A stretch of DNA of 64,000 nucleotides from contig NIVC01000073.1 in the NCBI GenBank assembly GCA_002269645.1, positions 744,001 to 808,000 of the forward strand. The letters run 5' to 3'. Each line of letters starts with the position of its first letter. Positions within the stretch are counted from its first letter, which is position 1. This document shows, piece by piece, positions 1 through 64,000 of the stretch. Under the pieces are notes generated by a model that worked only from the letters and a program-made list of their open reading frames with translations, had not been told where the DNA came from and did not search any database. This DNA is from Macrostomum lignano. Taxonomy: Eukaryota. The translations under genes were made by a program, and so were the position numbers.

Positions 1-2244
1 GACGTCCCGGGGTTTCCAGGAGTCAATTGGCACGACGCTCTGCCCGTTTTGCTCGGAGAGGCAATTTGTGAGGTCAGCTCCTGCGCGAGGAAACTGAACC
101 TGACAGTTAGCGGGACGACAAGGCTGCTTTCACTACTGCACAGGCTAGTACCCGACAACCGCCTTCCTCAGCACGGACGAACATTGCGTGAAACTTTGAA
201 GAAGAGGGGAACAATCTCGGGGTCGTCAACATGTTACACTGTCTGCAACGACTGTTATCTACATTCCGAGCAGCGCTGCGATCAAGGAAACTCTAATTGT
301 GCGCACTGTATGTCGGAAAATGTGGCCAACTTCTGGTTATTCGATATACCTGCGCAGATCCGAACATTCGTTGAATCTCGCGGTCTTCTACAGAGCGTAA
401 CATTTCCGATTGAACGGCTTGCACTGGATGAAGAGAAGCTGCACTTTGCCAACAGCGAACTGTACAAGTCGTTTCTCGAGAACATCGAACCCGAGACTCG
501 GAGCGACCTTACATACACCATCTGTGCAGACGGATTTCCTCTTTTCTGCACTAGCAATGTCGAGGTGTGCCCCGTCTATCTGAGTATTAACGAAGTGCAC
601 GAGCGGCTGAAGCTCCGATTTGTGATGAAGTGTGGCGTGTGGGCTGGCAAGAAAAAGGTCCATGCCGCCGCCTTTCTGCCAATCGTCGTAAATGCACTGA
701 ATACTCTGCGCTTCGATGGTGTACAGTATATCGACAGCCTCGGGGTTCAGCGTCGATTGCATCTGCATCCGCTAATGGCGCTGTTCGACGCTCCAGCAAG
801 AGCGGACGCTCTGTGCATGAAGCGTTTCTCGGCTATCTACGGATGCGAGAAGTGCTACATCCGGACATCATTGCATCCATCAGGCCATGGACGAGTCTAC
901 GGCGTCGGGGTTACTGACGCAATGCTTAATCAGGCCAGACGTCTAGGATGCGTTCAGACTGTAGTGCGGTCGACCAGCGACACTCACACTCTCGCTGAGC
1001 AGCACGCACAGCAGGGTGGCGACATTCGGACTGACGTCCTCGGTGTCCGTGGCCTGTCACCGCTGTCTCGACTGCACGGGTTTGACTTTGTCCGCGGCTG
1101 TCCACCGTGTTTCCTGCACCAGTTGTGCTCCGGCCTGGTACGCAATATTTTGTACCAGCTGTTCCTCGTGCGTCATGAAAAACCGGATCGAGGCGCCACA
1201 AATTGTCCGGACCTGCACGCGCGGCTGAGCCACATCGACCAGCGTCTTCGGCGCATTCGCATTCCTTGCACTGTTCAGCGTCACACTGTCAGGCTTCTCA
1301 AGGACATCAGACACATGCGCGGCCACGAATACGCAATGTGGTTGTTGGCGTTCGCGCCTTTCGTCCTTGATGACTTCCTGCCAGAGGAACACTACTGGCA
1401 CATTTTAATCCTCTCCACGTGCATCTTCTGGATGTCCTTAGAAGGTGCGCCGCGTGCAGAATTGCGCCACGTTGAAATCGGGCTGAGACACTTTCACGCG
1501 AACTTGTCGCGCCTTTATTCGCTGCGATTTCTGTCATACAACGCCCATCAAGTCTGCTGCCACATGCTGCCGTATGCCATACTGGCAGGTCCTCTGAACC
1601 GTCAATCCGCCGGGCTGTTTGAATCGATGCATACCAGACTGCGTCGCCAGATTCACGGGTCCCGCCGCACGGATGTGGAGATTGTTGGAGCCGTTGAGCG
1701 CGAGCTGGCAGTCATGCAGGCTGAGGAGCTTCTCCGCGACAACGACCAGCAGCCACGCGCGCGGCACAGAACGACATGCATGCGCGCGGCGTCTGGCATT
1801 CTACTACGGCATCCTAACAACATGGCCCACGGCTGGCGTTCGGCGTCTCTCCCGTCAGGGTTGTATTTCGAGGAGTATCTACCGGAGATTGAGACGCGGG
1901 CGTCATCTGCCTTTGTAGCCATTGCTGGATGCCAGCCGACGAGCTTTCAGTTCGGCCGCGTTCTAGTAATCGAGTGCGACAACGATGAGGTGTATGTCAA
2001 CCTTCACATCCTACCCGTACAGGACGCTGTCGTGGACCCACTGGAGGCCTTGTGTGCCGTACATGCCAACTCGGAGAACCGAGGTGCCAGATTTGCGCAC
2101 ATCCGAGGCCTCTTAGTCAATCCATTCGGTCCGTTACCACATGAGCGCACCGTTCGAGTTCACGCCACTGCCATCGTTGGGTCGTGCGTCGTTTCGGACA
2201 CAAAAATATGCGTTATGCCACACCCGCAGATCGGCTTCCAGTAG
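1..2244 (+). CDS. CMC/EnSpm-type DDE transposase (frame is open to the left edge of the window)
   Basis: Motifs TICADGFPLF (D1), CPVYLSINE, LFDAPARA...YGCEKC (D2), GVRGLSPL...FDFV...CFLH (C/DxxH signature) and SAGLFESMH...IHG (E). Cys-rich N-terminal zinc-finger-like stretch. No stop codon from position 1 to 2244. Confidence 0.88.
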   Translation, partial: DVPGFPGVNWHDALPVLLGEAICEVSSCARKLNLTVSGTTRLLSLLHRLVPDNRLPQHGRTLRETLKKRGTISGSSTCYTVCNDCYLHSEQRCDQGNSNCAHCMSENVANFWLFDIPAQIRTFVESRGLLQSVTFPIERLALDEEKLHFANSELYKSFLENIEPETRSDLTYTICADGFPLFCTSNVEVCPVYLSINEVHERLKLRFVMKCGVWAGKKKVHAAAFLPIVVNALNTLRFDGVQYIDSLGVQRRLHLHPLMALFDAPARADALCMKRFSAIYGCEKCYIRTSLHPSGHGRVYGVGVTDAMLNQARRLGCVQTVVRSTSDTHTLAEQHAQQGGDIRTDVLGVRGLSPLSRLHGFDFVRGCPPCFLHQLCSGLVRNILYQLFLVRHEKPDRGATNCPDLHARLSHIDQRLRRIRIPCTVQRHTVRLLKDIRHMRGHEYAMWLLAFAPFVLDDFLPEEHYWHILILSTCIFWMSLEGAPRAELRHVEIGLRHFHANLSRLYSLRFLSYNAHQVCCHMLPYAILAGPLNRQSAGLFESMHTRLRRQIHGSRRTDVEIVGAVERELAVMQAEELLRDNDQQPRARHRTTCMRAASGILLRHPNNMAHGWRSASLPSGLYFEEYLPEIETRASSAFVAIAGCQPTSFQFGRVLVIECDNDEVYVNLHILPVQDAVVDPLEALCAVHANSENRGARFAHIRGLLVNPFGPLPHERTVRVHATAIVGSCVVSDTKICVMPHPQIGFQ

Positions 2245-2881
2245 CTTCCAGTATTAATTAGCTGTTGCTTCTGTTTAATCATCACCGCCTCAATAGTATA
2301 AGTATAATATCAATGGAATTGAAAATAGCAGTCCATGAAAGTAGTGTAAAATTTTCATTTCAAGCACATAATTCCCTTTATAATATTGTGGCGACTGTCG
2401 CTTTTTTTGCATGTCGGACGATTTTGTTTTATCGATGATTCTTGTGTTGCGCTCTCAACTCTTTAGCTAATTTAGAGGCAAATTTGGAATTTGTTTCCTC
2501 TCAGCTTGTGATCCCCCAATACTCGAGTATATAATTGAAGACGTCAGCTGCACTGAAATTGTTCTACTAATTATCTCATTATCATAATAAATATTTCGTT
2601 TCGCAAACATTACACATGAGGCAGTATAATTTCATAATCACTTAAATTATTATTGATACGTCTGCACGAATGGTGCAGTACTATTTCATACCTTACCGGT
2701 TTCCATATTACTGAATGTTTGGTTTACTTACGTATACGTATGTGTATAACTGATTAATTAGAAATACAGTTGTATTTGCCGCTGCACTGTAACTATGTAT
2801 AAGTTTTTCCTCTTTTCTGCAGCCCTCTTGTACATGCACTAACGGGTTGCAAACGGTTGTTCAAGTAATTGCTTAGCACGT

Positions 2882-3652
2882 ATGAGTACAAAGGGTTCCA
2901 CCGCCTTACACTTCAGCTACATGTCCTGGCGCACGGGTCAATTATCCGGGACTCCAGACTGGTCCTTGATTTTGGACGGACTTATCGGCGAAGGGGTTGA
3001 TAAGCTACTAGGAGATTCCGTAGATTCGGAGGTCGAGTCGGACGACACACATACTACTCTAGGCTCACCCGCCGCCCAGGTAGATTCGGATGTCGAGTTG
3101 GACGACACACATACTACTCTAGGCTCACCGGTCGCCCATGTCCAGCAGTTGGACAGTCAGGCCTGGGACTCGTCTCCACAAGCCGTGGAGTCCGAAGATG
3201 CAGTTGCGCAGGAGGAGATCCAGGAATTAGTCCTGTCGCCCTCAGAGCTTCGCCATCCGACGCCAGTCGCTAGCAGTACGCAAGTTGACGCAAGTACGCA
3301 AGTACGCAAGCAGTACGCTGCTAACTACAATAGGCTTCCAGACGAGCCGCTGCCGACGTTCGACTCACGCCGGCGGTATGACAGGCAGCGCCTTCCTGCG
3401 CAAACTTACCCAGACTGTGAAGCCTGGTACGCCAACCTGCCCGCCGAAGTTTGCGACCAGCGCCTGCAGCGCCATGGGCGCCATCGGCATCGTCCGATTA
3501 TCCAGGCGCCAAACTTTTTTTCCATCGACATGCCCCCCAGTCCGCCACCACTTCCGGTGGAGCTGATGAGAGTAGGCAGGCGCCGTATGTGGCCCCTTCG
3601 CGGCCTTGCTCCCTATGATGCGCCGAAACCTAAGTCTGCAAAGAAGGATTGA
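2882..3652 (+). CDS. Intronless ORF with a C-terminal CtIP/Sae2 (RBBP8-like) domain and an acidic low-complexity N-terminus
   Basis: 3368-3535 encodes RRRYDRQRLPAQTYPDCEAWYANLPAEVCDQRLQRHGRHRHR...APNFFSIDMP. This aligns without gaps to the recalled human CtIP segment [42 protein letters not shown]...TPENFWEVGFP (16/42 identities in the core, RHR motif intact). A 60-bp tandem duplication lies at about 3020-3139. Confidence 0.78.
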   Translation: MSTKGSTALHFSYMSWRTGQLSGTPDWSLILDGLIGEGVDKLLGDSVDSEVESDDTHTTLGSPAAQVDSDVELDDTHTTLGSPVAHVQQLDSQAWDSSPQAVESEDAVAQEEIQELVLSPSELRHPTPVASSTQVDASTQVRKQYAANYNRLPDEPLPTFDSRRRYDRQRLPAQTYPDCEAWYANLPAEVCDQRLQRHGRHRHRPIIQAPNFFSIDMPPSPPPLPVELMRVGRRRMWPLRGLAPYDAPKPKSAKKD

Positions 3653-3909
3653 ATTGCTTTGGTTCCCCACCATGGTCGCGCCATGGGGACTAGTTGAAAT
3701 AGGGATGGGGATAGGGATATCATAGGGATAGGGATAGAAATATTTCCCCACATGTGGGGACAGGTGAAATCGTTTTTTATATTAGAAGAACTGCTGCGCA
3801 ACTCTTGTTCATATGCTGTTTCATCCTTCCACACTTTTTCTACTTGTGTTGACGATTTCTGTTTTAGTTGAATTTTTAGTATTTAGTTTTAGTTTAAACT
3901 TTTTAGTTG

Positions 3910-3998
3910 AATGGTGTCGAGGTTGCTGAAGTGCAATGGTGTCGAGGTTGCTGAAGTGCAATGGTGTCGAGGTTGCTGTAGTGCAAACACATATAAAA
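3910..3998 (+). promoter_or_regulatory. Three 25-bp tandem repeats followed by a TATA box upstream of the BEN-domain gene
   Basis: (AATGGTGTCGAGGTTGCTGAAGTGC)x3 at 3910-3984, then TATAAAA at 3992-3998, about 140 nt before ATG 4135. Confidence 0.5.
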
Positions 3999-4134
3999 GG
4001 ACCGGCGCTTTTTTGGCTTTGTGATATCCGTCAGTCTTGTTTGTTATTTCATTCCGTCCCGCTGCTAACTCCTTACGAACCCGTTGTACATAACCAAGTA
4101 CTCAGTCACCTATAGTGCTCGAGGATCAGAGACG

Positions 4135-6131
4135 ATGACTCCTGTACAGATCTCGCGGAAATGCAAACCTCATGTCATATCTTTTCCAGCGTTCACGAGA
4201 ACTGCCATCATGGGCCGCACGTGTCGCGACGCTTCGGAGAAAGAAAGACGTAAAGAGGCAAAAAAAACGCATGCAACAATAAAGAAGCCGTCTGGTGTTT
4301 CTAAGAAAATAGGAGTACCATTCAGTGTCGCCAAGGTGTCGGCTCGGGCTACGGCAACCGATTCGGGTGCCAACGTCCCGACTGGAGCCGCCGCCGCCGC
4401 CGCCGCAGCTGTGGCAGATGCGGATTTAAATCCGCCAGGTGGATTAAGCGTCGCTAATCCGACTGCCATCGATAGCACTGCTCATTCGGAAGAAGCTCCG
4501 ATTCCGCGGAATCGACTCGCCGCCGAAGAAGATAACGAACCTGAAATGGTGCCGTTTAAAGCCGAAGCCAAGGCCCGGTTTTTTGTATTTCAGTATACCG
4601 ACTTCCACCAGCGAACAGAGGTAGTGTCAACAGACTCCGGCCTGATGTCCACCAGTGCCATCATTTCGCGTCGGTCGGATGTGCAGCTGCCTCTAAACAC
4701 CGGCGCCGTAGTCGCTGTCGTGACAGCTCGGAGCAAGCGTAGCACGGCCCGGCGCTATCTGGGCACACTAATAAAGGGCCCATTCGACAAGAAAAGGGAG
4801 GCTGCTGGTGCTGCCAGCTTGACTAATGTCCACGCGGCACCCGCCGAGCTGCCGCAGTCCTGCAGCTCCTGTCGCGGTCTCGTGCTTGAGCTCCAAAGGG
4901 AGAAGGCCTTGACCGAATCCCTGCGTAAGTTTCTGATTAAGTTACTCATGGGGTCATCAGATCGATCTGCATTGTCGTATTCTGCATGCATCTAGATTCA
5001 TCAACTGACGCATTCCGTCCACATATATAAGCAGAAGCAAACCATAAGTTAGCTGATTCACCTGTCAATCCTTCCAATTCAAATACATACGCAGGTGGCG
5101 AACTTAAGCTCCTCCGTACTTCTGAGACCAACCTGCTGGCACAGAACCGCACGCTCCTGCACAAGATGAGTGTGCAGGCCAAAATGGAGCGGAAGCTGGT
5201 CATGCAGGTCAAGCAGGCCGAAGTGCGCAACAATTGCCTACTGCGTAATGTCGACACCGCCAACGCGCTGCTCGCCAGGGCGTCAAATTGCCTTTTGCCG
5301 GCCGCAAGTGCAACCACTTCAGGTGCTGCTGCAGCTGCATCACATGTGCGCCCCGATGATACCTTTGGTGACGCTGTTTCTAGCGCGCACTCCTCCGCGG
5401 ACGAGTCTGCTGACGATGACGCATTTGGCGACCAGGCAACCTTCTCCGCTGATCGCAACCTGTCTGTTGCCGAAACGCGCGCGTTAATCCGCGCATGTGA
5501 CGCGGAGCAAGGGACCGCCACTAGCTCTGCTACCGGCGGACTGGTCGCCCTTTCCGACAGTCAGAAGTTTTTTTCTGTACCTTTGCGACTCCGGTCTGAA
5601 CTTGAAGACCAACACAAAGAATATAAGAAGGCGATGGAAGATCAGCAGGCAGTCGACCTAGATGCAGTTGCCATGCGGCGCTATACGCGCTTGGCGCTAC
5701 TGCGTGCTGTCTTTAGGGCTGTCTTTACGTCGCAAGAATTGGCGAACTCATCCCTGTCAGGCCGAAGAATTGCTGGGTACGTTTCGGCGCCGGCGAACCC
5801 GGCCAAAGTTGCTGTCGCGAGGCAGTGGCTGCAGAACGCCGAGGTGCCAATTTACCGCAACGAACTGCATCGCGCATTCACTCGGTGCGGCGAGACGGCG
5901 AGATTGCAGCTGGGACTGCCGAAGCGCAGCCGACCCAAGCGTTCGACTGCGGCCCGCACACCTGGCCAGTCATCTCGCTCGAAGGCTACCACCTCTGCAG
6001 AACATGTTCTGCGCATAATTACCGAACAGACTGAGGAGTCTCATAACACTGGGACGCAGTTTCTCAACGCAGGCGAATTGGACGGCGACAGTCGTCCAAG
6101 TGACTTGTTGCTGGAGATGCTGAACAATTGA
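4135..6131 (+). CDS. Transposon-borne BEN-domain protein, two exons (4135 or 4210..4924; 5095..6131)
   Basis: Donor ctgc|GTAAGT at 4925 and acceptor tacgcAG|gt at 5094 join the two ORFs in frame (phase 1: ...SLRGELKLLRTSE...). The product has CxxC plus a coiled coil, then a BEN-like C-terminus LLRAVFRAVFTSQELANSSLSGRR...NPAKVAVARQWL...AFTRCGETAR. Confidence 0.75.
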
Positions 6132-6736
6132 TGATCAGGGACGAACAGGGTCGTGAATTGCTGGTGATCGATAGAGCTGACTGACGGGGACAGATCACAG
6201 ACATGGACAGATCTCGAGATAGACGGAGAGAGGACTGGGGGAAAGGGATTGTGGCCATTTGAGGATATTGGAGCAGGGTGGTTCTGGCCATTTGAGAATA
6301 TTGGAGCAGGGTGGTTCTGGCCCTTTGAGGATTGGGGTAAGGGGATTGTGGCCAGTGTGACTTTATGCACCAACTTTTTGTATTTCGTGATTTGAGAGGT
6401 GATTGTGGTCAGTGTGACTTTTTGCACCTACTATATTAGCATTTTGTGAGATGATGTGACGATGATGAATGTTCGTAAAATACAAAGTGTTCTTGCCGGT
6501 TTAAGCCCCTGCTTTGGGTGTTCGTGCAGCATAACTACAAGCAGCTTCAGCTGTGCCACTTGGAAACAAAAAATGTTACTGGAAACCAGTCGTGAATATG
6601 TCTTTGTAAAGCTTCTTTTTTATTTAAAACATTTCAACACAAATCTTGTTGGATTTCGCGTCTGCATTTAAAGGCCTCGCCATGAATTAAAGTCAGCGTG
6701 ACTTTCATCAGTGTACTAAGTATGTACTTCCGCTTT

Positions 6737-7090
6737 CCATCCGGATGTTCTCCCAGATTTTCGTCCGGATCACGTGAATCTCTCTTTGCCCGGTTTTCGT
6801 CAGCTTTTTGATCCGGGTAGTCATCCGGTTTACGCGTCTGATGCAGTCGTCCAGTTTTGTCCAGAAAATTACCCGCCATGTGGTCCGGTTAATTCTGGAT
6901 GAACTTCTGGACAAGTTTTCGGATGACAGTCCGGATTTCAACCGGACCAATCGGTTTTTTTCTAGACATTTTGGTCCGATTTTAAACTTTTCCTCCGGTT
7001 TTTTCCGGACGAATCAAATGGGAAAAATACATTACAACCCCGGATGACACCCGGACGTGTATACGGACAAACTGCCGGACCACTTATCCA
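6737..7090. repeat. Subterminal TCCGG/CCGGA motif array of the CACTA-like element
   Basis: More than a dozen (T/A)CCGG(A/T)-type motifs in both orientations within about 350 bp next to the putative terminus. Confidence 0.65.
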
Positions 7091-7644
7091 GGCGGGTTTG
7101 CAATACATTTTTAAAATTTGACTAAGAACATCTTTAGAGATCATACTCTTTTATTAAAATATTTAAACTCAAAAGGCAACAAAGATACAAAAGAAAAGGC
7201 AGCCTTATGGTCGTAACATTATGGTCGTAACATATTTTTTTCTGTCAATTCAGTAACTTTGAGGTACTAATACATTAAAAATATAATAGATTATTTGGTC
7301 ACCAATGCTTTTATCTGATGATGCAAGTACTATACTTTTATCTATAGTTTGTTTCAACCTTCAAAAGCTTTCTATTTGTTTTTAAAAGGTACAAAATCTT
7401 AATGATGTTTTTTGCTTCGAAAAATGTCCAAATTTTTACAAAAATGACTTTTTGCCAATTGATAACATACTAATCCAACATTTTACCATTCCTTTATTCT
7501 TAGATTGTATAGGGCCTATATTGCACAATATAAACATTTGGTAAAAAAATAGGCTAATTAGGCAATGGCAAGCAAAAATATTGACTTTTTTCTATTTTCC
7601 AAATATGTCCATCTTATATGGAATGAGCCTACTTATTGTCTGGT

Positions 7645-9045
7645 GGATGCTTGCTATTTGGGGATGCTATCTATCTGGGGGAGCTTGCTCTCTGGAAGAT
7701 GCTTGATATCTGGGGGATGCTTGCTATCTGGGGGAAGCTTGCTATCTTGGGGATGCTTGCTTTCTGGGGGATCCTTGCTATCTGGGGGGTGCTTGCTATC
7801 TGGGGGATGCTTGCTATCTGGGGGGTGCTTGCTACCTTGGGGATGCTTGCTATCTGGGGGATGCTTGCTATTTGGGGGATGCTATCTATCTGGGGATGCT
7901 TGCTATCTGGGGGATGCTTGCTATTTGGGGGATGCTATCTATCTGGGGATGCTTGCTATCTGGGGGTAGAGATGTTCCGAAAGCGAATTTTCTGTCGAAA
8001 TCGAAATCGAAATCGAAATTCGCTACTTTCCGAAATCGTAATCGAAATTTTCCGAAATCGTAATTCAGAAAAACAAAGTTTAGTACAACCGACACTCAAT
8101 TTTCTACTTTCGATTTACTGCTCATGCAAAACAAAATACATGTATGTTTAGCAAAAGTTCGTTTATTTTCGGCCACTAAAAAAGTAGAATCCCTCATTGC
8201 CACTTTTAAATGCACAATTTTTTTTCGACGCGAAAACTACATATACTGTAAATGTGTTAAGTAATTTATTTGAACTAGTGCCTTTAAAAGAAACACTAAG
8301 GCGCGTATATTGCATTACTAGACGGTATTAAAGCACGGCAGCAAAGCGCGCCTTTTCCCTGCTAGACAAAACAAATTTCTCTGCCTTTATTTGTCTAGGC
8401 GGTAGGGTATAGGGTGTATACTGAGTTGTACATGTATAAAATGTACAGTTAAAATGTACATGTATCACTGCATGACTAGCAATAACTGAGATCGTGTAAA
8501 CGATAATGCATGTACATGTACGGTAAATGTACATATATATACTGTAAAATGCGAAAAATATGCAATATATCAGCAGACGCTTTTGCAGCTTTTGCAGCTT
8601 CCACATGTACAAACTACCATGTTACATGTCCTACATGCATGGAACAGTTTTAACAAATTCAAATAGTTTTACATGTAAAAATTGTATAATATCACCGATA
8701 AAAGACAGTAACGAAGTTCTAAAAAAACTAAACTCAGATAAAACTTTCGGAAGTAGGCACTTCCGAAATTTTGACTTCCGAAATTTTTTCGAAATCGAAA
8801 TTTGCTCTAAAAAAATCCGAATTTCGGAAAATCGAAATCGAAATCGAAATTTCGGAACATCTCTATCTGGGGGATGCTTGCTATCTGGGGGATGCTTGCT
8901 ATCTGGGGGATGCTTGCTATCTGGGGGATGCTTGCTATCTGGGGGATGCTTGCTATCTGGGGGATGCTTGCTATCTGGGGGATGCTTGCTATCCGGGGGA
9001 TGCTTGCAATCTGGGGGATGCTTGCTATCTGGGGGATGCTTGCTG
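7645..9045. repeat. 18-bp minisatellite (CTATCTGGGGGATGCTTG)n, split by a MITE insertion
   Basis: Arrays at about 7645-7966 and 8866-9045. The repetitive MLAIWG/GGCLLS ORFs derive from it. Confidence 0.92.
7967..8865. mobile_element. hAT-like MITE (899 bp)
   Basis: 16-bp TIR TAGAGATGTTCCGAAA / TTTCGGAACATCTCTA, perfect 8-bp TSD TCTGGGGG (7959-7966, 8866-8873) and subterminal (CGAAAT)n repeats. Confidence 0.88.
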
Positions 9046-9150
9046 TATTTTTGCATTGCACTTCATTTAAGTATTTTGTCTGTTTTCTTTGTGAATGCTT
9101 TATTTGGCTATCTTTTTTTTACTTGTAGAGAGCAGAGATTCTATACAGAT

Positions 9151-9179
9151 GTCCCCCAACGGGGGGCGAAGATTGCTAG
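9151..9179 (+). mobile_element. Helitron 3' terminus
   Basis: Hairpin CCCCC-AAC-GGGGG, 9-10 nt, then CTAG|T. Same hairpin as the minus-strand Helitron ends at 46398, 49102 and 54456. Confidence 0.6.
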
Positions 9180-9316
9180 TTACACATTAAAACTAAAAAT
9201 TAGCATTGAAAAAAAGAAAAGAAAGATAAAGATACATGTAGATGTATGGCTGTATCTCTAATTACATATTCAACATATTCAACATATTCATATAATTTCA
9301 ACATTCAACATATTCA

Positions 9317-9430
9317 ACATTTTGGCTGAAACGCCTAAACTGGTTTATGGGCGAAACGGACTATGGGCAAAATGGTCTCGGGGCGAAATGTCCATGGCCG
9401 AAACAGTTTGGGGGCGAAACAATCGGAATT
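9317..9430 (+). repeat. Dispersed repeat with (GGGCGAAA) motifs; inverted, CpG-decayed copy at 14121-14245
   Basis: Manual alignment of 9317-9430 with the reverse complement of 14121-14245. Confidence 0.75.
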
Positions 9431-9953
9431 TACCAAGGTAGTAAAAGTTCTATGAAAATACATCGTGTTTAAATTAATACATCGAATTTCGTAATCTACT
9501 TCTTGCTTAAAGGCAATTCGCACATAAAAATTATTGTGCAATTAACAAAGTTATCATAATTAGTAAGCTACATATAATTTTTTCTTCACGTGGCTATTTA
9601 AGTTTTTGTTAGTTTAAACAGTTTCGTTTTGTCGTTTTCAAAGAATTTTTTTCTAGGAAGTTCACTCGGATTCTCTGAACTACCACCACGCGACCAGACT
9701 CTAGTTTTATCCTGGATCCTGCATCCTGTCGGCTGTCAACCGTCGTACGACGTATTGAGATTCGTGTGTCTTGGTGAGAAAGAAGATGCAACCGTAAACA
9801 GTGAAAAATTTTTAGTGCAAACTTAATTTTATTGCAGCTGATATTTTTACAAAAAAGGCCATATTTTGGTTGTTATTGTTCCAGTGACCGTATGAATAGC
9901 GAAATGGTTATTTTTACGGTCAACGCATAAGACACTATCTAGGCCTAGGGTCC

Positions 9954-11020
9954 GGTAACAGTCCACTTCGGTAACAGCCATTTCGGTTAATAGCCGCTTT
10001 GCAGGGTTTTTTTGTGCGCAGAGTGTGTGTATGCACCCTAATTTTTAAAGTTGCACCCTGAAATTAAAAAGTAGGTGCGGTTTAGGTGCGGTCTTATAAC
10101 CATTTTTCTTTAAAGGCTTAACCATGCTTAAGCTATTTTTTATGCACTGTCTTAAAATATGAAACAAAATAACTCTTTAAATCCTATCATTCATATCATT
10201 CATATCATTCATATAGTCATATAGTCAATATAGCCTATGGCTATAGCCTTATGTAAGATATTAAAATATACATTCCCAGTTGTCTGAAACAAGACTCAAG
10301 AGAAATTGCACTCTGAGCCTTAAAATCGCTCCTTGAAATTTGGCACAAGGTGCAATTTCGCACCTTGTCTCTAGCAAAAAAACCCAGGCCGCTTCGGTAA
10401 CAAGTGAGAATAATAATAATTTGTATTAATTGATATGCACCAAAAGGATCTGCGAACAAACTTTAAAGAAAGAACGACAAAACACATGCATATCTGCATG
10501 TGTTTAACTTGTTTAAAAGTGTTTTAACTGATCTATTTTAATTTCTAGATGAGTTAGATATACATGCATCCAAGAGTCAAGACATCTATAATTGACCAAA
10601 TATTGTGTACTGTGTACATTCGAATCTCTGATCTAGTTAGTGAATAGCTAGGGCCTATTTAAAATTATAAAATCTACTTTTTTCTTTATTAATTATTTAA
10701 AATTCGTTTTGATTTTAATGTATGTATACAAGCTTGCTTTGCTTATTTTTTTGCCTTTAAATTTTTCACAAAGTTAATATGCAAATTTAAACAAAGTATA
10801 ATACAGTTTAACTAGAAATTCTAACAATATGTGCAATAAAATAATTTGAGATGTTAATTATTAAACTAATTATTGCTAAACCTAATTATCAAAAAATTAA
10901 GTGTTGACAATTATAAATCTGCTTTGTTACCAAAGTGGCTATTTATGAAGTGTTCATTTTTTGTTAATGTTACCAAAGTGGCTGTTACCAAAATGGCTGT
11001 TACCAAAGTGGATTGTATTC
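9954..11020. mobile_element. Non-autonomous TIR element with 8-9 bp TSD (Merlin- or MULE-like)
   Basis: (C)TAGGGTCC duplicated at 9945-9953 and 11020-11028. Imperfect TIRs are built of CCACTT(C/T)GGTAACAG units. Starts with GGTAA. Confidence 0.6.
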
Positions 11021-11340
11021 TAGGGTCCTTGCTTAATGGAACCATATAAAAAGTGAAGCTTTTTTATAGTCATTGTAGGAGGCAAAACAACTACTTTTCA
11101 AGTCATATAGAAGAAATTTTGTTTAAATTAGAGTGTAATAGTAAACAATTACCTAAAGTAAGTTAGCTAAAGGCAATAACAAAAACTAACAGAGGTTAAC
11201 ATCCTATCAACATTTTTATTAATAACATATTTCTTTATTTTTTTAAATTAAACCAACTTTGCTTGCATTAAACTTCATTATTTCATTTAGATGATATTTG
11301 TTTTAAGTGTTGACTATAAGTGAGAATCTACACTCTAGAT

Positions 11341-12937
11341 CAGGTCTATGAAATTTGCTAGCAGGAAATCTGCTAGCCAAAGTTTGCTAGCAAGAAATTT
11401 GCTTGCCGAAATCTGCTAGCCGAAGTTTGCTAGCAGGAATTTTGCTAGCAAAGATTTTGCTAGCCAAAACTCTGCTAGCGATAAGGGTCTATGAAATTTG
11501 CTAGCAGGAAATCTGCTAGCCAAAGTTTGCTAGCAAGAAATTTGCTTGCCGAAATCTGCTAAAGACATTTTTTCTTGTCCAATTTCGCAAGAAACTTTGC
11601 AGGACTTATTATGCAAGACAAATAAATTTGCATTTTTCGCTCTAATGACTCTCTTTGTCGTGCTTATTAGCAGTGATCTGCAAATTGCAATATGTAATAA
11701 TAATTGCAGCCTGCATTGTTGTATCATATTATAATGCAATTAAAAATTACAATCAGAAATTTCTTTGTAGCTAGCACTTGTATGACAAGAATCTGAATGT
11801 AATTTATATACAAAACGTGCTTGTTAATTCTATTCTTCAAGTTCATTGGCTGTTGTTTTGTTTGCCTGCTCTTGGTAGTCAGAGTAAATTGAGAAGGCAA
11901 TCTGTTGTGTGGAGGACTTAATCTGGACAACCTAATCTGCCACCTAGCCTTCGCCATGGGTTCTTGTACATGTACGTGTTAAAATGCAATCAGTAGATGA
12001 CGTCATAGACAAAAAGAAAATAAGATTTAGGTTTTAATGTAGGTGGATTGAAAAGTTCATATATAAGCTATTAAATAAAGTAAATATATTACATCCATGA
12101 TCACAGGGTAAGAGCTTGTGGGCCACACCTGCAAAGAGTGTTTGCTTGTACATAGTGCCATAAGCAATGGAAAATATCTATACATTAACAATACATATAG
12201 CGATAGTAAATTGTACCTTGGACATACATGTATCTAGCTATAGATACTATACACCAAAATGTGTGTTACTATATACTAAAGTACTGTATATGCTAAAACT
12301 GCACTTGGAAATTGTCAAAATCATTTATAATTTTTTTGTCTTACTTTACTCGTAGACATTTGATAATGTTTTAGCATTATCAGCTATAAGGCCGTAGTTC
12401 AGGTAGCTCAGGCAGCTGTAGTTCAGGTAGTTAAATTTAAACTTATCTATACACAGAACTTTCAGTCTTAATGGTTGGTAGTGGCAGTATATGGTATATA
12501 AGTTATATATTTACTCGTACGAATCAAAGCAGCTCAAATCCGAATCAAAACACAGCAAATAACATGCAACAGCTACGAGAGCAAGGCAGCTAGCAAAATC
12601 CTTGCTAGCAAAATTCCTGCTAGCAGATTTTGGCTAGCAAAATCCTTGCTAGCAAAATTCCTGCTAGCTAACTTCAGTTAGCAGATTTCGGCTAGCAGAT
12701 TTTGGCTAGCAGATTTCGGCTAGCAAACTTTGGCTAGCAGATTTCAGCTAGCAGATTTTGGCTAGCAGATTTTGGCTAGCACATTTTGGCTAGCAAACTT
12801 TGGCTAGCAAACTTTGGCTAGCAGATTTCGGCTAGCACATTTCGGCTAGCAAACTTTGGCTAGCAGATTTTGGCAAGCAAATTTCTCGCTAGCAAACTTT
12901 GGCTAGCAGATTTCCTGCTAGCAAATCTTGTACTCCC
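11341..12937. mobile_element. hAT/Charlie-like foldback element whose long inverted ends are made of GCTAGC minisatellite
   Basis: 8-bp TSD CTCTAGAT (11333-11340, 12938-12945) matches the Charlie target consensus NTCTAGAN. The array at 11350-11560 is the inverse of that at 12590-12925. Starts with CAGG; the right terminus is degenerate. Confidence 0.65.
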
Positions 12938-12939
12938 CT

Positions 12940-13427
12940 CTAGATCATGTAGTATATGCCCAAAAATTCAGGCATACATTGGCCTTGCATGTCAAAAGTA
13001 GGTATGCATAGTTGGTATGTATCATTCCTAAGAAAATAATGTCCATACACACCTGGTATGCACTTTACTTTATAGAATCAATCACCTAAAAGTATTATTG
13101 TTTGTGAAGTAAAAAAGATAAAAAAAAGTTCATTTTTTAATGTAAATATCAAGCTTTCTGGGTTTTTAAGCTTGTAAAAAAGCATTAAAACAAATCATTA
13201 CATGTATAATTTTTTACTGTAAATAGTATCACTGGAAAAGCAAAAAATAACATTTCGCAAAAAGGGTCCATTATACAATTCATAAAAGTCATGTATTATC
13301 ACAATGTAAAAAGGTCATTTATTATTGCAACACTGGCATAGTTTTGAGAATAGGCATGTACTCAATTTTTCGGCATGTATTTGTAGTTATTCAGTTTTTG
13401 TTTGGGCATATACCCATCATGATCTAG
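12940..13427. mobile_element. MITE with TIR CTAGATCATG..TATATGCCCAAA; its left end was the insertion site of the hAT-like element
   Basis: ctagatcatgtagtatatgcccaaa at about 12940 versus tttgggcatatacccatcatgatctag at about 13401-13427. Confidence 0.5.
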
Positions 13428-13574
13428 ACTATAGGTGAGAATATATACTTTTAAAGCAATATGAGTTTTACTAATTTATAAAACAACTGTATTTTGTTGT
13501 TTTGGTGCTTAACCTTTAACATTAGCTCAAGTGCTTAGAAAGCCAGTTTGCAAAACAATATTCTCAATTAGATA

Positions 13575-13820
13575 TAGGAGAGTGAACATAGAATTTCTCT
13601 ACAAGCTGTTATGCATATATGCACAACCTTGGAAATCACTCGGCTATTTCTATTGGCAACACACACATGTAAGTTGCTATTGGCTGAGAGCAGTCACATG
13701 ACTACTATTCTGTCCAATAGTGATTTACATGTGTGCATTACCAATAGAAACAGCAGGGTAAATCCCTAGGTTATGCCCAAGCATGCTGCTAGCTCGTATG
13801 GATACCCATAGCCTCTCCAT
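13575..13820. mobile_element. Small palindromic MITE
   Basis: Ends TAGGAGAG...CTCTCCAT; internal arms gctatttctattggcaac..acatgtaa / ttacatgtg..ccaatagaaacagc. Confidence 0.45.
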
Positions 13821-14441
13821 AAGGGTGCAAAGAAAGCTGTCAATAGTTATTCTAAAACACTGAATTGCTATATATATTGAGCCGTTTTGCTTGAACCTAG
13901 TCTGAGAGGAAAGGAAATAAATGAATAGCCAATACTAGAAAAACCAGACAAACTTCACATGCATACAATTTCTATTCTAATTGAGTTACATAGTTGAGAC
14001 TGTATTCAAATAAAGAGTAAGTCAATGTAGAATTGTCAAGTTGGAAGTCAATTGCTTCATATGGAGCAAAATTATTGCAACCAAAAGTTAGTCATTTTCA
14101 AAACCCCTTTTATGCATCTAGCTGAATTCTATTTGTTTTGCCCCCAAACTGTTTTAGCCATGGATATTTTGCCCCTAGACCATTTTGCCTATAGTCCATT
14201 TTGCCCATAAACCAGTTTAGCTATAGGCATTTTGGCCAAAATGGTGATTATGTAATTTAGAGATATAGCCATATATGTATCTTTATTTTCTTTTTTCAAT
14301 GAAAACTTTTAGTTTTAAATGTACAATAAAATATGATCTAAATTATTGCTACAACAATTGTGTTATTGCAATATTGTTTATTTACAATGTGAATTATTAC
14401 AAGTTTTTTTAAAAAGTTATACCTTTTAAAAGTGTGATAAT

Positions 14442-15033
14442 CCCTATAGGAAAAAGTTGTAAAACCGCGGACAGTGTCCGGCGCACTTTTGGAATTTTTC
14501 TAAAGCGCAGCGCGCGTACAGGCGCAGCGCCTGCGTGCGCGCTGCCCTTTCTTACTGGCTGCTGCTTTAGCAAATACATATATATGGAAATGGGTATAAT
14601 ACCTCTGTGGAAGGGGCTTATACACTCGTAATTTATTAAGCTTAGAGATGTTCCAAAAATTCAATTTCAATTTTCCAAAATTTGAAATTTTTTAGAGCAA
14701 ATTTCAATTTTGAAAAAAAATTAGAAGTGAAAATTTTGGTAGTGTTTAAAAAATCGCTAAAAACAAACTATTTCTACTACATATAAATGTATTACTTTTT
14801 GCTTAAGCAGTAAATTGAAAGTGAAAAAGTGAGTGTTGATCATACTAAACTTTATTTTTCTAAATTATGATTTCGGGAAATTTCAATTTTGATTTTGGAA
14901 AGTTAGCAAATTTTGATTTTGACAAAACTGCAGATCTTTTGGAACATCTCTAATAATCCTAAAGTGCAGTAAAATTGTTTGACTCTTTTCTAAAGCGCGT
15001 GTCCGCGGGTTTTCAACATTTATTCCAATAGGG
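14442..15033. mobile_element. TIR element (CCCTAT...ATAGGG) with 8-bp TSD, carrying a nested hAT MITE
   Basis: TSD GTGATAAT at 14434-14441 and 15034-15041, with imperfect TIRs of about 35 bp. Confidence 0.7.
14643..14952. mobile_element. Second, shorter and CpG-decayed copy of the TAGAGATGTTCC hAT MITE
   Basis: TIR TAGAGATGTTCC...GGAACATCTCTA; the TSD is degenerate (attaagct / ataatcct). Confidence 0.75.
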
Positions 15034-18000
15034 GTGATAATTAAAGCCAGTTTGAACAACCAGAGGATAAGAAAGGGTTTCAGTTACAAGCAAGATAAAG
15101 CCAGAAATACTAAAAGAATAAGACTTCTCACCAAGATGAAGAACCAAAGCACAAAGTTTAAAACCATTGAGTTTAGAAATGGTCTATGGCCAAAACAGTT
15201 TATGGGCAAAATGACCAGTTACCATCTAGCCAGAGGCAAAGGCAGATAGACAAAGGTTGGAGTGGTTGTTTTGCTGTCAAAGCAGGCTTAAAATTTTATA
15301 GGATTGTGTCAAAATAGTTAAAAGATTGTTTGTGTCAAATTAAAAAGATTATTAAGTAGAGCAACACTAGAGTTTTCAATAAAAAGATTTCATCTTTTTT
15401 ATCAGTTTTTTGCACTTTTAAGTAGGAAGTCTTCAATTTAGAAAATCTTAAGGTAGTCCTAAGACTTAAAAAATATAGAATACAAGCTTGTATTAATGCT
15501 TTAATGAGCTTTTGTATATGTATAGCATATTTTAGCCTTTAATTGCTTTGTGTATTCAAACTATTAATGACTATTTTTTTATTTAGAATCTAATAAATTT
15601 TGAATTCTTAAAGATTATTCAATTGCTTTAAATACAGTATAATTTTAGCAGTAAGTACTACTGTAGTAGCAAAATAGTATTATTTATTACTATTTGTACC
15701 TAGATTTAAAACTATTTATAGAGTTTCAATAACTTGCAAGTTCCTATTGGAGTTTTGACAAAAAGGCTACCTTATTGCATTGCAAAAAAATGTAGACTGT
15801 GTAGGTCTTTTTCTTAGAATATCTATTTTATTCATGTATAAAACAAAGATAAGCTTTGTCTTGAAAACAGACTTGAGGCCATCATTTTATAGTGAAAAAA
15901 TGACTTGGTATTTGGACTTTTTCACTTTATGTAAAGGGTATAAAAACACTAATCGCTACTTATAGTAACAAATTTAGGATTTTTTACCTTAAATGTTTTG
16001 CAAATCTAATCTTTTTATATAAGAGCTCTTTAAAATGTCTGTTTCCTTTTTATATGCATTATTGTAATTGTCTAGAGTTTTTTTAATTCTAAAAATTGAT
16101 TTACTCAAAACAAAATTACTTTTTAAAAATATCCTATATTTTTTTTTCACTTTGAATCATCTGCAGACTCACTTTTATCATCACCCTAACTCTCTAATTT
16201 TTGTACAATCAAGCATATGTTGCATTAGCGAAGCATTGATTCCTTTATTGCAACACATCATAATCAGTATCCATAGTTTTATATGTTGGTAAGTGAACTC
16301 AATTAAAGAAGTTGAAAAATTTCTAAAAATCGTTTACACTTGGATTGTGCCATTTGACATTATTGACATTTTGAATTTGATGTAAGTCTCAAGGTTTGTT
16401 TCATTCTGAATTACATTAATTAACATTCTGCACTTTATTCTATGGTTGCATACATACTTACTTATGGTGGAATACTTATTAAGCTGCTTACTATTTTGCC
16501 CTTTCATATCTATTGTGCAGTCCATTCTTTAGGCGCATGTCTCGTGCTTGTTAGTGTCATTGCTATCTTGTCTGTTTGGGGGCAGTGCAGCTCAGAGGTA
16601 AACGCATCTGACTCGCCTCCAAGGCACCCAAAGCCCCAAAGCGCGGGGCCCAGCCAAGGTAAGTCACAAAAATGCCCACCCAAAATAGACGTAGTACTAA
16701 TCAGTTACGTTACTCCTGCCGTTTACCCAAAATTACGAGTATGTTCATCTTTGCTAAGTTTCTTTCATAGGTAAGTCGCATTTTTTGGTAAACAAGTAAG
16801 TCGCACGGCCAGTGTAAATCAAGGGTTTAGCGCGTGTATGTTTAGATATGGTAAGTGGATTAAGACGCTTCTTCTCTGCTGTTGCTTGCATTAGTTACTC
16901 TAGCTAATCAAGATCAATACTTTGCTTTTAATTGAAGGATTAATTAGCTTCATTCGGCTATTGAGTCTTTTGCATGATTTAGGAAACAATTCTCCAGCGC
17001 AGTGTTTAATTAGGTATCTGATTATCATGCAATGGTCTGTTGCTGAGTACTGTCCCTATAATTTTATATTGATTGAAACTAGACGTTCATTAGCGATTTT
17101 AGCTTGATGAGTGCACTTTAAAAAACTTGTTATATATACCTGGTACCTTTCTAATATATGAGTTACATTCCTTGTACCTTGTTTTGTATAGTTCTCAGCC
17201 ACTACCTGTTGTTTTCTGACATTCTGTGTAGTGGATCACGACGCAATCCGTGTTAAAAAACCTATGCATCTGTCGCCAGTATGTGCAGATCAGGCAGCGC
17301 TAATTAGGCGATATAATGTATGCTAGTACCCCTAATTCTACTATTAGCAGGTTAGTGCAAAGTACTAGCTTTTCACCTCTGCAGTTACAGCTAATCACGC
17401 ACGGGGTAGCCAATTAGTTTTTGTTAACTTTATCTGTCAGCTCAGTGGGTAAACCACACAGTCAATCGGCTTATTATTAGCTGTGCCAATGTGAACTGTG
17501 TTTGCCTACAATCAATACGGATTAACAAACGATAAGGTTTTATGTGTTTCATCATCATTTATGCTGTTCACTTCGAATTGACTGATAGTAATATATTCGT
17601 GCGTTATATTTGTTCTTTAACACAATTAAGCATGAAAATAGCACATTTGGTCGCGAGAATTGCAAATAGGAGTGCTTAATAACATCGTTAATTTCATTTT
17701 GGATAGTAATTAATAACATTTTAGCAGTTTGTGGCGAGAGTATTGTTCAATTTAGTCAATACTGTTCAGTAGGTAGCGTGCTTATATATTGATTTTACGA
17801 GCAATATTTTAAATGATGTTTAATGCTATCCGATGTTTAGATATATAATACTCAGCAACATTGAAAAGTCGCCACCCTTGTAAGACCCCAGTGGGCAGTG
17901 TCTTTCGACCAGCGTCTATCACCTGGCCAACTATTTTGATATTTTTAAAATTGAAAAAAACAATGAAAAAAAAACAATGAAAACCGGGCGGAAGCTTCAA

Positions 18001-18429
18001 TCCATCCAATCTTCGCCCTCCGCTCTTCCCAATCCCTCCTCACCCAGCCCAACTCTGCGTCGCGTGGCGCAAGTTGCGTCACTCAAAAGTCAATACTGAG
18101 CTATAATTACCGCGCTCTCTCAAAATGGCGACTTTTTAATGTTTGAGTATATTTTGTTCACTTAAACCCTTTTTGCAAAGGCTTTTGCTCAAGTCTATAT
18201 CATCCTGTCTGGCTAAAACATCTGGGTTTGGTCATAGAGATTCTAATATATTGCAAGCAAAATTCATGGACAAGACATGCGAAATTAATTTTTTCATAAA
18301 TAGTACGGTATACGAGTACTAATGTGGGTCAAATCTGTCTAGTTCATGATAGCGTATCAATGGCCTAGGCCTGAGCTCTTTCCAACAGAGAGGACTGATT
18401 TTAAAGAAATTGATAGTATACTTCTATTG

Positions 18430-18758
18430 GATAATAAAAATAATACATAGTTGCAGGAAAGATATGCACATATAAACGCCAGGTTATATTCGGCGTGTCC
18501 CGCGACCAGAGCTAAGAGGCAGTTTTTTTTCATTCCGCTGACTTCTGAGCACATACAAGCGCGCCAATACTGTGCTCAGACATGCACTCATACACACGCA
18601 TGTACACTCTGTGCCTTGGGGGGGGGGTGTTGGGTCCGATGGCGGTGAATCGCCAATTTTCGCACACACAAGCTCCAAATGAATGTGGTCACTCACGGAA
18701 TCGAACCATGGGTTGTAGCGCAAGAGTCACACGCGTTTACCACTCAGCTACTGTGCCC
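18430..18758 (-). mobile_element. tRNA-derived SINE (family A)
   Basis: Minus-strand A box TAGCTGAGTGG and B box GGTTCGATTCC (18697-18707). The body is homologous to 62110-62422. Confidence 0.72.
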
Positions 18759-18844
18759 AGTGCTTTCATAGAATGGACGCATAGCATAAATTGATCAAAT
18801 AGTATTAAAGAAAAAATGCTCCACTTGGAGTTTTTATTCTACGT

Positions 18845-19398
18845 TTATGCCGGATTTCGCGCGTAAAGCTTGCACTCGCACAGCACATATGGGTCTATAG
18901 TTGCTTGACGGCATCGCAACAGTCGGTTCCGATCTGATGACGAAGCCGAAGGCTCTAACGCGAATGATGCACTTCTCCGTTTCGCTCGTAGCCTTGCACC
19001 TGTTGCGTAGTAGATGTAGCGCGGATCTGACGGCTTTAATGGTGGCATTTGGCTTGTATCGCCTTCTACCTCTGTGGCCGGAGCTGTGCACTGCGCCTGG
19101 CCAAAGCATAAAAGCCGTAGGCAGTTGCAAGCTGTGCCATCGGCACTGTTGCAGTCTGTTAGTACTCGGTAAACTGGTCGTTTCAAGTGCTCAACAACTC
19201 GGACCTCGTCGTACTCTGCAAAATTCACGTTTTGGCTTTGAGCAGCTATTGCTGCTGCTGCGACTGCCGCCGCTTGTTTATCGGCGTGCGGCAAAGTCGC
19301 TGATCTCTTCTCTTTGACGCCGAACTTGCGTTGCAAACGTTTTACATCTGAGTGGTCGAGCTTGCCATTGCTTTCGTCGTCGCTTGTTATTTCCTCGT
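18845..19398 (-). CDS. Terminal coding exon of an unidentified gene
   Basis: Pyrimidine-rich acceptor ...tctcattgacAG at 19399, about 184 open GC-rich codons, TAA at 18845 and AATAAA 7 nt downstream (18833-18838). No recognised domain; upstream exons not found. Confidence 0.55.
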
Positions 19399-22300
19399 CT
19401 GTCAATGAGAATGAGTTCAGAGAAAAAATGAGGATTGAGATTTGATTAGTTATAGAGTTTCTAGGAGTCAGTAATGCCTTGAATTTTGAATTGCTCTCTT
19501 TGCCATTGGGATTTGTCCCACATAGGTGATAAGTTGCACGACCAGTTCCAGTGCTTGTCTAAGCTACTCTGTTACAATGATGATTGACGAGATGAAGCTG
19601 AATGGTATCCACAAAAGGGTCCTTAAGTCTTCATGACATGAAGTTGTCAGAAATTTCATAGGTTACACCATGAAATCGATAAATCTACCCCCAAGTTCTG
19701 CATAAGTTTCGTTAAAAAAACAGACGAATTGCGCTGCGAAGCTCAAGAGTAGTGACCTGAACATTTATCAATTTCTTCGAAAAATATAAACAAAGGCAAA
19801 TGAAATCTCGCTTATCAATAACCAAATTCACACGCACTTTTTGCCGTCAAGCATAAAGCATTCGTGCAAGTCAGTCAGTAACTTTTTAAGTCTCGTTGCT
19901 TGTGAAGCTTAGTCTTCATTATTCATGCATCAGTGCACTGTCCGATTGCATTTATTATAGCATTTATTTATATATTCTGTATTTGGTCAATATATTGAGT
20001 GGAATTCTACAGAGTAAAGGAAATGAGCTACTATAGGTCTTTCGATTTCTGCTCAAAGCTTTATAATATTAAGCGAATCAGCTTTTTTAGAAACCCTTTC
20101 CACTACCCAACTTCAGCTTTTATGACGCTAGATTATTGAAAGCGTGCTCTAAGCAGACTAGATTGATTTTTAAAAAACCTGATCTATAAGTTAGAAAAAC
20201 TGGGCAAATTGTGGTCAACACGAAGTAAATTGGAACCAATTTAGACAGCAGAAACGAATTGAAATAATTGTCGAAATCAATTCTGCAGACTGGTTTTGCA
20301 TCTTCTAATGTTCGAACTGTCGTCCATCCCCGGTGCACACCATGGCGCTGCATGCCTAGTCAGAGAGACATATTGCCAACCCGGTGGCCGATAAATTCAA
20401 CTACCAGGATAGGCTGATTAGTATAGATTGAGTTGCCAGCTGCTTCTTATTATTATGGGCCTTGCGCTGCCCCCAAGTCTGGTGGAATGAAGTGGAATTG
20501 AGGATGCAATTGGCAGAGTGGCGAGGGGGCCGGACTGGGTTCTGTGCGTCATTATCATTAACATGCAATGGAGTTCGAGTGACGAAGCCGAGCGATTAGG
20601 GAAGCATAGCATGGAGCTGAGCGGAACACGAAAATGCGTTAGAAGCTATGCAATACTGTGCCGGGGTAGCAGGGCGCCTAGCTTGCTCGCAATGGGACTT
20701 CGTTAGTAGCTACTCGTTTTTTTTTCCGAGCAGAAGGTCTCCCTTGATTAGCCTTGCCGGTTTCCAATCCCTATAGATTCGGCTATCTATCCTCTCCTTT
20801 AATCATCCCCTGCCGCCCCTGTCAACAAGTCTGCGCCGTGGAACCATTTTAATTTGCGGGATTCAAAAAGAAGCAAAAAGCATAGGTAAGGAGTATAGAC
20901 ACGAATGGAAAGGGAATAAGTGGAATTTTAGACGTAGCAATTGTACTGCGAATTTTCTGCGCTTGATTTCTTCTCTTCCCTTACTCAATCTTTTTTCTCT
21001 TCTCTTTTAGGCAATCCTTATAAGTCGTGTCTGTCTGTCTTCTGCCGTTGCAAAGTCATTGGGGTTAGATCAGTAAGATAAGGGGTGGCGCTGAGGGAAA
21101 CCAAGAAGCTAAATTAGCCCTTCCCGTATGCTGGCACGTCGTCAGCCAATTTCTTTTCCTTCTCCAGTTACTCTTGCCCTAGGCTACCTACTCTACTCAC
21201 TTTCTTTCCCCCTACCCGCGCCCCGCGGGGTGCTTTTTGCCCGGAGGGCGATTTCGCCTCCTTTTTATATAATCGTGCGCTCCTTACCACGAAGAGTCTT
21301 TACCGTTTATCTCGTCTCCTACCTACCGGCTTCTTAATCTCTGCGACTATGTTTTATTTATAAATGCTTAGTCTGTAGTAGATTTTCCTTAGTTTTGTTT
21401 TGTCAGATTATAATGTATTGTCGTATTTATAAAGGTGTTGAAAATGCTGTTAGTGAGTGTATTTATTTCCAATGCCACCATCGCCCTTCTATACTTTTTA
21501 AACGAAGTATTTGCAGCATCTACGTGCTGATCTATGTTGTAGGCCTGTAGGCCCATTTCTAGTGCGTAAGTGTATAGCTCACTTGGCTAATTCCTGTCCA
21601 GTTTCGGGTATCGGATTTCCATCATAGTTTTTCAGTTAGTAGGTTCTTGTTGGAGCCTTTACTTATTCGTTTGTTTTGCTATACTGTTTTACTCTGGGCA
21701 AGTGCTTCCTATAAGCTTGGGAACCCATTTTCTAACCAAGTTTCGGTTATCTTCTATTACTGCTTGGCAAGCCTGGGTTGGGACGATTTTGCCCGAGTGA
21801 TAACGGTGTTAACAAACAGCAACGGTTAGGAGGAAGCGGGCATATTTGCAGCTGTGTAGTGATAGCTAATCGTAACCTTATATCACGAGGCACTGATGTT
21901 TGCTGGTTAGTGGTGTAGTCTTTGTCAAGCTCGGCTCCCTCTGAGTCTTGACTGGATTCGACCCCCCCCCCCTCACGGCTTCTGGTTGAGCCAACGAGGA
22001 CGAGGTTCTATGAAAGTAGAACGTCCCACAGAGAGTTGTGATTTGAGAAATGCTAGCTAATGTACAGAAGTTGACTAGAATTCAAGAAAAAATTACTCAG
22101 TCAAAGCTATCAATAAAACAAATTTTACTCACATATATTGATGAATCCGAGGGTTCCAAGAAATAGAAACAGATTTGCCGCTCTCATGACGCGACACTCC
22201 GATATAAATTGTTGTTTTTATTTGTCCGTACTTTACAATGCTTACTTAAGCTTCATCGGCTCTCAGCAGCTTGCGGCGGTGCAGTCTAACAGCAGCTTGG

Positions 22301-25300
22301 TCAATTCTGGGTAGCTGGGCTAGTCGTTTAGCCTTGCTCTAACTGACCAGTCCCTAAGTTTTCAGTGCTATTTTTTATCGCTCAGTGGTGTGCGCACGCG
22401 GAAATGGGTGCGTTCTGGAGATTTTCAAGCTTAAAGCTAGAGAGAGAGAGGTGTAGGTTGGCTCTGGAGGCTAGCAGCTTGAGTATGAGAATCCGATTGG
22501 GAAACGCGAGTTATCGATTTGCTTTAACCCGGACGCACTATAACCCCCGAGGACGGCTGTATAGCTATTTTGTCAGCGCGCAGTTAAGGAGCCTATGCAC
22601 TATTTTCTCTCTGAGCTTTGCGCTGTGTGTTAGTCTGCGCACACTGCCTGTAGACAGATAATGCTTGCCAGTGCTGCTGTTGCTTTCGCTCTGTTTCCTC
22701 TCTCCTTTTGTCAAGCTGACGCGTACCTTTATAAAAATGAAGCTCGTGCACGTTTTGAGCTTGCTGGGGATTATTTTTTTTTTGAGAGAGAGAGAGGGCA
22801 GGGTTAACAGTTAAAGCGGCTAAGAGAATGCGAGTACGTTGCGTGACTCTTAGTGGGGCCGATCTACAAAAAAGTAAGAGAAACGGGACTAAATTGAAAT
22901 CTGCTCCTTGTGTTGGACAAAATGGTGTCCGGCGTTAGAAGGTTCTCAACTTAGTCGCTCTAATTTAGAATTCCGAGAGAGTTCTTTTTAGTCCAAATGT
23001 GCTCCGTCCGGAGACGAATGCTTGATTACTTAGTCTCATCAGTTTTCTCCGCTCTCAGTTGGCTGGAGTCGGATGCAATGACGCCTTGTTTGTCTCCTAT
23101 TTGCTAGTGCAGTTCTGGCCAACCAACGTCGGTGCTTCATTTCAGCACAAGTAATCTGCCTTCAGTGCTCCGATCGGGGTAGTGCAGAACGATAATAAAG
23201 CTTCTTGGTTTCAATCTTTGGAATGAAGACGTCGCTGCGTTGACTAACTTGCTAAAATGTTAATGCCTCTCAGGCGAGAGAAAGCAAGATTGCGTGCGTG
23301 AATTAGACAGGATTGAGAGTGGGATCTTAAGTTGATTGAAGGATCTTAAAATAGATTAGTACTTGTGGTCATCTGGAGTGCTGAATCCGTGGACTCTAAT
23401 TTGATGCAAAACACTGGCAATGTTTTCACGAAAGAATATTTCTTAGAAATATTTCGACCTTGTCTTCAATCATGATGCTAGAGACTTGCATTTAAATCGA
23501 AGCATATAAATAAGATCATAATAATCAGATATGATTATTCGATACTAAGCTAAAAATACTGTTCTGACTGGGTGTATCCTATCGAAGTAGATAATTGGTC
23601 AATGTCAAATCCAATACGCAATGAATAAGAGGAACTTGCTCACTCGGAAAATGCAGCGTGGACTGTCGCTGAAAAAAAGGCAAATATTGGTAAATGGACA
23701 TTCTGTTAAGCAACAGTCTTTATTATATTATGAGAGGTCAGTTCTCCAAACTGAGTAGAGCCCAGAAATTGGACTGACTGGGGACCTGAGAAATTTTATT
23801 TAGCCAGAATTGCCATCTAGGATTCTGTTCTCCCCCTCTCTCAACCCAGTTCTGCGAAATTCCCAAATACTCAGTGGAATTGTCAGCTAGCCTGTTCGCC
23901 TGGCCTCTCCACTCGAGCTGCCGCCTCTTGCCGCTGACCCCCTTCGGCTACTTTAATTTCCCGCGACTCTGGTCGGGGTCGAGGGGTTTTTTAATGATGA
24001 ACCTTGTGCAGCTGGGGCGACTCCGGTCGTTTAACGACATAGCCTGCGTGGCGCTGAGGTCCCGCATTCACCAGCCAGCAGCCTCTACCTCACCCCATTA
24101 TGCTGATGAATGCTCCAGAAGGCTCGGGAGTCGAATTTGGCTTCTATGGGTTCAGATAAAAGTGGGAGGCAGGGAGGGATGAATGGAGAGAAAGCCTCGG
24201 CAAAGGCTTCTCATCTCGATCTGCTGGCAGCTGTGCAGCACACCCTTGTCAGAGAGTGCCTATAGTAGCTGGCCCCGTGATGAACGCGGGGAATTGCGCT
24301 CGGAAGGTTAATGCGATGGGGCGTCGGTCCCTATGGACTACGGCGGCTTTGCGTAGCTAGCTATATTTTATGCTTGGTTGGAGAATTTGGAATGGACGAA
24401 ATTGACTAGCTATCCCATCTCCGTCGCGTTCCTTTCCCCTCTCTGTCTTCCTCTCACCCATTTTTGCACGTATCTGCCGAGACCACCGACTATCTGCCAG
24501 CTAATATTGCCCTGTAAGCTTCGTCGATGTGCAGCAAGCGGAGCAGTTCGGCATTTTCCTTTGCGTTTTTTGTGTCATAGCGCGTGTTACGAGTATAACA
24601 CATCAACTTTCATTTTGGCCTTCTGAATTTAGACCCAGATCTTGCTGATTGTTGTTAGGAAAATAAGCTAGTTAGAATCGATTTTCGGAAGTCTTTCAAC
24701 GAAGCTTTGATGCAACACATAGAAGTCTAACTAAAGGAAAAGGACCTAAACAGAGAAAATGCATTTATTCGTCAATCCTTGATTGCTGGACCGTGCGTGA
24801 TCGTCTTTATAAGAAAGATGATGTATAGAATTATACACGCCTGATTATTATGCATATATTATTTAGTAACGCCTTCATAGACACTTAGGTAACCCAGAAT
24901 CCAGTAGTGCCTCATCATAGTCATTGGAGCATGCTGAGCTTAGCTACTGAGCGATGACGCATCGGTCAGTTTGGACCTGGAGGGCCCGGCTTTTAGTTGC
25001 CAAGCAGAAAGTGGCTGGTTTGGTTACGTAGACTCTCTCGCTTCCCATCCTTTCCTGTCTCCCTATTTTACTGTGACTACTGTCTAAGTTGATTAAGTCT
25101 GACAGCTCTTCTTTCCAACTGTGGGAAGAACTGCCTAGCAGCTTGGCATATCCTCTTGCGACTTTATTGCTTTCCCGTCTCTTATCCTTTTTTTCAATTC
25201 TCTATACATATCTTCGCTCAGCTCACACTGTCTTCTGTGTTTTTATAATCATCCCATTTTCCCTAGTAAACGCTAGCAACTTGTTTATAAAAAGGAGGCG

Positions 25301-25492
25301 CACTCGCCTTACCTTTGATTAATTAATGAATTCTCTTGCTAATAGGTAAAATGAGTTGAGTAGCTATTAGGAGCAAACATGCTAAATACTGATGACTGTG
25401 ACTATACTAATTTCAGCCTAAAATACTGCTTCAGACATCAAATAATATATATTAAATATCGAATACTTTGGAAAGACTGCCAGCACAACAAA

Positions 25493-28400
25493 ATGACGCA
25501 GTTTGAAGTTCAAGTTGATCAATACAAAGCTGACGGAAACAAGGCTGTCTGCTTTAAGTTAGGTGAGTGTCATTAGTAAAGGTTTTTATGTTTGAACGTG
25601 TTTATTTTCTGTATTAACATCTGACAGTCTCCAGCGCAGCTTGAATGAATTGTTTATTACTATCTATTTTCTAATTAGTCAGTTGGAATTCATTCTCTGA
25701 TTGGTCAGTCGGAATCTATTCTCTGATTGGTCAGTGGGAATCCATTCTCTGATTGGTTATTGGAAATCCATTCTCTGATTGGTCAGTGGGAATCCATTCT
25801 CTGATTGGTCAGTGGGAATCCATTCTCTGATTGGCCAGTAGGAATCCATTCTCTGATTGGTCAGTGGGAATCCATTTTCTGATTGATCAGTGGGAATCCA
25901 TTCTCTGATTGGTCAGTGGGAATCCATTCTCTGATTGGCCAGTAGAAATCCATTCTCTGATTGGTCAGTTAGATTCCATTGTCTGTAAAACGCTTTTATC
26001 TAGACCGAAATGATAATTTGTCTAGAATGCTCAGTATTGATGAATAATAGTTATTTTAGAAATCCATGACTCCTGTTTAGCTCTATAGATTATAGTATGC
26101 ATGCATGTAGATATAATATTACTATTATGCATATTACTAATGCCTGACTCGTGTTTCAAAAAAATTAGCAACAAGCAGAAATTAAATCCATCTCAGAACG
26201 CGAGTGTTTCGTTTCATTATTTATTTTTTTTTCGTTTCAGTCCGCTCGACCAAGGATTTGACTAATCCGGAGATCGATTTTCACCCAGACATGTGCCACC
26301 AGGTATTTGGCGACAGGTGAGAGGAGACTATACTATATGGTGCCGCTTTACCAAGCTAGAAACTTCACTAACTAAAATATTCACAAGCCAGAAGCCTCAC
26401 AAAGCAGAGGATTCACAAGCAGAAAATCCGCAAACTAAAGTAATAGAACATTCACAAACTAAAATAAAATATTCACAAACTACAATCGAGGATTCTCAAA
26501 ATACAATAGAAGATTCACAAACTACAACAGAAAATTCACAAAATTGAAGATTCACAAATTACAACAGAAGATTCACAAACTACAATACAAGATTCACCAA
26601 CTTAATGATTCACAAACTAAAATAGAAGATTCACCAACTAGAACATGCTAGAAGCTTCACATACTAGCTAGCTTCTATTCCTAATCTATTCCTAATGTGT
26701 CAATCAGAAAATAAGCCCATTATTATTAACTTCTCATTTTAGCGAGACAATTTTTGGCTACAAAAATTTAAGCATCAAGATCTACTTTGCAGCCTGCAGT
26801 CTGACAATTTACTTGGCCGTGGAATATGCCGAAAAGATTAATAAAGCTATTAGCGGCGGTGTTGAGGTTTGACTTCAAATTCTTCTTTGTACTTATCCTA
26901 TCAGGTTATTTTTATTGGCAATTTCAAAAAGAGCCATAAAAGGAGGAATCCTAGATGGGGAATCTCAAGTAGGGGAATCCTAAATTGGGAATCTCAAGTA
27001 AGGGAATCCTAAATTAGGAATCTCAAGTAGGGGAATCCTAAATTGGGAATCTCAAGTAAGGGAATCCTGAATGGGGAATCTCAAGTAAGGGAATCCTGAA
27101 TGGGGAATCTCAGGTAGAAAAATCCTAAATGGGGAATCTCAAGTAGGGGAATCCTGAATGGGTAATCTCAGGTAGGGGAATACTAAAAAGAGAATCTCAA
27201 GTAGGAATCCTAAATGTGGAATCTCAAGTAGGGGAATCCTAAATAGCGAATTCCTAGTAGGCAAATCCTAAATTGGACTTCCATACGAAGTATTGCTTTG
27301 TACTTTAACTAATTAACCCAAGGACTAACCCAAAACCAATTTACACAAACAACCAGGCAGACGACATAATGGCCGCCCTCACTAAGGACCTGATTCCCCC
27401 TGGCTATCTAACCAACATTGATCAGTTTGCTAGTCGAGTTTCTAGCGATAACGAATTTAAACCGTTTGGCGTATTGAAGCAAGCCTATACTACTGAAGAT
27501 GGTGAGCGCGTGTTCACTTCTCTTGTAAAGTATTCTACTGTTAGTAGTTTCAATTGCATTTTATTCGTTAAATTTTTCATATTGCAGACGGCCGTCACTT
27601 TGAAATCTACCAACCAACCATGGACACGCCAGGATTTCGCGAATTTCACAGTCGCCTACAAATCTTTCTAATATTTTTCGTCGATGCTGCCAGCTTTATT
27701 GACGCAGACGACGACCGCTGGAGCTTCTTGGTGCTGTACGAGAAGTTCAAGGATGATAGCGGCGAATGGCGACACGCCGTGGCGGGTTACATGACCGCCT
27801 ACAGGTAGACATCTTGGCTGACTGTGCTGTCCTGATGTTGTCACCTGTCCTGATCTTGTCACCTGTCCTGATCTTGTCACCTGTCCTGTCCTGATGTTGT
27901 CACCTGTCCTGTCCTGATGTTGTCACCTGTCCTGATCTTGTCACCTGTCCTGTCCTGATGTTGTCACCTGTCCTGATCTTGTCACCTGTCCTGTCCTGAT
28001 GTTGTCACCTGTCCTGATGTTGTCACCTGTCCTGTCCTTATGTTGTCACCTGTCCTGTCCTTATGTTGTCACCAGTCCTGTCCTGATGTTGTCACCTGTC
28101 CTGATCTTGTCACCTGTCCTGTCCTGATGTTGTCACCTGTCCTGTCCTGATGTTGTCACCTGTCCTGTCCTGATGTTGTCACCTGTCCTGTCCTGATCTT
28201 GTCACCTGTCCTGATCTTGTCACCTGTCCTGATCTTGTCACCTGTCCTGTCCTGATGTTGTCACCTGTCCTGTCCTGATGTTGTCACCTGTCCTGTCCTG
28301 ATCTTGTCACCTGTCCTGATCTTGTCACCTGTCCTGTCCTGATGTTGTCACCTGTCCTGATGTTGTCACCTGTCCTGTCCTGATGTTGTCACCTGTCCTG

Positions 28401-30868
28401 ATCTTGTCACCTGTCCTGTCCTGATGTTGTCACCTGTCCTGATGTTGTCACCTTTCCTGTCCTGATGTTGTCACCTGTCCTGATCTTGTCACCTGTCCTG
28501 ATCTTGTCACCTGTCCTGTCCTGATCTTGTCACCTGTCCTGTCCTGATGTTGTCACCTGTCCTGATCTTGTCACCTGTCCTGTCCTTATGTTGTCACCTG
28601 TCCTGATCTTGTCACCTGTCCTGTCCTGATCTTGTCACCTGTCCTGTCCTGATGTTGTCACCTGTCCTGTCCTGATGTTGTCACCTGTCCTGATCTTGTC
28701 ACCTGTCCTGTCCTTATGTTGTCACCTGTCCTGATCTTGTCACCTGTCCTGATCTTGTTACCTGTCCTGTCCTGATGTTGTCACCTGTCCTGATGTTGTC
28801 ACCTGTCCTGATCTTGTCACCTGTCCTGTCCTGATGTTGTCACCTGTCCTGATCTTGTCACCTGTCCTGTCCTGATGTTGTCACCTGTCCTGATGTTGTC
28901 ACCTGTCCTGATCTTGTCACCTGTCCTGTCCTGATGTTGTCACCTGTCCTGATCTTGTCACCTGTCCTGATCTTGTCACCTGTCCTGTCCTGATGTTATC
29001 ACCTGTCTTGATGTTGTCACCTGTCCTGATCTTGTCACCTGTCCTGTCCTTATGTTGTCACCTGTCCTGTCCTTATGTTGTCACCAGTCCTGTCCTTATG
29101 TTGTCACCTGTCCTGTCCTTATGTTGTCACCTGTCCTGTCCTTATGTTGTCACCTGTCCTGATTTTGTCACCTGTCCTGTCCTTATGTTGTCACCTGTCC
29201 TGTCCTTATGTTGGCACCTGTCCTGTCCTTATGTTGTCACCTGTCCTGTCCTTATGTTGTCACCTGTCCTGATTTTGTCAACTGTCCTGATCTTGTTACC
29301 TATATTCTCTTCGCGAATAACCTTTGTCCTCACCCATGCAGGTATTACGCCTACCCCGACCGGGTGCGACCCCGTATCAGCCAGTTCATCGTCTTGCCGC
29401 CCTACCAGCGCCGCGGCCACGGATGCCGCCTGCTGGAGGCATTCTACTCCGAGTCTCTGGCCGACCCGGCCGTCCTGGACATCGCCGTTGAGGATCCGGT
29501 CGACACGTTTCAACGATTGCGCGACTTTGTCGACTGTCGCCGCCTGCTATTCGAGGCGCCGGAATTATTCGCTAATCCAGTTGCGCTAGCTAACGGATTC
29601 ACCGAGACTATGGCAAAGGTTGCTAGGGAGCGGCTTCGTCTGAATAAACGTCAAGCCAGGCGTTGCTACGAAATTTTGTGGCTTCGCTGCACCAATCGGT
29701 TTGTGTTTTTTCTTCTACTTACAGTAGATAAAGAGGATATTTTCTATAATTTTCGTTAAATTGGCAAACAATTGACAAATATTACAAATAAAAAAGATGT
29801 GTTTATGTATTGATTAATTAAAAACACATTTTAAAGCTTTCACTTCACGGTACTTTTGAAGACCTTTTTGTAACTTCTTAAAAGTGCACATGCACTTCAG
29901 AATCAGGAGCAACGTAACATGAAGGGTAGCAGTGGGGTCAGGTGCCTACTCTTGAGGGGAGGTCAAGGTGGTCAAAGATCCTAGGAAGGAATGTCTCTTG
30001 TAGCACTTAATTAGCGCTAACTTCTAGTCTAGGACGCCTGATTGGCGCTAGCATTTAGTCTAGTGGCGCTTGATTGGCGCCAACATCTAGTCTAGGGCGC
30101 TTGATTGGCGCTAACATCTAGTCTAGGCCGCTTGATTGGCGCTAACATCTAGTCTAGGCCGCTTGATTGGCGCTAACATCTAGTCTAGGCCGCTTGATTG
30201 GCGCTAACATCTAGTCTAGGGCGCTTGATTGGCGCTAACATCTAGCCTAGGACGCTTGATTGGCGCTAACATCTAGCCTAGGACGCTTGATTGGCGCTAA
30301 CATCTAGTCTAGGCCGCTTGATTGGCGCTAACATCTAGTCTAGGGCGCTTGATTGGCGCTAGCATCTAGTCTAGGCCGCTTGATTGGCGCTAGCATCTAG
30401 TCTAGGCCGCTTGATTGGCGCTAGCATCTAGTCTAGGGCGCTTGATTGGCGCTGGCATTTAGTCTAGGCGGCTTGATTGGCGCTAAAATCTCTTATCTGT
30501 GCGGCGCTTGTCTAAAGGTTCATTATAGTTCACTGACCCCATCTCCCCCCCCCCCAAGGTCTGACCCGTCAGCCTGGCGCAACTACCGCCTGACGGTGAA
30601 GTCGCGGCTCAACCAGCCGTTCCGCAAGTCCGGCCGCGAGCTGGCCAAGGCGGCTGCCGCTCTGGAGTCGGACGAGTTGCAGGCCGTGCTTGGTGACCTC
30701 AGCCGGCAGCAGAGAATCGGACACCTGGCCGAGGCATTCGACCAGCTGGTTAGCGACTATGGTCAGGTGTTGGACCGTCTGGCCTCGGTTGCGATAACTG
30801 CCGGCGCTAGGAATAGCGCCGTAGCTGAAAATGGCGCCGCTGAAGCCTGTCCGGTTGATTGTCGCTAG
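25493..30868 (+). CDS. HAT1: Histone acetyltransferase 1 (type B catalytic subunit), 7 exons, 432 aa
   Basis: Exons 25493-25562, 26241-26316, 26743-26866, 27357-27501, 27588-27804, 29342-29698 and 30559-30868. All introns are GT-AG with consistent phases (total 1299 nt). Motifs HQVFGDSETIFGYK, IPPGYLTN, FKPFG, ASFIDADDDRW, RPRISQFIVLPPYQRRGHG (acetyl-CoA motif A), EDP..FQRLRDF, NKRQARRCYEIL and YRLTVKSRL. AATAAA at 31091. Confidence 0.95.
25686..25980. repeat. 26-bp minisatellite in HAT1 intron 1
   Basis: About 11 copies of GGGAATCCATTCTCTGATTGGTCAGT. Confidence 0.9.
26400..26660. repeat. Degenerate ~21-bp minisatellite in HAT1 intron 2
   Basis: GAAGATTCACAAACTACAATA-like units. Confidence 0.75.
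26945..27280. repeat. ~29-30-bp minisatellite in HAT1 intron 3
   Basis: GGGGAATCCTAAATGGGGAATCTCAAGTA units, a dimer of GGAATC halves. Confidence 0.88.
27826..29300. repeat. 18/23-bp minisatellite in HAT1 intron 5
   Basis: TCCTGAT(G/C)TTGTCACCTG with an optional TCCTG spacer, about 1.5 kb long. Confidence 0.95.
30020..30490. repeat. 31-bp minisatellite in HAT1 intron 6
   Basis: GCGCTTGATTGGCGCTAACATCTAGTCTAGG units. Confidence 0.92.
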
Positions 30869-31205
30869 AGGATGGCTGTTTGGAAGCTGCTTGCTTGCTA
30901 ATTATGGTTAGGGTAAGAATTGCTTATTATGAAATCGTTCCAGTGGGATCCAGGGCCAGGCTCGGTTCCAAGTGCAGTCACATTAATTTGGGGCTGAATT
31001 GGAATCTCGGCTTTGCTCTTCTCGTGCAATTAACGCCCAGCTTGAGGGCCAACCCCCCAAGGCACAGTGAAGTGTACATGCCTAACGATAAATAAAGCTA
31101 GGGGGCTGCTGTACACTCCTGTGTGAGTGTGTGCCTGTGCGTATGACTGCCTAAAGGTACATTATTGCTCACTGACCTCATCTCTCCCCTCACTCCCCTC
31201 CTACA

Positions 31206-31548
31206 GGGGCTGTAGCCTAGTGGTCAGAGCGTCGGACTCACGACTTGAAGGTCGGGGGTTCGACTCTTGATCCTACTGGAACAATTCGTGTCCTTGATCA
31301 AGACACTTATAACTCTGCATTGCTGCAGTTCACCCAGCGGTAAAATGGGTGCCAGCATTAGCTGGGGTAATTGAGGCTGTGTGTGGCGACCCCCCCCCCA
31401 GACTGAACAGCCGTAAGCAGCCTTCAAATGCACCGCGCAATAGCTGCGGCTGAGCTGTCGGTTGCACATCTGGCCCAATTGGGGCAGGTGTAAACAATTA
31501 TTATTACTATTACTATTACTATTACTAATATTATTATTGTTATTATTT
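31206..31548 (+). mobile_element. tRNA-derived CORE-SINE
   Basis: A box TAGCCTAGTGG and B box GGTTCGACTC. The MIR-like CORE segment is gtgtccttgatcaagacactta...ggtaaaatgggt, followed by an (ATT/ATTACT)n 3' tail at 31497-31548. Confidence 0.78.
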
Positions 31549-32630
31549 ATGACTGCGTACGTATCCGCGCGCTTGTGTGCCTGCTCAGGGGAGTCGGCGT
31601 AATGGGCAGTAATGCCTTTCGCCGGCTGTGTGACAATGTCGCTTAAATTTGATTCCGATTGGATAATATTAATATGAATAATATTAAGTCTGTTTCCTTT
31701 ATACCTTTCCTTTCCAGATTTGTCTGCAGTGAGTCATCGGGATTGACCGGTTTTGATTTCATATTGCAATTTACACATGTGTTTATTAATTCGCAATGAC
31801 ATCGTAACTGTCACATTGTCTGCTTTTTTATAAATAAAAAAATAATCATCTTTTTAATAAATATTGCATCATTTACTGCATTTCGTGCTTACTAAGAAAC
31901 CCTTCAGCTAATAAACGAGTTATAATCGAAATCGACCCAAAATATAGAAATTCAGATATATAAAATCGAATAATTCAAATTTAAAGTACGAGGGAAGCTT
32001 TAACCATAGACTACAGAACAAATACGGGTACTTTTGTAAAATTATGAAAGATAAACTTCTGGCAGACTTTAAACATCTATGGGCAAAAGTGTTATCACTA
32101 CTTTTTTGACACCCATTTTTTCAAGTCTAATTTGAAATCATGCAAATTTCCCCATTCTGTATTCAAAGTTTCTAATTATTTTATCACCATGTACTAGCAT
32201 GTAGCATCTACCGTAATTAGTCATATAAAATATTTTGTAATGTTTATTTTAACGCATTTTTTCGCCTTTATACTGATTGGTCTGCCTCTCTTATCTCCTA
32301 TCGTAGCAAGCGGTTGGTTATTTTTCCGATAAAATAACAATTACAACATGACGTCACTGGTTCCGCAAGTTTCCTATTCGTCGGGTTTATTTTTAAAAAC
32401 AATTATTTGCCTTTTTTTTCTTTGTCAGACTGTCATATCTTTTATTTGTGATCCAGGATACTACGCTTGAGTTGGCTTTGTGATTCAAAAACATTTTGGA
32501 TCTGCAGACTTGAAAATGCGAAGTACCAAGCTATAGATAGTATGCATTTTAATCAGCTCGACTATTGACAGCAGCTCAACTTTTGCCACCTCTGAACCTG
32601 GCATCCACCGGACTAGGAGACAGAGGTAGG

Positions 32631-32838
32631 GGTGCCCACCAAGAGACAGGGGCGCCCACCAAGAGACAGGGGCGCCCACCAAGAGACAGGGGCGCCCACC
32701 AAAAGACAGGGGCGCTCACCAAGAGACAGGGGCCGCTCACCAAGAGACAGGGGCGCCCACCAAGAGACAGGGGCACCCACCAAGAGAAAAGGGCCCTCAC
32801 CAAGAGACAGGGGCGCCCACCAAGAGACAGGGGCGCCA
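32631..32838. repeat. ~20-bp minisatellite (CCACCAAGAGACAGGGGCGC)n
   Basis: About 10 tandem units. Confidence 0.9.
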
Positions 32839-33799
32839 ACCACTGCACCAGATATTGGCGCCCGTCAGAGTCGCGGCCCCTTCAATTAAAATTTGTGAGT
32901 ATGCCTCTGCAATCGGAGTTGATTTGCAAGTTGGCCGACTACCAGTTCACACACACACACAGTGTGGAGTGTAGAAAGTCCGGACCGCTGTACACCCTGC
33001 GTGAGCGTGTGTTGTCAGGGTCAGCAAAATGGGCAGGGACTGCTTGCCTCTTCTTTAGCTGCGGGTCGGCTGTCGATCGCCTTAATTCGCGCGCAATACC
33101 CCCCTGAAACCTATTATAATAACTGGAAACGTACAATTGCACCCTTTCAATAATAAGTAAGCTTAGATTGGCAAAAGCAACAAGACAGATTGACGAACAG
33201 TTCTCCCTATTCCCTACTCCCTAAAGAATGAACTCAAGCAGCAGGCGGCTTACCAGTGGCCAAATTGCCGTTCGTACGTTTATTGCTCGTAGGTCTCAAG
33301 CGCAGGTTCGCACGTTTGTTGATTGGCTCGTAGGTCTCAAGCGCGGCTTCTAATTTCTTAGCAATTCACAAAGACTCTTTTCAAAGACTGACTTCTCAAT
33401 CGGGCTCTCGGCTCTCTAGGCTTATCGTAGGTAGCTAATGTCGCTGTTTCTTACTCAAGACAAGTCTCGCGCTTGCTATCTCGGAGAACACCAAAACACA
33501 AAACGCACGCAGGGCGTGGGCAAACCCAGAGTCGCACCATAAATAGCACCCAAACCCTGGGGCAGACCGGCTAAGCCCAACCGGCTAAGCCCAACAAAAC
33601 AAACAAACTACCCAAAAAAATAGACTGGCCGCGCCGGCCGGCCAATCAAAACCCCGCCTAGGGGGGAGGGGCCGCACCTGCGCCAAAGCTGGCCCGGCCG
33701 CAGCCAACCAGCCCTGAGCACGGGGCAGGGGCACGGCTGGGGAGGGGCACGCGCAAAGCCCGGCCGCCGTCCAGACCCTGCCACGCCCGCCAACCCCAC

Positions 33800-34890
33800 C
33801 CCCCTAGCCAGCCCCAAAGTGCAACGCGCCCTGCCAACCGACAAGGGCGCATGCACTACACTTATCCCGCACTCTGACCTCTGCCTCAAGGCTCTCGAGG
33901 AGTGTGGCGGGCTCAGTATCCTCACGGACTCGATCCCAGCCACCCTTCTCCTGGCGAGTGACAGCTGGAGCGATTCTAAAGTCCACTGTTACAGTGACGG
34001 CTCTATGACGAAGCGCAGACGCTTCAGACTTTGTGGTATTGGAGACGAGTAGGTCTTTCAGGCTTCGGAGCTTGCGTCTTCTTCAAGTGAGAAGTGGTGT
34101 GGAGCTACTCACAGCACACTGGGCTCAACTCCAGTGTTTTTCAGAGCGAGGTGCTTGCCATCAGCTCCTGCGCGGCAGAGCTGCGCCGAAGGCAGCCTAT
34201 AGGTCGGAAATTTATTTTTCACTCTGACAGCCAAGCAGCCCTTCGAGCCCTCTGCCGCAGCCTCCTGCCGTCCTGGACTGCAACACCCAGCTCAACGGGC
34301 TTGCGCTAGGCAACCAGTTTGAGCTCAGATGGATCCCGGGCCACACCGGTTTCCTCGGCAACGAGCGAGCCGACATGCTGGCTAAGGCTGGCTCTGCCGC
34401 GCGCTGCTGGGGCCGGGCCCGGGAGCCCCCATCCCCGCCTCGGTGATCAGTTCCGCTCAACCGCAGAGACCTCAGAGCAGTTAGCATGGCCCTCTCCGGG
34501 CATGGCTGCTTCTCTCGCCACCGCTTCCTTCAGGGCCAAGTACCCGAGGAGCGGTGCCCCTTCTGCCGCTCAGGCAGTGAAAACGCCGAGCACTTTATCT
34601 GCCACTGCCCGGTTTTCACCAGGGCCAGGCTCACTCACCTCGGGCCAAACCCGGTTCTTTCCGAGAGCATCCCGCCGCTCGCCCGGTACCTCAGGGACAC
34701 GGGACGAGCTGATTTCTTCCCCACCGCCGGTGAGGAGGACCGCGCTGCAGGCGAGACCGACGGATCCCCCGGAGCGACATCACTTCGACGGAAGTCATTG
34801 GTCGCCAGGGGCTAGCGGAATGGGCGGTCCCCTCCGCCTCCTCGCTGCATCCGCCGGACGCCCCCTGCAGCTAAGTCAAGTAAGTCAAGT
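33800..34890 (+). mobile_element. 5'-truncated, frameshifted non-LTR retrotransposon (I/LOA/R1 group): RNase H and CCHC C-terminus
   Basis: Fragments HCYSDGS, SVFQSEVLAI, FHSDSQAALRAL, LRWIPGHTGFLGNERADMLAK and LSGHG...CPFC..ENAEHFICHCP across shifted frames; (AAGT/AAGTC) tail at 34871-34890. Confidence 0.85.
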
Positions 34891-35830
34891 GGCTCCAAAA
34901 TGAGTGCCTTTTGCGCCAAAATGAGTGCCTGCGGCGCTAAAATGAGTGCCTGTGGCGCCAAAATGAGTGCCTGCGGCGCTAAAAATGAGTGCCTGTGGTG
35001 CTAAAATGAGTGCCTGCGGCGCTAAAATGAGTGCTTGCGGCGCTAAAATGAGTGCCTGCGGCTCTAAAATGAGTGCCTGCGGCGCTAAAATGAGTGCCTG
35101 CGGCGCTAAAATGAGTGCCTGTGGCGCCAAAATGAGTGCCTGCGGCGCTAAAATGAGTGCCTGTGGTGCTAAAATGAGTGCTTGCGGCGCTAAAATGAGT
35201 GCTTGCGGCGCTAAAATGAGTGCCTGCGGCGCTAAAATGAGTGCCTGCGGCGCCAAAATGAGTGCCTGCGGCGCTAAAATGAGTGCCTGTGGTGCTAAAA
35301 GGAGTGCTTGCGGCGCTAAAATGAGTGCCTGCGGCTCTAAAATGAGTGCCTGCGGCGCTAAAATGAGTGCCTGCGGCGCTAAAATGAGTGCCTGTGGCGC
35401 CAAAATGAGTGCCTGCGGCGCTAAAATGAGTGCCTGTGGTGCTAAAATGAGTGCTTGCGGCGCTAAAATGAGTGCTTGCGGCGCTAAAATGAGTGCCTGC
35501 GGCTCTAAAATGAGTGCCTGCAGCGCCAAAATGAGTGCCTGCAGCGCCAAAATGAGTGCCTGCAGCGCCAAAATGAGTGCCTGCAGCGCCAAAATGAGTG
35601 CCTGCAGCGCCAAAATGAGTGCCTGCGGCGCTAAAATGAGTGCCTATGGGGCTAAAAATAGTTCCTGCGGAGCTAAGAGGAGTGCCTGCAGCGCCAAAAT
35701 GAGTGCCTGCGGCGCTAAAATGAGTGCCTATGGGGCTAAAAATAGTTCCTGCGGAGCTAAAAGGAGTGCCTGCAGCGCCAAAATGAGTGCCTGCAGCGCC
35801 AAAATGAGTGCCTGCGGCGCTAAAATGAGC
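34891..35830. repeat. 21-bp satellite (GGCGCTAAAATGAGTGCCTGC)n, array 1
   Basis: About 44 units; source of the KMSACGA / ALILAPQ / THFSAAG ORFs. Confidence 0.95.
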
Positions 35831-36239
35831 GCTGACAACACCGATTCTCAAAACAAAAGACATGTAGGAATTTAGTCATTTCAGTCATGTACATGTTGAA
35901 TTCTTGGCTTTGTCCCCCACCATAAAATCCATGGCGACGCCCCTGCAAGCGAGTACACCAGCAACAGTGCAACTTGATTTATTAAGTGCCAGAATCGCAG
36001 AGCCATTCGGCATCCCAGATCGAAAATTGATTGAAATCCAGCATGCCAGCTGCATGCATCATCAATCAAAAGTTAAAAATCAAATAAAATGCCAGCATCT
36101 CTACCCTACGATTGTCGCTTCTGATCCACTCTGACCCCGCAGAGTTTGCAAAAGTCTGCAGACTGCAATTTTTACAGATTCTCTAAATTGACTATTTCTG
36201 GATGTCTCTAAATACCAGGAATCACAAGATTTATGAGCG

Positions 36240-36785
36240 TATAAGTATTGATAATTCAAATGAAATATAAATTACAGAAAATGTGGATCTTAGATTGTAT
36301 AGCAGCTCACATTTACAGACTAAACGTTTTTTGTTGAAAAGAATTCCAACGGAAAACATGCGATGCTTTGCATTTTTATATTAAATTTTCAATACATTTT
36401 TACACAGCACAGATATAGGGTAAAGGGTTGCTCTAAAACTCAAGGTAAATAAAGCTGACCTGGAATTAATAAGACAAAAGCATGGGATTGGCACGATCAA
36501 GGTATCATGTATGCAGCTGTAGTCATTCTAAAACTACTAAAAAAATTAAGCATATTCCAAATACGTACATCATATCATTAACCATATCATCGGATCTATG
36601 ATATCGCTATGTATGGTTAACGTTGTCACTGTTCATATCACAGATTCTATATATCCTGGATGGGTCACTCCGGCATTCGCTAATGTATTTAGCGGACGTC
36701 CCCGAGGCCCCGAAAACCCAAGGGTTAGGGCCATAAACACTAGTTGCTGCTGCAGCCACTGCAGCTTATTCAATTAATTAATACT
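36240..36785. repeat. ~550-bp segment shared with 44095-44640 (arm of the 21-bp-satellite-bearing element)
   Basis: Near-identical from tataagtattgataattc to gcagcttattcaatt in both copies. Confidence 0.85.
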
Positions 36786-36790
36786 TTAAT

Positions 36791-38750
36791 TGCTCGATAA
36801 AGAGTATTACATGTAGTCTTCTCTTTTCTTTTAATCGCTAATGCTTGAGAGCAACAGAAGCCATAGTCTATGGTCATATCATAACACCGGGGTTTTTTTA
36901 ATCATAACACCGAGTGACCCATCTAGGCAAAATAGAATTTGTAGTTAGAGTGGCTCATCTAGGCAATATAGAATTTGTGGCGGGTGTGGCTCATCTAGGC
37001 AATATAGAATGTGTGGCGGGTGTGGCTCATCTAGGCAATATAGAATCTGTGGCGGGTGTGGCTCATCTAGGCAATATAGAATCTGTGGCGGGTGTGGCTC
37101 ATCTAGGCAATATAGAATGTGTGGCGGGTGTGGCTCATCTAGGCAATATAGAATGTGTGGCGGGTGTGGCTCATCTAGGCAATATAGAATGTGTGGCGGG
37201 TGTGGCTCATCTAGGCAATATAGAATGTGTGGCGGGTGTGGCTCATCTAGGCAATATAGAATCTGTGGCGGTTGTGCCCCATCTAGGCAATATAGAATCT
37301 GTGGTGGTTTGGCTTGAATCTTGGCCATAGAGTTCTATGGCCAAGCGATTGAATTAAATCGAGAAAGCAAGTCATAAACAAGTCGATTTGTCCTACTATG
37401 GGGCGATTAACCAGATTATAGCAACGATTTGAATTTTTCACACAGACAACAACAAGACGCTTTCATTTTCGTACCGTTGATCGAGCTTTGCTATAATGAC
37501 GCCTCAAATTTCTGTACGTGAACGACAGACGTACATCGTGCATCGTCGCTGTCTTGCACCATGGACTATCGATGAAGCTGATGTGTCAGTGTTGTTAGGA
37601 CTCGTGGCTCGTGAACACCCACGAAAGCGCACGGTGTCAACCTAGGAAGGGTCCTGACGTTACGGTTAGACAAACGAAGCAAAGATTCCAGGGAACCTAG
37701 CAAACTACCGCCACCGTAACGTGGAGATCCCAGAGAGCCATTGAGTCTTAAATGTTGATCTTTTGTCAATTTTGATGCTTTCTATTTGTGATTGTGACTT
37801 GAAATATGCTTCATTAATGTCTGAAATTTAGTCTCTCTGTAAAGAAAACTCCAATTGTTACTTCACAGACCCCATTTTGGGCCATAGACAATGAAAAGCC
37901 AGTCTTGAATTTTATTTAATCGTTCCATAAAGCATGCCAAATCGACTTGTCTATGGCCTTGCTTTCTCGATTTCATTAAATCGTTAGGCCATAGAACTCT
38001 CTATGGGCCGTTCCGTTTGGCATGCCCACTGTTCCACTTAGCACGACAAAATTTATACTACTTAACAAGCATAGCTACAAAATGTCAAGTAATATCAGCT
38101 AAACCAAATATAATCGAGTATGCAAACATAAAGAGTGGCGAAATAACCATAAAGATAAAGCTTATAGAAATTGGCTTTACTTTATGGCCTTGTTGGCATT
38201 CAATCTGATAAAAGGCGATTTCAATCCTCTGAGTTACACTAAGTGGAATAGTGAGTCTTAATCCTAGGGAATTCGGTAAAAAGGTTAAATTTCCTCTTGT
38301 TTAATCCTTGATTCCCGTAGCCGAGGTGCAGGAACCGGTGCACAGCAACCGTTGTATCGTCAGTCTGATCGTAGTTCCACCCGTTGGCAACCAGCTGAGA
38401 GCAGCCCATGGCCTCCCATTTTCTCCTACCCTCCAGCTTGACATCCGGCTTTCCCTTCGAGACTGAAATGAGTTGCGTTTTTTGCTCGAGTTAAAACATT
38501 GAAAGCTTTGTACAGGTGAAGACAAAAACTACATGAAAATACGCTCGAGATAGAATGAGTCTTGATCCCAACTGCGCTAGCACTCTTTAGAGTCCCTAGA
38601 ATCTGTTACACTTGAGACTGAGGCAATTTATGCACAAAACAACATAAACCTGAGGAAGAGAAGCTCTCTTCAAAATCAGTAGAAAGATGAATGACGCGAC
38701 GCTATCAACGTTTATTTTTTTCATTTTTTGGACGCGTTTCGGCTGCATCG
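36791..38750. mobile_element. Dispersed element carrying a 36-bp VNTR, copy A
   Basis: Colinear with 57183-58497; several CCATAG..CTATGG palindromes. Superfamily unresolved. Confidence 0.7.
36919..37310. repeat. 36-bp minisatellite
   Basis: About 11 contiguous copies of CATCTAGGCAATATAGAAT(G/C)TGTGGCGGGTGTGGCT, with no spacers. Confidence 0.92.
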
Positions 38751-38939
38751 TCGTTGCTTTTCAATCATTGCTTTGCACTTTTGGTGACAATAACACGTGC
38801 GTGGGATGTTTAAACACGGCAGTTTAAACAAAAACAAAGGGTAAATTTATTTTATTGATGTTAGAAAAAAATCAAAAACTTTTCAAGAAAGAAATCGTAT
38901 GTTAATCAGTTAATACCAGGCCTACATAGGCCTACACGT

Positions 38940-40200
38940 CACTCAAAAAGAATATCGATCAGATTGCGACTGCCGCCAATGGCCACTTTCATCTTCTTTG
39001 ACGGAGCAGCCTGCACACGTAGTGCGCCGTCGGTCTGGACAGGCTCTTGATAAACATCCGCACATTCCTTCAACGTAGCCTCGCTTATTGTGGTTTGAGT
39101 TTTGACGAGCAATCTTAACAATCTCATTAGTTTCGGAAACTGTATGATTCAGCGCCTGATCCACAGCCAGAGATGCCCCATACAAACTGCGATCACGACG
39201 CCTCGATAAATAGCGCTTAACAGTTCGCTCACACTTTTGCCCAGTGATGAGCAAGATCTCCTGGATAGTCTGGCCACAGGCATCCAGGTCGCACACTCTA
39301 CTTACTTTGCAGTTTAAGAAAAGTTGGCAACTGATTAGTCTAGATGCAAATTTGTTCACAGAGAAACATTATGAATATGATGGGCAAAAGCAAAGGTCAA
39401 AATACTATTTTTGAGTGCGAGCGAGCGCGATAGTGCGAGCGTGGTAATGCCATGCCAGTAGAAACATTTCCTATGCGCTTTCGTCTATGGCATTAGTTGA
39501 CGTCGGAAGTAGTCGAAGAGGGGGAAAAGTGAGCATAGGGGTGTGGGTGTAAATAAATTTTAGTCTATGGCCCACATCGACATTAATATGCACTGTAGTT
39601 TTTGAGCCCATAAAGAATGAGACAGAAACCAAGAGAGCTGAGTAGAAAGACAGCAGATTTGATTGCTTGGATCTTTCATTTACGCAAACGAAATCGCCAT
39701 GGCTGACGCAGAGCCAACTACAGTGGCAGAAGTTCTGCCTCCTCTATTTAACTACGGAGCTATACCGAATGGTGAGACATCAGGAGTAACATCCGGCGAG
39801 TTCGACTTGATTTGCACGTCATTCTTGCCCCAGGTCATTAGACAGTCAAGATACAGCGAATCGCTATAGATTCTCCGAGAAAAGCTGCTAGAGGCTTTCG
39901 CTATCTTCTTGAGTTTATGAAGAACGTCAGTGAGAAAGCAGGCGGCCTTAGTAAGGTGTACACCAACCGCTTCATACGGTAGGTAGTTTGATCTGTGCTT
40001 TTGCCCATCATATTCATAATGTTTCTCTGTGAACACATTTGAATCTAGACAAATCAGTTGCCAACTTTTCTTAAACTGCAGCGCTATTTATCGAGGCGTC
40101 GTGATCGCAGTTTGTATAGGGCATCTCTGGCTGTGGATCAGGCGCTGAATCATACAGTTGCCGAAACTAATGTCAATCAGATTGTTAAGCTAGTTCGTCC
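38940..40200 (-). pseudogene. Fragmented, partly duplicated coding-like remnant of unknown (probably TE) origin
   Basis: Short ORFs at 38943-39359 and 39752-40036. 39340-39400 matches 40000-40070 and 39120-39225 matches 40085-40190. ERTVKRYLSRR resembles an HTH segment. Confidence 0.35.
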
Positions 40201-40398
40201 AAAATCCAACCACAATAAACGATTGTGGTAAAAAGTGATAAAAAGACGCCCAAACTGAGAATCGATCGGTTGATACGTCGTGTGCTTTATTTACAATATT
40301 CGCAACTTAGACTCAGACCCATAGACTAAGGTACACAGATACAGCATGCATTTGAGGCATGCTCGCTCGCACATGTGAAACGGCACCACAATACTCAC

Positions 40399-41902
40399 AG
40401 AACGGCCGGCACTTGCTCTCCCAGTTGACCAGCGAGGTGTCCATAAGTGGCGAGACCAGCCGCGCAGGGTACAGCAGCACGGGCTCCTTGGCCTGGCAGG
40501 AGGCGGGGCCCGCAGAGCAGTTCAGCCACATCCGGTACAGTCCGGTCAGGAAGTCCGGCCCGGTCGTCAGGCGGGCGTGCGCCAGCATCGGCATGCCGAG
40601 CATCCGGTCGATGGCCAGCTGAAAGAACGGATGGCCGGGCCTCGAGCCCATCATCGAGTTCATGGCGCAGTAGGAGTAGCCGTACAGAATGCGCGTCTGC
40701 TCGCGTCGCTCCTCGCCCAGGAAGGCCGAGGGCGCCGCAGTGGCCGAGGCGACCGCGAGGCTCTCCTGGACTGGAGGCTGCGTGAACAAGCGGCTGAACG
40801 GCTTGCGGCATTCGACGTCCATGTCCAGGTAGACGCCTGCGGCATGTGAGCGACAATGTCGGATTGCACAGGTAGAGAGTGAGCTGATCTTAGCGACCCG
40901 CCTATGATGACCCGTTTGAAGACTGCAGACTCAAAAGTTCAACAGTATCTTTGCCATAGCAACAAAGCATTGTCTTTTTCTGAGTCTGCAACATCTCGCT
41001 TCCGGGTCCTTTAGTCTCGACGAGCTCATTGCTAGTGAGCATTTATACATGTAAGATACAGCAAAACAAAGCTTACGTCACTACGTGTGTAGGATTGTGT
41101 AAATTTTGATGATTGGATTTAATTAAGGGTTAATACCTGGACAATAATGGATGGAGCTTCAATCATGTGAAATTTACACGAAAGGTGAATGGAATTTTTA
41201 CGACGTCATGAACGGCACCGCCAATTGGCTTTATCGATGCTGTGAAATTTCAATGTTGTGAGCCTACGCTGCCACAGCGACAACTTTATAGAGACACAAA
41301 CGGCTCACCGCCGAACTTGTGCAGAATCATGTACCGAACAGAGTCGGACTTCTCCAGCCTGTCTCGGTAGCTGCGGTACTTGTGAATGAATCGGGCATAG
41401 TGATCGGCGATCAGCTTCTCGCTGTGCGAGTCGCTCCAAAACAGCACCTGCCAGTCCGGGTTCTGGTCAAGGCAGCTCTTGATGAACGGCTTGTAGGAGT
41501 CAAACACCTGTTCGCTCTTGAACACGTAGTGAAGTATCTTCGGGATGCCAGAAATTCCTGTGTAGTTGATGAATGAACTGACCGGCGTGACTGGATTAGT
41601 AGTCACTGGATCAGCTTGATGCCCGGTGCTCTTGAACATGTCGTAAAGTATCTTCGACGGGACGGAAGCTTTGGTTAGCTGCGCAATCTGCTTAGTCCAG
41701 TTTTGAGAATTCATAAATTTTAGTCCAACTATCACAATCAGCAGTAGTTTCTGCAATTAGTCGTGATTTTTTCTATAGAAACTCTTGATGCAGAAATCTA
41801 ACCAGCGAAAAACGTGGATGAAAACAAGCTTACCAAACAGACAAGACAAGTCAGGAGAAGCTTGTGCTTTTGCAAATTAAATCTTAAAGCTGTTGTATGC
41901 AT
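40399..41902 (-). CDS. GT32 / DXD-motif glycosyltransferase (Gly_transf_sug; SUR1/OCH1/A4GALT-like), paralogue 1; C-terminal end unresolved
   Basis: Exons 41902-41834, 41750-41309 and 40836-40399 (GT-AG, phases 0/1/1). Type II TM LLLTCLVCL|KLLLIVIVGL; motifs IPKILHY, NPDW..LFWSD, RYMILHKFG|GVYLDMDV, NSMMGSRPGHPFF and TTGPDFLT. Either a further exon or read-through to the stop at 40313. Confidence 0.85.
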
Positions 41903-42414
41903 CTCAAGTAGCTATAAGTGATTCTGTTAACGAATTCGAGCCAGTCTGCTTGCTAGGAGCAGGTCTACGAGTATCTCAAGCAGTTTCTTTTTAGCTCGTA
42001 TGCCTCCCACTGTCGCACAACCTTCACTGCAAGCGTCCAGCTCCAGAGCTTTTCAGGGCTTTATAATTATACTTCGTCTCAGGGGCGGGTCTCATGAATG
42101 TACATTCCTAATGCACAGTCCCTGCTCTGCTGTTTTCGAGCATTGTCCACAGCATTTATGCATCGCTTCATCAAGAACATAATTTCCACTGTACTCGTAG
42201 AATTCGGCACTAAATTTGAAACTCTACTTTAGAAGCCTCGCTTCGCAGTTATAGTTTGGACGTGTAGCCTGAATTTTGGGATGCTTCAACAATGGAGCAG
42301 TTTGCAACGGGCCTTGCATGTACCGACGTGTTGCGATGTTACACGGAGGATCTAGCTGAGTTTTTAGTCATCAATCCGTACGTACAAGTGGAAGACAATT
42401 ACACATGAGCAGTT

Positions 42415-42826
42415 TGCCGCAAGCCGTTCAGTCGATTGTTCACGCAGCCTCCAGTCCAGGAGAGCCTCGCGGTCGCCTCGGCCACTGCGGCGCCCTCGGC
42501 CTTCCTGGGCGAGGAGCGACGCGAGCAGACGCGCATTCTGTACGGCTACTCCTACTGCGCCATGAACTCGGTGATGGGCTCGAGGCCCAGCCATCCGTTC
42601 TTTCAGCTGGCCATCGACCGGATGCTCGGCATGCCGATGCTGGCGCACGCCCGCCTGACGACCGGGCCGGACTTCCTGACCGGACTGTACCGGATGTGGC
42701 TGAACTGCTCTGCGGGCCCCGCCTTCTGCCAGGCCAAAGAGCCCATGCTGCTGTACCCTGCGCGGCTGGTCTCGCCACTGATGGACACCTCGCTGGTCAA
42801 CTGGGAAAGCAAGTGCCGGCCGTTTC
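42415..42826 (+). pseudogene. Inverted orphan copy of glycosyltransferase exon 3, lacking the DXD motif
   Basis: Near-identical to 40399-40815 and 61561-61977. Homology starts at CRKPF, just after DMDVE, and ends at the conserved GTGAGT donor. Confidence 0.8.
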
Positions 42827-43244
42827 GTGAGTTATTTATAGCTGTGCCATTGTAAAGAACTTTTATCCAGACACAATGCGAGTCAAAACGGCCATTATTG
42901 CACAATTCAGCGACTCCACCGGCAGATTTTTCCAATTGGTAACAGCAGGCATATTACTGTGATTTTATAAAACTAATTTCGTGAGTATTTTGGTGCCGTT
43001 TCACATGTTCGAGCGAGCGCGACTTAAGTATAGTAGCTATAATGTACTTTTTGACTAAGATGTGCTTTGCCACTCGTGAAAACAAGACATTTTCTACCTC
43101 ACAAAACCATAGACGCAATCTCTTATTGTCGATGACAAAACCATATGCCACCTGAGCCAGCGTCTGTTTAATAATAGTACATTAACGGCGCCCTCTGATT
43201 TTCCCATTAACGCCCTTTAAGCATGGGTATTACTATTATTGTGC

Positions 43245-43369
43245 CATAGACATTTGTGTCCTTGACAAAGTGGAACAAAATTAGCGGGCAGTTAATGACA
43301 TTAACTGCCCGCTAATTTGCATTAAAGTAAGTTTGACTCCTGCAAGCGGGCTTAAATGTAGTCTATGGC
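43245..43369. mobile_element. 125-bp MITE with GCCATAGAC...GTCTATGGC ends and an internal perfect palindrome
   Basis: 9-bp TIRs; 20-bp perfect stem with a 1-nt loop at 43278-43318. Confidence 0.65.
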
Positions 43370-43379
43370 ATTAAAAGGC

Positions 43380-44640
43380 AAGAATAAGTGCCCAGCGGGC
43401 ACAAAGGTCATGGTACAATAATAATGAGTGCTAAAATGAGTACCTGCGGCGCTAAAATGAGTGCCTGCGGCGTTAAAATGAGTGCCTGTGGCTCCAAAAT
43501 GAGAGCCTGCGGCACTAAAATGAGTGCCTGCGGAGCTAAAATGAGTGCCTGTGGCGCTAAAATGAGTGCCTGTGGCGCTAAAATGAGTGCCTGCGGCGCT
43601 AAAATGAGTGCCTGTGGCGCTAAAATAAGTGCCTGTGGCGCTAAAATGAGTACCTGTGGCTCCAAAATGAGAGCCTGCGGCACTAAAATGAGTGCTTGCG
43701 GAGCTAAAATGAGTGCCTGTGGCGCTAAAATGAGTGCCTGTGGCGCTAAAATGAGTGCCTGCGGCGCTAAAATGAGTGCCTGTGGCGCTAAAATAAGTGC
43801 CTGTGGCGCTAAAATGAGTACCTGTGGCTCCAAAATGAGAGCCTGCGGCACTAAAATGAGTGCTTGCGGAGCTAAAATGAGTGCCTGTGGCGCTAAAATG
43901 AGTGCCTGTGGCGCTAAAATGAGTGCCTGCGGCGCTAAAATGAGTGCCTGTGGCGCTAAAATGAGTGCCTGTGGCGCTAAAATGAGTGCCTGTTGTGCTA
44001 AAATGAGTGCCTGTGGCTCCAAAATGAGTGCCTGCAGAGCTAAAATGAGTGCCTGTGGCGCTAAAATGAGTGCCTGTGGCTCCAAAATGAGTGAATTGTA
44101 TAAGTATTGATAATTCAAATAAAATGTAAATTACAGAAAATGTGGATCTTAGATTGTATAGCAGCTCACGTTTACAGACTACCGGTAAACGTTTTTTGTT
44201 GAAAAGAATTCCAACGGTAAACATGCGATGCTTTGCATTTTTATATTAAATTTTCAATACATTTTTACACAGCACAGATATAGGGTAAAGGGTTGCTCTA
44301 AAATTCAAAGTAAATAAAGCTGACGTGGAATTAATAAGACAAAAGCATGGGATTGGCACGATCGAGGTATCATGTATGCAGCTGTGGTCATTCTAAAACT
44401 ACTAAAAATTAAGCATATTCCAAATACGTACATCATATCATTAACCATATCATCGGATCTATGATATCGCTATGTATGGTTAACGTTGTCACTGTTCATA
44501 TCACAGATTCTATATATCCTGGATGGGTCACTCCGGCATTCGCTAATGTATTTAGCGGACGTCCCCGAGGCCCCGAAAACCCAAGGGTTAGGGCCATAAA
44601 CACTAGCTGCTGCTGCAGCCACAGCAGCTTATTCAATTAG
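43380..44640. mobile_element. Satellite-bearing non-autonomous element, Helentron/HINE-like
   Basis: GAATAAG plus hairpin GTGCCC-AGC-GGGCAC at the left end; hairpin GCTGCTG..CAGCAGC plus CTTATTC at the right end. Contains the 21-bp satellite and the shared 550-bp arm. Confidence 0.45.
43425..44095. repeat. 21-bp satellite, array 2
   Basis: About 32 units of the same consensus as 34891-35830. Confidence 0.95.
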
Positions 44641-44646
44641 GTAATA

Positions 44647-44749
44647 CTAGCAATTAGACCCGCTTTGCGGGACATAAAAATTTAAAATTTTTTAAAATGG
44701 ATTATTTACATACATACAAACAGAAACTTTTCAGATTTAGTTATATAGA
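44647..44749 (-). mobile_element. 103-bp minimal Helitron
   Basis: Minus strand: TCTATATAACTAAATC... (GTAT) microsatellite ...CCCGC-AAA-GCGGG-8 nt-CTAG|T. Confidence 0.7.
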
Positions 44750-44809
44750 GTACCAGGCTGACCTGCTTTGCGTATCCCAAACATTTTTTCGAGCAAGCAC
44801 TTTTCTTTT

Positions 44810-45850
44810 CAGCTTACAACAGCACCCATTATACAGTTTACAATAGCACCTGTTAGACAGTTTACAACAGCACCCATTAGACAGTTTACAATAGCACCCG
44901 TTAGACAGTTTACAACAGCACCCATTAGACAGTTTACAATAGCACCCGTTAGACAGTTTACAATAGCACCCGTTAAACAGTTTACAACAGCACCCGTTAA
45001 ACAGTTTACAACAGCACCCGTTAGACAGTTTACAACAGCACCCGTTAGACAGTTTACAACAGCACCCGTTAAACAGTTTACAACAGCACCCGTTAGACAG
45101 TTACAATAGCACCCGTTAAACAGTTTACAACAGCACCCGTTAGACAGTTACAACAGCACCCGTTAAACAGTTTACAACAGCACCCGTTAAACAGTTTACA
45201 ACAGCACCCGTTAGACAGTTTACAACAGCATTCGTTAGACAGTTACAACAGCACCTATTAGACAGTTTACAACAGCATCCGTTAGACAGTTACAACAGCA
45301 CCAATTAGACAGTTACAACAGCATCCGTTAGACAGTTACAACAGCACCTATTAGACAGTTTACAACAGCATCCGTTAGACAGTTACAACAGCACCAATTA
45401 GACAGTTACAACAGCATCCGTTAGACAGTTACAACAGCACCTATTAGACAGTTACAACAGCATCCGTTAGACAGTTACAACAGCACCTATTAGACAGTTT
45501 ACAACAGCATCCGTTAGACAGTTACAACAGCACCAATTAGACAGTTACAACAGCATCCGTTAGACAGTTACAACAGCACCTATTAGACAGTTTACAACAG
45601 CATCCGTTAGACAGTTACAACAGCACCAATTAGACAGTTACAACAGCATCCGTTAGACAGTTACAACAGCACCTATTAGACAGTTACAACAGCATCCGTT
45701 ATACAGTTACAACAGCACCTATTAGACAGTTTACAACAGCATCCGTTAGACAGTTACAACAGCACCAATTAGACAGTTACAACAGCATCCGTTAGACAGT
45801 TACAACAGCACCAATTAGACAGTTTACAACAGCACCCATTAGACTGTTAT
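44810..45850. repeat. 23-24-bp minisatellite (ACAGTTTACAACAGCACCCGTTAG)n
   Basis: About 44 units; the right half alternates CATCCG / CACCTA / CACCAA variants. Confidence 0.93.
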
Positions 45851-45869
45851 ATATCGCAGCAATTCCATC

Positions 45870-46397
45870 AATGATTATCCACCAATAGTGAGCCTTGATA
45901 TCCCAGCAATTCCCCCCGGTGAGCCTTGATATCTCAGCAATTTCGCCCAGTGAGAATGGATATCTCTTTACATTACATCTTTACTTTACATCTCTGGAAT
46001 TTCCCCACTAAGCCTTCAGACAATTGCAGTTCCGGTTTCAAACAATTCAAGTTGAAGATGAGGATATTATTTATTATTGTAAAATATAATAAGCTTCAAG
46101 TATAGCTATGTATAGCTCACAGCATCAACTCAAGAATTGAAGTTTAGTCTATGGCTGTAGACATATTGAGCTCTCACTGCAAGAAAAATACACTAATTAG
46201 ATAGGGAAAGTACAGTTTTTCTAATATTTGAGCCCTTTAAAATGAAGCAATCTCTTAGCCAAGAGAACTGTACCGATTCGCAAGAATTTCTGATCGAATG
46301 GTGCAAGTTTGAAAAAATCGGTTGGATAAATTCTTTTAAAATGGATTATGTGCATATATACATACATATATAGAAACTTTTCAGATTTAGTTATATA
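45870..46397 (-). mobile_element. Helitron 5' portion (same 5' end family as the 103-bp element); 3' end not found
   Basis: Minus strand starts TATATAACTAAATCTGAAAAG at 46397. The body is homologous to the 5' parts of the neighbouring units and includes degenerate 30-bp satellite units. Confidence 0.6.
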
Positions 46398-49101
46398 CTA
46401 GCAATTTAAGCCCCCCGTTGGGGGACGCAAGAATGACGCCAAGTGGTTTTTATTTTGGCCAATGAGTAATAAACTTACTTATTATTCAAAATCCATTAAT
46501 CAAAACTTACTTTTTCTCATCTTTGGCAAAAATAAATTGCCATGAATCAAAACCTTAACCAGCCAAAGTTTCCTTCATCAGCCCAAAAGCCTTTCTCATT
46601 CAGCAAATAGTACTTATCCTTTCAAGCACAAACTCTTAGGGCATATCGTCATTGGCCTGGGCATATTCTGGTCCGCAGCAGGAGCTCAATATGCCATAAG
46701 CCTTGATAACATCTCAATAATTTCCCCAGTAAGCCTTGACATCTCAGCAATTCCCCCAGTAAACCTTGACAATTCAGCAATTCCCCCCAGTAAGCCTTGA
46801 AATCTCAGTAATTCCCCAGTAAGTCTCGAATCTCAGTAATTCTTCCAGTAAGTCTTGACATCTCAGCAATTCCTCCCAGCAAGCCTTGAAATCTCAGCAA
46901 TACCCCGAGTAAGCCTTGAAATCTCAGAAATTCCCCCAGTAAGCCTTGAAGTCTTAGCAATTCCCCCGTAAGCCTTGACAACTCAGCAATTCCTCCCAGT
47001 AAGCCTTGAAATCTCAGTAATTCCCCAGTAAGTCTCGAATCTCAGTAATTCCTCCAGTAAGTCTTGACTTCTCACAATTCCCCCCAGTAAGCCTTGACAA
47101 CTCAGCAATTCCCCCAGTAAGCCTTGAAATCTCAGTAATTCCCCCAAGTAAGCCTTCACATCTCAGTAATTCCTCCAGTAAGTCTTGACATCTCAGCAAT
47201 TCCCCAGTAAGCCTTGACATCTCAGTAATTCCCCCAGTTAGCCTTGACATCTCAGCAATTCCCCCAGTTAGCCTTGACATCTCAGCAATTCCTCCTAGTA
47301 AGCCTTGACATATCAGCAATTCCCCCCAGCAAGCCTTGAAATCTCAGCAATTCCTCCCAGTAAGCCTTGACATCTCAGCAATTCCCCCCAGCAAGCCTTG
47401 AAATCTCAGCAATTCCCCCAAATAAGCCTTAACAACTCAGCAATTCTCCCCAAGCCTTGACATCCCAGCAATTCCCCCAAATAAGCCTTGACATCTCAGC
47501 GATACCCCCAGTAAGCCTTGTCATCTCAGCAATTCCCCCAGTTGCCATGAATCAAAACCTTCACCAGCCAAAGTTTCCTTCATCAGCCCAAAAGCCTTTC
47601 TCATTCAGCAAATAGTACTTATCCTTTAAAGCACAAACTCTTAGTGCATATCGTCATTGGCCTGGGCGTATTCTGGTCCACAGCAGGAGCTCAATATGCC
47701 ATAAGCCTTGATGACATCTCATCAATTTCCCCAGTAAGGCATGACATCTCAGAAATTCCCTTAGTAAGCATTGACATCTCAGCAATTCCCCCAGTTAGCC
47801 TTGACATCTCAGTAATTCCCCCAGTAAGCCTTGACATCTCAGAATTCCCCCAGTAAGCCTTGAAATCTCGGAAATTCCCCCAATTAGCCTTGAAGTCGCA
47901 GCAATTCCCCCAGTAAGCCTTGACAACTCAGCAATTCCCCCAGTTAGCCTTGACATCTCAGTAATTCCCCCAGTTAGCCTTGACATCTCAGAATTCCCCC
48001 AGTAAGCCTTGAAATCTCGGAAATTCCCCCAATTAGCCTTGAAGTCGCAGCAATTCCCCCAGTAAGCCTTGACAACTCAGCATTTCTCCCCAGTAAGCCT
48101 TGACATCTCAGCAATTCCCCAAAGTAAGCCTTGACATCTCAGCGATTCCCCCAGTAAGCCTTGTCATCTCAGCGATTCCCCCAGTAAGCCTTGTCATCTC
48201 AGCAATTCCCCAAAGTAAGCCTTGACATCTCAGCGATTCTCCCCAGTAAGCCTTGACATCTCAGCAATTCCCCAAAGTAAGCCTTGTCATCTCAGCAATT
48301 CCCCCAGTTACTATGAATCAAAACCTTCACTCAGCAGTCTGCAGTTATCCCCTCAACTTGCACTTAATCATTCACAGTTATTATCCACTTAAACTCTGTA
48401 GATAGTTATCCCATCGGAAGTTTGCAGCTATACACTCATAAGTCTGGAGGAACTACCTCAGCAGTTTTTCGTTTTTCAACTTTTCAGTCTAAATGAATGA
48501 TCCCTTCGATATTTGATCATTCCATTTGCAGTCTACAACAATTCTCATTTATCCCCTCAGCAGTCTGCAGTTTTCCTCTTTGCTGGCTCCTCAGTATCCT
48601 CAGGAAGCTGCAATGATCCTTTCAATAATTGTACGGCTCATTATATAATCAATTTTCGATAGATATTGGCAGTCTTTTGCACATCAATGCAACGAAGATT
48701 TTGCATCGTCTGCATTTTAGCGATTAGTCCAGGCAGGTACAAGCTACGCGTAATTTATTATACGCGTATTTTATCTCCCACGTGCATACTCTGAAGCTTG
48801 CGAATATTTAATTATTTATAGCTCGCAGCATCAGCTCAAGAAGTTAAAGTTTAGTCTATGGCCATAGACGTATTATTATTTTTTGAGCTCTCACTGCGAG
48901 AAAAATGCACTAATTAGATAGGGAAAATACAGTTTTTTGAATATTTAAGACCTTTAGAATTGAAGCAGATAAAAGAAATGTTAACCATACAATCCTTGGC
49001 TGAGTTTAAATTTTTTGGTGAAAACGCGATCAAAATTGGTCAAGAATTGCAATGTGTAGAGCGTTTTACACGGACATAGATTAGAGATTTAGTATATAAG
49101 A
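46398..49101 (-). mobile_element. Non-autonomous Helitron carrying a 30-bp minisatellite
   Basis: 5' TCTTATATACTAAATC at 49101; 3' CCCCC-AAC-GGGGG hairpin plus CTAG at 46398; internal (CCCCCAGTAAGCCTTGACATCTCAGCAATT)n. Confidence 0.8.
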
Positions 49102-52100
49102 CTAGCAATTTAAGCCCCCCGTTGGGGGACGCAAGAATGACGCCAAATGGTTTTTATTTTGGCCTATGAGTAATAACCTTACCCCCAGTAAGCCTTGACA
49201 TCTCAGTGATTCCCCCAGTAAGCCTTGACATCTCAGCAATTCCCCCAAATAAGCCTTAACAACTCAGCAATTCTCCCCAAGCCTTGACATCCCAGCAATT
49301 CCCCCAAATAAGCCTTGACAATTCAACAATTCCCCAGTAGGCCTTGACAACTCAACAATTCTTCCAGTTGCCATGAATCAAAACCTTCACCAGCCAAAGT
49401 TTCCTTCATCAGCCCAAAAGCCTTTCTCATTCAGCAAATAGTACTTATCCTTTCAAGCACAAACTCTTAGTGCATATCGTCATTGGCCTGGGCGTATTCT
49501 GGTCCACACCAGGAGCTCAATATGCCATAAGCCTTGATGACATCTCATTAATTTCCCCAGTAAGCCATGACATCTCAGAAATTCCCTTAGTAGGCCTTGA
49601 CAACTCAGCAATTCCCCCAAGTAAGCTTTGACATCTCAGAAATTCTTTTAGTAGGCCTTGACATCTCAGCAATTCCCTTAGTAAGCGTTGATATCTCAGA
49701 AATTCCATTAGTAAGCCTTGAAATATTAGCAATTCCCCCAGTAAGCCTTGAAGTCTCAGCAATTCCCCCAGTAAGCCTTGGAATCTCAGCGATTCCCCCA
49801 GTAATCCTTGACAACTCAGCAATTCCCCCAGTTGCCATAAATCAAAACCTTCACCAGCCAAAGTTTCCTTCAAAACCCTTCCAAAACCCTTTCTCAATCA
49901 GCAAATAGTACTTATCCTTTCAAGCACAAACTCTTTGGGCATATCGTCATTGGCCTGGGCATATTCTGGTCCGCAGCAGGAGCTCAATATGCCATAAGCC
50001 TTGATGACATCTCATTAATTTCCCCAGTAAGCCTTGACATCTCAGCAATTCCCCAGTAAACCTTGACAATTCAGCAATTCCCCAGTAAGTCTCGAATCTC
50101 AGTAATTCTTCCAGTAAGTCTCGAATCTCAGTAATTCCCCAGTAAGTCTCGAATCTCAGTAATTCCTCCAGTAAGTCTTGAAGTCTAAGCAATTCCCCCA
50201 GTAAGCCTTGACATCTCAGCAATTCCTCCTAGTAAGCCTTGAAATCTCAGCAATTCCCCCCAGCAAGCCTTGACATCTCAGCAATTCCCCCCAGCAAGCC
50301 TTGAAATCTCAGCAATTCCCCGAGTAAGCCTTGAAATCTCAGAAATTCCCCAGTAAGCCTTGAAGTCTCAGCGATTTCCCCAAGTAAGCCTTGACATCTC
50401 AGTGATTCCCCCAGTAAGCCTTGAAATCTCAGCAATACCCTCAGTAAGCCTTGACATCTCAGTAATTCCCCCCCAGTAAGCCTTGACATCTCAGCAATTC
50501 CTCCTAGTAAGCCTTGACATCTCAGCAATTCCCCCCAGCAAGCCTTGAAATCTCAGCAATTCCCCGATTAAGCCTTGAAATCTCAGCAATTCCCCCAGTA
50601 AGCCTTGACAACTCAGCACTTCCCCCCAGTAAGCGTTGACATTTCGGCAATTCCCCCAGTTAGCCTTGACATCTCAGCAATTCCCCAGTAAGCCTTGACA
50701 TCTCAGTAATTCCCCCAGTTAGCCTTGACATCTCAGCTATTCCCCCAGTTAGCCTTGACAGTTCAGTAATTCCCCCAGTTAGCCTTGACATCTCAGTAAT
50801 TCCCCCAGTTAGTTTTGACATCTCAGAATTCCCCCAGTAAGCCTTGAAATCTCGGAAATTCCCCCAATTAGCCTTGAAGTCGCAGCAATTCCCCCAAGTA
50901 AGCCTTGACATCTCAGCAATTCCTCCTAGTAAGCCTTGACATCTCAGCAATTCCCCCCAGCAAGCCTTGAAATCTCAGCAATTCCCCGAGTAAGCCTTGA
51001 CATCTCAGCAATTCCCCGCAGCAAGCCTTGAAGTCGCAGCAATTCCCCCAAGTAAGCCTTGACATCTCAGCAATTCCTCCTAGTAAGCCTTGACATCTCA
51101 GCAATTCCCCCCAGCAAGCCTTGAAATCTCAGCAATTCCCCGAGTAAGCCTTGACATCCCAGCAATTCCCCCCAGCAAGCCTTGAAATCTCAGCAATTCC
51201 CCCAAATAAGCCTTAACAACTCAGCAATTCTCCCCAAGCCTTGACATCCCAGCAATTCCCCCAGTAAGCCTTGACATCTCAGCAATCCCCCAGTAAGCCT
51301 TGAAATCTCAGAAATTCCCCCAGTAAGCCTTGAAGTCGCAGCAATTCCCCCAGTAAGCCTTGACAACTCAGCACTTCCCCCCAGTAAGCGTTGACATTTC
51401 AGAAATTCCCCCAGTTAGCCTTGACATCTCAGCAATTCCCCCAGTTAGCCTTGACATCTCAGCAATTCCCCCAGTTAGCCTTGACATCTCAGTAATTCCC
51501 CCAGTTAGCCTTGACATCTCAGAATTCCCCCAGTAAGCCTTGAAATCTCGGAAATTCCCCCAGTAAGCCTTGTCATCTCAGCAATTCCCCCAGTTACCAT
51601 GAATCAAAACCTTCACTAAGCAGTCTGCAGTTATCCCCTCAACAAGTTGCACTCAATCATTCACAGTTATTATCCACTTAAACTCTGTAGATAGTTATCC
51701 CGGAAGTTTGCACCTATACACTCATAAGTCTGGAGGAACTACCTCAGCAGTTTTTCGTTTTTCAACTTTGCAGTCTAAATGAATGATCCCTTTGACAATC
51801 TGCAGTTCTCCTCAGCAACCTGTGGTCATTCCATTTGCAGTCTACAACAATTCTCATTCTCAGCAGTCTGCAGTTTTCCTCTTTGCTGGCCCCTCAGTAT
51901 TCTCAGGAAGCTACAGTGATGCTTTCAATAATGTAGAAATTTACTCAGCATTGTACGGCTCACTATATAATCAATTTTCGATAGATATTGGCAGTCTTTT
52001 GCACATCAATGCAACGAAGATTTTGCATCGTCTGCAATTTAGCGATTAGTCCAGGCAGGTACAAGCTACAAATAAATGAAAATTTTATTTCATTTTATCT

Positions 52101-52442
52101 TATCTCCTACGTGCATAAACTGAAGCTTGCGAATATTTAATTATTTATAGCTCGCAGCATCAGCTCAAGAAGTTAAAGTTTAGTCTATGGCCATAGACGT
52201 ATTATTATTTTTCGAGCTCTCACTGCGAGAAAAATACACTAATTAGATAGGGAAAATACAGTTTTTTGAATATTTAAGACCTTTAGAATTGAAGCAGATA
52301 AAAGAAATGTTAACCATACAATCCTTGGTTGAGTAGCAACTGTTTGGTGAAAACGCGATCGAAATTGGTCAAGAATTGCAGTCTGTAGAGCGTTTTACAC
52401 GGACAGACAGACAGACATAGATTAGAGATTTAGTATATAAGA
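49102..52442 (-). mobile_element. Non-autonomous Helitron carrying a 30-bp minisatellite (largest unit)
   Basis: 5' TCTTATATAC..(GTCT)n at 52442; 3' hairpin plus CTAG at 49102. Confidence 0.8.
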
Positions 52443-52795
52443 CTAGCTAATTAGAGCTGGCTGCCAGCAGCCAGAATAATTTTTTATTGCCCCCCTTTAA
52501 GTGGGGTCCAGTGAGTTTTCTTATCAGTTGGCTCTGGCGCAATCAATTAAGATTGACTGTGAAGTTTCTCGCTGATAAAATTTGCATTGAATTCGCCCAT
52601 TTAAAACTGTTTTTTCGAATATTTAATCCCCTTAGCATTGAAGCAGATACAAGAAATTTTAACCATACAATCCCAGGCTGATTACAAATCTTTTGACGAA
52701 AACGCGATGAAAATCGGTGAAGAATTGCAATCTGTAGAGCGTTATGGACAAGCAAGCAAGCATACAAATATTAGAGATTTAGTATATTTAGAAGA
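52443..52795 (-). mobile_element. 353-bp Helitron with a different 3' hairpin
   Basis: 5' TCTTCTAAATATACTAAATC..(GCTT)n; 3' CTGGCTG-CTGG-CAGCCAG hairpin plus CTAG. Confidence 0.72.
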
Positions 52796-54455
52796 CTAGC
52801 AATTTAAGCCCCCCGTTGGCAAAAATGACGCCAAGTGGTTTTTATTTTGGCCAATGAGTAATAACCTTACTTATTATTCAAAATCCAATCAAAACTTACT
52901 TTTTCAAATTTTTGGCAAAAATAAATTGCCATGAATCAAAACCTTCACCAGCCAAAGTTTCCTTCATCAGCCCAAAACCCTTTCTCATTCAGCAAATAGT
53001 ACTTATCCTTTCAAGCACAAACTCTTAGGGCATATCGTCATTGGCCTGGGCATATTCTGGTCCGCAGCAGGAGCTCAATATGCCATAAGCCTTGATAACA
53101 TCTCAATAATTTCCCCAGTAAGCCTTGACATCTCAGCAATTCCTCTCAGTAAGCCTTGACAATTCAGCAATTCCCCCAGTAAACCTTGACAATTCAGCAA
53201 TTCCCCCAGTAAGCCTTGACATCTCAGCAATTCCCCCCAGTAAGCCTTGAAATCTCAGTAACTCCCCAGTAAGTCTCTAATCTCAGATATTCTTCCAGTA
53301 AGTCTTGAAGTCTAAGCAATTTCCCCAGTAAGCCTTGACATCTCAGCAATTCATCCAAGAAAGCCTTGAAATCTCAGCAATTCCCCCAGTAAGCCTTGAA
53401 GTCTCAGTAATTCCCCAGTAAGTCTCGAATCTCAGTAATTCCTCCAGTAAGTCTTGACTTCTCACAATTCCCCCAGTAAGCCTTGACATCTCAGCAATTC
53501 CCCCAGTAAACCTTGAAATCTCAGAAATTCCCCCAGTAAGCCTTGAAGTCTCAGCAATTCCCCCAGTAAGCCTTGACAACTCAGCAATTCCCCCAGTAAA
53601 CCTTGAAATCTCAGAAATTCCCCCAGTAAGCCTTCACATCTCAGCAATTCCTCCAGTAAGCCTTGACAACTCAGCAATTCCCCCAGTAAACCTTCACATC
53701 TCAGCAATTCCCCCAGTAAGCCTTGACAACTCAGCAATTCCCCCAGTAAACCTTGAAATCTCAGAAATTCCCCCAGTAAGCCTTGAAGTCTCATCAATTC
53801 CCCCAGTAAACCTTGAAATCTCAGAAATTCCCCCAGTAAGCCTTTAAGAAAGAAAGAAAACAACAATTCTCATTTATCCCCTCAGCAGTCTGCAGTTTTC
53901 CTCTTTGCTGGCCCCTCAGTGTCCTCAGGAAGCTACAGTGATGCTTTCAATAATGTAGAAATTTACTCAGCATTGTACGGCTCACTATATAATCAATTTT
54001 TGATAGATATTGGCAGTCTTTAGCACATCAATACAACAAAGATTTTGTATCGTCTGCATTTTAGCGATTTGTCCAGGAACAAGCTACAAATAAATGAAAA
54101 TTAATTTAATATATTTTTATCTCCCACGTGCATAAACTGAAGCTTGCGAATATTTAATTATTTATAGCTCGTAGCATCAGCTCAAGAAATTAAATTTTAG
54201 TCTATGGCCATAGACATATTATTATTTTTCGAGCTCTCACTGCGAGAAAAATACACTAATTAGATAGGGAAAATACAGTTTTTTTAATATTTAAGACCTT
54301 TAGCATTGAAGCAGATAAAAGAAATTTTGAACCATACAATCCTTGGCTAAGTTGCAATTTTTTGGTGAAAACGCGATCGAAATTGGTCAAGAATTGCAGT
54401 CTGTAGAGCGTTTTACACGGACAGACATAGATTAGAGATTTAGTATATAAGAAGA
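52796..54455 (-). mobile_element. Non-autonomous Helitron carrying a 30-bp minisatellite
   Basis: 5' TCTTCTTATATAC at 54455; 3' CTAG at 52796 with a partly deleted hairpin. Confidence 0.78.
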
Positions 54456-55961
54456 CTAGCAATTTAAGCCCCCCGTTGGGGGGCGCAAGAATGACGCCAA
54501 GTGGTTTTTATTTTGGCCAATGAGTAAAAACCTTACTTATTATTCAAAATCCATTAATCAAAACTTACTTTTTCTCATTTTTGGCAATAATAAATTGCCA
54601 TGAATCAAAACCTTCACCAGCCAAAGTTTCCTTCATCAGCCCAAAAGCCTTTCTCATTCAGCAAATAGTACTTATCCTTTCAAGCACAAACTCTTAGGGC
54701 ATATCGTCATTGGCCTGGGCATATTCTGGTCCGCAGCAGGAGCTCAATATGCCATAAGCCTTGATGACATCTCAATAATTTCCCCAGTAAGCCTTGACAT
54801 CTCAGTAATTCCCCCAGTAAACCTTGACAATTCAGCAATTCCCCCAGTAAGCCTTGAAATCTCAGTAATTCCTCCAGTAAGTCTTGACTTCTCACAATTC
54901 CCCCAGTAGGCCTTGAAAACTCAGCAATTCCCCCAAGTAAGCCTTGACATCTCAGTAATTCCCCCATTAAGCCTTGAAAACTCAGCAATTCCACCCAGTA
55001 AGCCTTGAAATCTCAGTAATTCCTCCAGTAAGTCTTGACTTCTCACAATTCCCCCAGTAGGCCTTGACACTGTCCACGCTGTCCACTGAGCGATACTCTC
55101 GCAGTTATACAGATTCACCGCGCCGACAATCAGCCTGTCTCTGCCGCTGCTCTTCCAGACGGGTAATCCGCTCAGCCTCGTCCTCAGCAGCGCGACAATC
55201 AGCCTGTCTCTGCCGCTGTTCCTCCAGACGGGCAATCCGCTCAGCCTCGTCTTCAGCAACGCGACACTCAGCCTGTCTCTGCCGCTGTTCCTCCAGACGG
55301 GCAATCCGCTCAGCCTCGTCTTCAGCAACGCGACATTCAGCCTGTCTCTGCCGCTGTTCCTCCAGACGGGCAAACCGCTCAGCCTCGTCTTCAGCAACGC
55401 GACATTCAGCCTGTCTCTGCCGCTGTTCCTCCAGACGGGCAAACCGCTCAGCCTCGTCTTCAACAGCGCGGCGCTCGGCGTCTCGCCGCCGCTGCTCTTC
55501 CAGACGGGCATCGCGCTCTCCAGCAGACTCGGCCAGTCGTCTTTTCTTTGCGTCACGGCTTCTCTTCAAATGGCTTGCGCCACGGCGCACTATCATACAG
55601 TGGGGCTAAATAGATAAAGCACTATTAGAGGGTTCAAAAACCAAAGAAAAGAAAGAAAGAAAGGAAGCAGTGGGCTACATAAAAACCAAGCAGCCTACAG
55701 CTATTAGCATTATAATCTATGGCCAAAACCGTTTGCAAGCTCTCACTGCCGAAAAAATACATTAGCGAGATGGGCAAAAACCTGTTTTCTGACAATTGAG
55801 AGGCCTCTTTAATTTGGATAGCTTATTAAAAATACGTGTACCGATTCCGGACAATTTGCCATCTAATGGTGCAAAAACGGAGAAAATCGGTCATTCCGTT
55901 CGCAAGATTTTCTGTTACAAGCAAACAAACAAACAAACAAACTCAACTTTAGTATATAAGA
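54456..55961 (-). mobile_element. Chimeric Helitron: 5' end and STPR coding fragment fused to a satellite-type 3' half
   Basis: 5' TCTTATATACTAAAG..(GTTT)n at 55961; 3' hairpin plus CTAG at 54456; STPR ORF abuts the 30-bp satellite at about 55065. Confidence 0.75.
55105..55596 (-). pseudogene. STPR-like 23-aa repeat fragment, typical of Helitron RepHel N-termini
   Basis: Tandem 69-bp units encoding RLEEQRQRQAECRVAEDEAERIA (23 aa), truncated by the satellite. Confidence 0.7.
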
Positions 55962-57175
55962 CTAGCGAATTTGCCCCCCCTTCGGGGGGAGACTGTACAG
56001 TTCTCTTTGGATTAGACGCAATCTTCCATTGGATTTTTAAGGCCTAAATTAACAATCAAATAAAACCGACGTCCATTTTGTACTCAAAAGTATGCTGATA
56101 TACAGAACAAGTAAGAAAAGCATCCGACCATGGACATGTTGAAGTTATTGCGGGCAAACTTATCACTTTTTATTTCAGAGACTCGCTTTTAATTATTACT
56201 TTTAGCATGTGGCATAAGGTTACAATTGTATTTTTGCGGGTGAATTTAGTTAGTTAGTATAGTTTAGTTAGTTGGGTTAGTTCGATTTATTCGATTAAAA
56301 ATTCTGGAACAAATTTAAGTAGTAGTTAATTTGCTTGAAAGTTTGAGAACAAAAGTTTGATCTAGCAAATTGAAATTTTCAGCAGCATTGAATCTTAACG
56401 TAATCGACAACGATTAACTTAAACAGCAACCTAAAATTACTTGCAGCATATCCTAAATAATTATTTAACCATAAAATATCCTCGGTTACTTGGGGTTGTA
56501 GCAGATTCCCGTATTTTTCAGGGAGTTTCCCGTAAGCTTTCCATCTTTCATAGGAATTCGTTACAAATGTTCAACAGGCCGACGTACTAAAATGGAAAGT
56601 GTATTAATGTGTTCTTCAAGTACAAACTATTAAAAAGTCAAATCATACCCGTTAATATACATTTGTATATATAAGTACCCGTTGCGCTCCACAGCGGATA
56701 ACAACTCGACGCATCCGGTCGATATGCGGCTGCATCGACGCTGGGAATTCAAATGCAAGCACGTCGTCAGCTGCGGTGTCAGTAATCGATTGACACCATC
56801 AGCCAGCTTTAAATGAAAGTGCCAGCCGTCCTCGCCATTCGGGAAGAGTAGCACGTACTCAAGTGGATCATATGACCTATGAACTTCAGAAATCCTTTGC
56901 TTTTTGCCACCACGAAGATTGACTACAATGTCCCCATGAGTTGAAGCACCGTCCAATTCGCTTCCTACAATGAGGATACCAACTTCGTTTGCCGTTGGCA
57001 GGTTATACCGTCGAAGGTGTTCTCCATCGGGCCGACGGTCAGGTCTAATAACAATTTTGGCTTCACCCAGATTCGGATCATCTCGAATGCGCTCGTACGT
57101 TGCCTTGAGACTGCGAGCATAATTGTTCGTTTCATGAAGTAGTGTCTGTAAAATCTGCAACAGCTCTGGTTTCAA
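55962..57175 (-). mobile_element. Internally deleted Helitron with a RepHel remnant; 5' side interrupted
   Basis: 3' CCCCCC-GAA-GGGGGG hairpin plus CTAG at 55962; contains the RepHel fragment. Confidence 0.75.
56630..57175 (-). pseudogene. Helitron RepHel fragment (region preceding the Rep domain)
   Basis: RRYNLPTANEVGILIVG...DIVVNLRGG..QRISEVHRSYDPLEYVLLFPNGEDGWH, a motif characteristic of RepHel proteins. Confidence 0.88.
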
Positions 57176-57182
57176 GCCTCGA

Positions 57183-58497
57183 TGCTCGATAAAGAGTATT
57201 ACATGTATTCTTCTCTTTTATTTTAATCGCTAATGCTTGAGAGCAACAGAAGCCATAGTCTATGGTCATATCATAACACCGGGGTTTGTAATCATAACAC
57301 CGAGTGACCCATCTAGGCAAAATAGAATCTGTGGCGGGTGTGGCTCATCTAGGCAATATAGAATCTGTTTTGCACCATGGACTATCGATGAAGCTGATGT
57401 GTCAGTGTTGTTAGGAATCGTGGCTCGTGAACACCCACGAAAGCGCACGGTGTCAATCTGTGCACCAACACGGTGCATTCGGTCATCCAAAGAGGTGGAC
57501 AAACGAAGCAAAGATTTCAGGGCACCTAGCAAACTACCACCACCGTAACGTGGAGATCCCAGAGAGCCATTGAGTTTTAAAGTTGATCTTTTGTCAATTT
57601 TGATGCTTTCTATTTGTGATTGTGACTTGAACTATGCTTCATTAATGTCTGAATTTCAATTTTGTCTTCAATTTTGTTTAATCGTCCATTTAGCATGCCA
57701 AATCGAATTGTCTATGGCCTTGCTTTCTCGATTTCATTCAATCGTTAGGCCATAGAACTCTATGGGCCGTTCCGTTTGGCATGCCCACTGTTCCACTTAG
57801 CACGACAAAAGTTATACTACTTAACAAGCATGGCTACAAAATGTCAAGTAATGTCAGCTAAACCAATAATCGAGTATGCAAACATAAACAGTGGCGAAAT
57901 AACCATAAAGATAAAGCTTATAGAAATTGGCTTTACTTTATGGCCTTGTTTTGGCATTCAATCTGATAAAAGGCGATTTCAATCCTCTGAGTTACACTAA
58001 GTGGAAAAGTGAGTCCTAATCCTAGGGAATTCGGTAAAAAGGTTAAATTTCCTCTTGTTTCCTTGATTCCCGTAGCCGAGGTGCAGGAACCGGTGCACAG
58101 CAACCGTTGTATCGTCAGTCTGATCGTAGTTCCACCCGTTGGCAACCAGCTGAGAGCAGCCCATGGCCTCCCATTTTCTCCTGCCCTCCAGCTTGGCATC
58201 CGGCTTTCTCTTCGAGACTGAAATGAGTTGCGTTTATTGCTCGAATTAAAACATTGAAAGCTTCGTACAGGTGAAGACAAAAATTACATGAAAATACGCT
58301 CGAGACAGAATGAGTCTTGATCCCAACTGCGCTAGCACTCTTTAGAGTCCCTAGAATCTGTTACACTTGAGACTGAGGCAATTTATGCACAAAGCAACAT
58401 AAAGCTGAGGAAGAGAAGCTCTCCTCAAAAGCAGTAGAAAGATGAATGACGCTATCAACGTTGACTTTTTCATTTTTTGGACGCGTTTCGGCTGCAC
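57183..58497. mobile_element. 36-bp-VNTR element, copy B (only about 1.5 VNTR units)
   Basis: Colinear with 36791-38750. Confidence 0.7.
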
Positions 58498-58981
58498 ATT
58501 ATCTAGCAATTTGAAGACCATTAACACGCATCCCACGCGCGTGTTATTGTCACAAAAAATGCATAGCAATACATTGTCCATAAGACACAGCCTGGCGTAA
58601 TGACAAACTCAACTGGCCATTAGTTCAGCTTTAGCAGGCGTTTGAACCATAGACGATTAGTTAACCTTGCATTTATTAACTGACATAAGGGAATAATGTT
58701 CGCAAACATGCAGTCTACATGCCATTCTGGAATACATTGAAAAAAGGATAGTCAAGACATTTTAGCCACCAAACAATGGAAAACGCGCACATTAAGCACA
58801 AAAACAACACAGTAGTCAGAATGTTCATCAGAAGTTGCTCATTAAAACTGAAACGTGCAATCCTTGAAGTGGAAGTTCTCGAAAAAGCGAACTGCGCGTT
58901 CCGAATCCATCCGACCTGCAGCAGATTATTGAACATTGTAAAAAATTCACAGTTCCTATGTAACCAATAGTATAGCCACTA

Positions 58982-59542
58982 AGGGGGTGTCAACTTAAGC
59001 GCTAGAATGGAGCCCAAAGCAAGGCCAAAGAAAGACCAAACCGACTGGAATCGATAACTGGTCGGACCAGGTAACTAGAATCGCCGAGACATCCCATCCG
59101 AGTCCCTTCCTTGGGGTCCCAGGGGATAAAGGGGATAAAATTGGGATCTCATGTCAACTTAAGACTCTAGAATGGATCCCGAAGCAAGGCTCCAGACCAA
59201 ACCGACCTGTATCGATAACTGGTCGGACCAGGTAACTAGAATCGCCGAGACATCCGCTGTGCCACTATGTTCTGCTATGTGGTTGAGTGCTGCTTTGCTG
59301 CCATCAAGCAGGACAAATGTGTTAACGAGAGGCACGAACCGTATCAGTGACTGCAGTCAGCCGGCTTCAGCGAGCGCAGCCGATTAGACGTTGTTATCAA
59401 GAACTCGATGGCAAAGTACAACCGGGCGCATCCAGGTTTTGAATCATTTAAACAGCTGCCACCGTCATGGTTATCGATTCCAGTCGGTTTGGTCTGGAGC
59501 CTTGCTTTGGGCTCCATTCTAGCGCTTAAGTTGACACTCCCT
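58982..59542. mobile_element. MITE with long TIRs (PIF/Harbinger-like ends) and an internal ~90-bp duplication
   Basis: AGGG(G/A)GTGTCAACTTAAGCGCTAGAATGGAGCCCAAAGCAAGG and its inverse at about 59500-59542; TA-rich 3-nt flanks. Confidence 0.65.
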
Positions 59543-59802
59543 TTACTTACAATCTTGACATATTATGCTTACCATGCTTCACCCGCATCTCCTGTGTCAC
59601 CTCCACTGAAACATAGGTCGCACGGTTCGTTCAGTTGTCGACAAGAAGATTTTTCCAATTAATAAGCGGGGCTGTTTGACGAGATGCACCAGCCATAGTT
59701 GTTGTTTGACAAGACAAATTGCTTTTACTCGTACTACCCGCTTTCCCGATTTCTTGCAAGACGCAAACAAAATCAGCACTCATCACGTGTTGTCTATAGT
59801 CA

Positions 59803-59872
59803 AACTAAGACACTAAGTCACTAAGTCACTAAGACACTAAGACACTAAGACACTAAGTCACTAAGACACTAA
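59803..59872. repeat. 8-bp microsatellite (ACTAAG(A/T)C)n
   Basis: About 9 units. Confidence 0.85.
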
Positions 59873-60460
59873 GTCGTCTATGGCCTGGGTAAAAAAACGC
59901 TCAAAACAGCCAATTAAAGCGTGATAAAAAAGTGTGGAATAATGACCGCTTCCGGTATGCTGAAATAATGGCCGCCAGACTACGCTATGCTGAAATAATG
60001 GCCTCTATGTGTCTTATAGACAATGACGTTGCGTAGTAGGTAAGGGACTGAAATAATGGCCAAACACGAGTGTGCGTAGCGAAACATACGATACTACAAA
60101 CAATGCATTGTTTTTAATCGTCAAACAGAAAAACAATGCAAAGAATCAGCGGTCGAAGAACGTGACAACGATTTGTCTATGGCTCGCGCCAGACAATCGT
60201 TGTCACGCACTGGGACCGCTGTTTTTTTTATTGTCAAAAACCAGCCTTTAGGATAATGCAATCGTCTATGGTTAAACCATGAGCACATTCCATTTATTTA
60301 ATATTTTTTCACTTAAACTTCAGGATAATGATTTCTAACTCGGGATAATGGACGCCTATTTTTAAAACAAAACAGCAAACACCAACAACAAAAGATTAGC
60401 GCTATGGAAAGTTAATAGTGCAGTATCAATATGGCGCAATTGTCATTGTGCCGAAGACGA

Positions 60461-60899
60461 TTACAGATTGCAATTGTTGAAAGTGCAGTTGTTCATAATA
60501 AAGATATTCCAACCGTTCATCTGACGACCATCAGACACGCTCACTGCTTCTTGCACGATGGAACTTTGGATGCTGATGTCAGCAGCCTGATGTCACTATT
60601 TCATCTTTCGTCATTGCCTCTTGCATATCCATAGGAACTCGTTTCGGCTCAGTTTCATTCTCTCCATCCTCTTCAGCTGGAGCATCATCCTCGGCCGGTA
60701 GCAGAGGCAAATCATCGGCAGTATCACCGCTCTCAAGAAAGTGCAAGAAGTTCAAAAAATCTTCGTTATCCTTCATGTCCTTCTGAGATGTGGAAAGTCT
60801 TGAGATCCAATTGAGTTCGCTGCTAGATACGTTGGCTAAACTTTCGACAGGCAGATTGCCCCAGTTGATCGGATATGACGTCTGTTTCTCCATGGCCAA
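60461..60899 (-). pseudogene. Acidic ORF remnant ending in NNCTFNNCNL*, possibly Crypton-associated
   Basis: ORF 60899-60579 continues after a frameshift or small intron into DISIQSSIVQE...FIMNNCTFNNCNL*. GTCTATGG motifs lie on both sides. Confidence 0.3.
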
Positions 60900-61560
60900 G
60901 CGAATGTAGCTATTTATGTTTTATTCTCTCTTTCTCTCCACATCTCCTTCCTTTCCACCCTCTTTACCCCCGGCCTGTTTGCAACTTCGTTGTCTATGGC
61001 CCAAACTCCCGTAAACCACCTCAGTCTTTATGTCTCTCTCTCCTCGGTAACCCCTCTCTCCTTTCGATGCCCTTTTTGTCTATGGCCCCACTGAAATTCG
61101 ACAATGCGGTTATTCGTAAGTGAGACTTTAGGAATAACCAACCATTGTCTATGAGAAAACCATGAAAATAATATGTTTAGCGTGGGACAATGGTAAGATT
61201 ATGTCTATTGTTTTCTAGGGGTAGACAATCTAGAAAATTGGCGAAGCACATCTCATTCAAAGTACATTAGCTGTAGCTTTTGACAGCCTAACTGAGAATA
61301 AAGCCATCCAAATTGAGAACCCTCTATACGCTGCCTGTGAGAGGCCTTGATCTTTCCTTATTCTATGGGCCATAGACTGCAAAAGCCAAGCAAAGTGATA
61401 AAAAAGACGCCCAAACTGAGAATCGATCGGTTGATACGTCGTGTGCTTTATTTACAATATTCACAACTTGGACTCAGGCCCATAGACTAAGGTTACACAG
61501 ATACAGCATGCATTTGAGGCATGCTCGCTCGCACATGTGAAACGGCACCAAAATACTCAC

Positions 61561-63013
61561 AGAACGGCCGGCACTTGCTCTCCCAGTTGACCAGCGAGGT
61601 GTCCATCAGTGGCGAGACCAGCCGCGCAGGGTACAGCAGCACGGGCTCCTTGGCCTGGCAGGAGGCGGGGCCCGCAGAGCAGTTCAGCCACATCCGGTAC
61701 AGTCCGGTCAGGAAGTCCGGCCCGGTCGTCAGGCGGGCGTGCGCCAGCATCGGCATGCCGAGCATCCGGTCGATGGCCAGCTGAAAGAACGGATGGCTGG
61801 GCCTTGAGCCCATCATCGAGTTCATGGCGCAGTAGGAGTAGCCGTACAGAATGCGCGTCTGCTCGCGTCGCTCCTCGCCCAGGAAGGCCGAGGGCGCCGC
61901 AGTGGCCGAGGCGACCGCGAGGCTCTCCTGGACTGGAGGCTGCGTGAACAATCGACTGAACGGCTTGCGGCATTCGACGTCCATGTCCAGGTAGACGCCT
62001 GGAGCATTTGAGCCACAATGTGCAGGTAGCGTGAGCTGATCTTTCCGACGCTTTTTAGCCTTACAGAATTATCCAGACTCAAAGAAGTTTCGCTAATTAC
62101 TTATTCCTAATAATTATAAACACATAGAAGTGTGGGAACCCTGGTGCAACGCGTCCTACAACCTACGACCAGCTGGCTGGAGGCAATTCTGTCCATTCCG
62201 CAGACTCCTGAGCACAGGCAAGCGCGCCAGTACTGTACACAGGCGCGCACTCACACATTCGCTCACACATGGTGTGACTTTTTCATCTGTCAGGCATGCA
62301 CACTCCGTCGGCTAATTTTCGAGCACGCAAGCCCCAAGTGAATGTTGGCTTGCGCACGGAATCGAACCAACTGGGTTGTAACGCGATGGTCAGACGTGTT
62401 TACGTTTGAGCTGCTCTGCCCCACAACGCATCCCTAATTGAATTCTCACCGCCGAACTTGTGCAGAATCATGTACCGAACAGAGTCGGACTTCTCCAGCC
62501 TGTCTCGGTAGCTGCGGTACTTGTGAATGAATCGGGCATAGTGATCGGCGATCAGCTTCTCGCTGTGCGAGTCGCTCCAAAACAGCACCTGCCAGTCTGG
62601 GTTCTGGTCAAGGCAGCTCTTGATGAACGGCTTGTAGGTGTCAAACACCTGTTCGCTCTTGAACACGTAGTGAAGTATCTTCGGGATGCCAGAAATTCCT
62701 GTGTAGTTGCTGAATGAACTGACCGGCGTGACTGGATTAGTAGTCACTGGATCAGCTTGATGCCCGGTGCTCTGATGTTGCTGATGATGCTCAGTAACGC
62801 ACTCATTATTGTGTTTCAATAATTTTGGACCAGTTATAAGCAGCACTAGATTCTGCAATATATCAGCACAAAGGTAGAAAGTATCTATACAAGGTGCGAA
62901 GGAATTTGATACGAATAATTTGTTCTCAGCGTCAATTGTATCCTTACCAAGCTGAGTAGGACCAATGCTGCCACTCGGAACATTTTAGGCCAAGCTCTCA
63001 GGTCTGTTAGCAT
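61561..63013 (-). CDS. GT32 / DXD-motif glycosyltransferase, paralogue 2; C-terminal end unresolved
   Basis: Exons 63013-62948, 62852-62450 and 61998-61561, with the same intron positions and phases as paralogue 1. TM VAALVLLSL|NLVLLITG; catalytic region near-identical to paralogue 1. Confidence 0.85.
62110..62422 (-). mobile_element. tRNA-derived SINE (family A), degenerate, in intron 2 of GT paralogue 2
   Basis: B box GGTTCGATTCC (62358-62368); body homologous to 18430-18758. Confidence 0.7.
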
Positions 63014-64000
63014 GTTGTTCTCTGAAACATACGAACTTCGCAGCTGCAACTGATGCCAAAATCTGCGCATTCACTTTTTAACCATAGACAGCTGTCTGCT
63101 TGCTGACCTACGGCAAAAATTCAATGCAAGAAGCAGAATTTCAGCTTCACTGTTTTGCTTTAAACCAGGGGTCGACCAACTCTGGCCTGTGCATGGGCCA
63201 CATGCGACCTGCATCATGCCAAGCCTCTCTATCTAAGCCCTCGGGTCCTTTGAAACTTCACAATAGCAATCCGGCCCGCTCAAGCTTGCATGGTGTCTTC
63301 TCAGCTTTCTTGTCTAAAATCTCCTCTCTCCTCTCTAGCCTCCTATTCTCTCTCCTCTTCTGTCCTCTCTATTTTCTATTCCATCTCCTCTCCCCACCTG
63401 CGCTAGATTCTCCATATGGCGCTGGATATAAAGAGTTCGCCAATCCCTGCTCCGCTACCGTATAGATAACGGAATTCCTTATTTGGTATCAGTGCATTAT
63501 AACATCTATATTTAGCTCGAGTTAATCTTTGGTGGAGAATTTATCTCTGCTCATGTCAGAAAAAAAGCTCGTACACTTAAACTCTGAGATACTCTATGGC
63601 ACAAACTCCTTGGCTTCGCTTATTATAGGATTTTTCGTTTGATTTTATAAAATTGTCATTTGATTTCGTCCATACTTTCCAAATCGTTACAGATTGGCGC
63701 AGGGTTACAGGAGTTTAGCATAAAATTACAGGTGCACATTAGATCACAGAAAGGCTTCAAATTACAGATTTTTGAAAACCCCTTTGATCGTGCCTACTGC
63801 TATAGATCTATCACCTACTGTAATTTAAGATCATAGTTGCATTTTATTCAAAAGATATAGGAATTTTTAGCTTCTGTCTTCAAATTAAAGATGAGCACCA
63901 GATTACAGGCATCAAAGTACAGAAAGGCATTAATTTACCGGAATTGGGTAAATTCCGGTAACTGAAACTTGTACTTGATTTTATATCAGTTTAATTTACA

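What the first reader, a model, noticed from the sequence alone, without database searches (positions are those of the whole stretch)
2882..3652. CACTA-like transposon carries a CtIP/Sae2 DNA end-resection domain between its transposase and BEN genes
Seen: an intronless 256-aa ORF lies inside the element, on the same strand as the transposase and BEN gene. Its 3368-3535 segment aligns without gaps to the recalled CtIP C-terminus (R..+R..L...T..+CE.+YA++PAE.....L....RHR.R...P.NF+.+.+P; 16/42 identical in the core). Established: this domain stimulates Mre11 endonuclease activity, and Sae2 is needed to process hairpin-capped and protein-blocked DNA ends. Hermes (hAT) and RAG/Transib-type transposases, which share the C/DxxH signature with CMC transposases, leave hairpinned donor flanks. 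Inference: the element may encode its own modulator of excision-site repair, either activating or blocking MRN. I do not know of this being described for CMC elements.
Basis: partly seen in the sequence, partly recalled or inferred. Interest (0 to 1): 0.92.

Follow-up and report, generated by a model that had tools for sequence, protein, structure and literature searches.

The report
Transposon-borne CtIP/Sae2 end-resection domain gene
An intact DNA transposon in a Macrostomum-like flatworm genome carries, between its own genes, an open gene for the C-terminal domain of the DNA-break-processing factor CtIP, an old diverged copy of the host gene that may let the element influence repair of the breaks it makes, though only this one copy could be examined.

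Summary
ORF 2882-3652 (+, 256 aa) is real and unlikely by chance (1 of 20,000 shuffles stays open). Residues 140-251 are a genuine Sae2/CtIP C-terminal domain. The direct Pfam SAE2 hit is sub-threshold (12.1 bits, cutoff 19.8), but an exhaustive search finds two homologues. One (P0004) passes SAE2 at 37.6 bits in the same register. The other is the 3-exon Macrostomum lignano CtIP orthologue (coiled coil plus this domain; 50-54% identity).

The ORF lies inside a DNA transposon. A 46%-identical Tara Oceans element (L001) has 33-nt TIRs and the same order of transposase, ORF2 and ORF3. The window shows the matching TCCGG-rich subterminal array and a GCGGG terminus at 7096. L001 lacks the CtIP ORF, so it is a lineage-specific addition.

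It is not a fresh capture: codon-position identity to the host gene is 0.65/0.70/0.32, so synonymous sites are saturated while the frame stays open and motif residues are kept. It lacks the tetramerisation coiled coil.

A functional MRN modulator is plausible but untested. Copy number, expression and activity could not be checked. The "BEN" label is unverified and the termini are not CACTA. I found no prior report of this domain in a mobile element.

The parts
1..2244 (+). Transposase ORF, cut at its 5' end by the window edge. 747 codons are visible and stay open up to the stop codon that ends at 2244. It has the ordered motifs D177, D263, C(2)C 282-285, CxxH 370-373, H(3)H 438-442 and E541.
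   Evidence: 46% identity over 99% of its length to P0001, 863 aa, in the TIR-bounded element L001. (motifs conserved). It matches no Pfam family.
2245..2881 (+). AT-rich spacer (33-35% GC), closed in all three + frames. It contains a polypyrimidine tract plus AG (ttttcctcttttctgcag, 2805-2822) 60 nt upstream of the ATG. This could be a cis- or trans-splice acceptor, which is an inference only.
2882..3652 (+). CtIP/Sae2-like ORF of 256 aa. The N-terminal half is acidic (aa 1-140, pI 4.05) and has no detectable homologue. The C-terminal half is basic (pI 10.2) and forms the Sae2-like domain.
3020..3139 (+). In-frame 60-bp tandem duplication (2 x 20 aa, DSxVExDDTHTTLGSP...) in the acidic N-terminal region. 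There are 5 nucleotide differences, giving 4 amino-acid differences.
3299..3634 (+). Sae2/CtIP C-terminal domain (aa 140-251). Landmarks: YPDCE at 3407-3421 (the host has CPDCE, so the first Cys of CxxC is lost); RHR at 3479-3487 (human R837-R839, DNA binding); Q208-A-P at the T847 position, so no CDK site (the M. lignano host protein shows the same); NFF; M217 (3530-3532) at the position I map by +9 spacing from T847/S267 to human F856, which I take to be the paper's hydrophobic RAD50 plug (printed there as Phe865); S220-P at the T859 position; RRRMWPL at 3578-3598.
   Evidence: Functional landmarks come from PMC11260466 and PMC11317151.
3653..4083 (+). Spacer between the CtIP-like ORF and ORF2, about 39-41% GC. 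It holds short palindromes (TCCCCACATGTGGGGA at 3745-3760) and a 25-bp unit repeated three times at 3905-3986, upstream of a TATAAAAG box near 3992.
4084..4995 (+). Element ORF2 (first ATG at 4135). It is conserved in L001 (7509-8237) and includes a CxxC followed by a LxELQxxKALTxxLRK helix. It is probably exon 1 of a two-exon gene with ORF3.
5166..6131 (+). Element ORF3, conserved in L001 (8575-9342). The BEN assignment is not verified.
6600..7096 (+). Right subterminal array of TCCGG/CCGGA-containing repeats and the right terminus ...CCAGGCGGG ending at 7096. The reverse complement, CCCGCCTGGATAAGTGGTCCGG, can be compared with L001's TIR CCCGCTGAAAAAATCGTCCGG. GC content falls to about 30% beyond 7096.
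   Evidence: up to 12 motifs per 300 bp here against about 1 per kb elsewhere in the window.

Best explanation
The ORF is an accessory gene of an intact CMC/CMCT-type DNA transposon whose left end lies off the window and whose right end is at 7096. Its C-terminal 112 residues descend from the CtIP gene of a host lineage, most simply by capture of the 3' terminal exon, which holds the whole homologous region in the M. lignano gene. The copy has since evolved separately for a long time under protein-level constraint.

The product has an acidic N-terminal region of unknown origin fused to a complete Sae2-like domain. That domain includes the RHR DNA-binding motif and the segment equivalent to human CtIP 846-888, which binds RAD50. 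It lacks the N-terminal coiled coil that tetramerises cellular CtIP.

By analogy with human CtIP deltaN790 (monomeric, binds DNA, cannot bridge it) and with the Ctp1 C-terminal peptide that stimulates MRN, the most likely action is binding to the RAD50 'S' surface of host Mre11-Rad50. This would change how transposase-made breaks are processed. My preferred reading is that it promotes MRE11 clipping and resection at the excision site. That would clear hairpin-capped or protein-blocked ends and bias repair towards homologous gap repair from the sister chromatid, which restores the element at the donor site. The opposite sign, competitive blocking of host CtIP, is the main sub-alternative.

Shown here: domain identity, location inside the element, absence of the coiled coil, old divergence with an open frame. 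Inferred: capture route, RAD50 binding, direction of the effect, any benefit to the element.
For: - Domain identity: (E=7e-22 and 1.4e-8 to the only two homologues among 1.84 billion representatives; P0004 passes Pfam SAE2; 59/118 identities, E=1e-32, to M. lignano P0005).
- The host orthologue is a separate gene: P0003/P0005 (Mlig004387g2/g1) are 3-exon genes between acetyl-CoA synthetase and EMP24 genes. P0005 has an N-terminal coiled coil.
- Inside the element: the order transposase, ORF2, ORF3 is conserved in L001, which has 33-nt TIRs at 97%. The window has the same TCCGG subterminal array and a GCGGG terminus at 7096. No repeat pair brackets the ORF as a nested insertion would.
- Constraint: codon-position identity to the host exon is 0.65/0.70/0.32, dN is 0.43 and dS is saturated. 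31 of 53 identical residues use different codons. 27 of 39 sites shared by the two cellular homologues are retained, against 26 of 60 variable sites (p=0.014). The open frame is improbable by chance.
- The window genome is M. lignano or a close relative: its SINE copy is 85-90% identical to M. lignano copies, which are 84-88% identical to each other when non-allelic. The resident host CtIP should therefore be P0003-like, not ORF-like.
- GC3 of the ORF (0.61) matches the transposase (0.62) and ORF3 (0.60).
- Functional landmarks come from PMC11260466 and PMC11317151.
Against: - Only one copy of the ORF was seen. The one related element available (L001) lacks it, so it could be private to this copy or a small subfamily.
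- The constraint signal sums over the whole path between the ORF and the M. lignano gene. If the capture was recent, from a divergent host paralogue or another species, all of that constraint could have acted while the sequence was still a cellular gene.
- This element copy is intact throughout, so an open frame in this copy alone does not show selection.
- The first Cys of the CxxC is lost (YPDC).
- The T847-type CDK site is absent, though the host protein lacks it too.
- The N-terminal half looks unconstrained: 4 of the 5 differences between the duplicated 60-bp units change the amino acid.
- There is no evidence of expression.
- Hairpin chemistry has not been demonstrated for CMC transposases. 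In yeast, Ac/Ds excision hairpins depend mainly on Pso2 (PMC3299998).
Confidence: 0.5

Rival explanations
1. Passenger transduplication. The element copy or a small subfamily picked up a fragment of a CtIP-type gene, as CACTA, Pack-MULE and Helitron elements often do. The fragment has no function for either the element or the host, and it is open only because the copy is young.
For: Only a single copy was observed. The related element L001 lacks it. The whole element copy is intact, so openness is not informative on its own. The N-terminal half shows mostly non-synonymous differences between its duplicated units. The CxxC motif is degenerate. Capture of gene fragments by DNA transposons is common (my own knowledge; see also the TET/JBP captures in PMC12730594).
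Against: The nearest cellular gene is only 50-54% identical, with saturated third positions, although the window genome is M. lignano-like. A recent capture would therefore need an unannotated divergent paralogue or a foreign donor. The exhaustive search of 15 billion clustered proteins found no such paralogue. The ORF keeps its native C-terminus, has its own ATG, shares the element's strand and GC3, and preferentially retains family-conserved residues (p=0.014). Typical transduplicates are fragmentary chimeras.
Confidence: 0.33
2. Dominant-negative or decoy version of the functional reading. The monomeric Sae2-like domain occupies the RAD50 S surface or DNA ends without supporting tetramer-dependent bridging. 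It thereby blocks host CtIP-MRN resection at transposon ends, protecting excised-element ends or favouring end joining.
For: The ORF lacks the coiled coil needed for tetramerisation. The isolated human domain is monomeric and cannot bridge DNA (PMC11317151). Short motifs that bind the same RAD50 surface (Rif2 MIN, TRF2 iDDR) inhibit MRN (PMC11260466). No S/T-P site is present at the T847 position.
Against: The Ctp1 C-terminal 15-residue peptide stimulates MRN nuclease activity instead of inhibiting it (cited in PMC11260466). The host M. lignano CtIP also lacks the T847-type site, so that feature is not specific to the element.
Confidence: 0.2
3. The ORF is the last exon of the resident host CtIP gene (or a host paralogue), and the neighbouring transposon genes come from unrelated insertions.
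For: In M. lignano, the whole homologous region lies in the last exon of the host gene. A polypyrimidine-AG acceptor-like site lies 60 nt upstream of the ATG.
Against: The flanking genes are in the same order and orientation as in the TIR-bounded relative L001, and the element's own right terminus lies 3.4 kb downstream. The 637 bp upstream are closed in all frames and abut the transposase stop. An in-frame stop at 2840 separates the acceptor-like site from the ATG. No coiled-coil or N-terminal CtIP exon is detectable anywhere in the 64 kb. The bona fide host gene sits between ACS and EMP24 genes, which are not in this window.
Confidence: 0.03

Closest known systems
Cellular CtIP / Ctp1 / Sae2 / COM1 (Pfam SAE2, PF08573), in particular Macrostomum lignano Mlig004387g1/g2 (PAA88737.1, PAA54340.1)
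   Same: [quoted passage not shown] Identity to the M. lignano protein is 50-54%.
   Different: There is no N-terminal coiled-coil or tetramerisation domain and no central region. In their place is an unrelated acidic 140-residue N-terminus. The first Cys of the CxxC is replaced by Tyr, and there is a 2-residue deletion after RHR. The gene is a single exon inside a transposon, not a 3-exon gene in a host neighbourhood.
Human CtIP deltaN790 fragment and the Ctp1 C-terminal 15-residue peptide (experimental truncations)
   Same: Both are isolated Sae2-like domains. According to PMC11317151, deltaN790 is monomeric, binds DNA through the RHR region and cannot bridge DNA. According to PMC11260466 (citing Zdravkovic et al.), a C-terminal Ctp1 peptide is enough to stimulate MRN nuclease, and CtIP 849-888 is the minimal RAD50-binding region. 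The ORF covers all of these segments.
   Different: Those are laboratory constructs. The ORF is a natural gene with an added acidic region, and its activity is untested.
DNA transposons that carry host-type accessory enzymes, such as TET/JBP dioxygenase genes in KDZ, EnSpm, Plavaka, hAT, Harbinger and Helitron families of fungi (PMC12730594), and RPA-like genes in Helitrons (my own knowledge)
   Same: A cut-and-paste element, including members of the CMCT clade, has captured a cellular gene and carries it as an extra ORF beside the transposase.
   Different: The cargo here is a DNA double-strand-break processing cofactor domain. Recurrence across families and copies has been shown for TET/JBP but not here.
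Transduplicated gene fragments in CACTA, Pack-MULE and Helitron elements
   Same: Host-derived coding sequence sits inside a DNA transposon and is absent from a related element.
   Different: The ORF is intact, has its own start and the native stop, shares strand and codon composition with the element's genes, and is anciently diverged with a constraint-like codon pattern. Typical transduplicates are recent, fragmentary and decaying.
RAD50-surface binders that control MRN (Rif2 MIN motif, TRF2 iDDR), and viral or phage antagonists of Mre11-Rad50 or SbcCD (the latter from my own knowledge)
   Same: The concept is the same: a small protein or motif that docks on the RAD50 S surface, or otherwise targets MR, to redirect end processing (PMC11260466).
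   Different: Those motifs are not homologous to the Sae2 domain and are inhibitors. The ORF is a true Sae2-domain homologue, and the sign of its effect is unknown.

Membership tests
SAE2/CtIP C-terminal domain (Pfam PF08573) | The query itself matches the profile above the curated gathering score | tested here: not met
   12.1 bits against a cutoff of 19.8, E=0.42. Only profile positions 80-106 of 110 (ORF aa 194-218) are matched.
SAE2/CtIP C-terminal domain (Pfam PF08573) | Significant homology to a protein that passes the profile, over the same segment and in the same register | tested here: met
   ORF aa 146-239 against P0004 aa 199-298, E=1.4e-8 across 1.84 billion proteins. P0004 scores 37.6 bits on SAE2, E=5e-9, at profile positions 79-108. 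One search shows the registers coincide.
SAE2/CtIP C-terminal domain (Pfam PF08573) | Conserved RHR DNA-binding motif (human R837-H838-R839) | tested here: met
   RHR at aa 200-202 (3479-3487), invariant in the ORF, P0003 and P0004. Its role is described in PMC11317151.
SAE2/CtIP C-terminal domain (Pfam PF08573) | CxxC motif (putative zinc site) upstream of RHR; present in CtIP and Ctp1, absent in Sae2 | tested here: not met
   The ORF has Y-P-D-C. The M. lignano host has C-P-D-C and P0004 has C-P-E-C.
SAE2/CtIP C-terminal domain (Pfam PF08573) | CDK phospho-acceptor S/T-P at the CtIP T847 / Sae2 S267 position | tested here: not met
   The ORF has Q208-A-P. The host P0003 has the same Q-A-P, while P0004 has T-P. 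An S/T-P site is kept at the T859 position (S220-P).
SAE2/CtIP C-terminal domain (Pfam PF08573) | RAD50-binding segment (human 846-888) with a conserved hydrophobic plug residue | tested here: inconclusive
   The segment is present without truncation. At the position I map by +9 spacing from the phosphosite to human F856 (Sae2 F276) it has M217; P0004 has L there. Actual binding was not tested. PMC11260466 prints the human plug residue as Phe865; reading that as F856 is my own inference.
Full-length CtIP/Ctp1/Sae2 orthologue | N-terminal coiled-coil tetramerisation domain | tested here: not met
   The ORF's N-terminal 147 aa has no similarity to P0005 (E=12). No such exon is found in the window. 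P0004 and P0005 both have the coiled coil.
Full-length CtIP/Ctp1/Sae2 orthologue | Stimulates MRE11 endonuclease within MRN/MRX | not testable with these tools
   This needs biochemistry.
CMC / CMCT clade DDE transposons (EnSpm/CACTA, Mirage, Chapaev, Transib and others) | [quoted passage not shown] | tested here: met
   D177, D263, GCEKC (282-285), HMRGH (438-442) and E541, plus CFLH (370-373), all conserved in P0001. The criterion comes from PMC12730594. The assignment is by motif reading, not by a profile.
CMC / CMCT clade DDE transposons (EnSpm/CACTA, Mirage, Chapaev, Transib and others) | Profile or structure match to a known CMC/Transib/RAG1-type transposase | tested here: not met
   No Pfam family matched at E<=10. 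The PDB profile search found nothing. The AF2 model had pLDDT 34, too poor for a fold search.
CMC / CMCT clade DDE transposons (EnSpm/CACTA, Mirage, Chapaev, Transib and others) | Terminal inverted repeats bounding the element | tested here: met
   L001 has 33-nt TIRs at 97% with subterminal repeat arrays. The window's right end has the same array type and a GCGGG terminus. The window's left end is off the window.
CMC / CMCT clade DDE transposons (EnSpm/CACTA, Mirage, Chapaev, Transib and others) | Termini 5'-CA...TG-3' (CACTA for EnSpm) and 2-5 bp target-site duplications | tested here: not met
   The termini are CCCGC...GCGGG. The L001 flanks (AAT and CCT) show no clear duplication, and the window lacks its left end.
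   No Pfam hit at E<=10 for 4084-4995 or 5166-6131, nor for the L001 homologues at E<=1. The PDB profile search of alignment A4 found nothing. The AF2 model had pLDDT 40. To my eye, aa 175-245 of ORF3 look BEN-like and helical, but that is a lead only.
Transduplicated (captured) host gene fragment in a DNA transposon | Host-derived sequence inside the element and absent from related elements | tested here: met
Transduplicated (captured) host gene fragment in a DNA transposon | High nucleotide identity to the parental host gene and/or pseudogene-like decay | tested here: not met
   Nucleotide identity is 56%, third positions are at 32% (saturated), and the frame is open. Caveat: the window genome's own CtIP gene was not available.

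The most novel reading that the evidence does not exclude
A family of eukaryotic cut-and-paste DNA transposons has kept, under selection, its own CtIP/Sae2-type cofactor: a monomeric RAD50-binding, MRE11-activating module without the tetramerisation domain. The module is delivered to transposase-made breaks. It controls the processing of hairpin-capped or protein-blocked ends and the choice between homologous gap repair and end joining, and so affects the element's copy-number gain. This would be the first transposon-encoded regulator of the Mre11-Rad50 nuclease in eukaryotes.
Probability: 0.3. Interest if true: 0.85.

Novelty: new variant of a known kind. Interest (0 to 1): 0.66.

Why it matters
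Cut-and-paste transposons depend completely on host double-strand-break repair. Repair pathway choice at the empty donor site decides whether the element is lost or restored from the sister chromatid. Known eukaryotic DNA transposons are thought to leave this choice to the host.

An element that carries its own Sae2/CtIP domain would be a natural experiment in manipulating the MRN-CtIP resection switch. It would also be a natural minimal CtIP lacking tetramerisation, useful for separating MRN activation from DNA bridging. It could give indirect evidence on the end chemistry (hairpin or protein-blocked) of CMC-type transposases, for which no biochemistry exists.

Macrostomum lignano is a tractable, transgenic regeneration model, so the hypothesis can be tested.

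If the ORF turns out to be a passenger, the case is still an unusually clean example of an old captured exon that has stayed open.

Tried and rejected
- Word-indexed protein searches with the ORF and with the domain alignment A2 returned nothing. They even missed P0003, so I treat them as uninformative and not as evidence of absence. The exhaustive search is the one I rely on.
- PDB sequence searches with the ORF, P0004, and alignments A3 and A4 gave only chance or coiled-coil hits. No solved structure covers the Sae2-like domain or this transposase.
- Both JGI metagenome scans (CtIP domain; transposase) and two viral-contig scans found no relatives.
- Exact-sequence look-ups of the ORF, ORF2 and ORF3 found no record, so copy number could not be assessed.
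- AF2 models of the transposase (pLDDT 34) and ORF3 (pLDDT 40) were too poor, so I did not run fold searches.
- Rfam found nothing in the window.
- The bacterial promoter and terminator scan is irrelevant for a eukaryote and I ignored it.
- My first dN/dS script had an indexing error caused by a stop codon in intron-derived sequence. I discarded it and redid the analysis.
- I considered that similarity to the host protein might extend into the lineage-specific linker, which would point to a Macrostomum origin. I rejected this because the N-terminal 147 aa shows no significant similarity (E=12).
- I considered a nested insertion (retrocopy or another element) carrying the ORF. No flanking repeat pair, poly(A) tract or AATAAA signal follows the ORF. 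This is not excluded, but nothing supports it.
- I rejected the idea that Gln at the T847 position marks a dominant-negative adaptation specific to the element, because the M. lignano host protein has the same residue.
- Literature searches found no report of a Sae2/CtIP domain in a mobile element. The library is incomplete.
Full report
**1. The observation**

The ORF at 2882..3652 (+ strand, 256 aa, ATG start) is there as described. With the ORF's own base composition, the chance of 256 codons without a stop is about 1.5e-4, and only 1 of 20,000 shuffles stayed open. It lies between a long + strand ORF that runs off the left edge of the window (1..2244, 747 codons) and two further + strand ORFs (4084..4995 and 5166..6131). 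The 637 bp upstream of the ATG are AT-rich and closed in all three frames. An in-frame stop at 2840 separates the ATG from a polypyrimidine-AG site at 2805-2822.

**2. Is it a CtIP/Sae2 domain?**

On its own, the ORF hits Pfam SAE2 (PF08573) only weakly: 12.1 bits against a gathering score of 19.8, E=0.42, aa 194-218 on profile positions 80-106 of 110.

An exhaustive phmmer search against 1.84 billion representative proteins found exactly two homologues, both across the same segment:
- P0003, E=7e-22
- P0004, E=1.4e-8

P0004 is a 315-aa metagenomic protein with an N-terminal coiled coil. It passes SAE2 at 37.6 bits (E=5e-9), on profile positions 79-108. That is the same register as the ORF's weak hit (alignment).

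P0003 is PAA54340.1 (Mlig004387g2) of Macrostomum lignano. Its sister copy P0005 (PAA88737.1, Mlig004387g1) has an N-terminal coiled coil plus the same C-terminus. ORF against P0005 gives 59/118 identities, E=1e-32, confined to ORF aa 140-251. The first 147 residues have no detectable similarity (E=12).

A BLASTP against the human CtIP C-terminus gave 20/53 identities, E=5e-9, with a 2-residue gap after RHR. Its numbering reproduces R839, T847, T859 and the 897-aa length quoted in PMC11317151 and PMC11260466. I count it as support only.

Conclusion: the C-terminal 112 residues are a genuine Sae2-like domain. The family assignment rests on a transitive link, not on a direct profile hit.

**3. 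Anatomy of the protein**

The N-terminal half (aa 1-140) is acidic (pI 4.05) and rich in Ser, Thr and Pro. It contains an in-frame 60-bp tandem duplication (3020-3139) whose five differences give four amino-acid changes. The C-terminal half is basic (pI 10.2).

Mapped on the functional landmarks from the literature:
- RHR is kept (aa 200-202).
- The CxxC is degenerate (YPDC; the host has CPDC).
- The T847/S267 CDK position is Gln-Ala-Pro. The M. lignano host protein has the same, so this is a lineage trait and not an adaptation of the element.
- The hydrophobic plug position is Met217. The paper prints the human plug residue as Phe865. The +9 spacing from T847 and S267 points to F856, so I read Phe865 as a misprint; that reading is my inference.
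- An S-P site sits at the T859 position.
- The RRxxPL tail is kept through to a C-terminus close to the native one.
- The equivalent of the whole minimal RAD50-binding region of human CtIP (849-888) is present.
- The tetramerisation coiled coil is absent from the ORF and from the entire window.

**4. Is it inside a transposon?**

The upstream ORF is 46% identical over 99% of its visible length to P0001 (863 aa), which comes from a 10.2-kb Tara Oceans contig, L001. L001 has these features:
- 33-nt terminal inverted repeats (97-129 and 10011-10043, 97% complementary, CCCGCTGAAAAAATCGTCCGG...)
- dense subterminal arrays of a TCCGG motif at both ends
- the gene order transposase, ORF2 homologue, ORF3 homologue

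In the window, TCCGG/CCGGA motifs reach 12 per 300 bp at 6600-7100, against roughly 1 per kb elsewhere. The array ends in ...CCAGGCGGG at 7096, and GC content then falls to about 30%. The element therefore extends from beyond the left window edge to 7096, and the CtIP-like ORF lies 3.4 kb inside its right end, between two conserved element genes. No inverted or direct repeat pair brackets the ORF as a nested insertion would.

The transposase has the ordered motifs D177, D263, C(2)C, CxxH, H(3)H and E541, all conserved in P0001. This is the signature Kojima gives for the CMCT clade, which includes EnSpm/CACTA, Mirage, Chapaev and Transib/RAG1 (PMC12730594). However:
- No Pfam or PDB profile matches.
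- The AF2 model was unusable.
- The termini are not CA...TG.

So 'CMC-like' is a reasonable label and 'CACTA' is not literally right. The 'BEN' label for ORF3 could not be confirmed by any test.

**5. Is it a core gene of the element?**

No. L001 has no trace of the CtIP-like sequence (tblastn). Its transposase-to-ORF2 spacer is 995 bp, against 1,840 bp in the window, and the difference is about the size of the ORF. The ORF is a lineage-specific addition.

I could not determine whether other copies in the same genome carry it. No tool here reaches the source genome, and every collection I could scan returned nothing.

**6. Origin and age**

The window shares a tRNA-derived SINE (31193-31493) with M. 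lignano contigs at 85-90% identity. Non-allelic M. lignano copies are 84-88% identical to each other. The window is therefore from M. lignano or a close relative, and the resident host CtIP should look like P0003/P0005. That host gene has three exons and lies between acetyl-CoA synthetase and EMP24 genes. The whole region homologous to the ORF is in its last exon. This makes capture of the terminal exon the simplest origin, although a 3' partial cDNA cannot be excluded.

Over 99 aligned codons, the ORF and the M. lignano exon compare as follows:
- 54% identical in protein
- codon-position identity of 0.65/0.70/0.32
- dN of 0.43, with dS saturated
- 31 of 53 identical residues encoded by different codons

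The ORF keeps 27 of the 39 positions shared by the two cellular homologues, against 26 of 60 variable positions (Fisher p=0.014). Its GC3 (0.61) matches the transposase (0.62) and ORF3 (0.60), and is lower than the host exon (0.68).

This is the pattern of an old separation with protein-level constraint, not a fresh transduplicate. The caveat is that the constraint is summed over the whole path between the two sequences. A recent capture from an unannotated divergent paralogue, or from a foreign donor, would give the same numbers. The exhaustive search found no such paralogue among annotated proteins.

**7. Mechanism**

Established by others:
- The Sae2-like domain of CtIP binds DNA through the RHR region. 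On its own (deltaN790) it is monomeric, and it binds DNA but cannot bridge it (PMC11317151).
- CtIP 849-888 binds the RAD50 S surface, where T847/S267 and a conserved hydrophobic residue dock.
- A 15-residue C-terminal Ctp1 peptide suffices to stimulate MRN nuclease.
- Unrelated motifs that bind the same surface (Rif2 MIN, TRF2 iDDR) inhibit MRN (PMC11260466).

My inference is that the transposon protein is a monomeric RAD50- and DNA-binding module acting on host Mre11-Rad50 at transposase-made breaks. I favour activation. Clipping of blocked or hairpin ends and resection would bias repair towards homologous gap repair from the sister chromatid, which restores the element at the donor site and makes cut-and-paste transposition effectively replicative. 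A decoy role that blocks host CtIP is the main alternative.

Hairpin formation is demonstrated for hAT and for Transib/RAG1, but not for CMC elements. And in the yeast Ac/Ds assay, more than 95% of hairpin repair depends on Pso2, with the Mre11/Sae2 requirement confounded by their role in end joining (PMC3299998).

**8. Comparison and novelty**

DNA transposons that carry captured cellular genes are a known kind. Examples are TET/JBP dioxygenases in several superfamilies including EnSpm (PMC12730594), and, from my own knowledge, RPA-like genes in Helitrons and gene fragments in CACTA and Pack-MULE elements.

I found no report of a Sae2/CtIP domain in any mobile element (the library is incomplete). 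I therefore rate it a new variant of a known kind.

**9. Verdict**

| Claim | My estimate |
|---|---|
| The facts are as described: real Sae2-like domain gene, inside a CMC-like transposon, distinct from and anciently diverged from the host CtIP gene | about 0.85 |
| Whole best explanation, including a maintained function on MRN | 0.5 |
| The strong, novel reading | 0.3 |

The one missing piece of evidence that matters most is copy-level recurrence and dN/dS within the source genome. That is a simple computation, but it could not be run here.

Noticed in passing
window 31193-31493: A tRNA-derived SINE-like repeat whose 5' part resembles a tRNA (GGGGCTGTAGCCTAGTGGTCAGAGCG...GGTTCGACTC). It is 85-90% identical to four copies in introns of the acetyl-CoA synthetase and EMP24 genes on two M. 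lignano contigs (L002, L004). I used it to place the window in or near M. lignano.
   Followed up: partly
window 29208-29759 (+): An exon-like ORF with a Pfam HAT1_C hit (63.4 bits, E=2.6e-17). It is part of a histone acetyltransferase type B (HAT1) host gene. Its 5' part overlaps a 23/41-bp tandem array (27841-29301).
   Followed up: partly
window 34897-35829 and 43430-44093: Two arrays of the same 21-bp satellite (AAAATGAGTGCCTGCGGCGCT; 44 and 32 copies, 88-89% matches), about 8 kb apart. They create long spurious ORFs in several frames.
   Followed up: no
window 46709-55069: About 8 kb of interrupted arrays of a 30-bp satellite (ACATCTCAGCAATTCCCCCAGTAAGCCTTG; blocks at 46709-48308, 49182-51594, 53098-53844 and 54765-55069). 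They coincide with strongly negative GC skew, -0.2 to -0.38.
   Followed up: no
window 7639-7966 and 8863-9044: Two arrays of an 18-bp repeat (TCTGGGGGATGCTTGCTA) lie just outside the transposon's right end. Both sit next to a short GAAATAGAAATAGAAAT-like motif. It is unclear whether this is a target-site preference or a coincidence.
   Followed up: no
window 56630-57175 (-): A 181-aa ORF that looks to my eye like the N-terminal region of a Helitron helicase-like protein (...RYNLPTANEVGILIVG...HRSYDPLEYVLLFPNGEDGWH...). Pfam gave no hit at E<=0.01, so this is unconfirmed.
   Followed up: partly
window 4084-4995 plus 5166-6131; L001 7509-8237 plus 8575-9342: The element's second gene appears to be split into two exons. 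ORF2 ends in a conserved CxxC followed by a LxELQxxKALTxxLRK helix, and ORF3 continues with a coiled-coil-like stretch and a helical C-terminal domain. ORF2 also has a conserved segment (VVQYxD...VxVVxAxxK...RxYxxLLxKGPF) that resembles a small beta-barrel (Tudor or chromo-like) domain. No family could be assigned.
   Followed up: partly
L002 and L004 (M. lignano NIVC01002929.1 and NIVC01000176.1): The host CtIP-like gene Mlig004387 exists as two syntenic copies (g1, g2) that are 90-97% identical at the DNA level. This is consistent with the known recent genome duplication in M. lignano. The g2 gene model (P0003) lacks the coiled-coil first exon that is present in g1 (P0005), which probably reflects an annotation difference.
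   Followed up: partly
window 3655-3760: Directly after the ORF's stop codon there are two GC-rich palindromes (CCCCACCATGG TCGCG CCATGGGG, and TCCCCACATGTGGGGA) flanking GGGATA/GGGATAG repeats. They could be a binding site or a transcript-end structure. This is unexplained.
   Followed up: no
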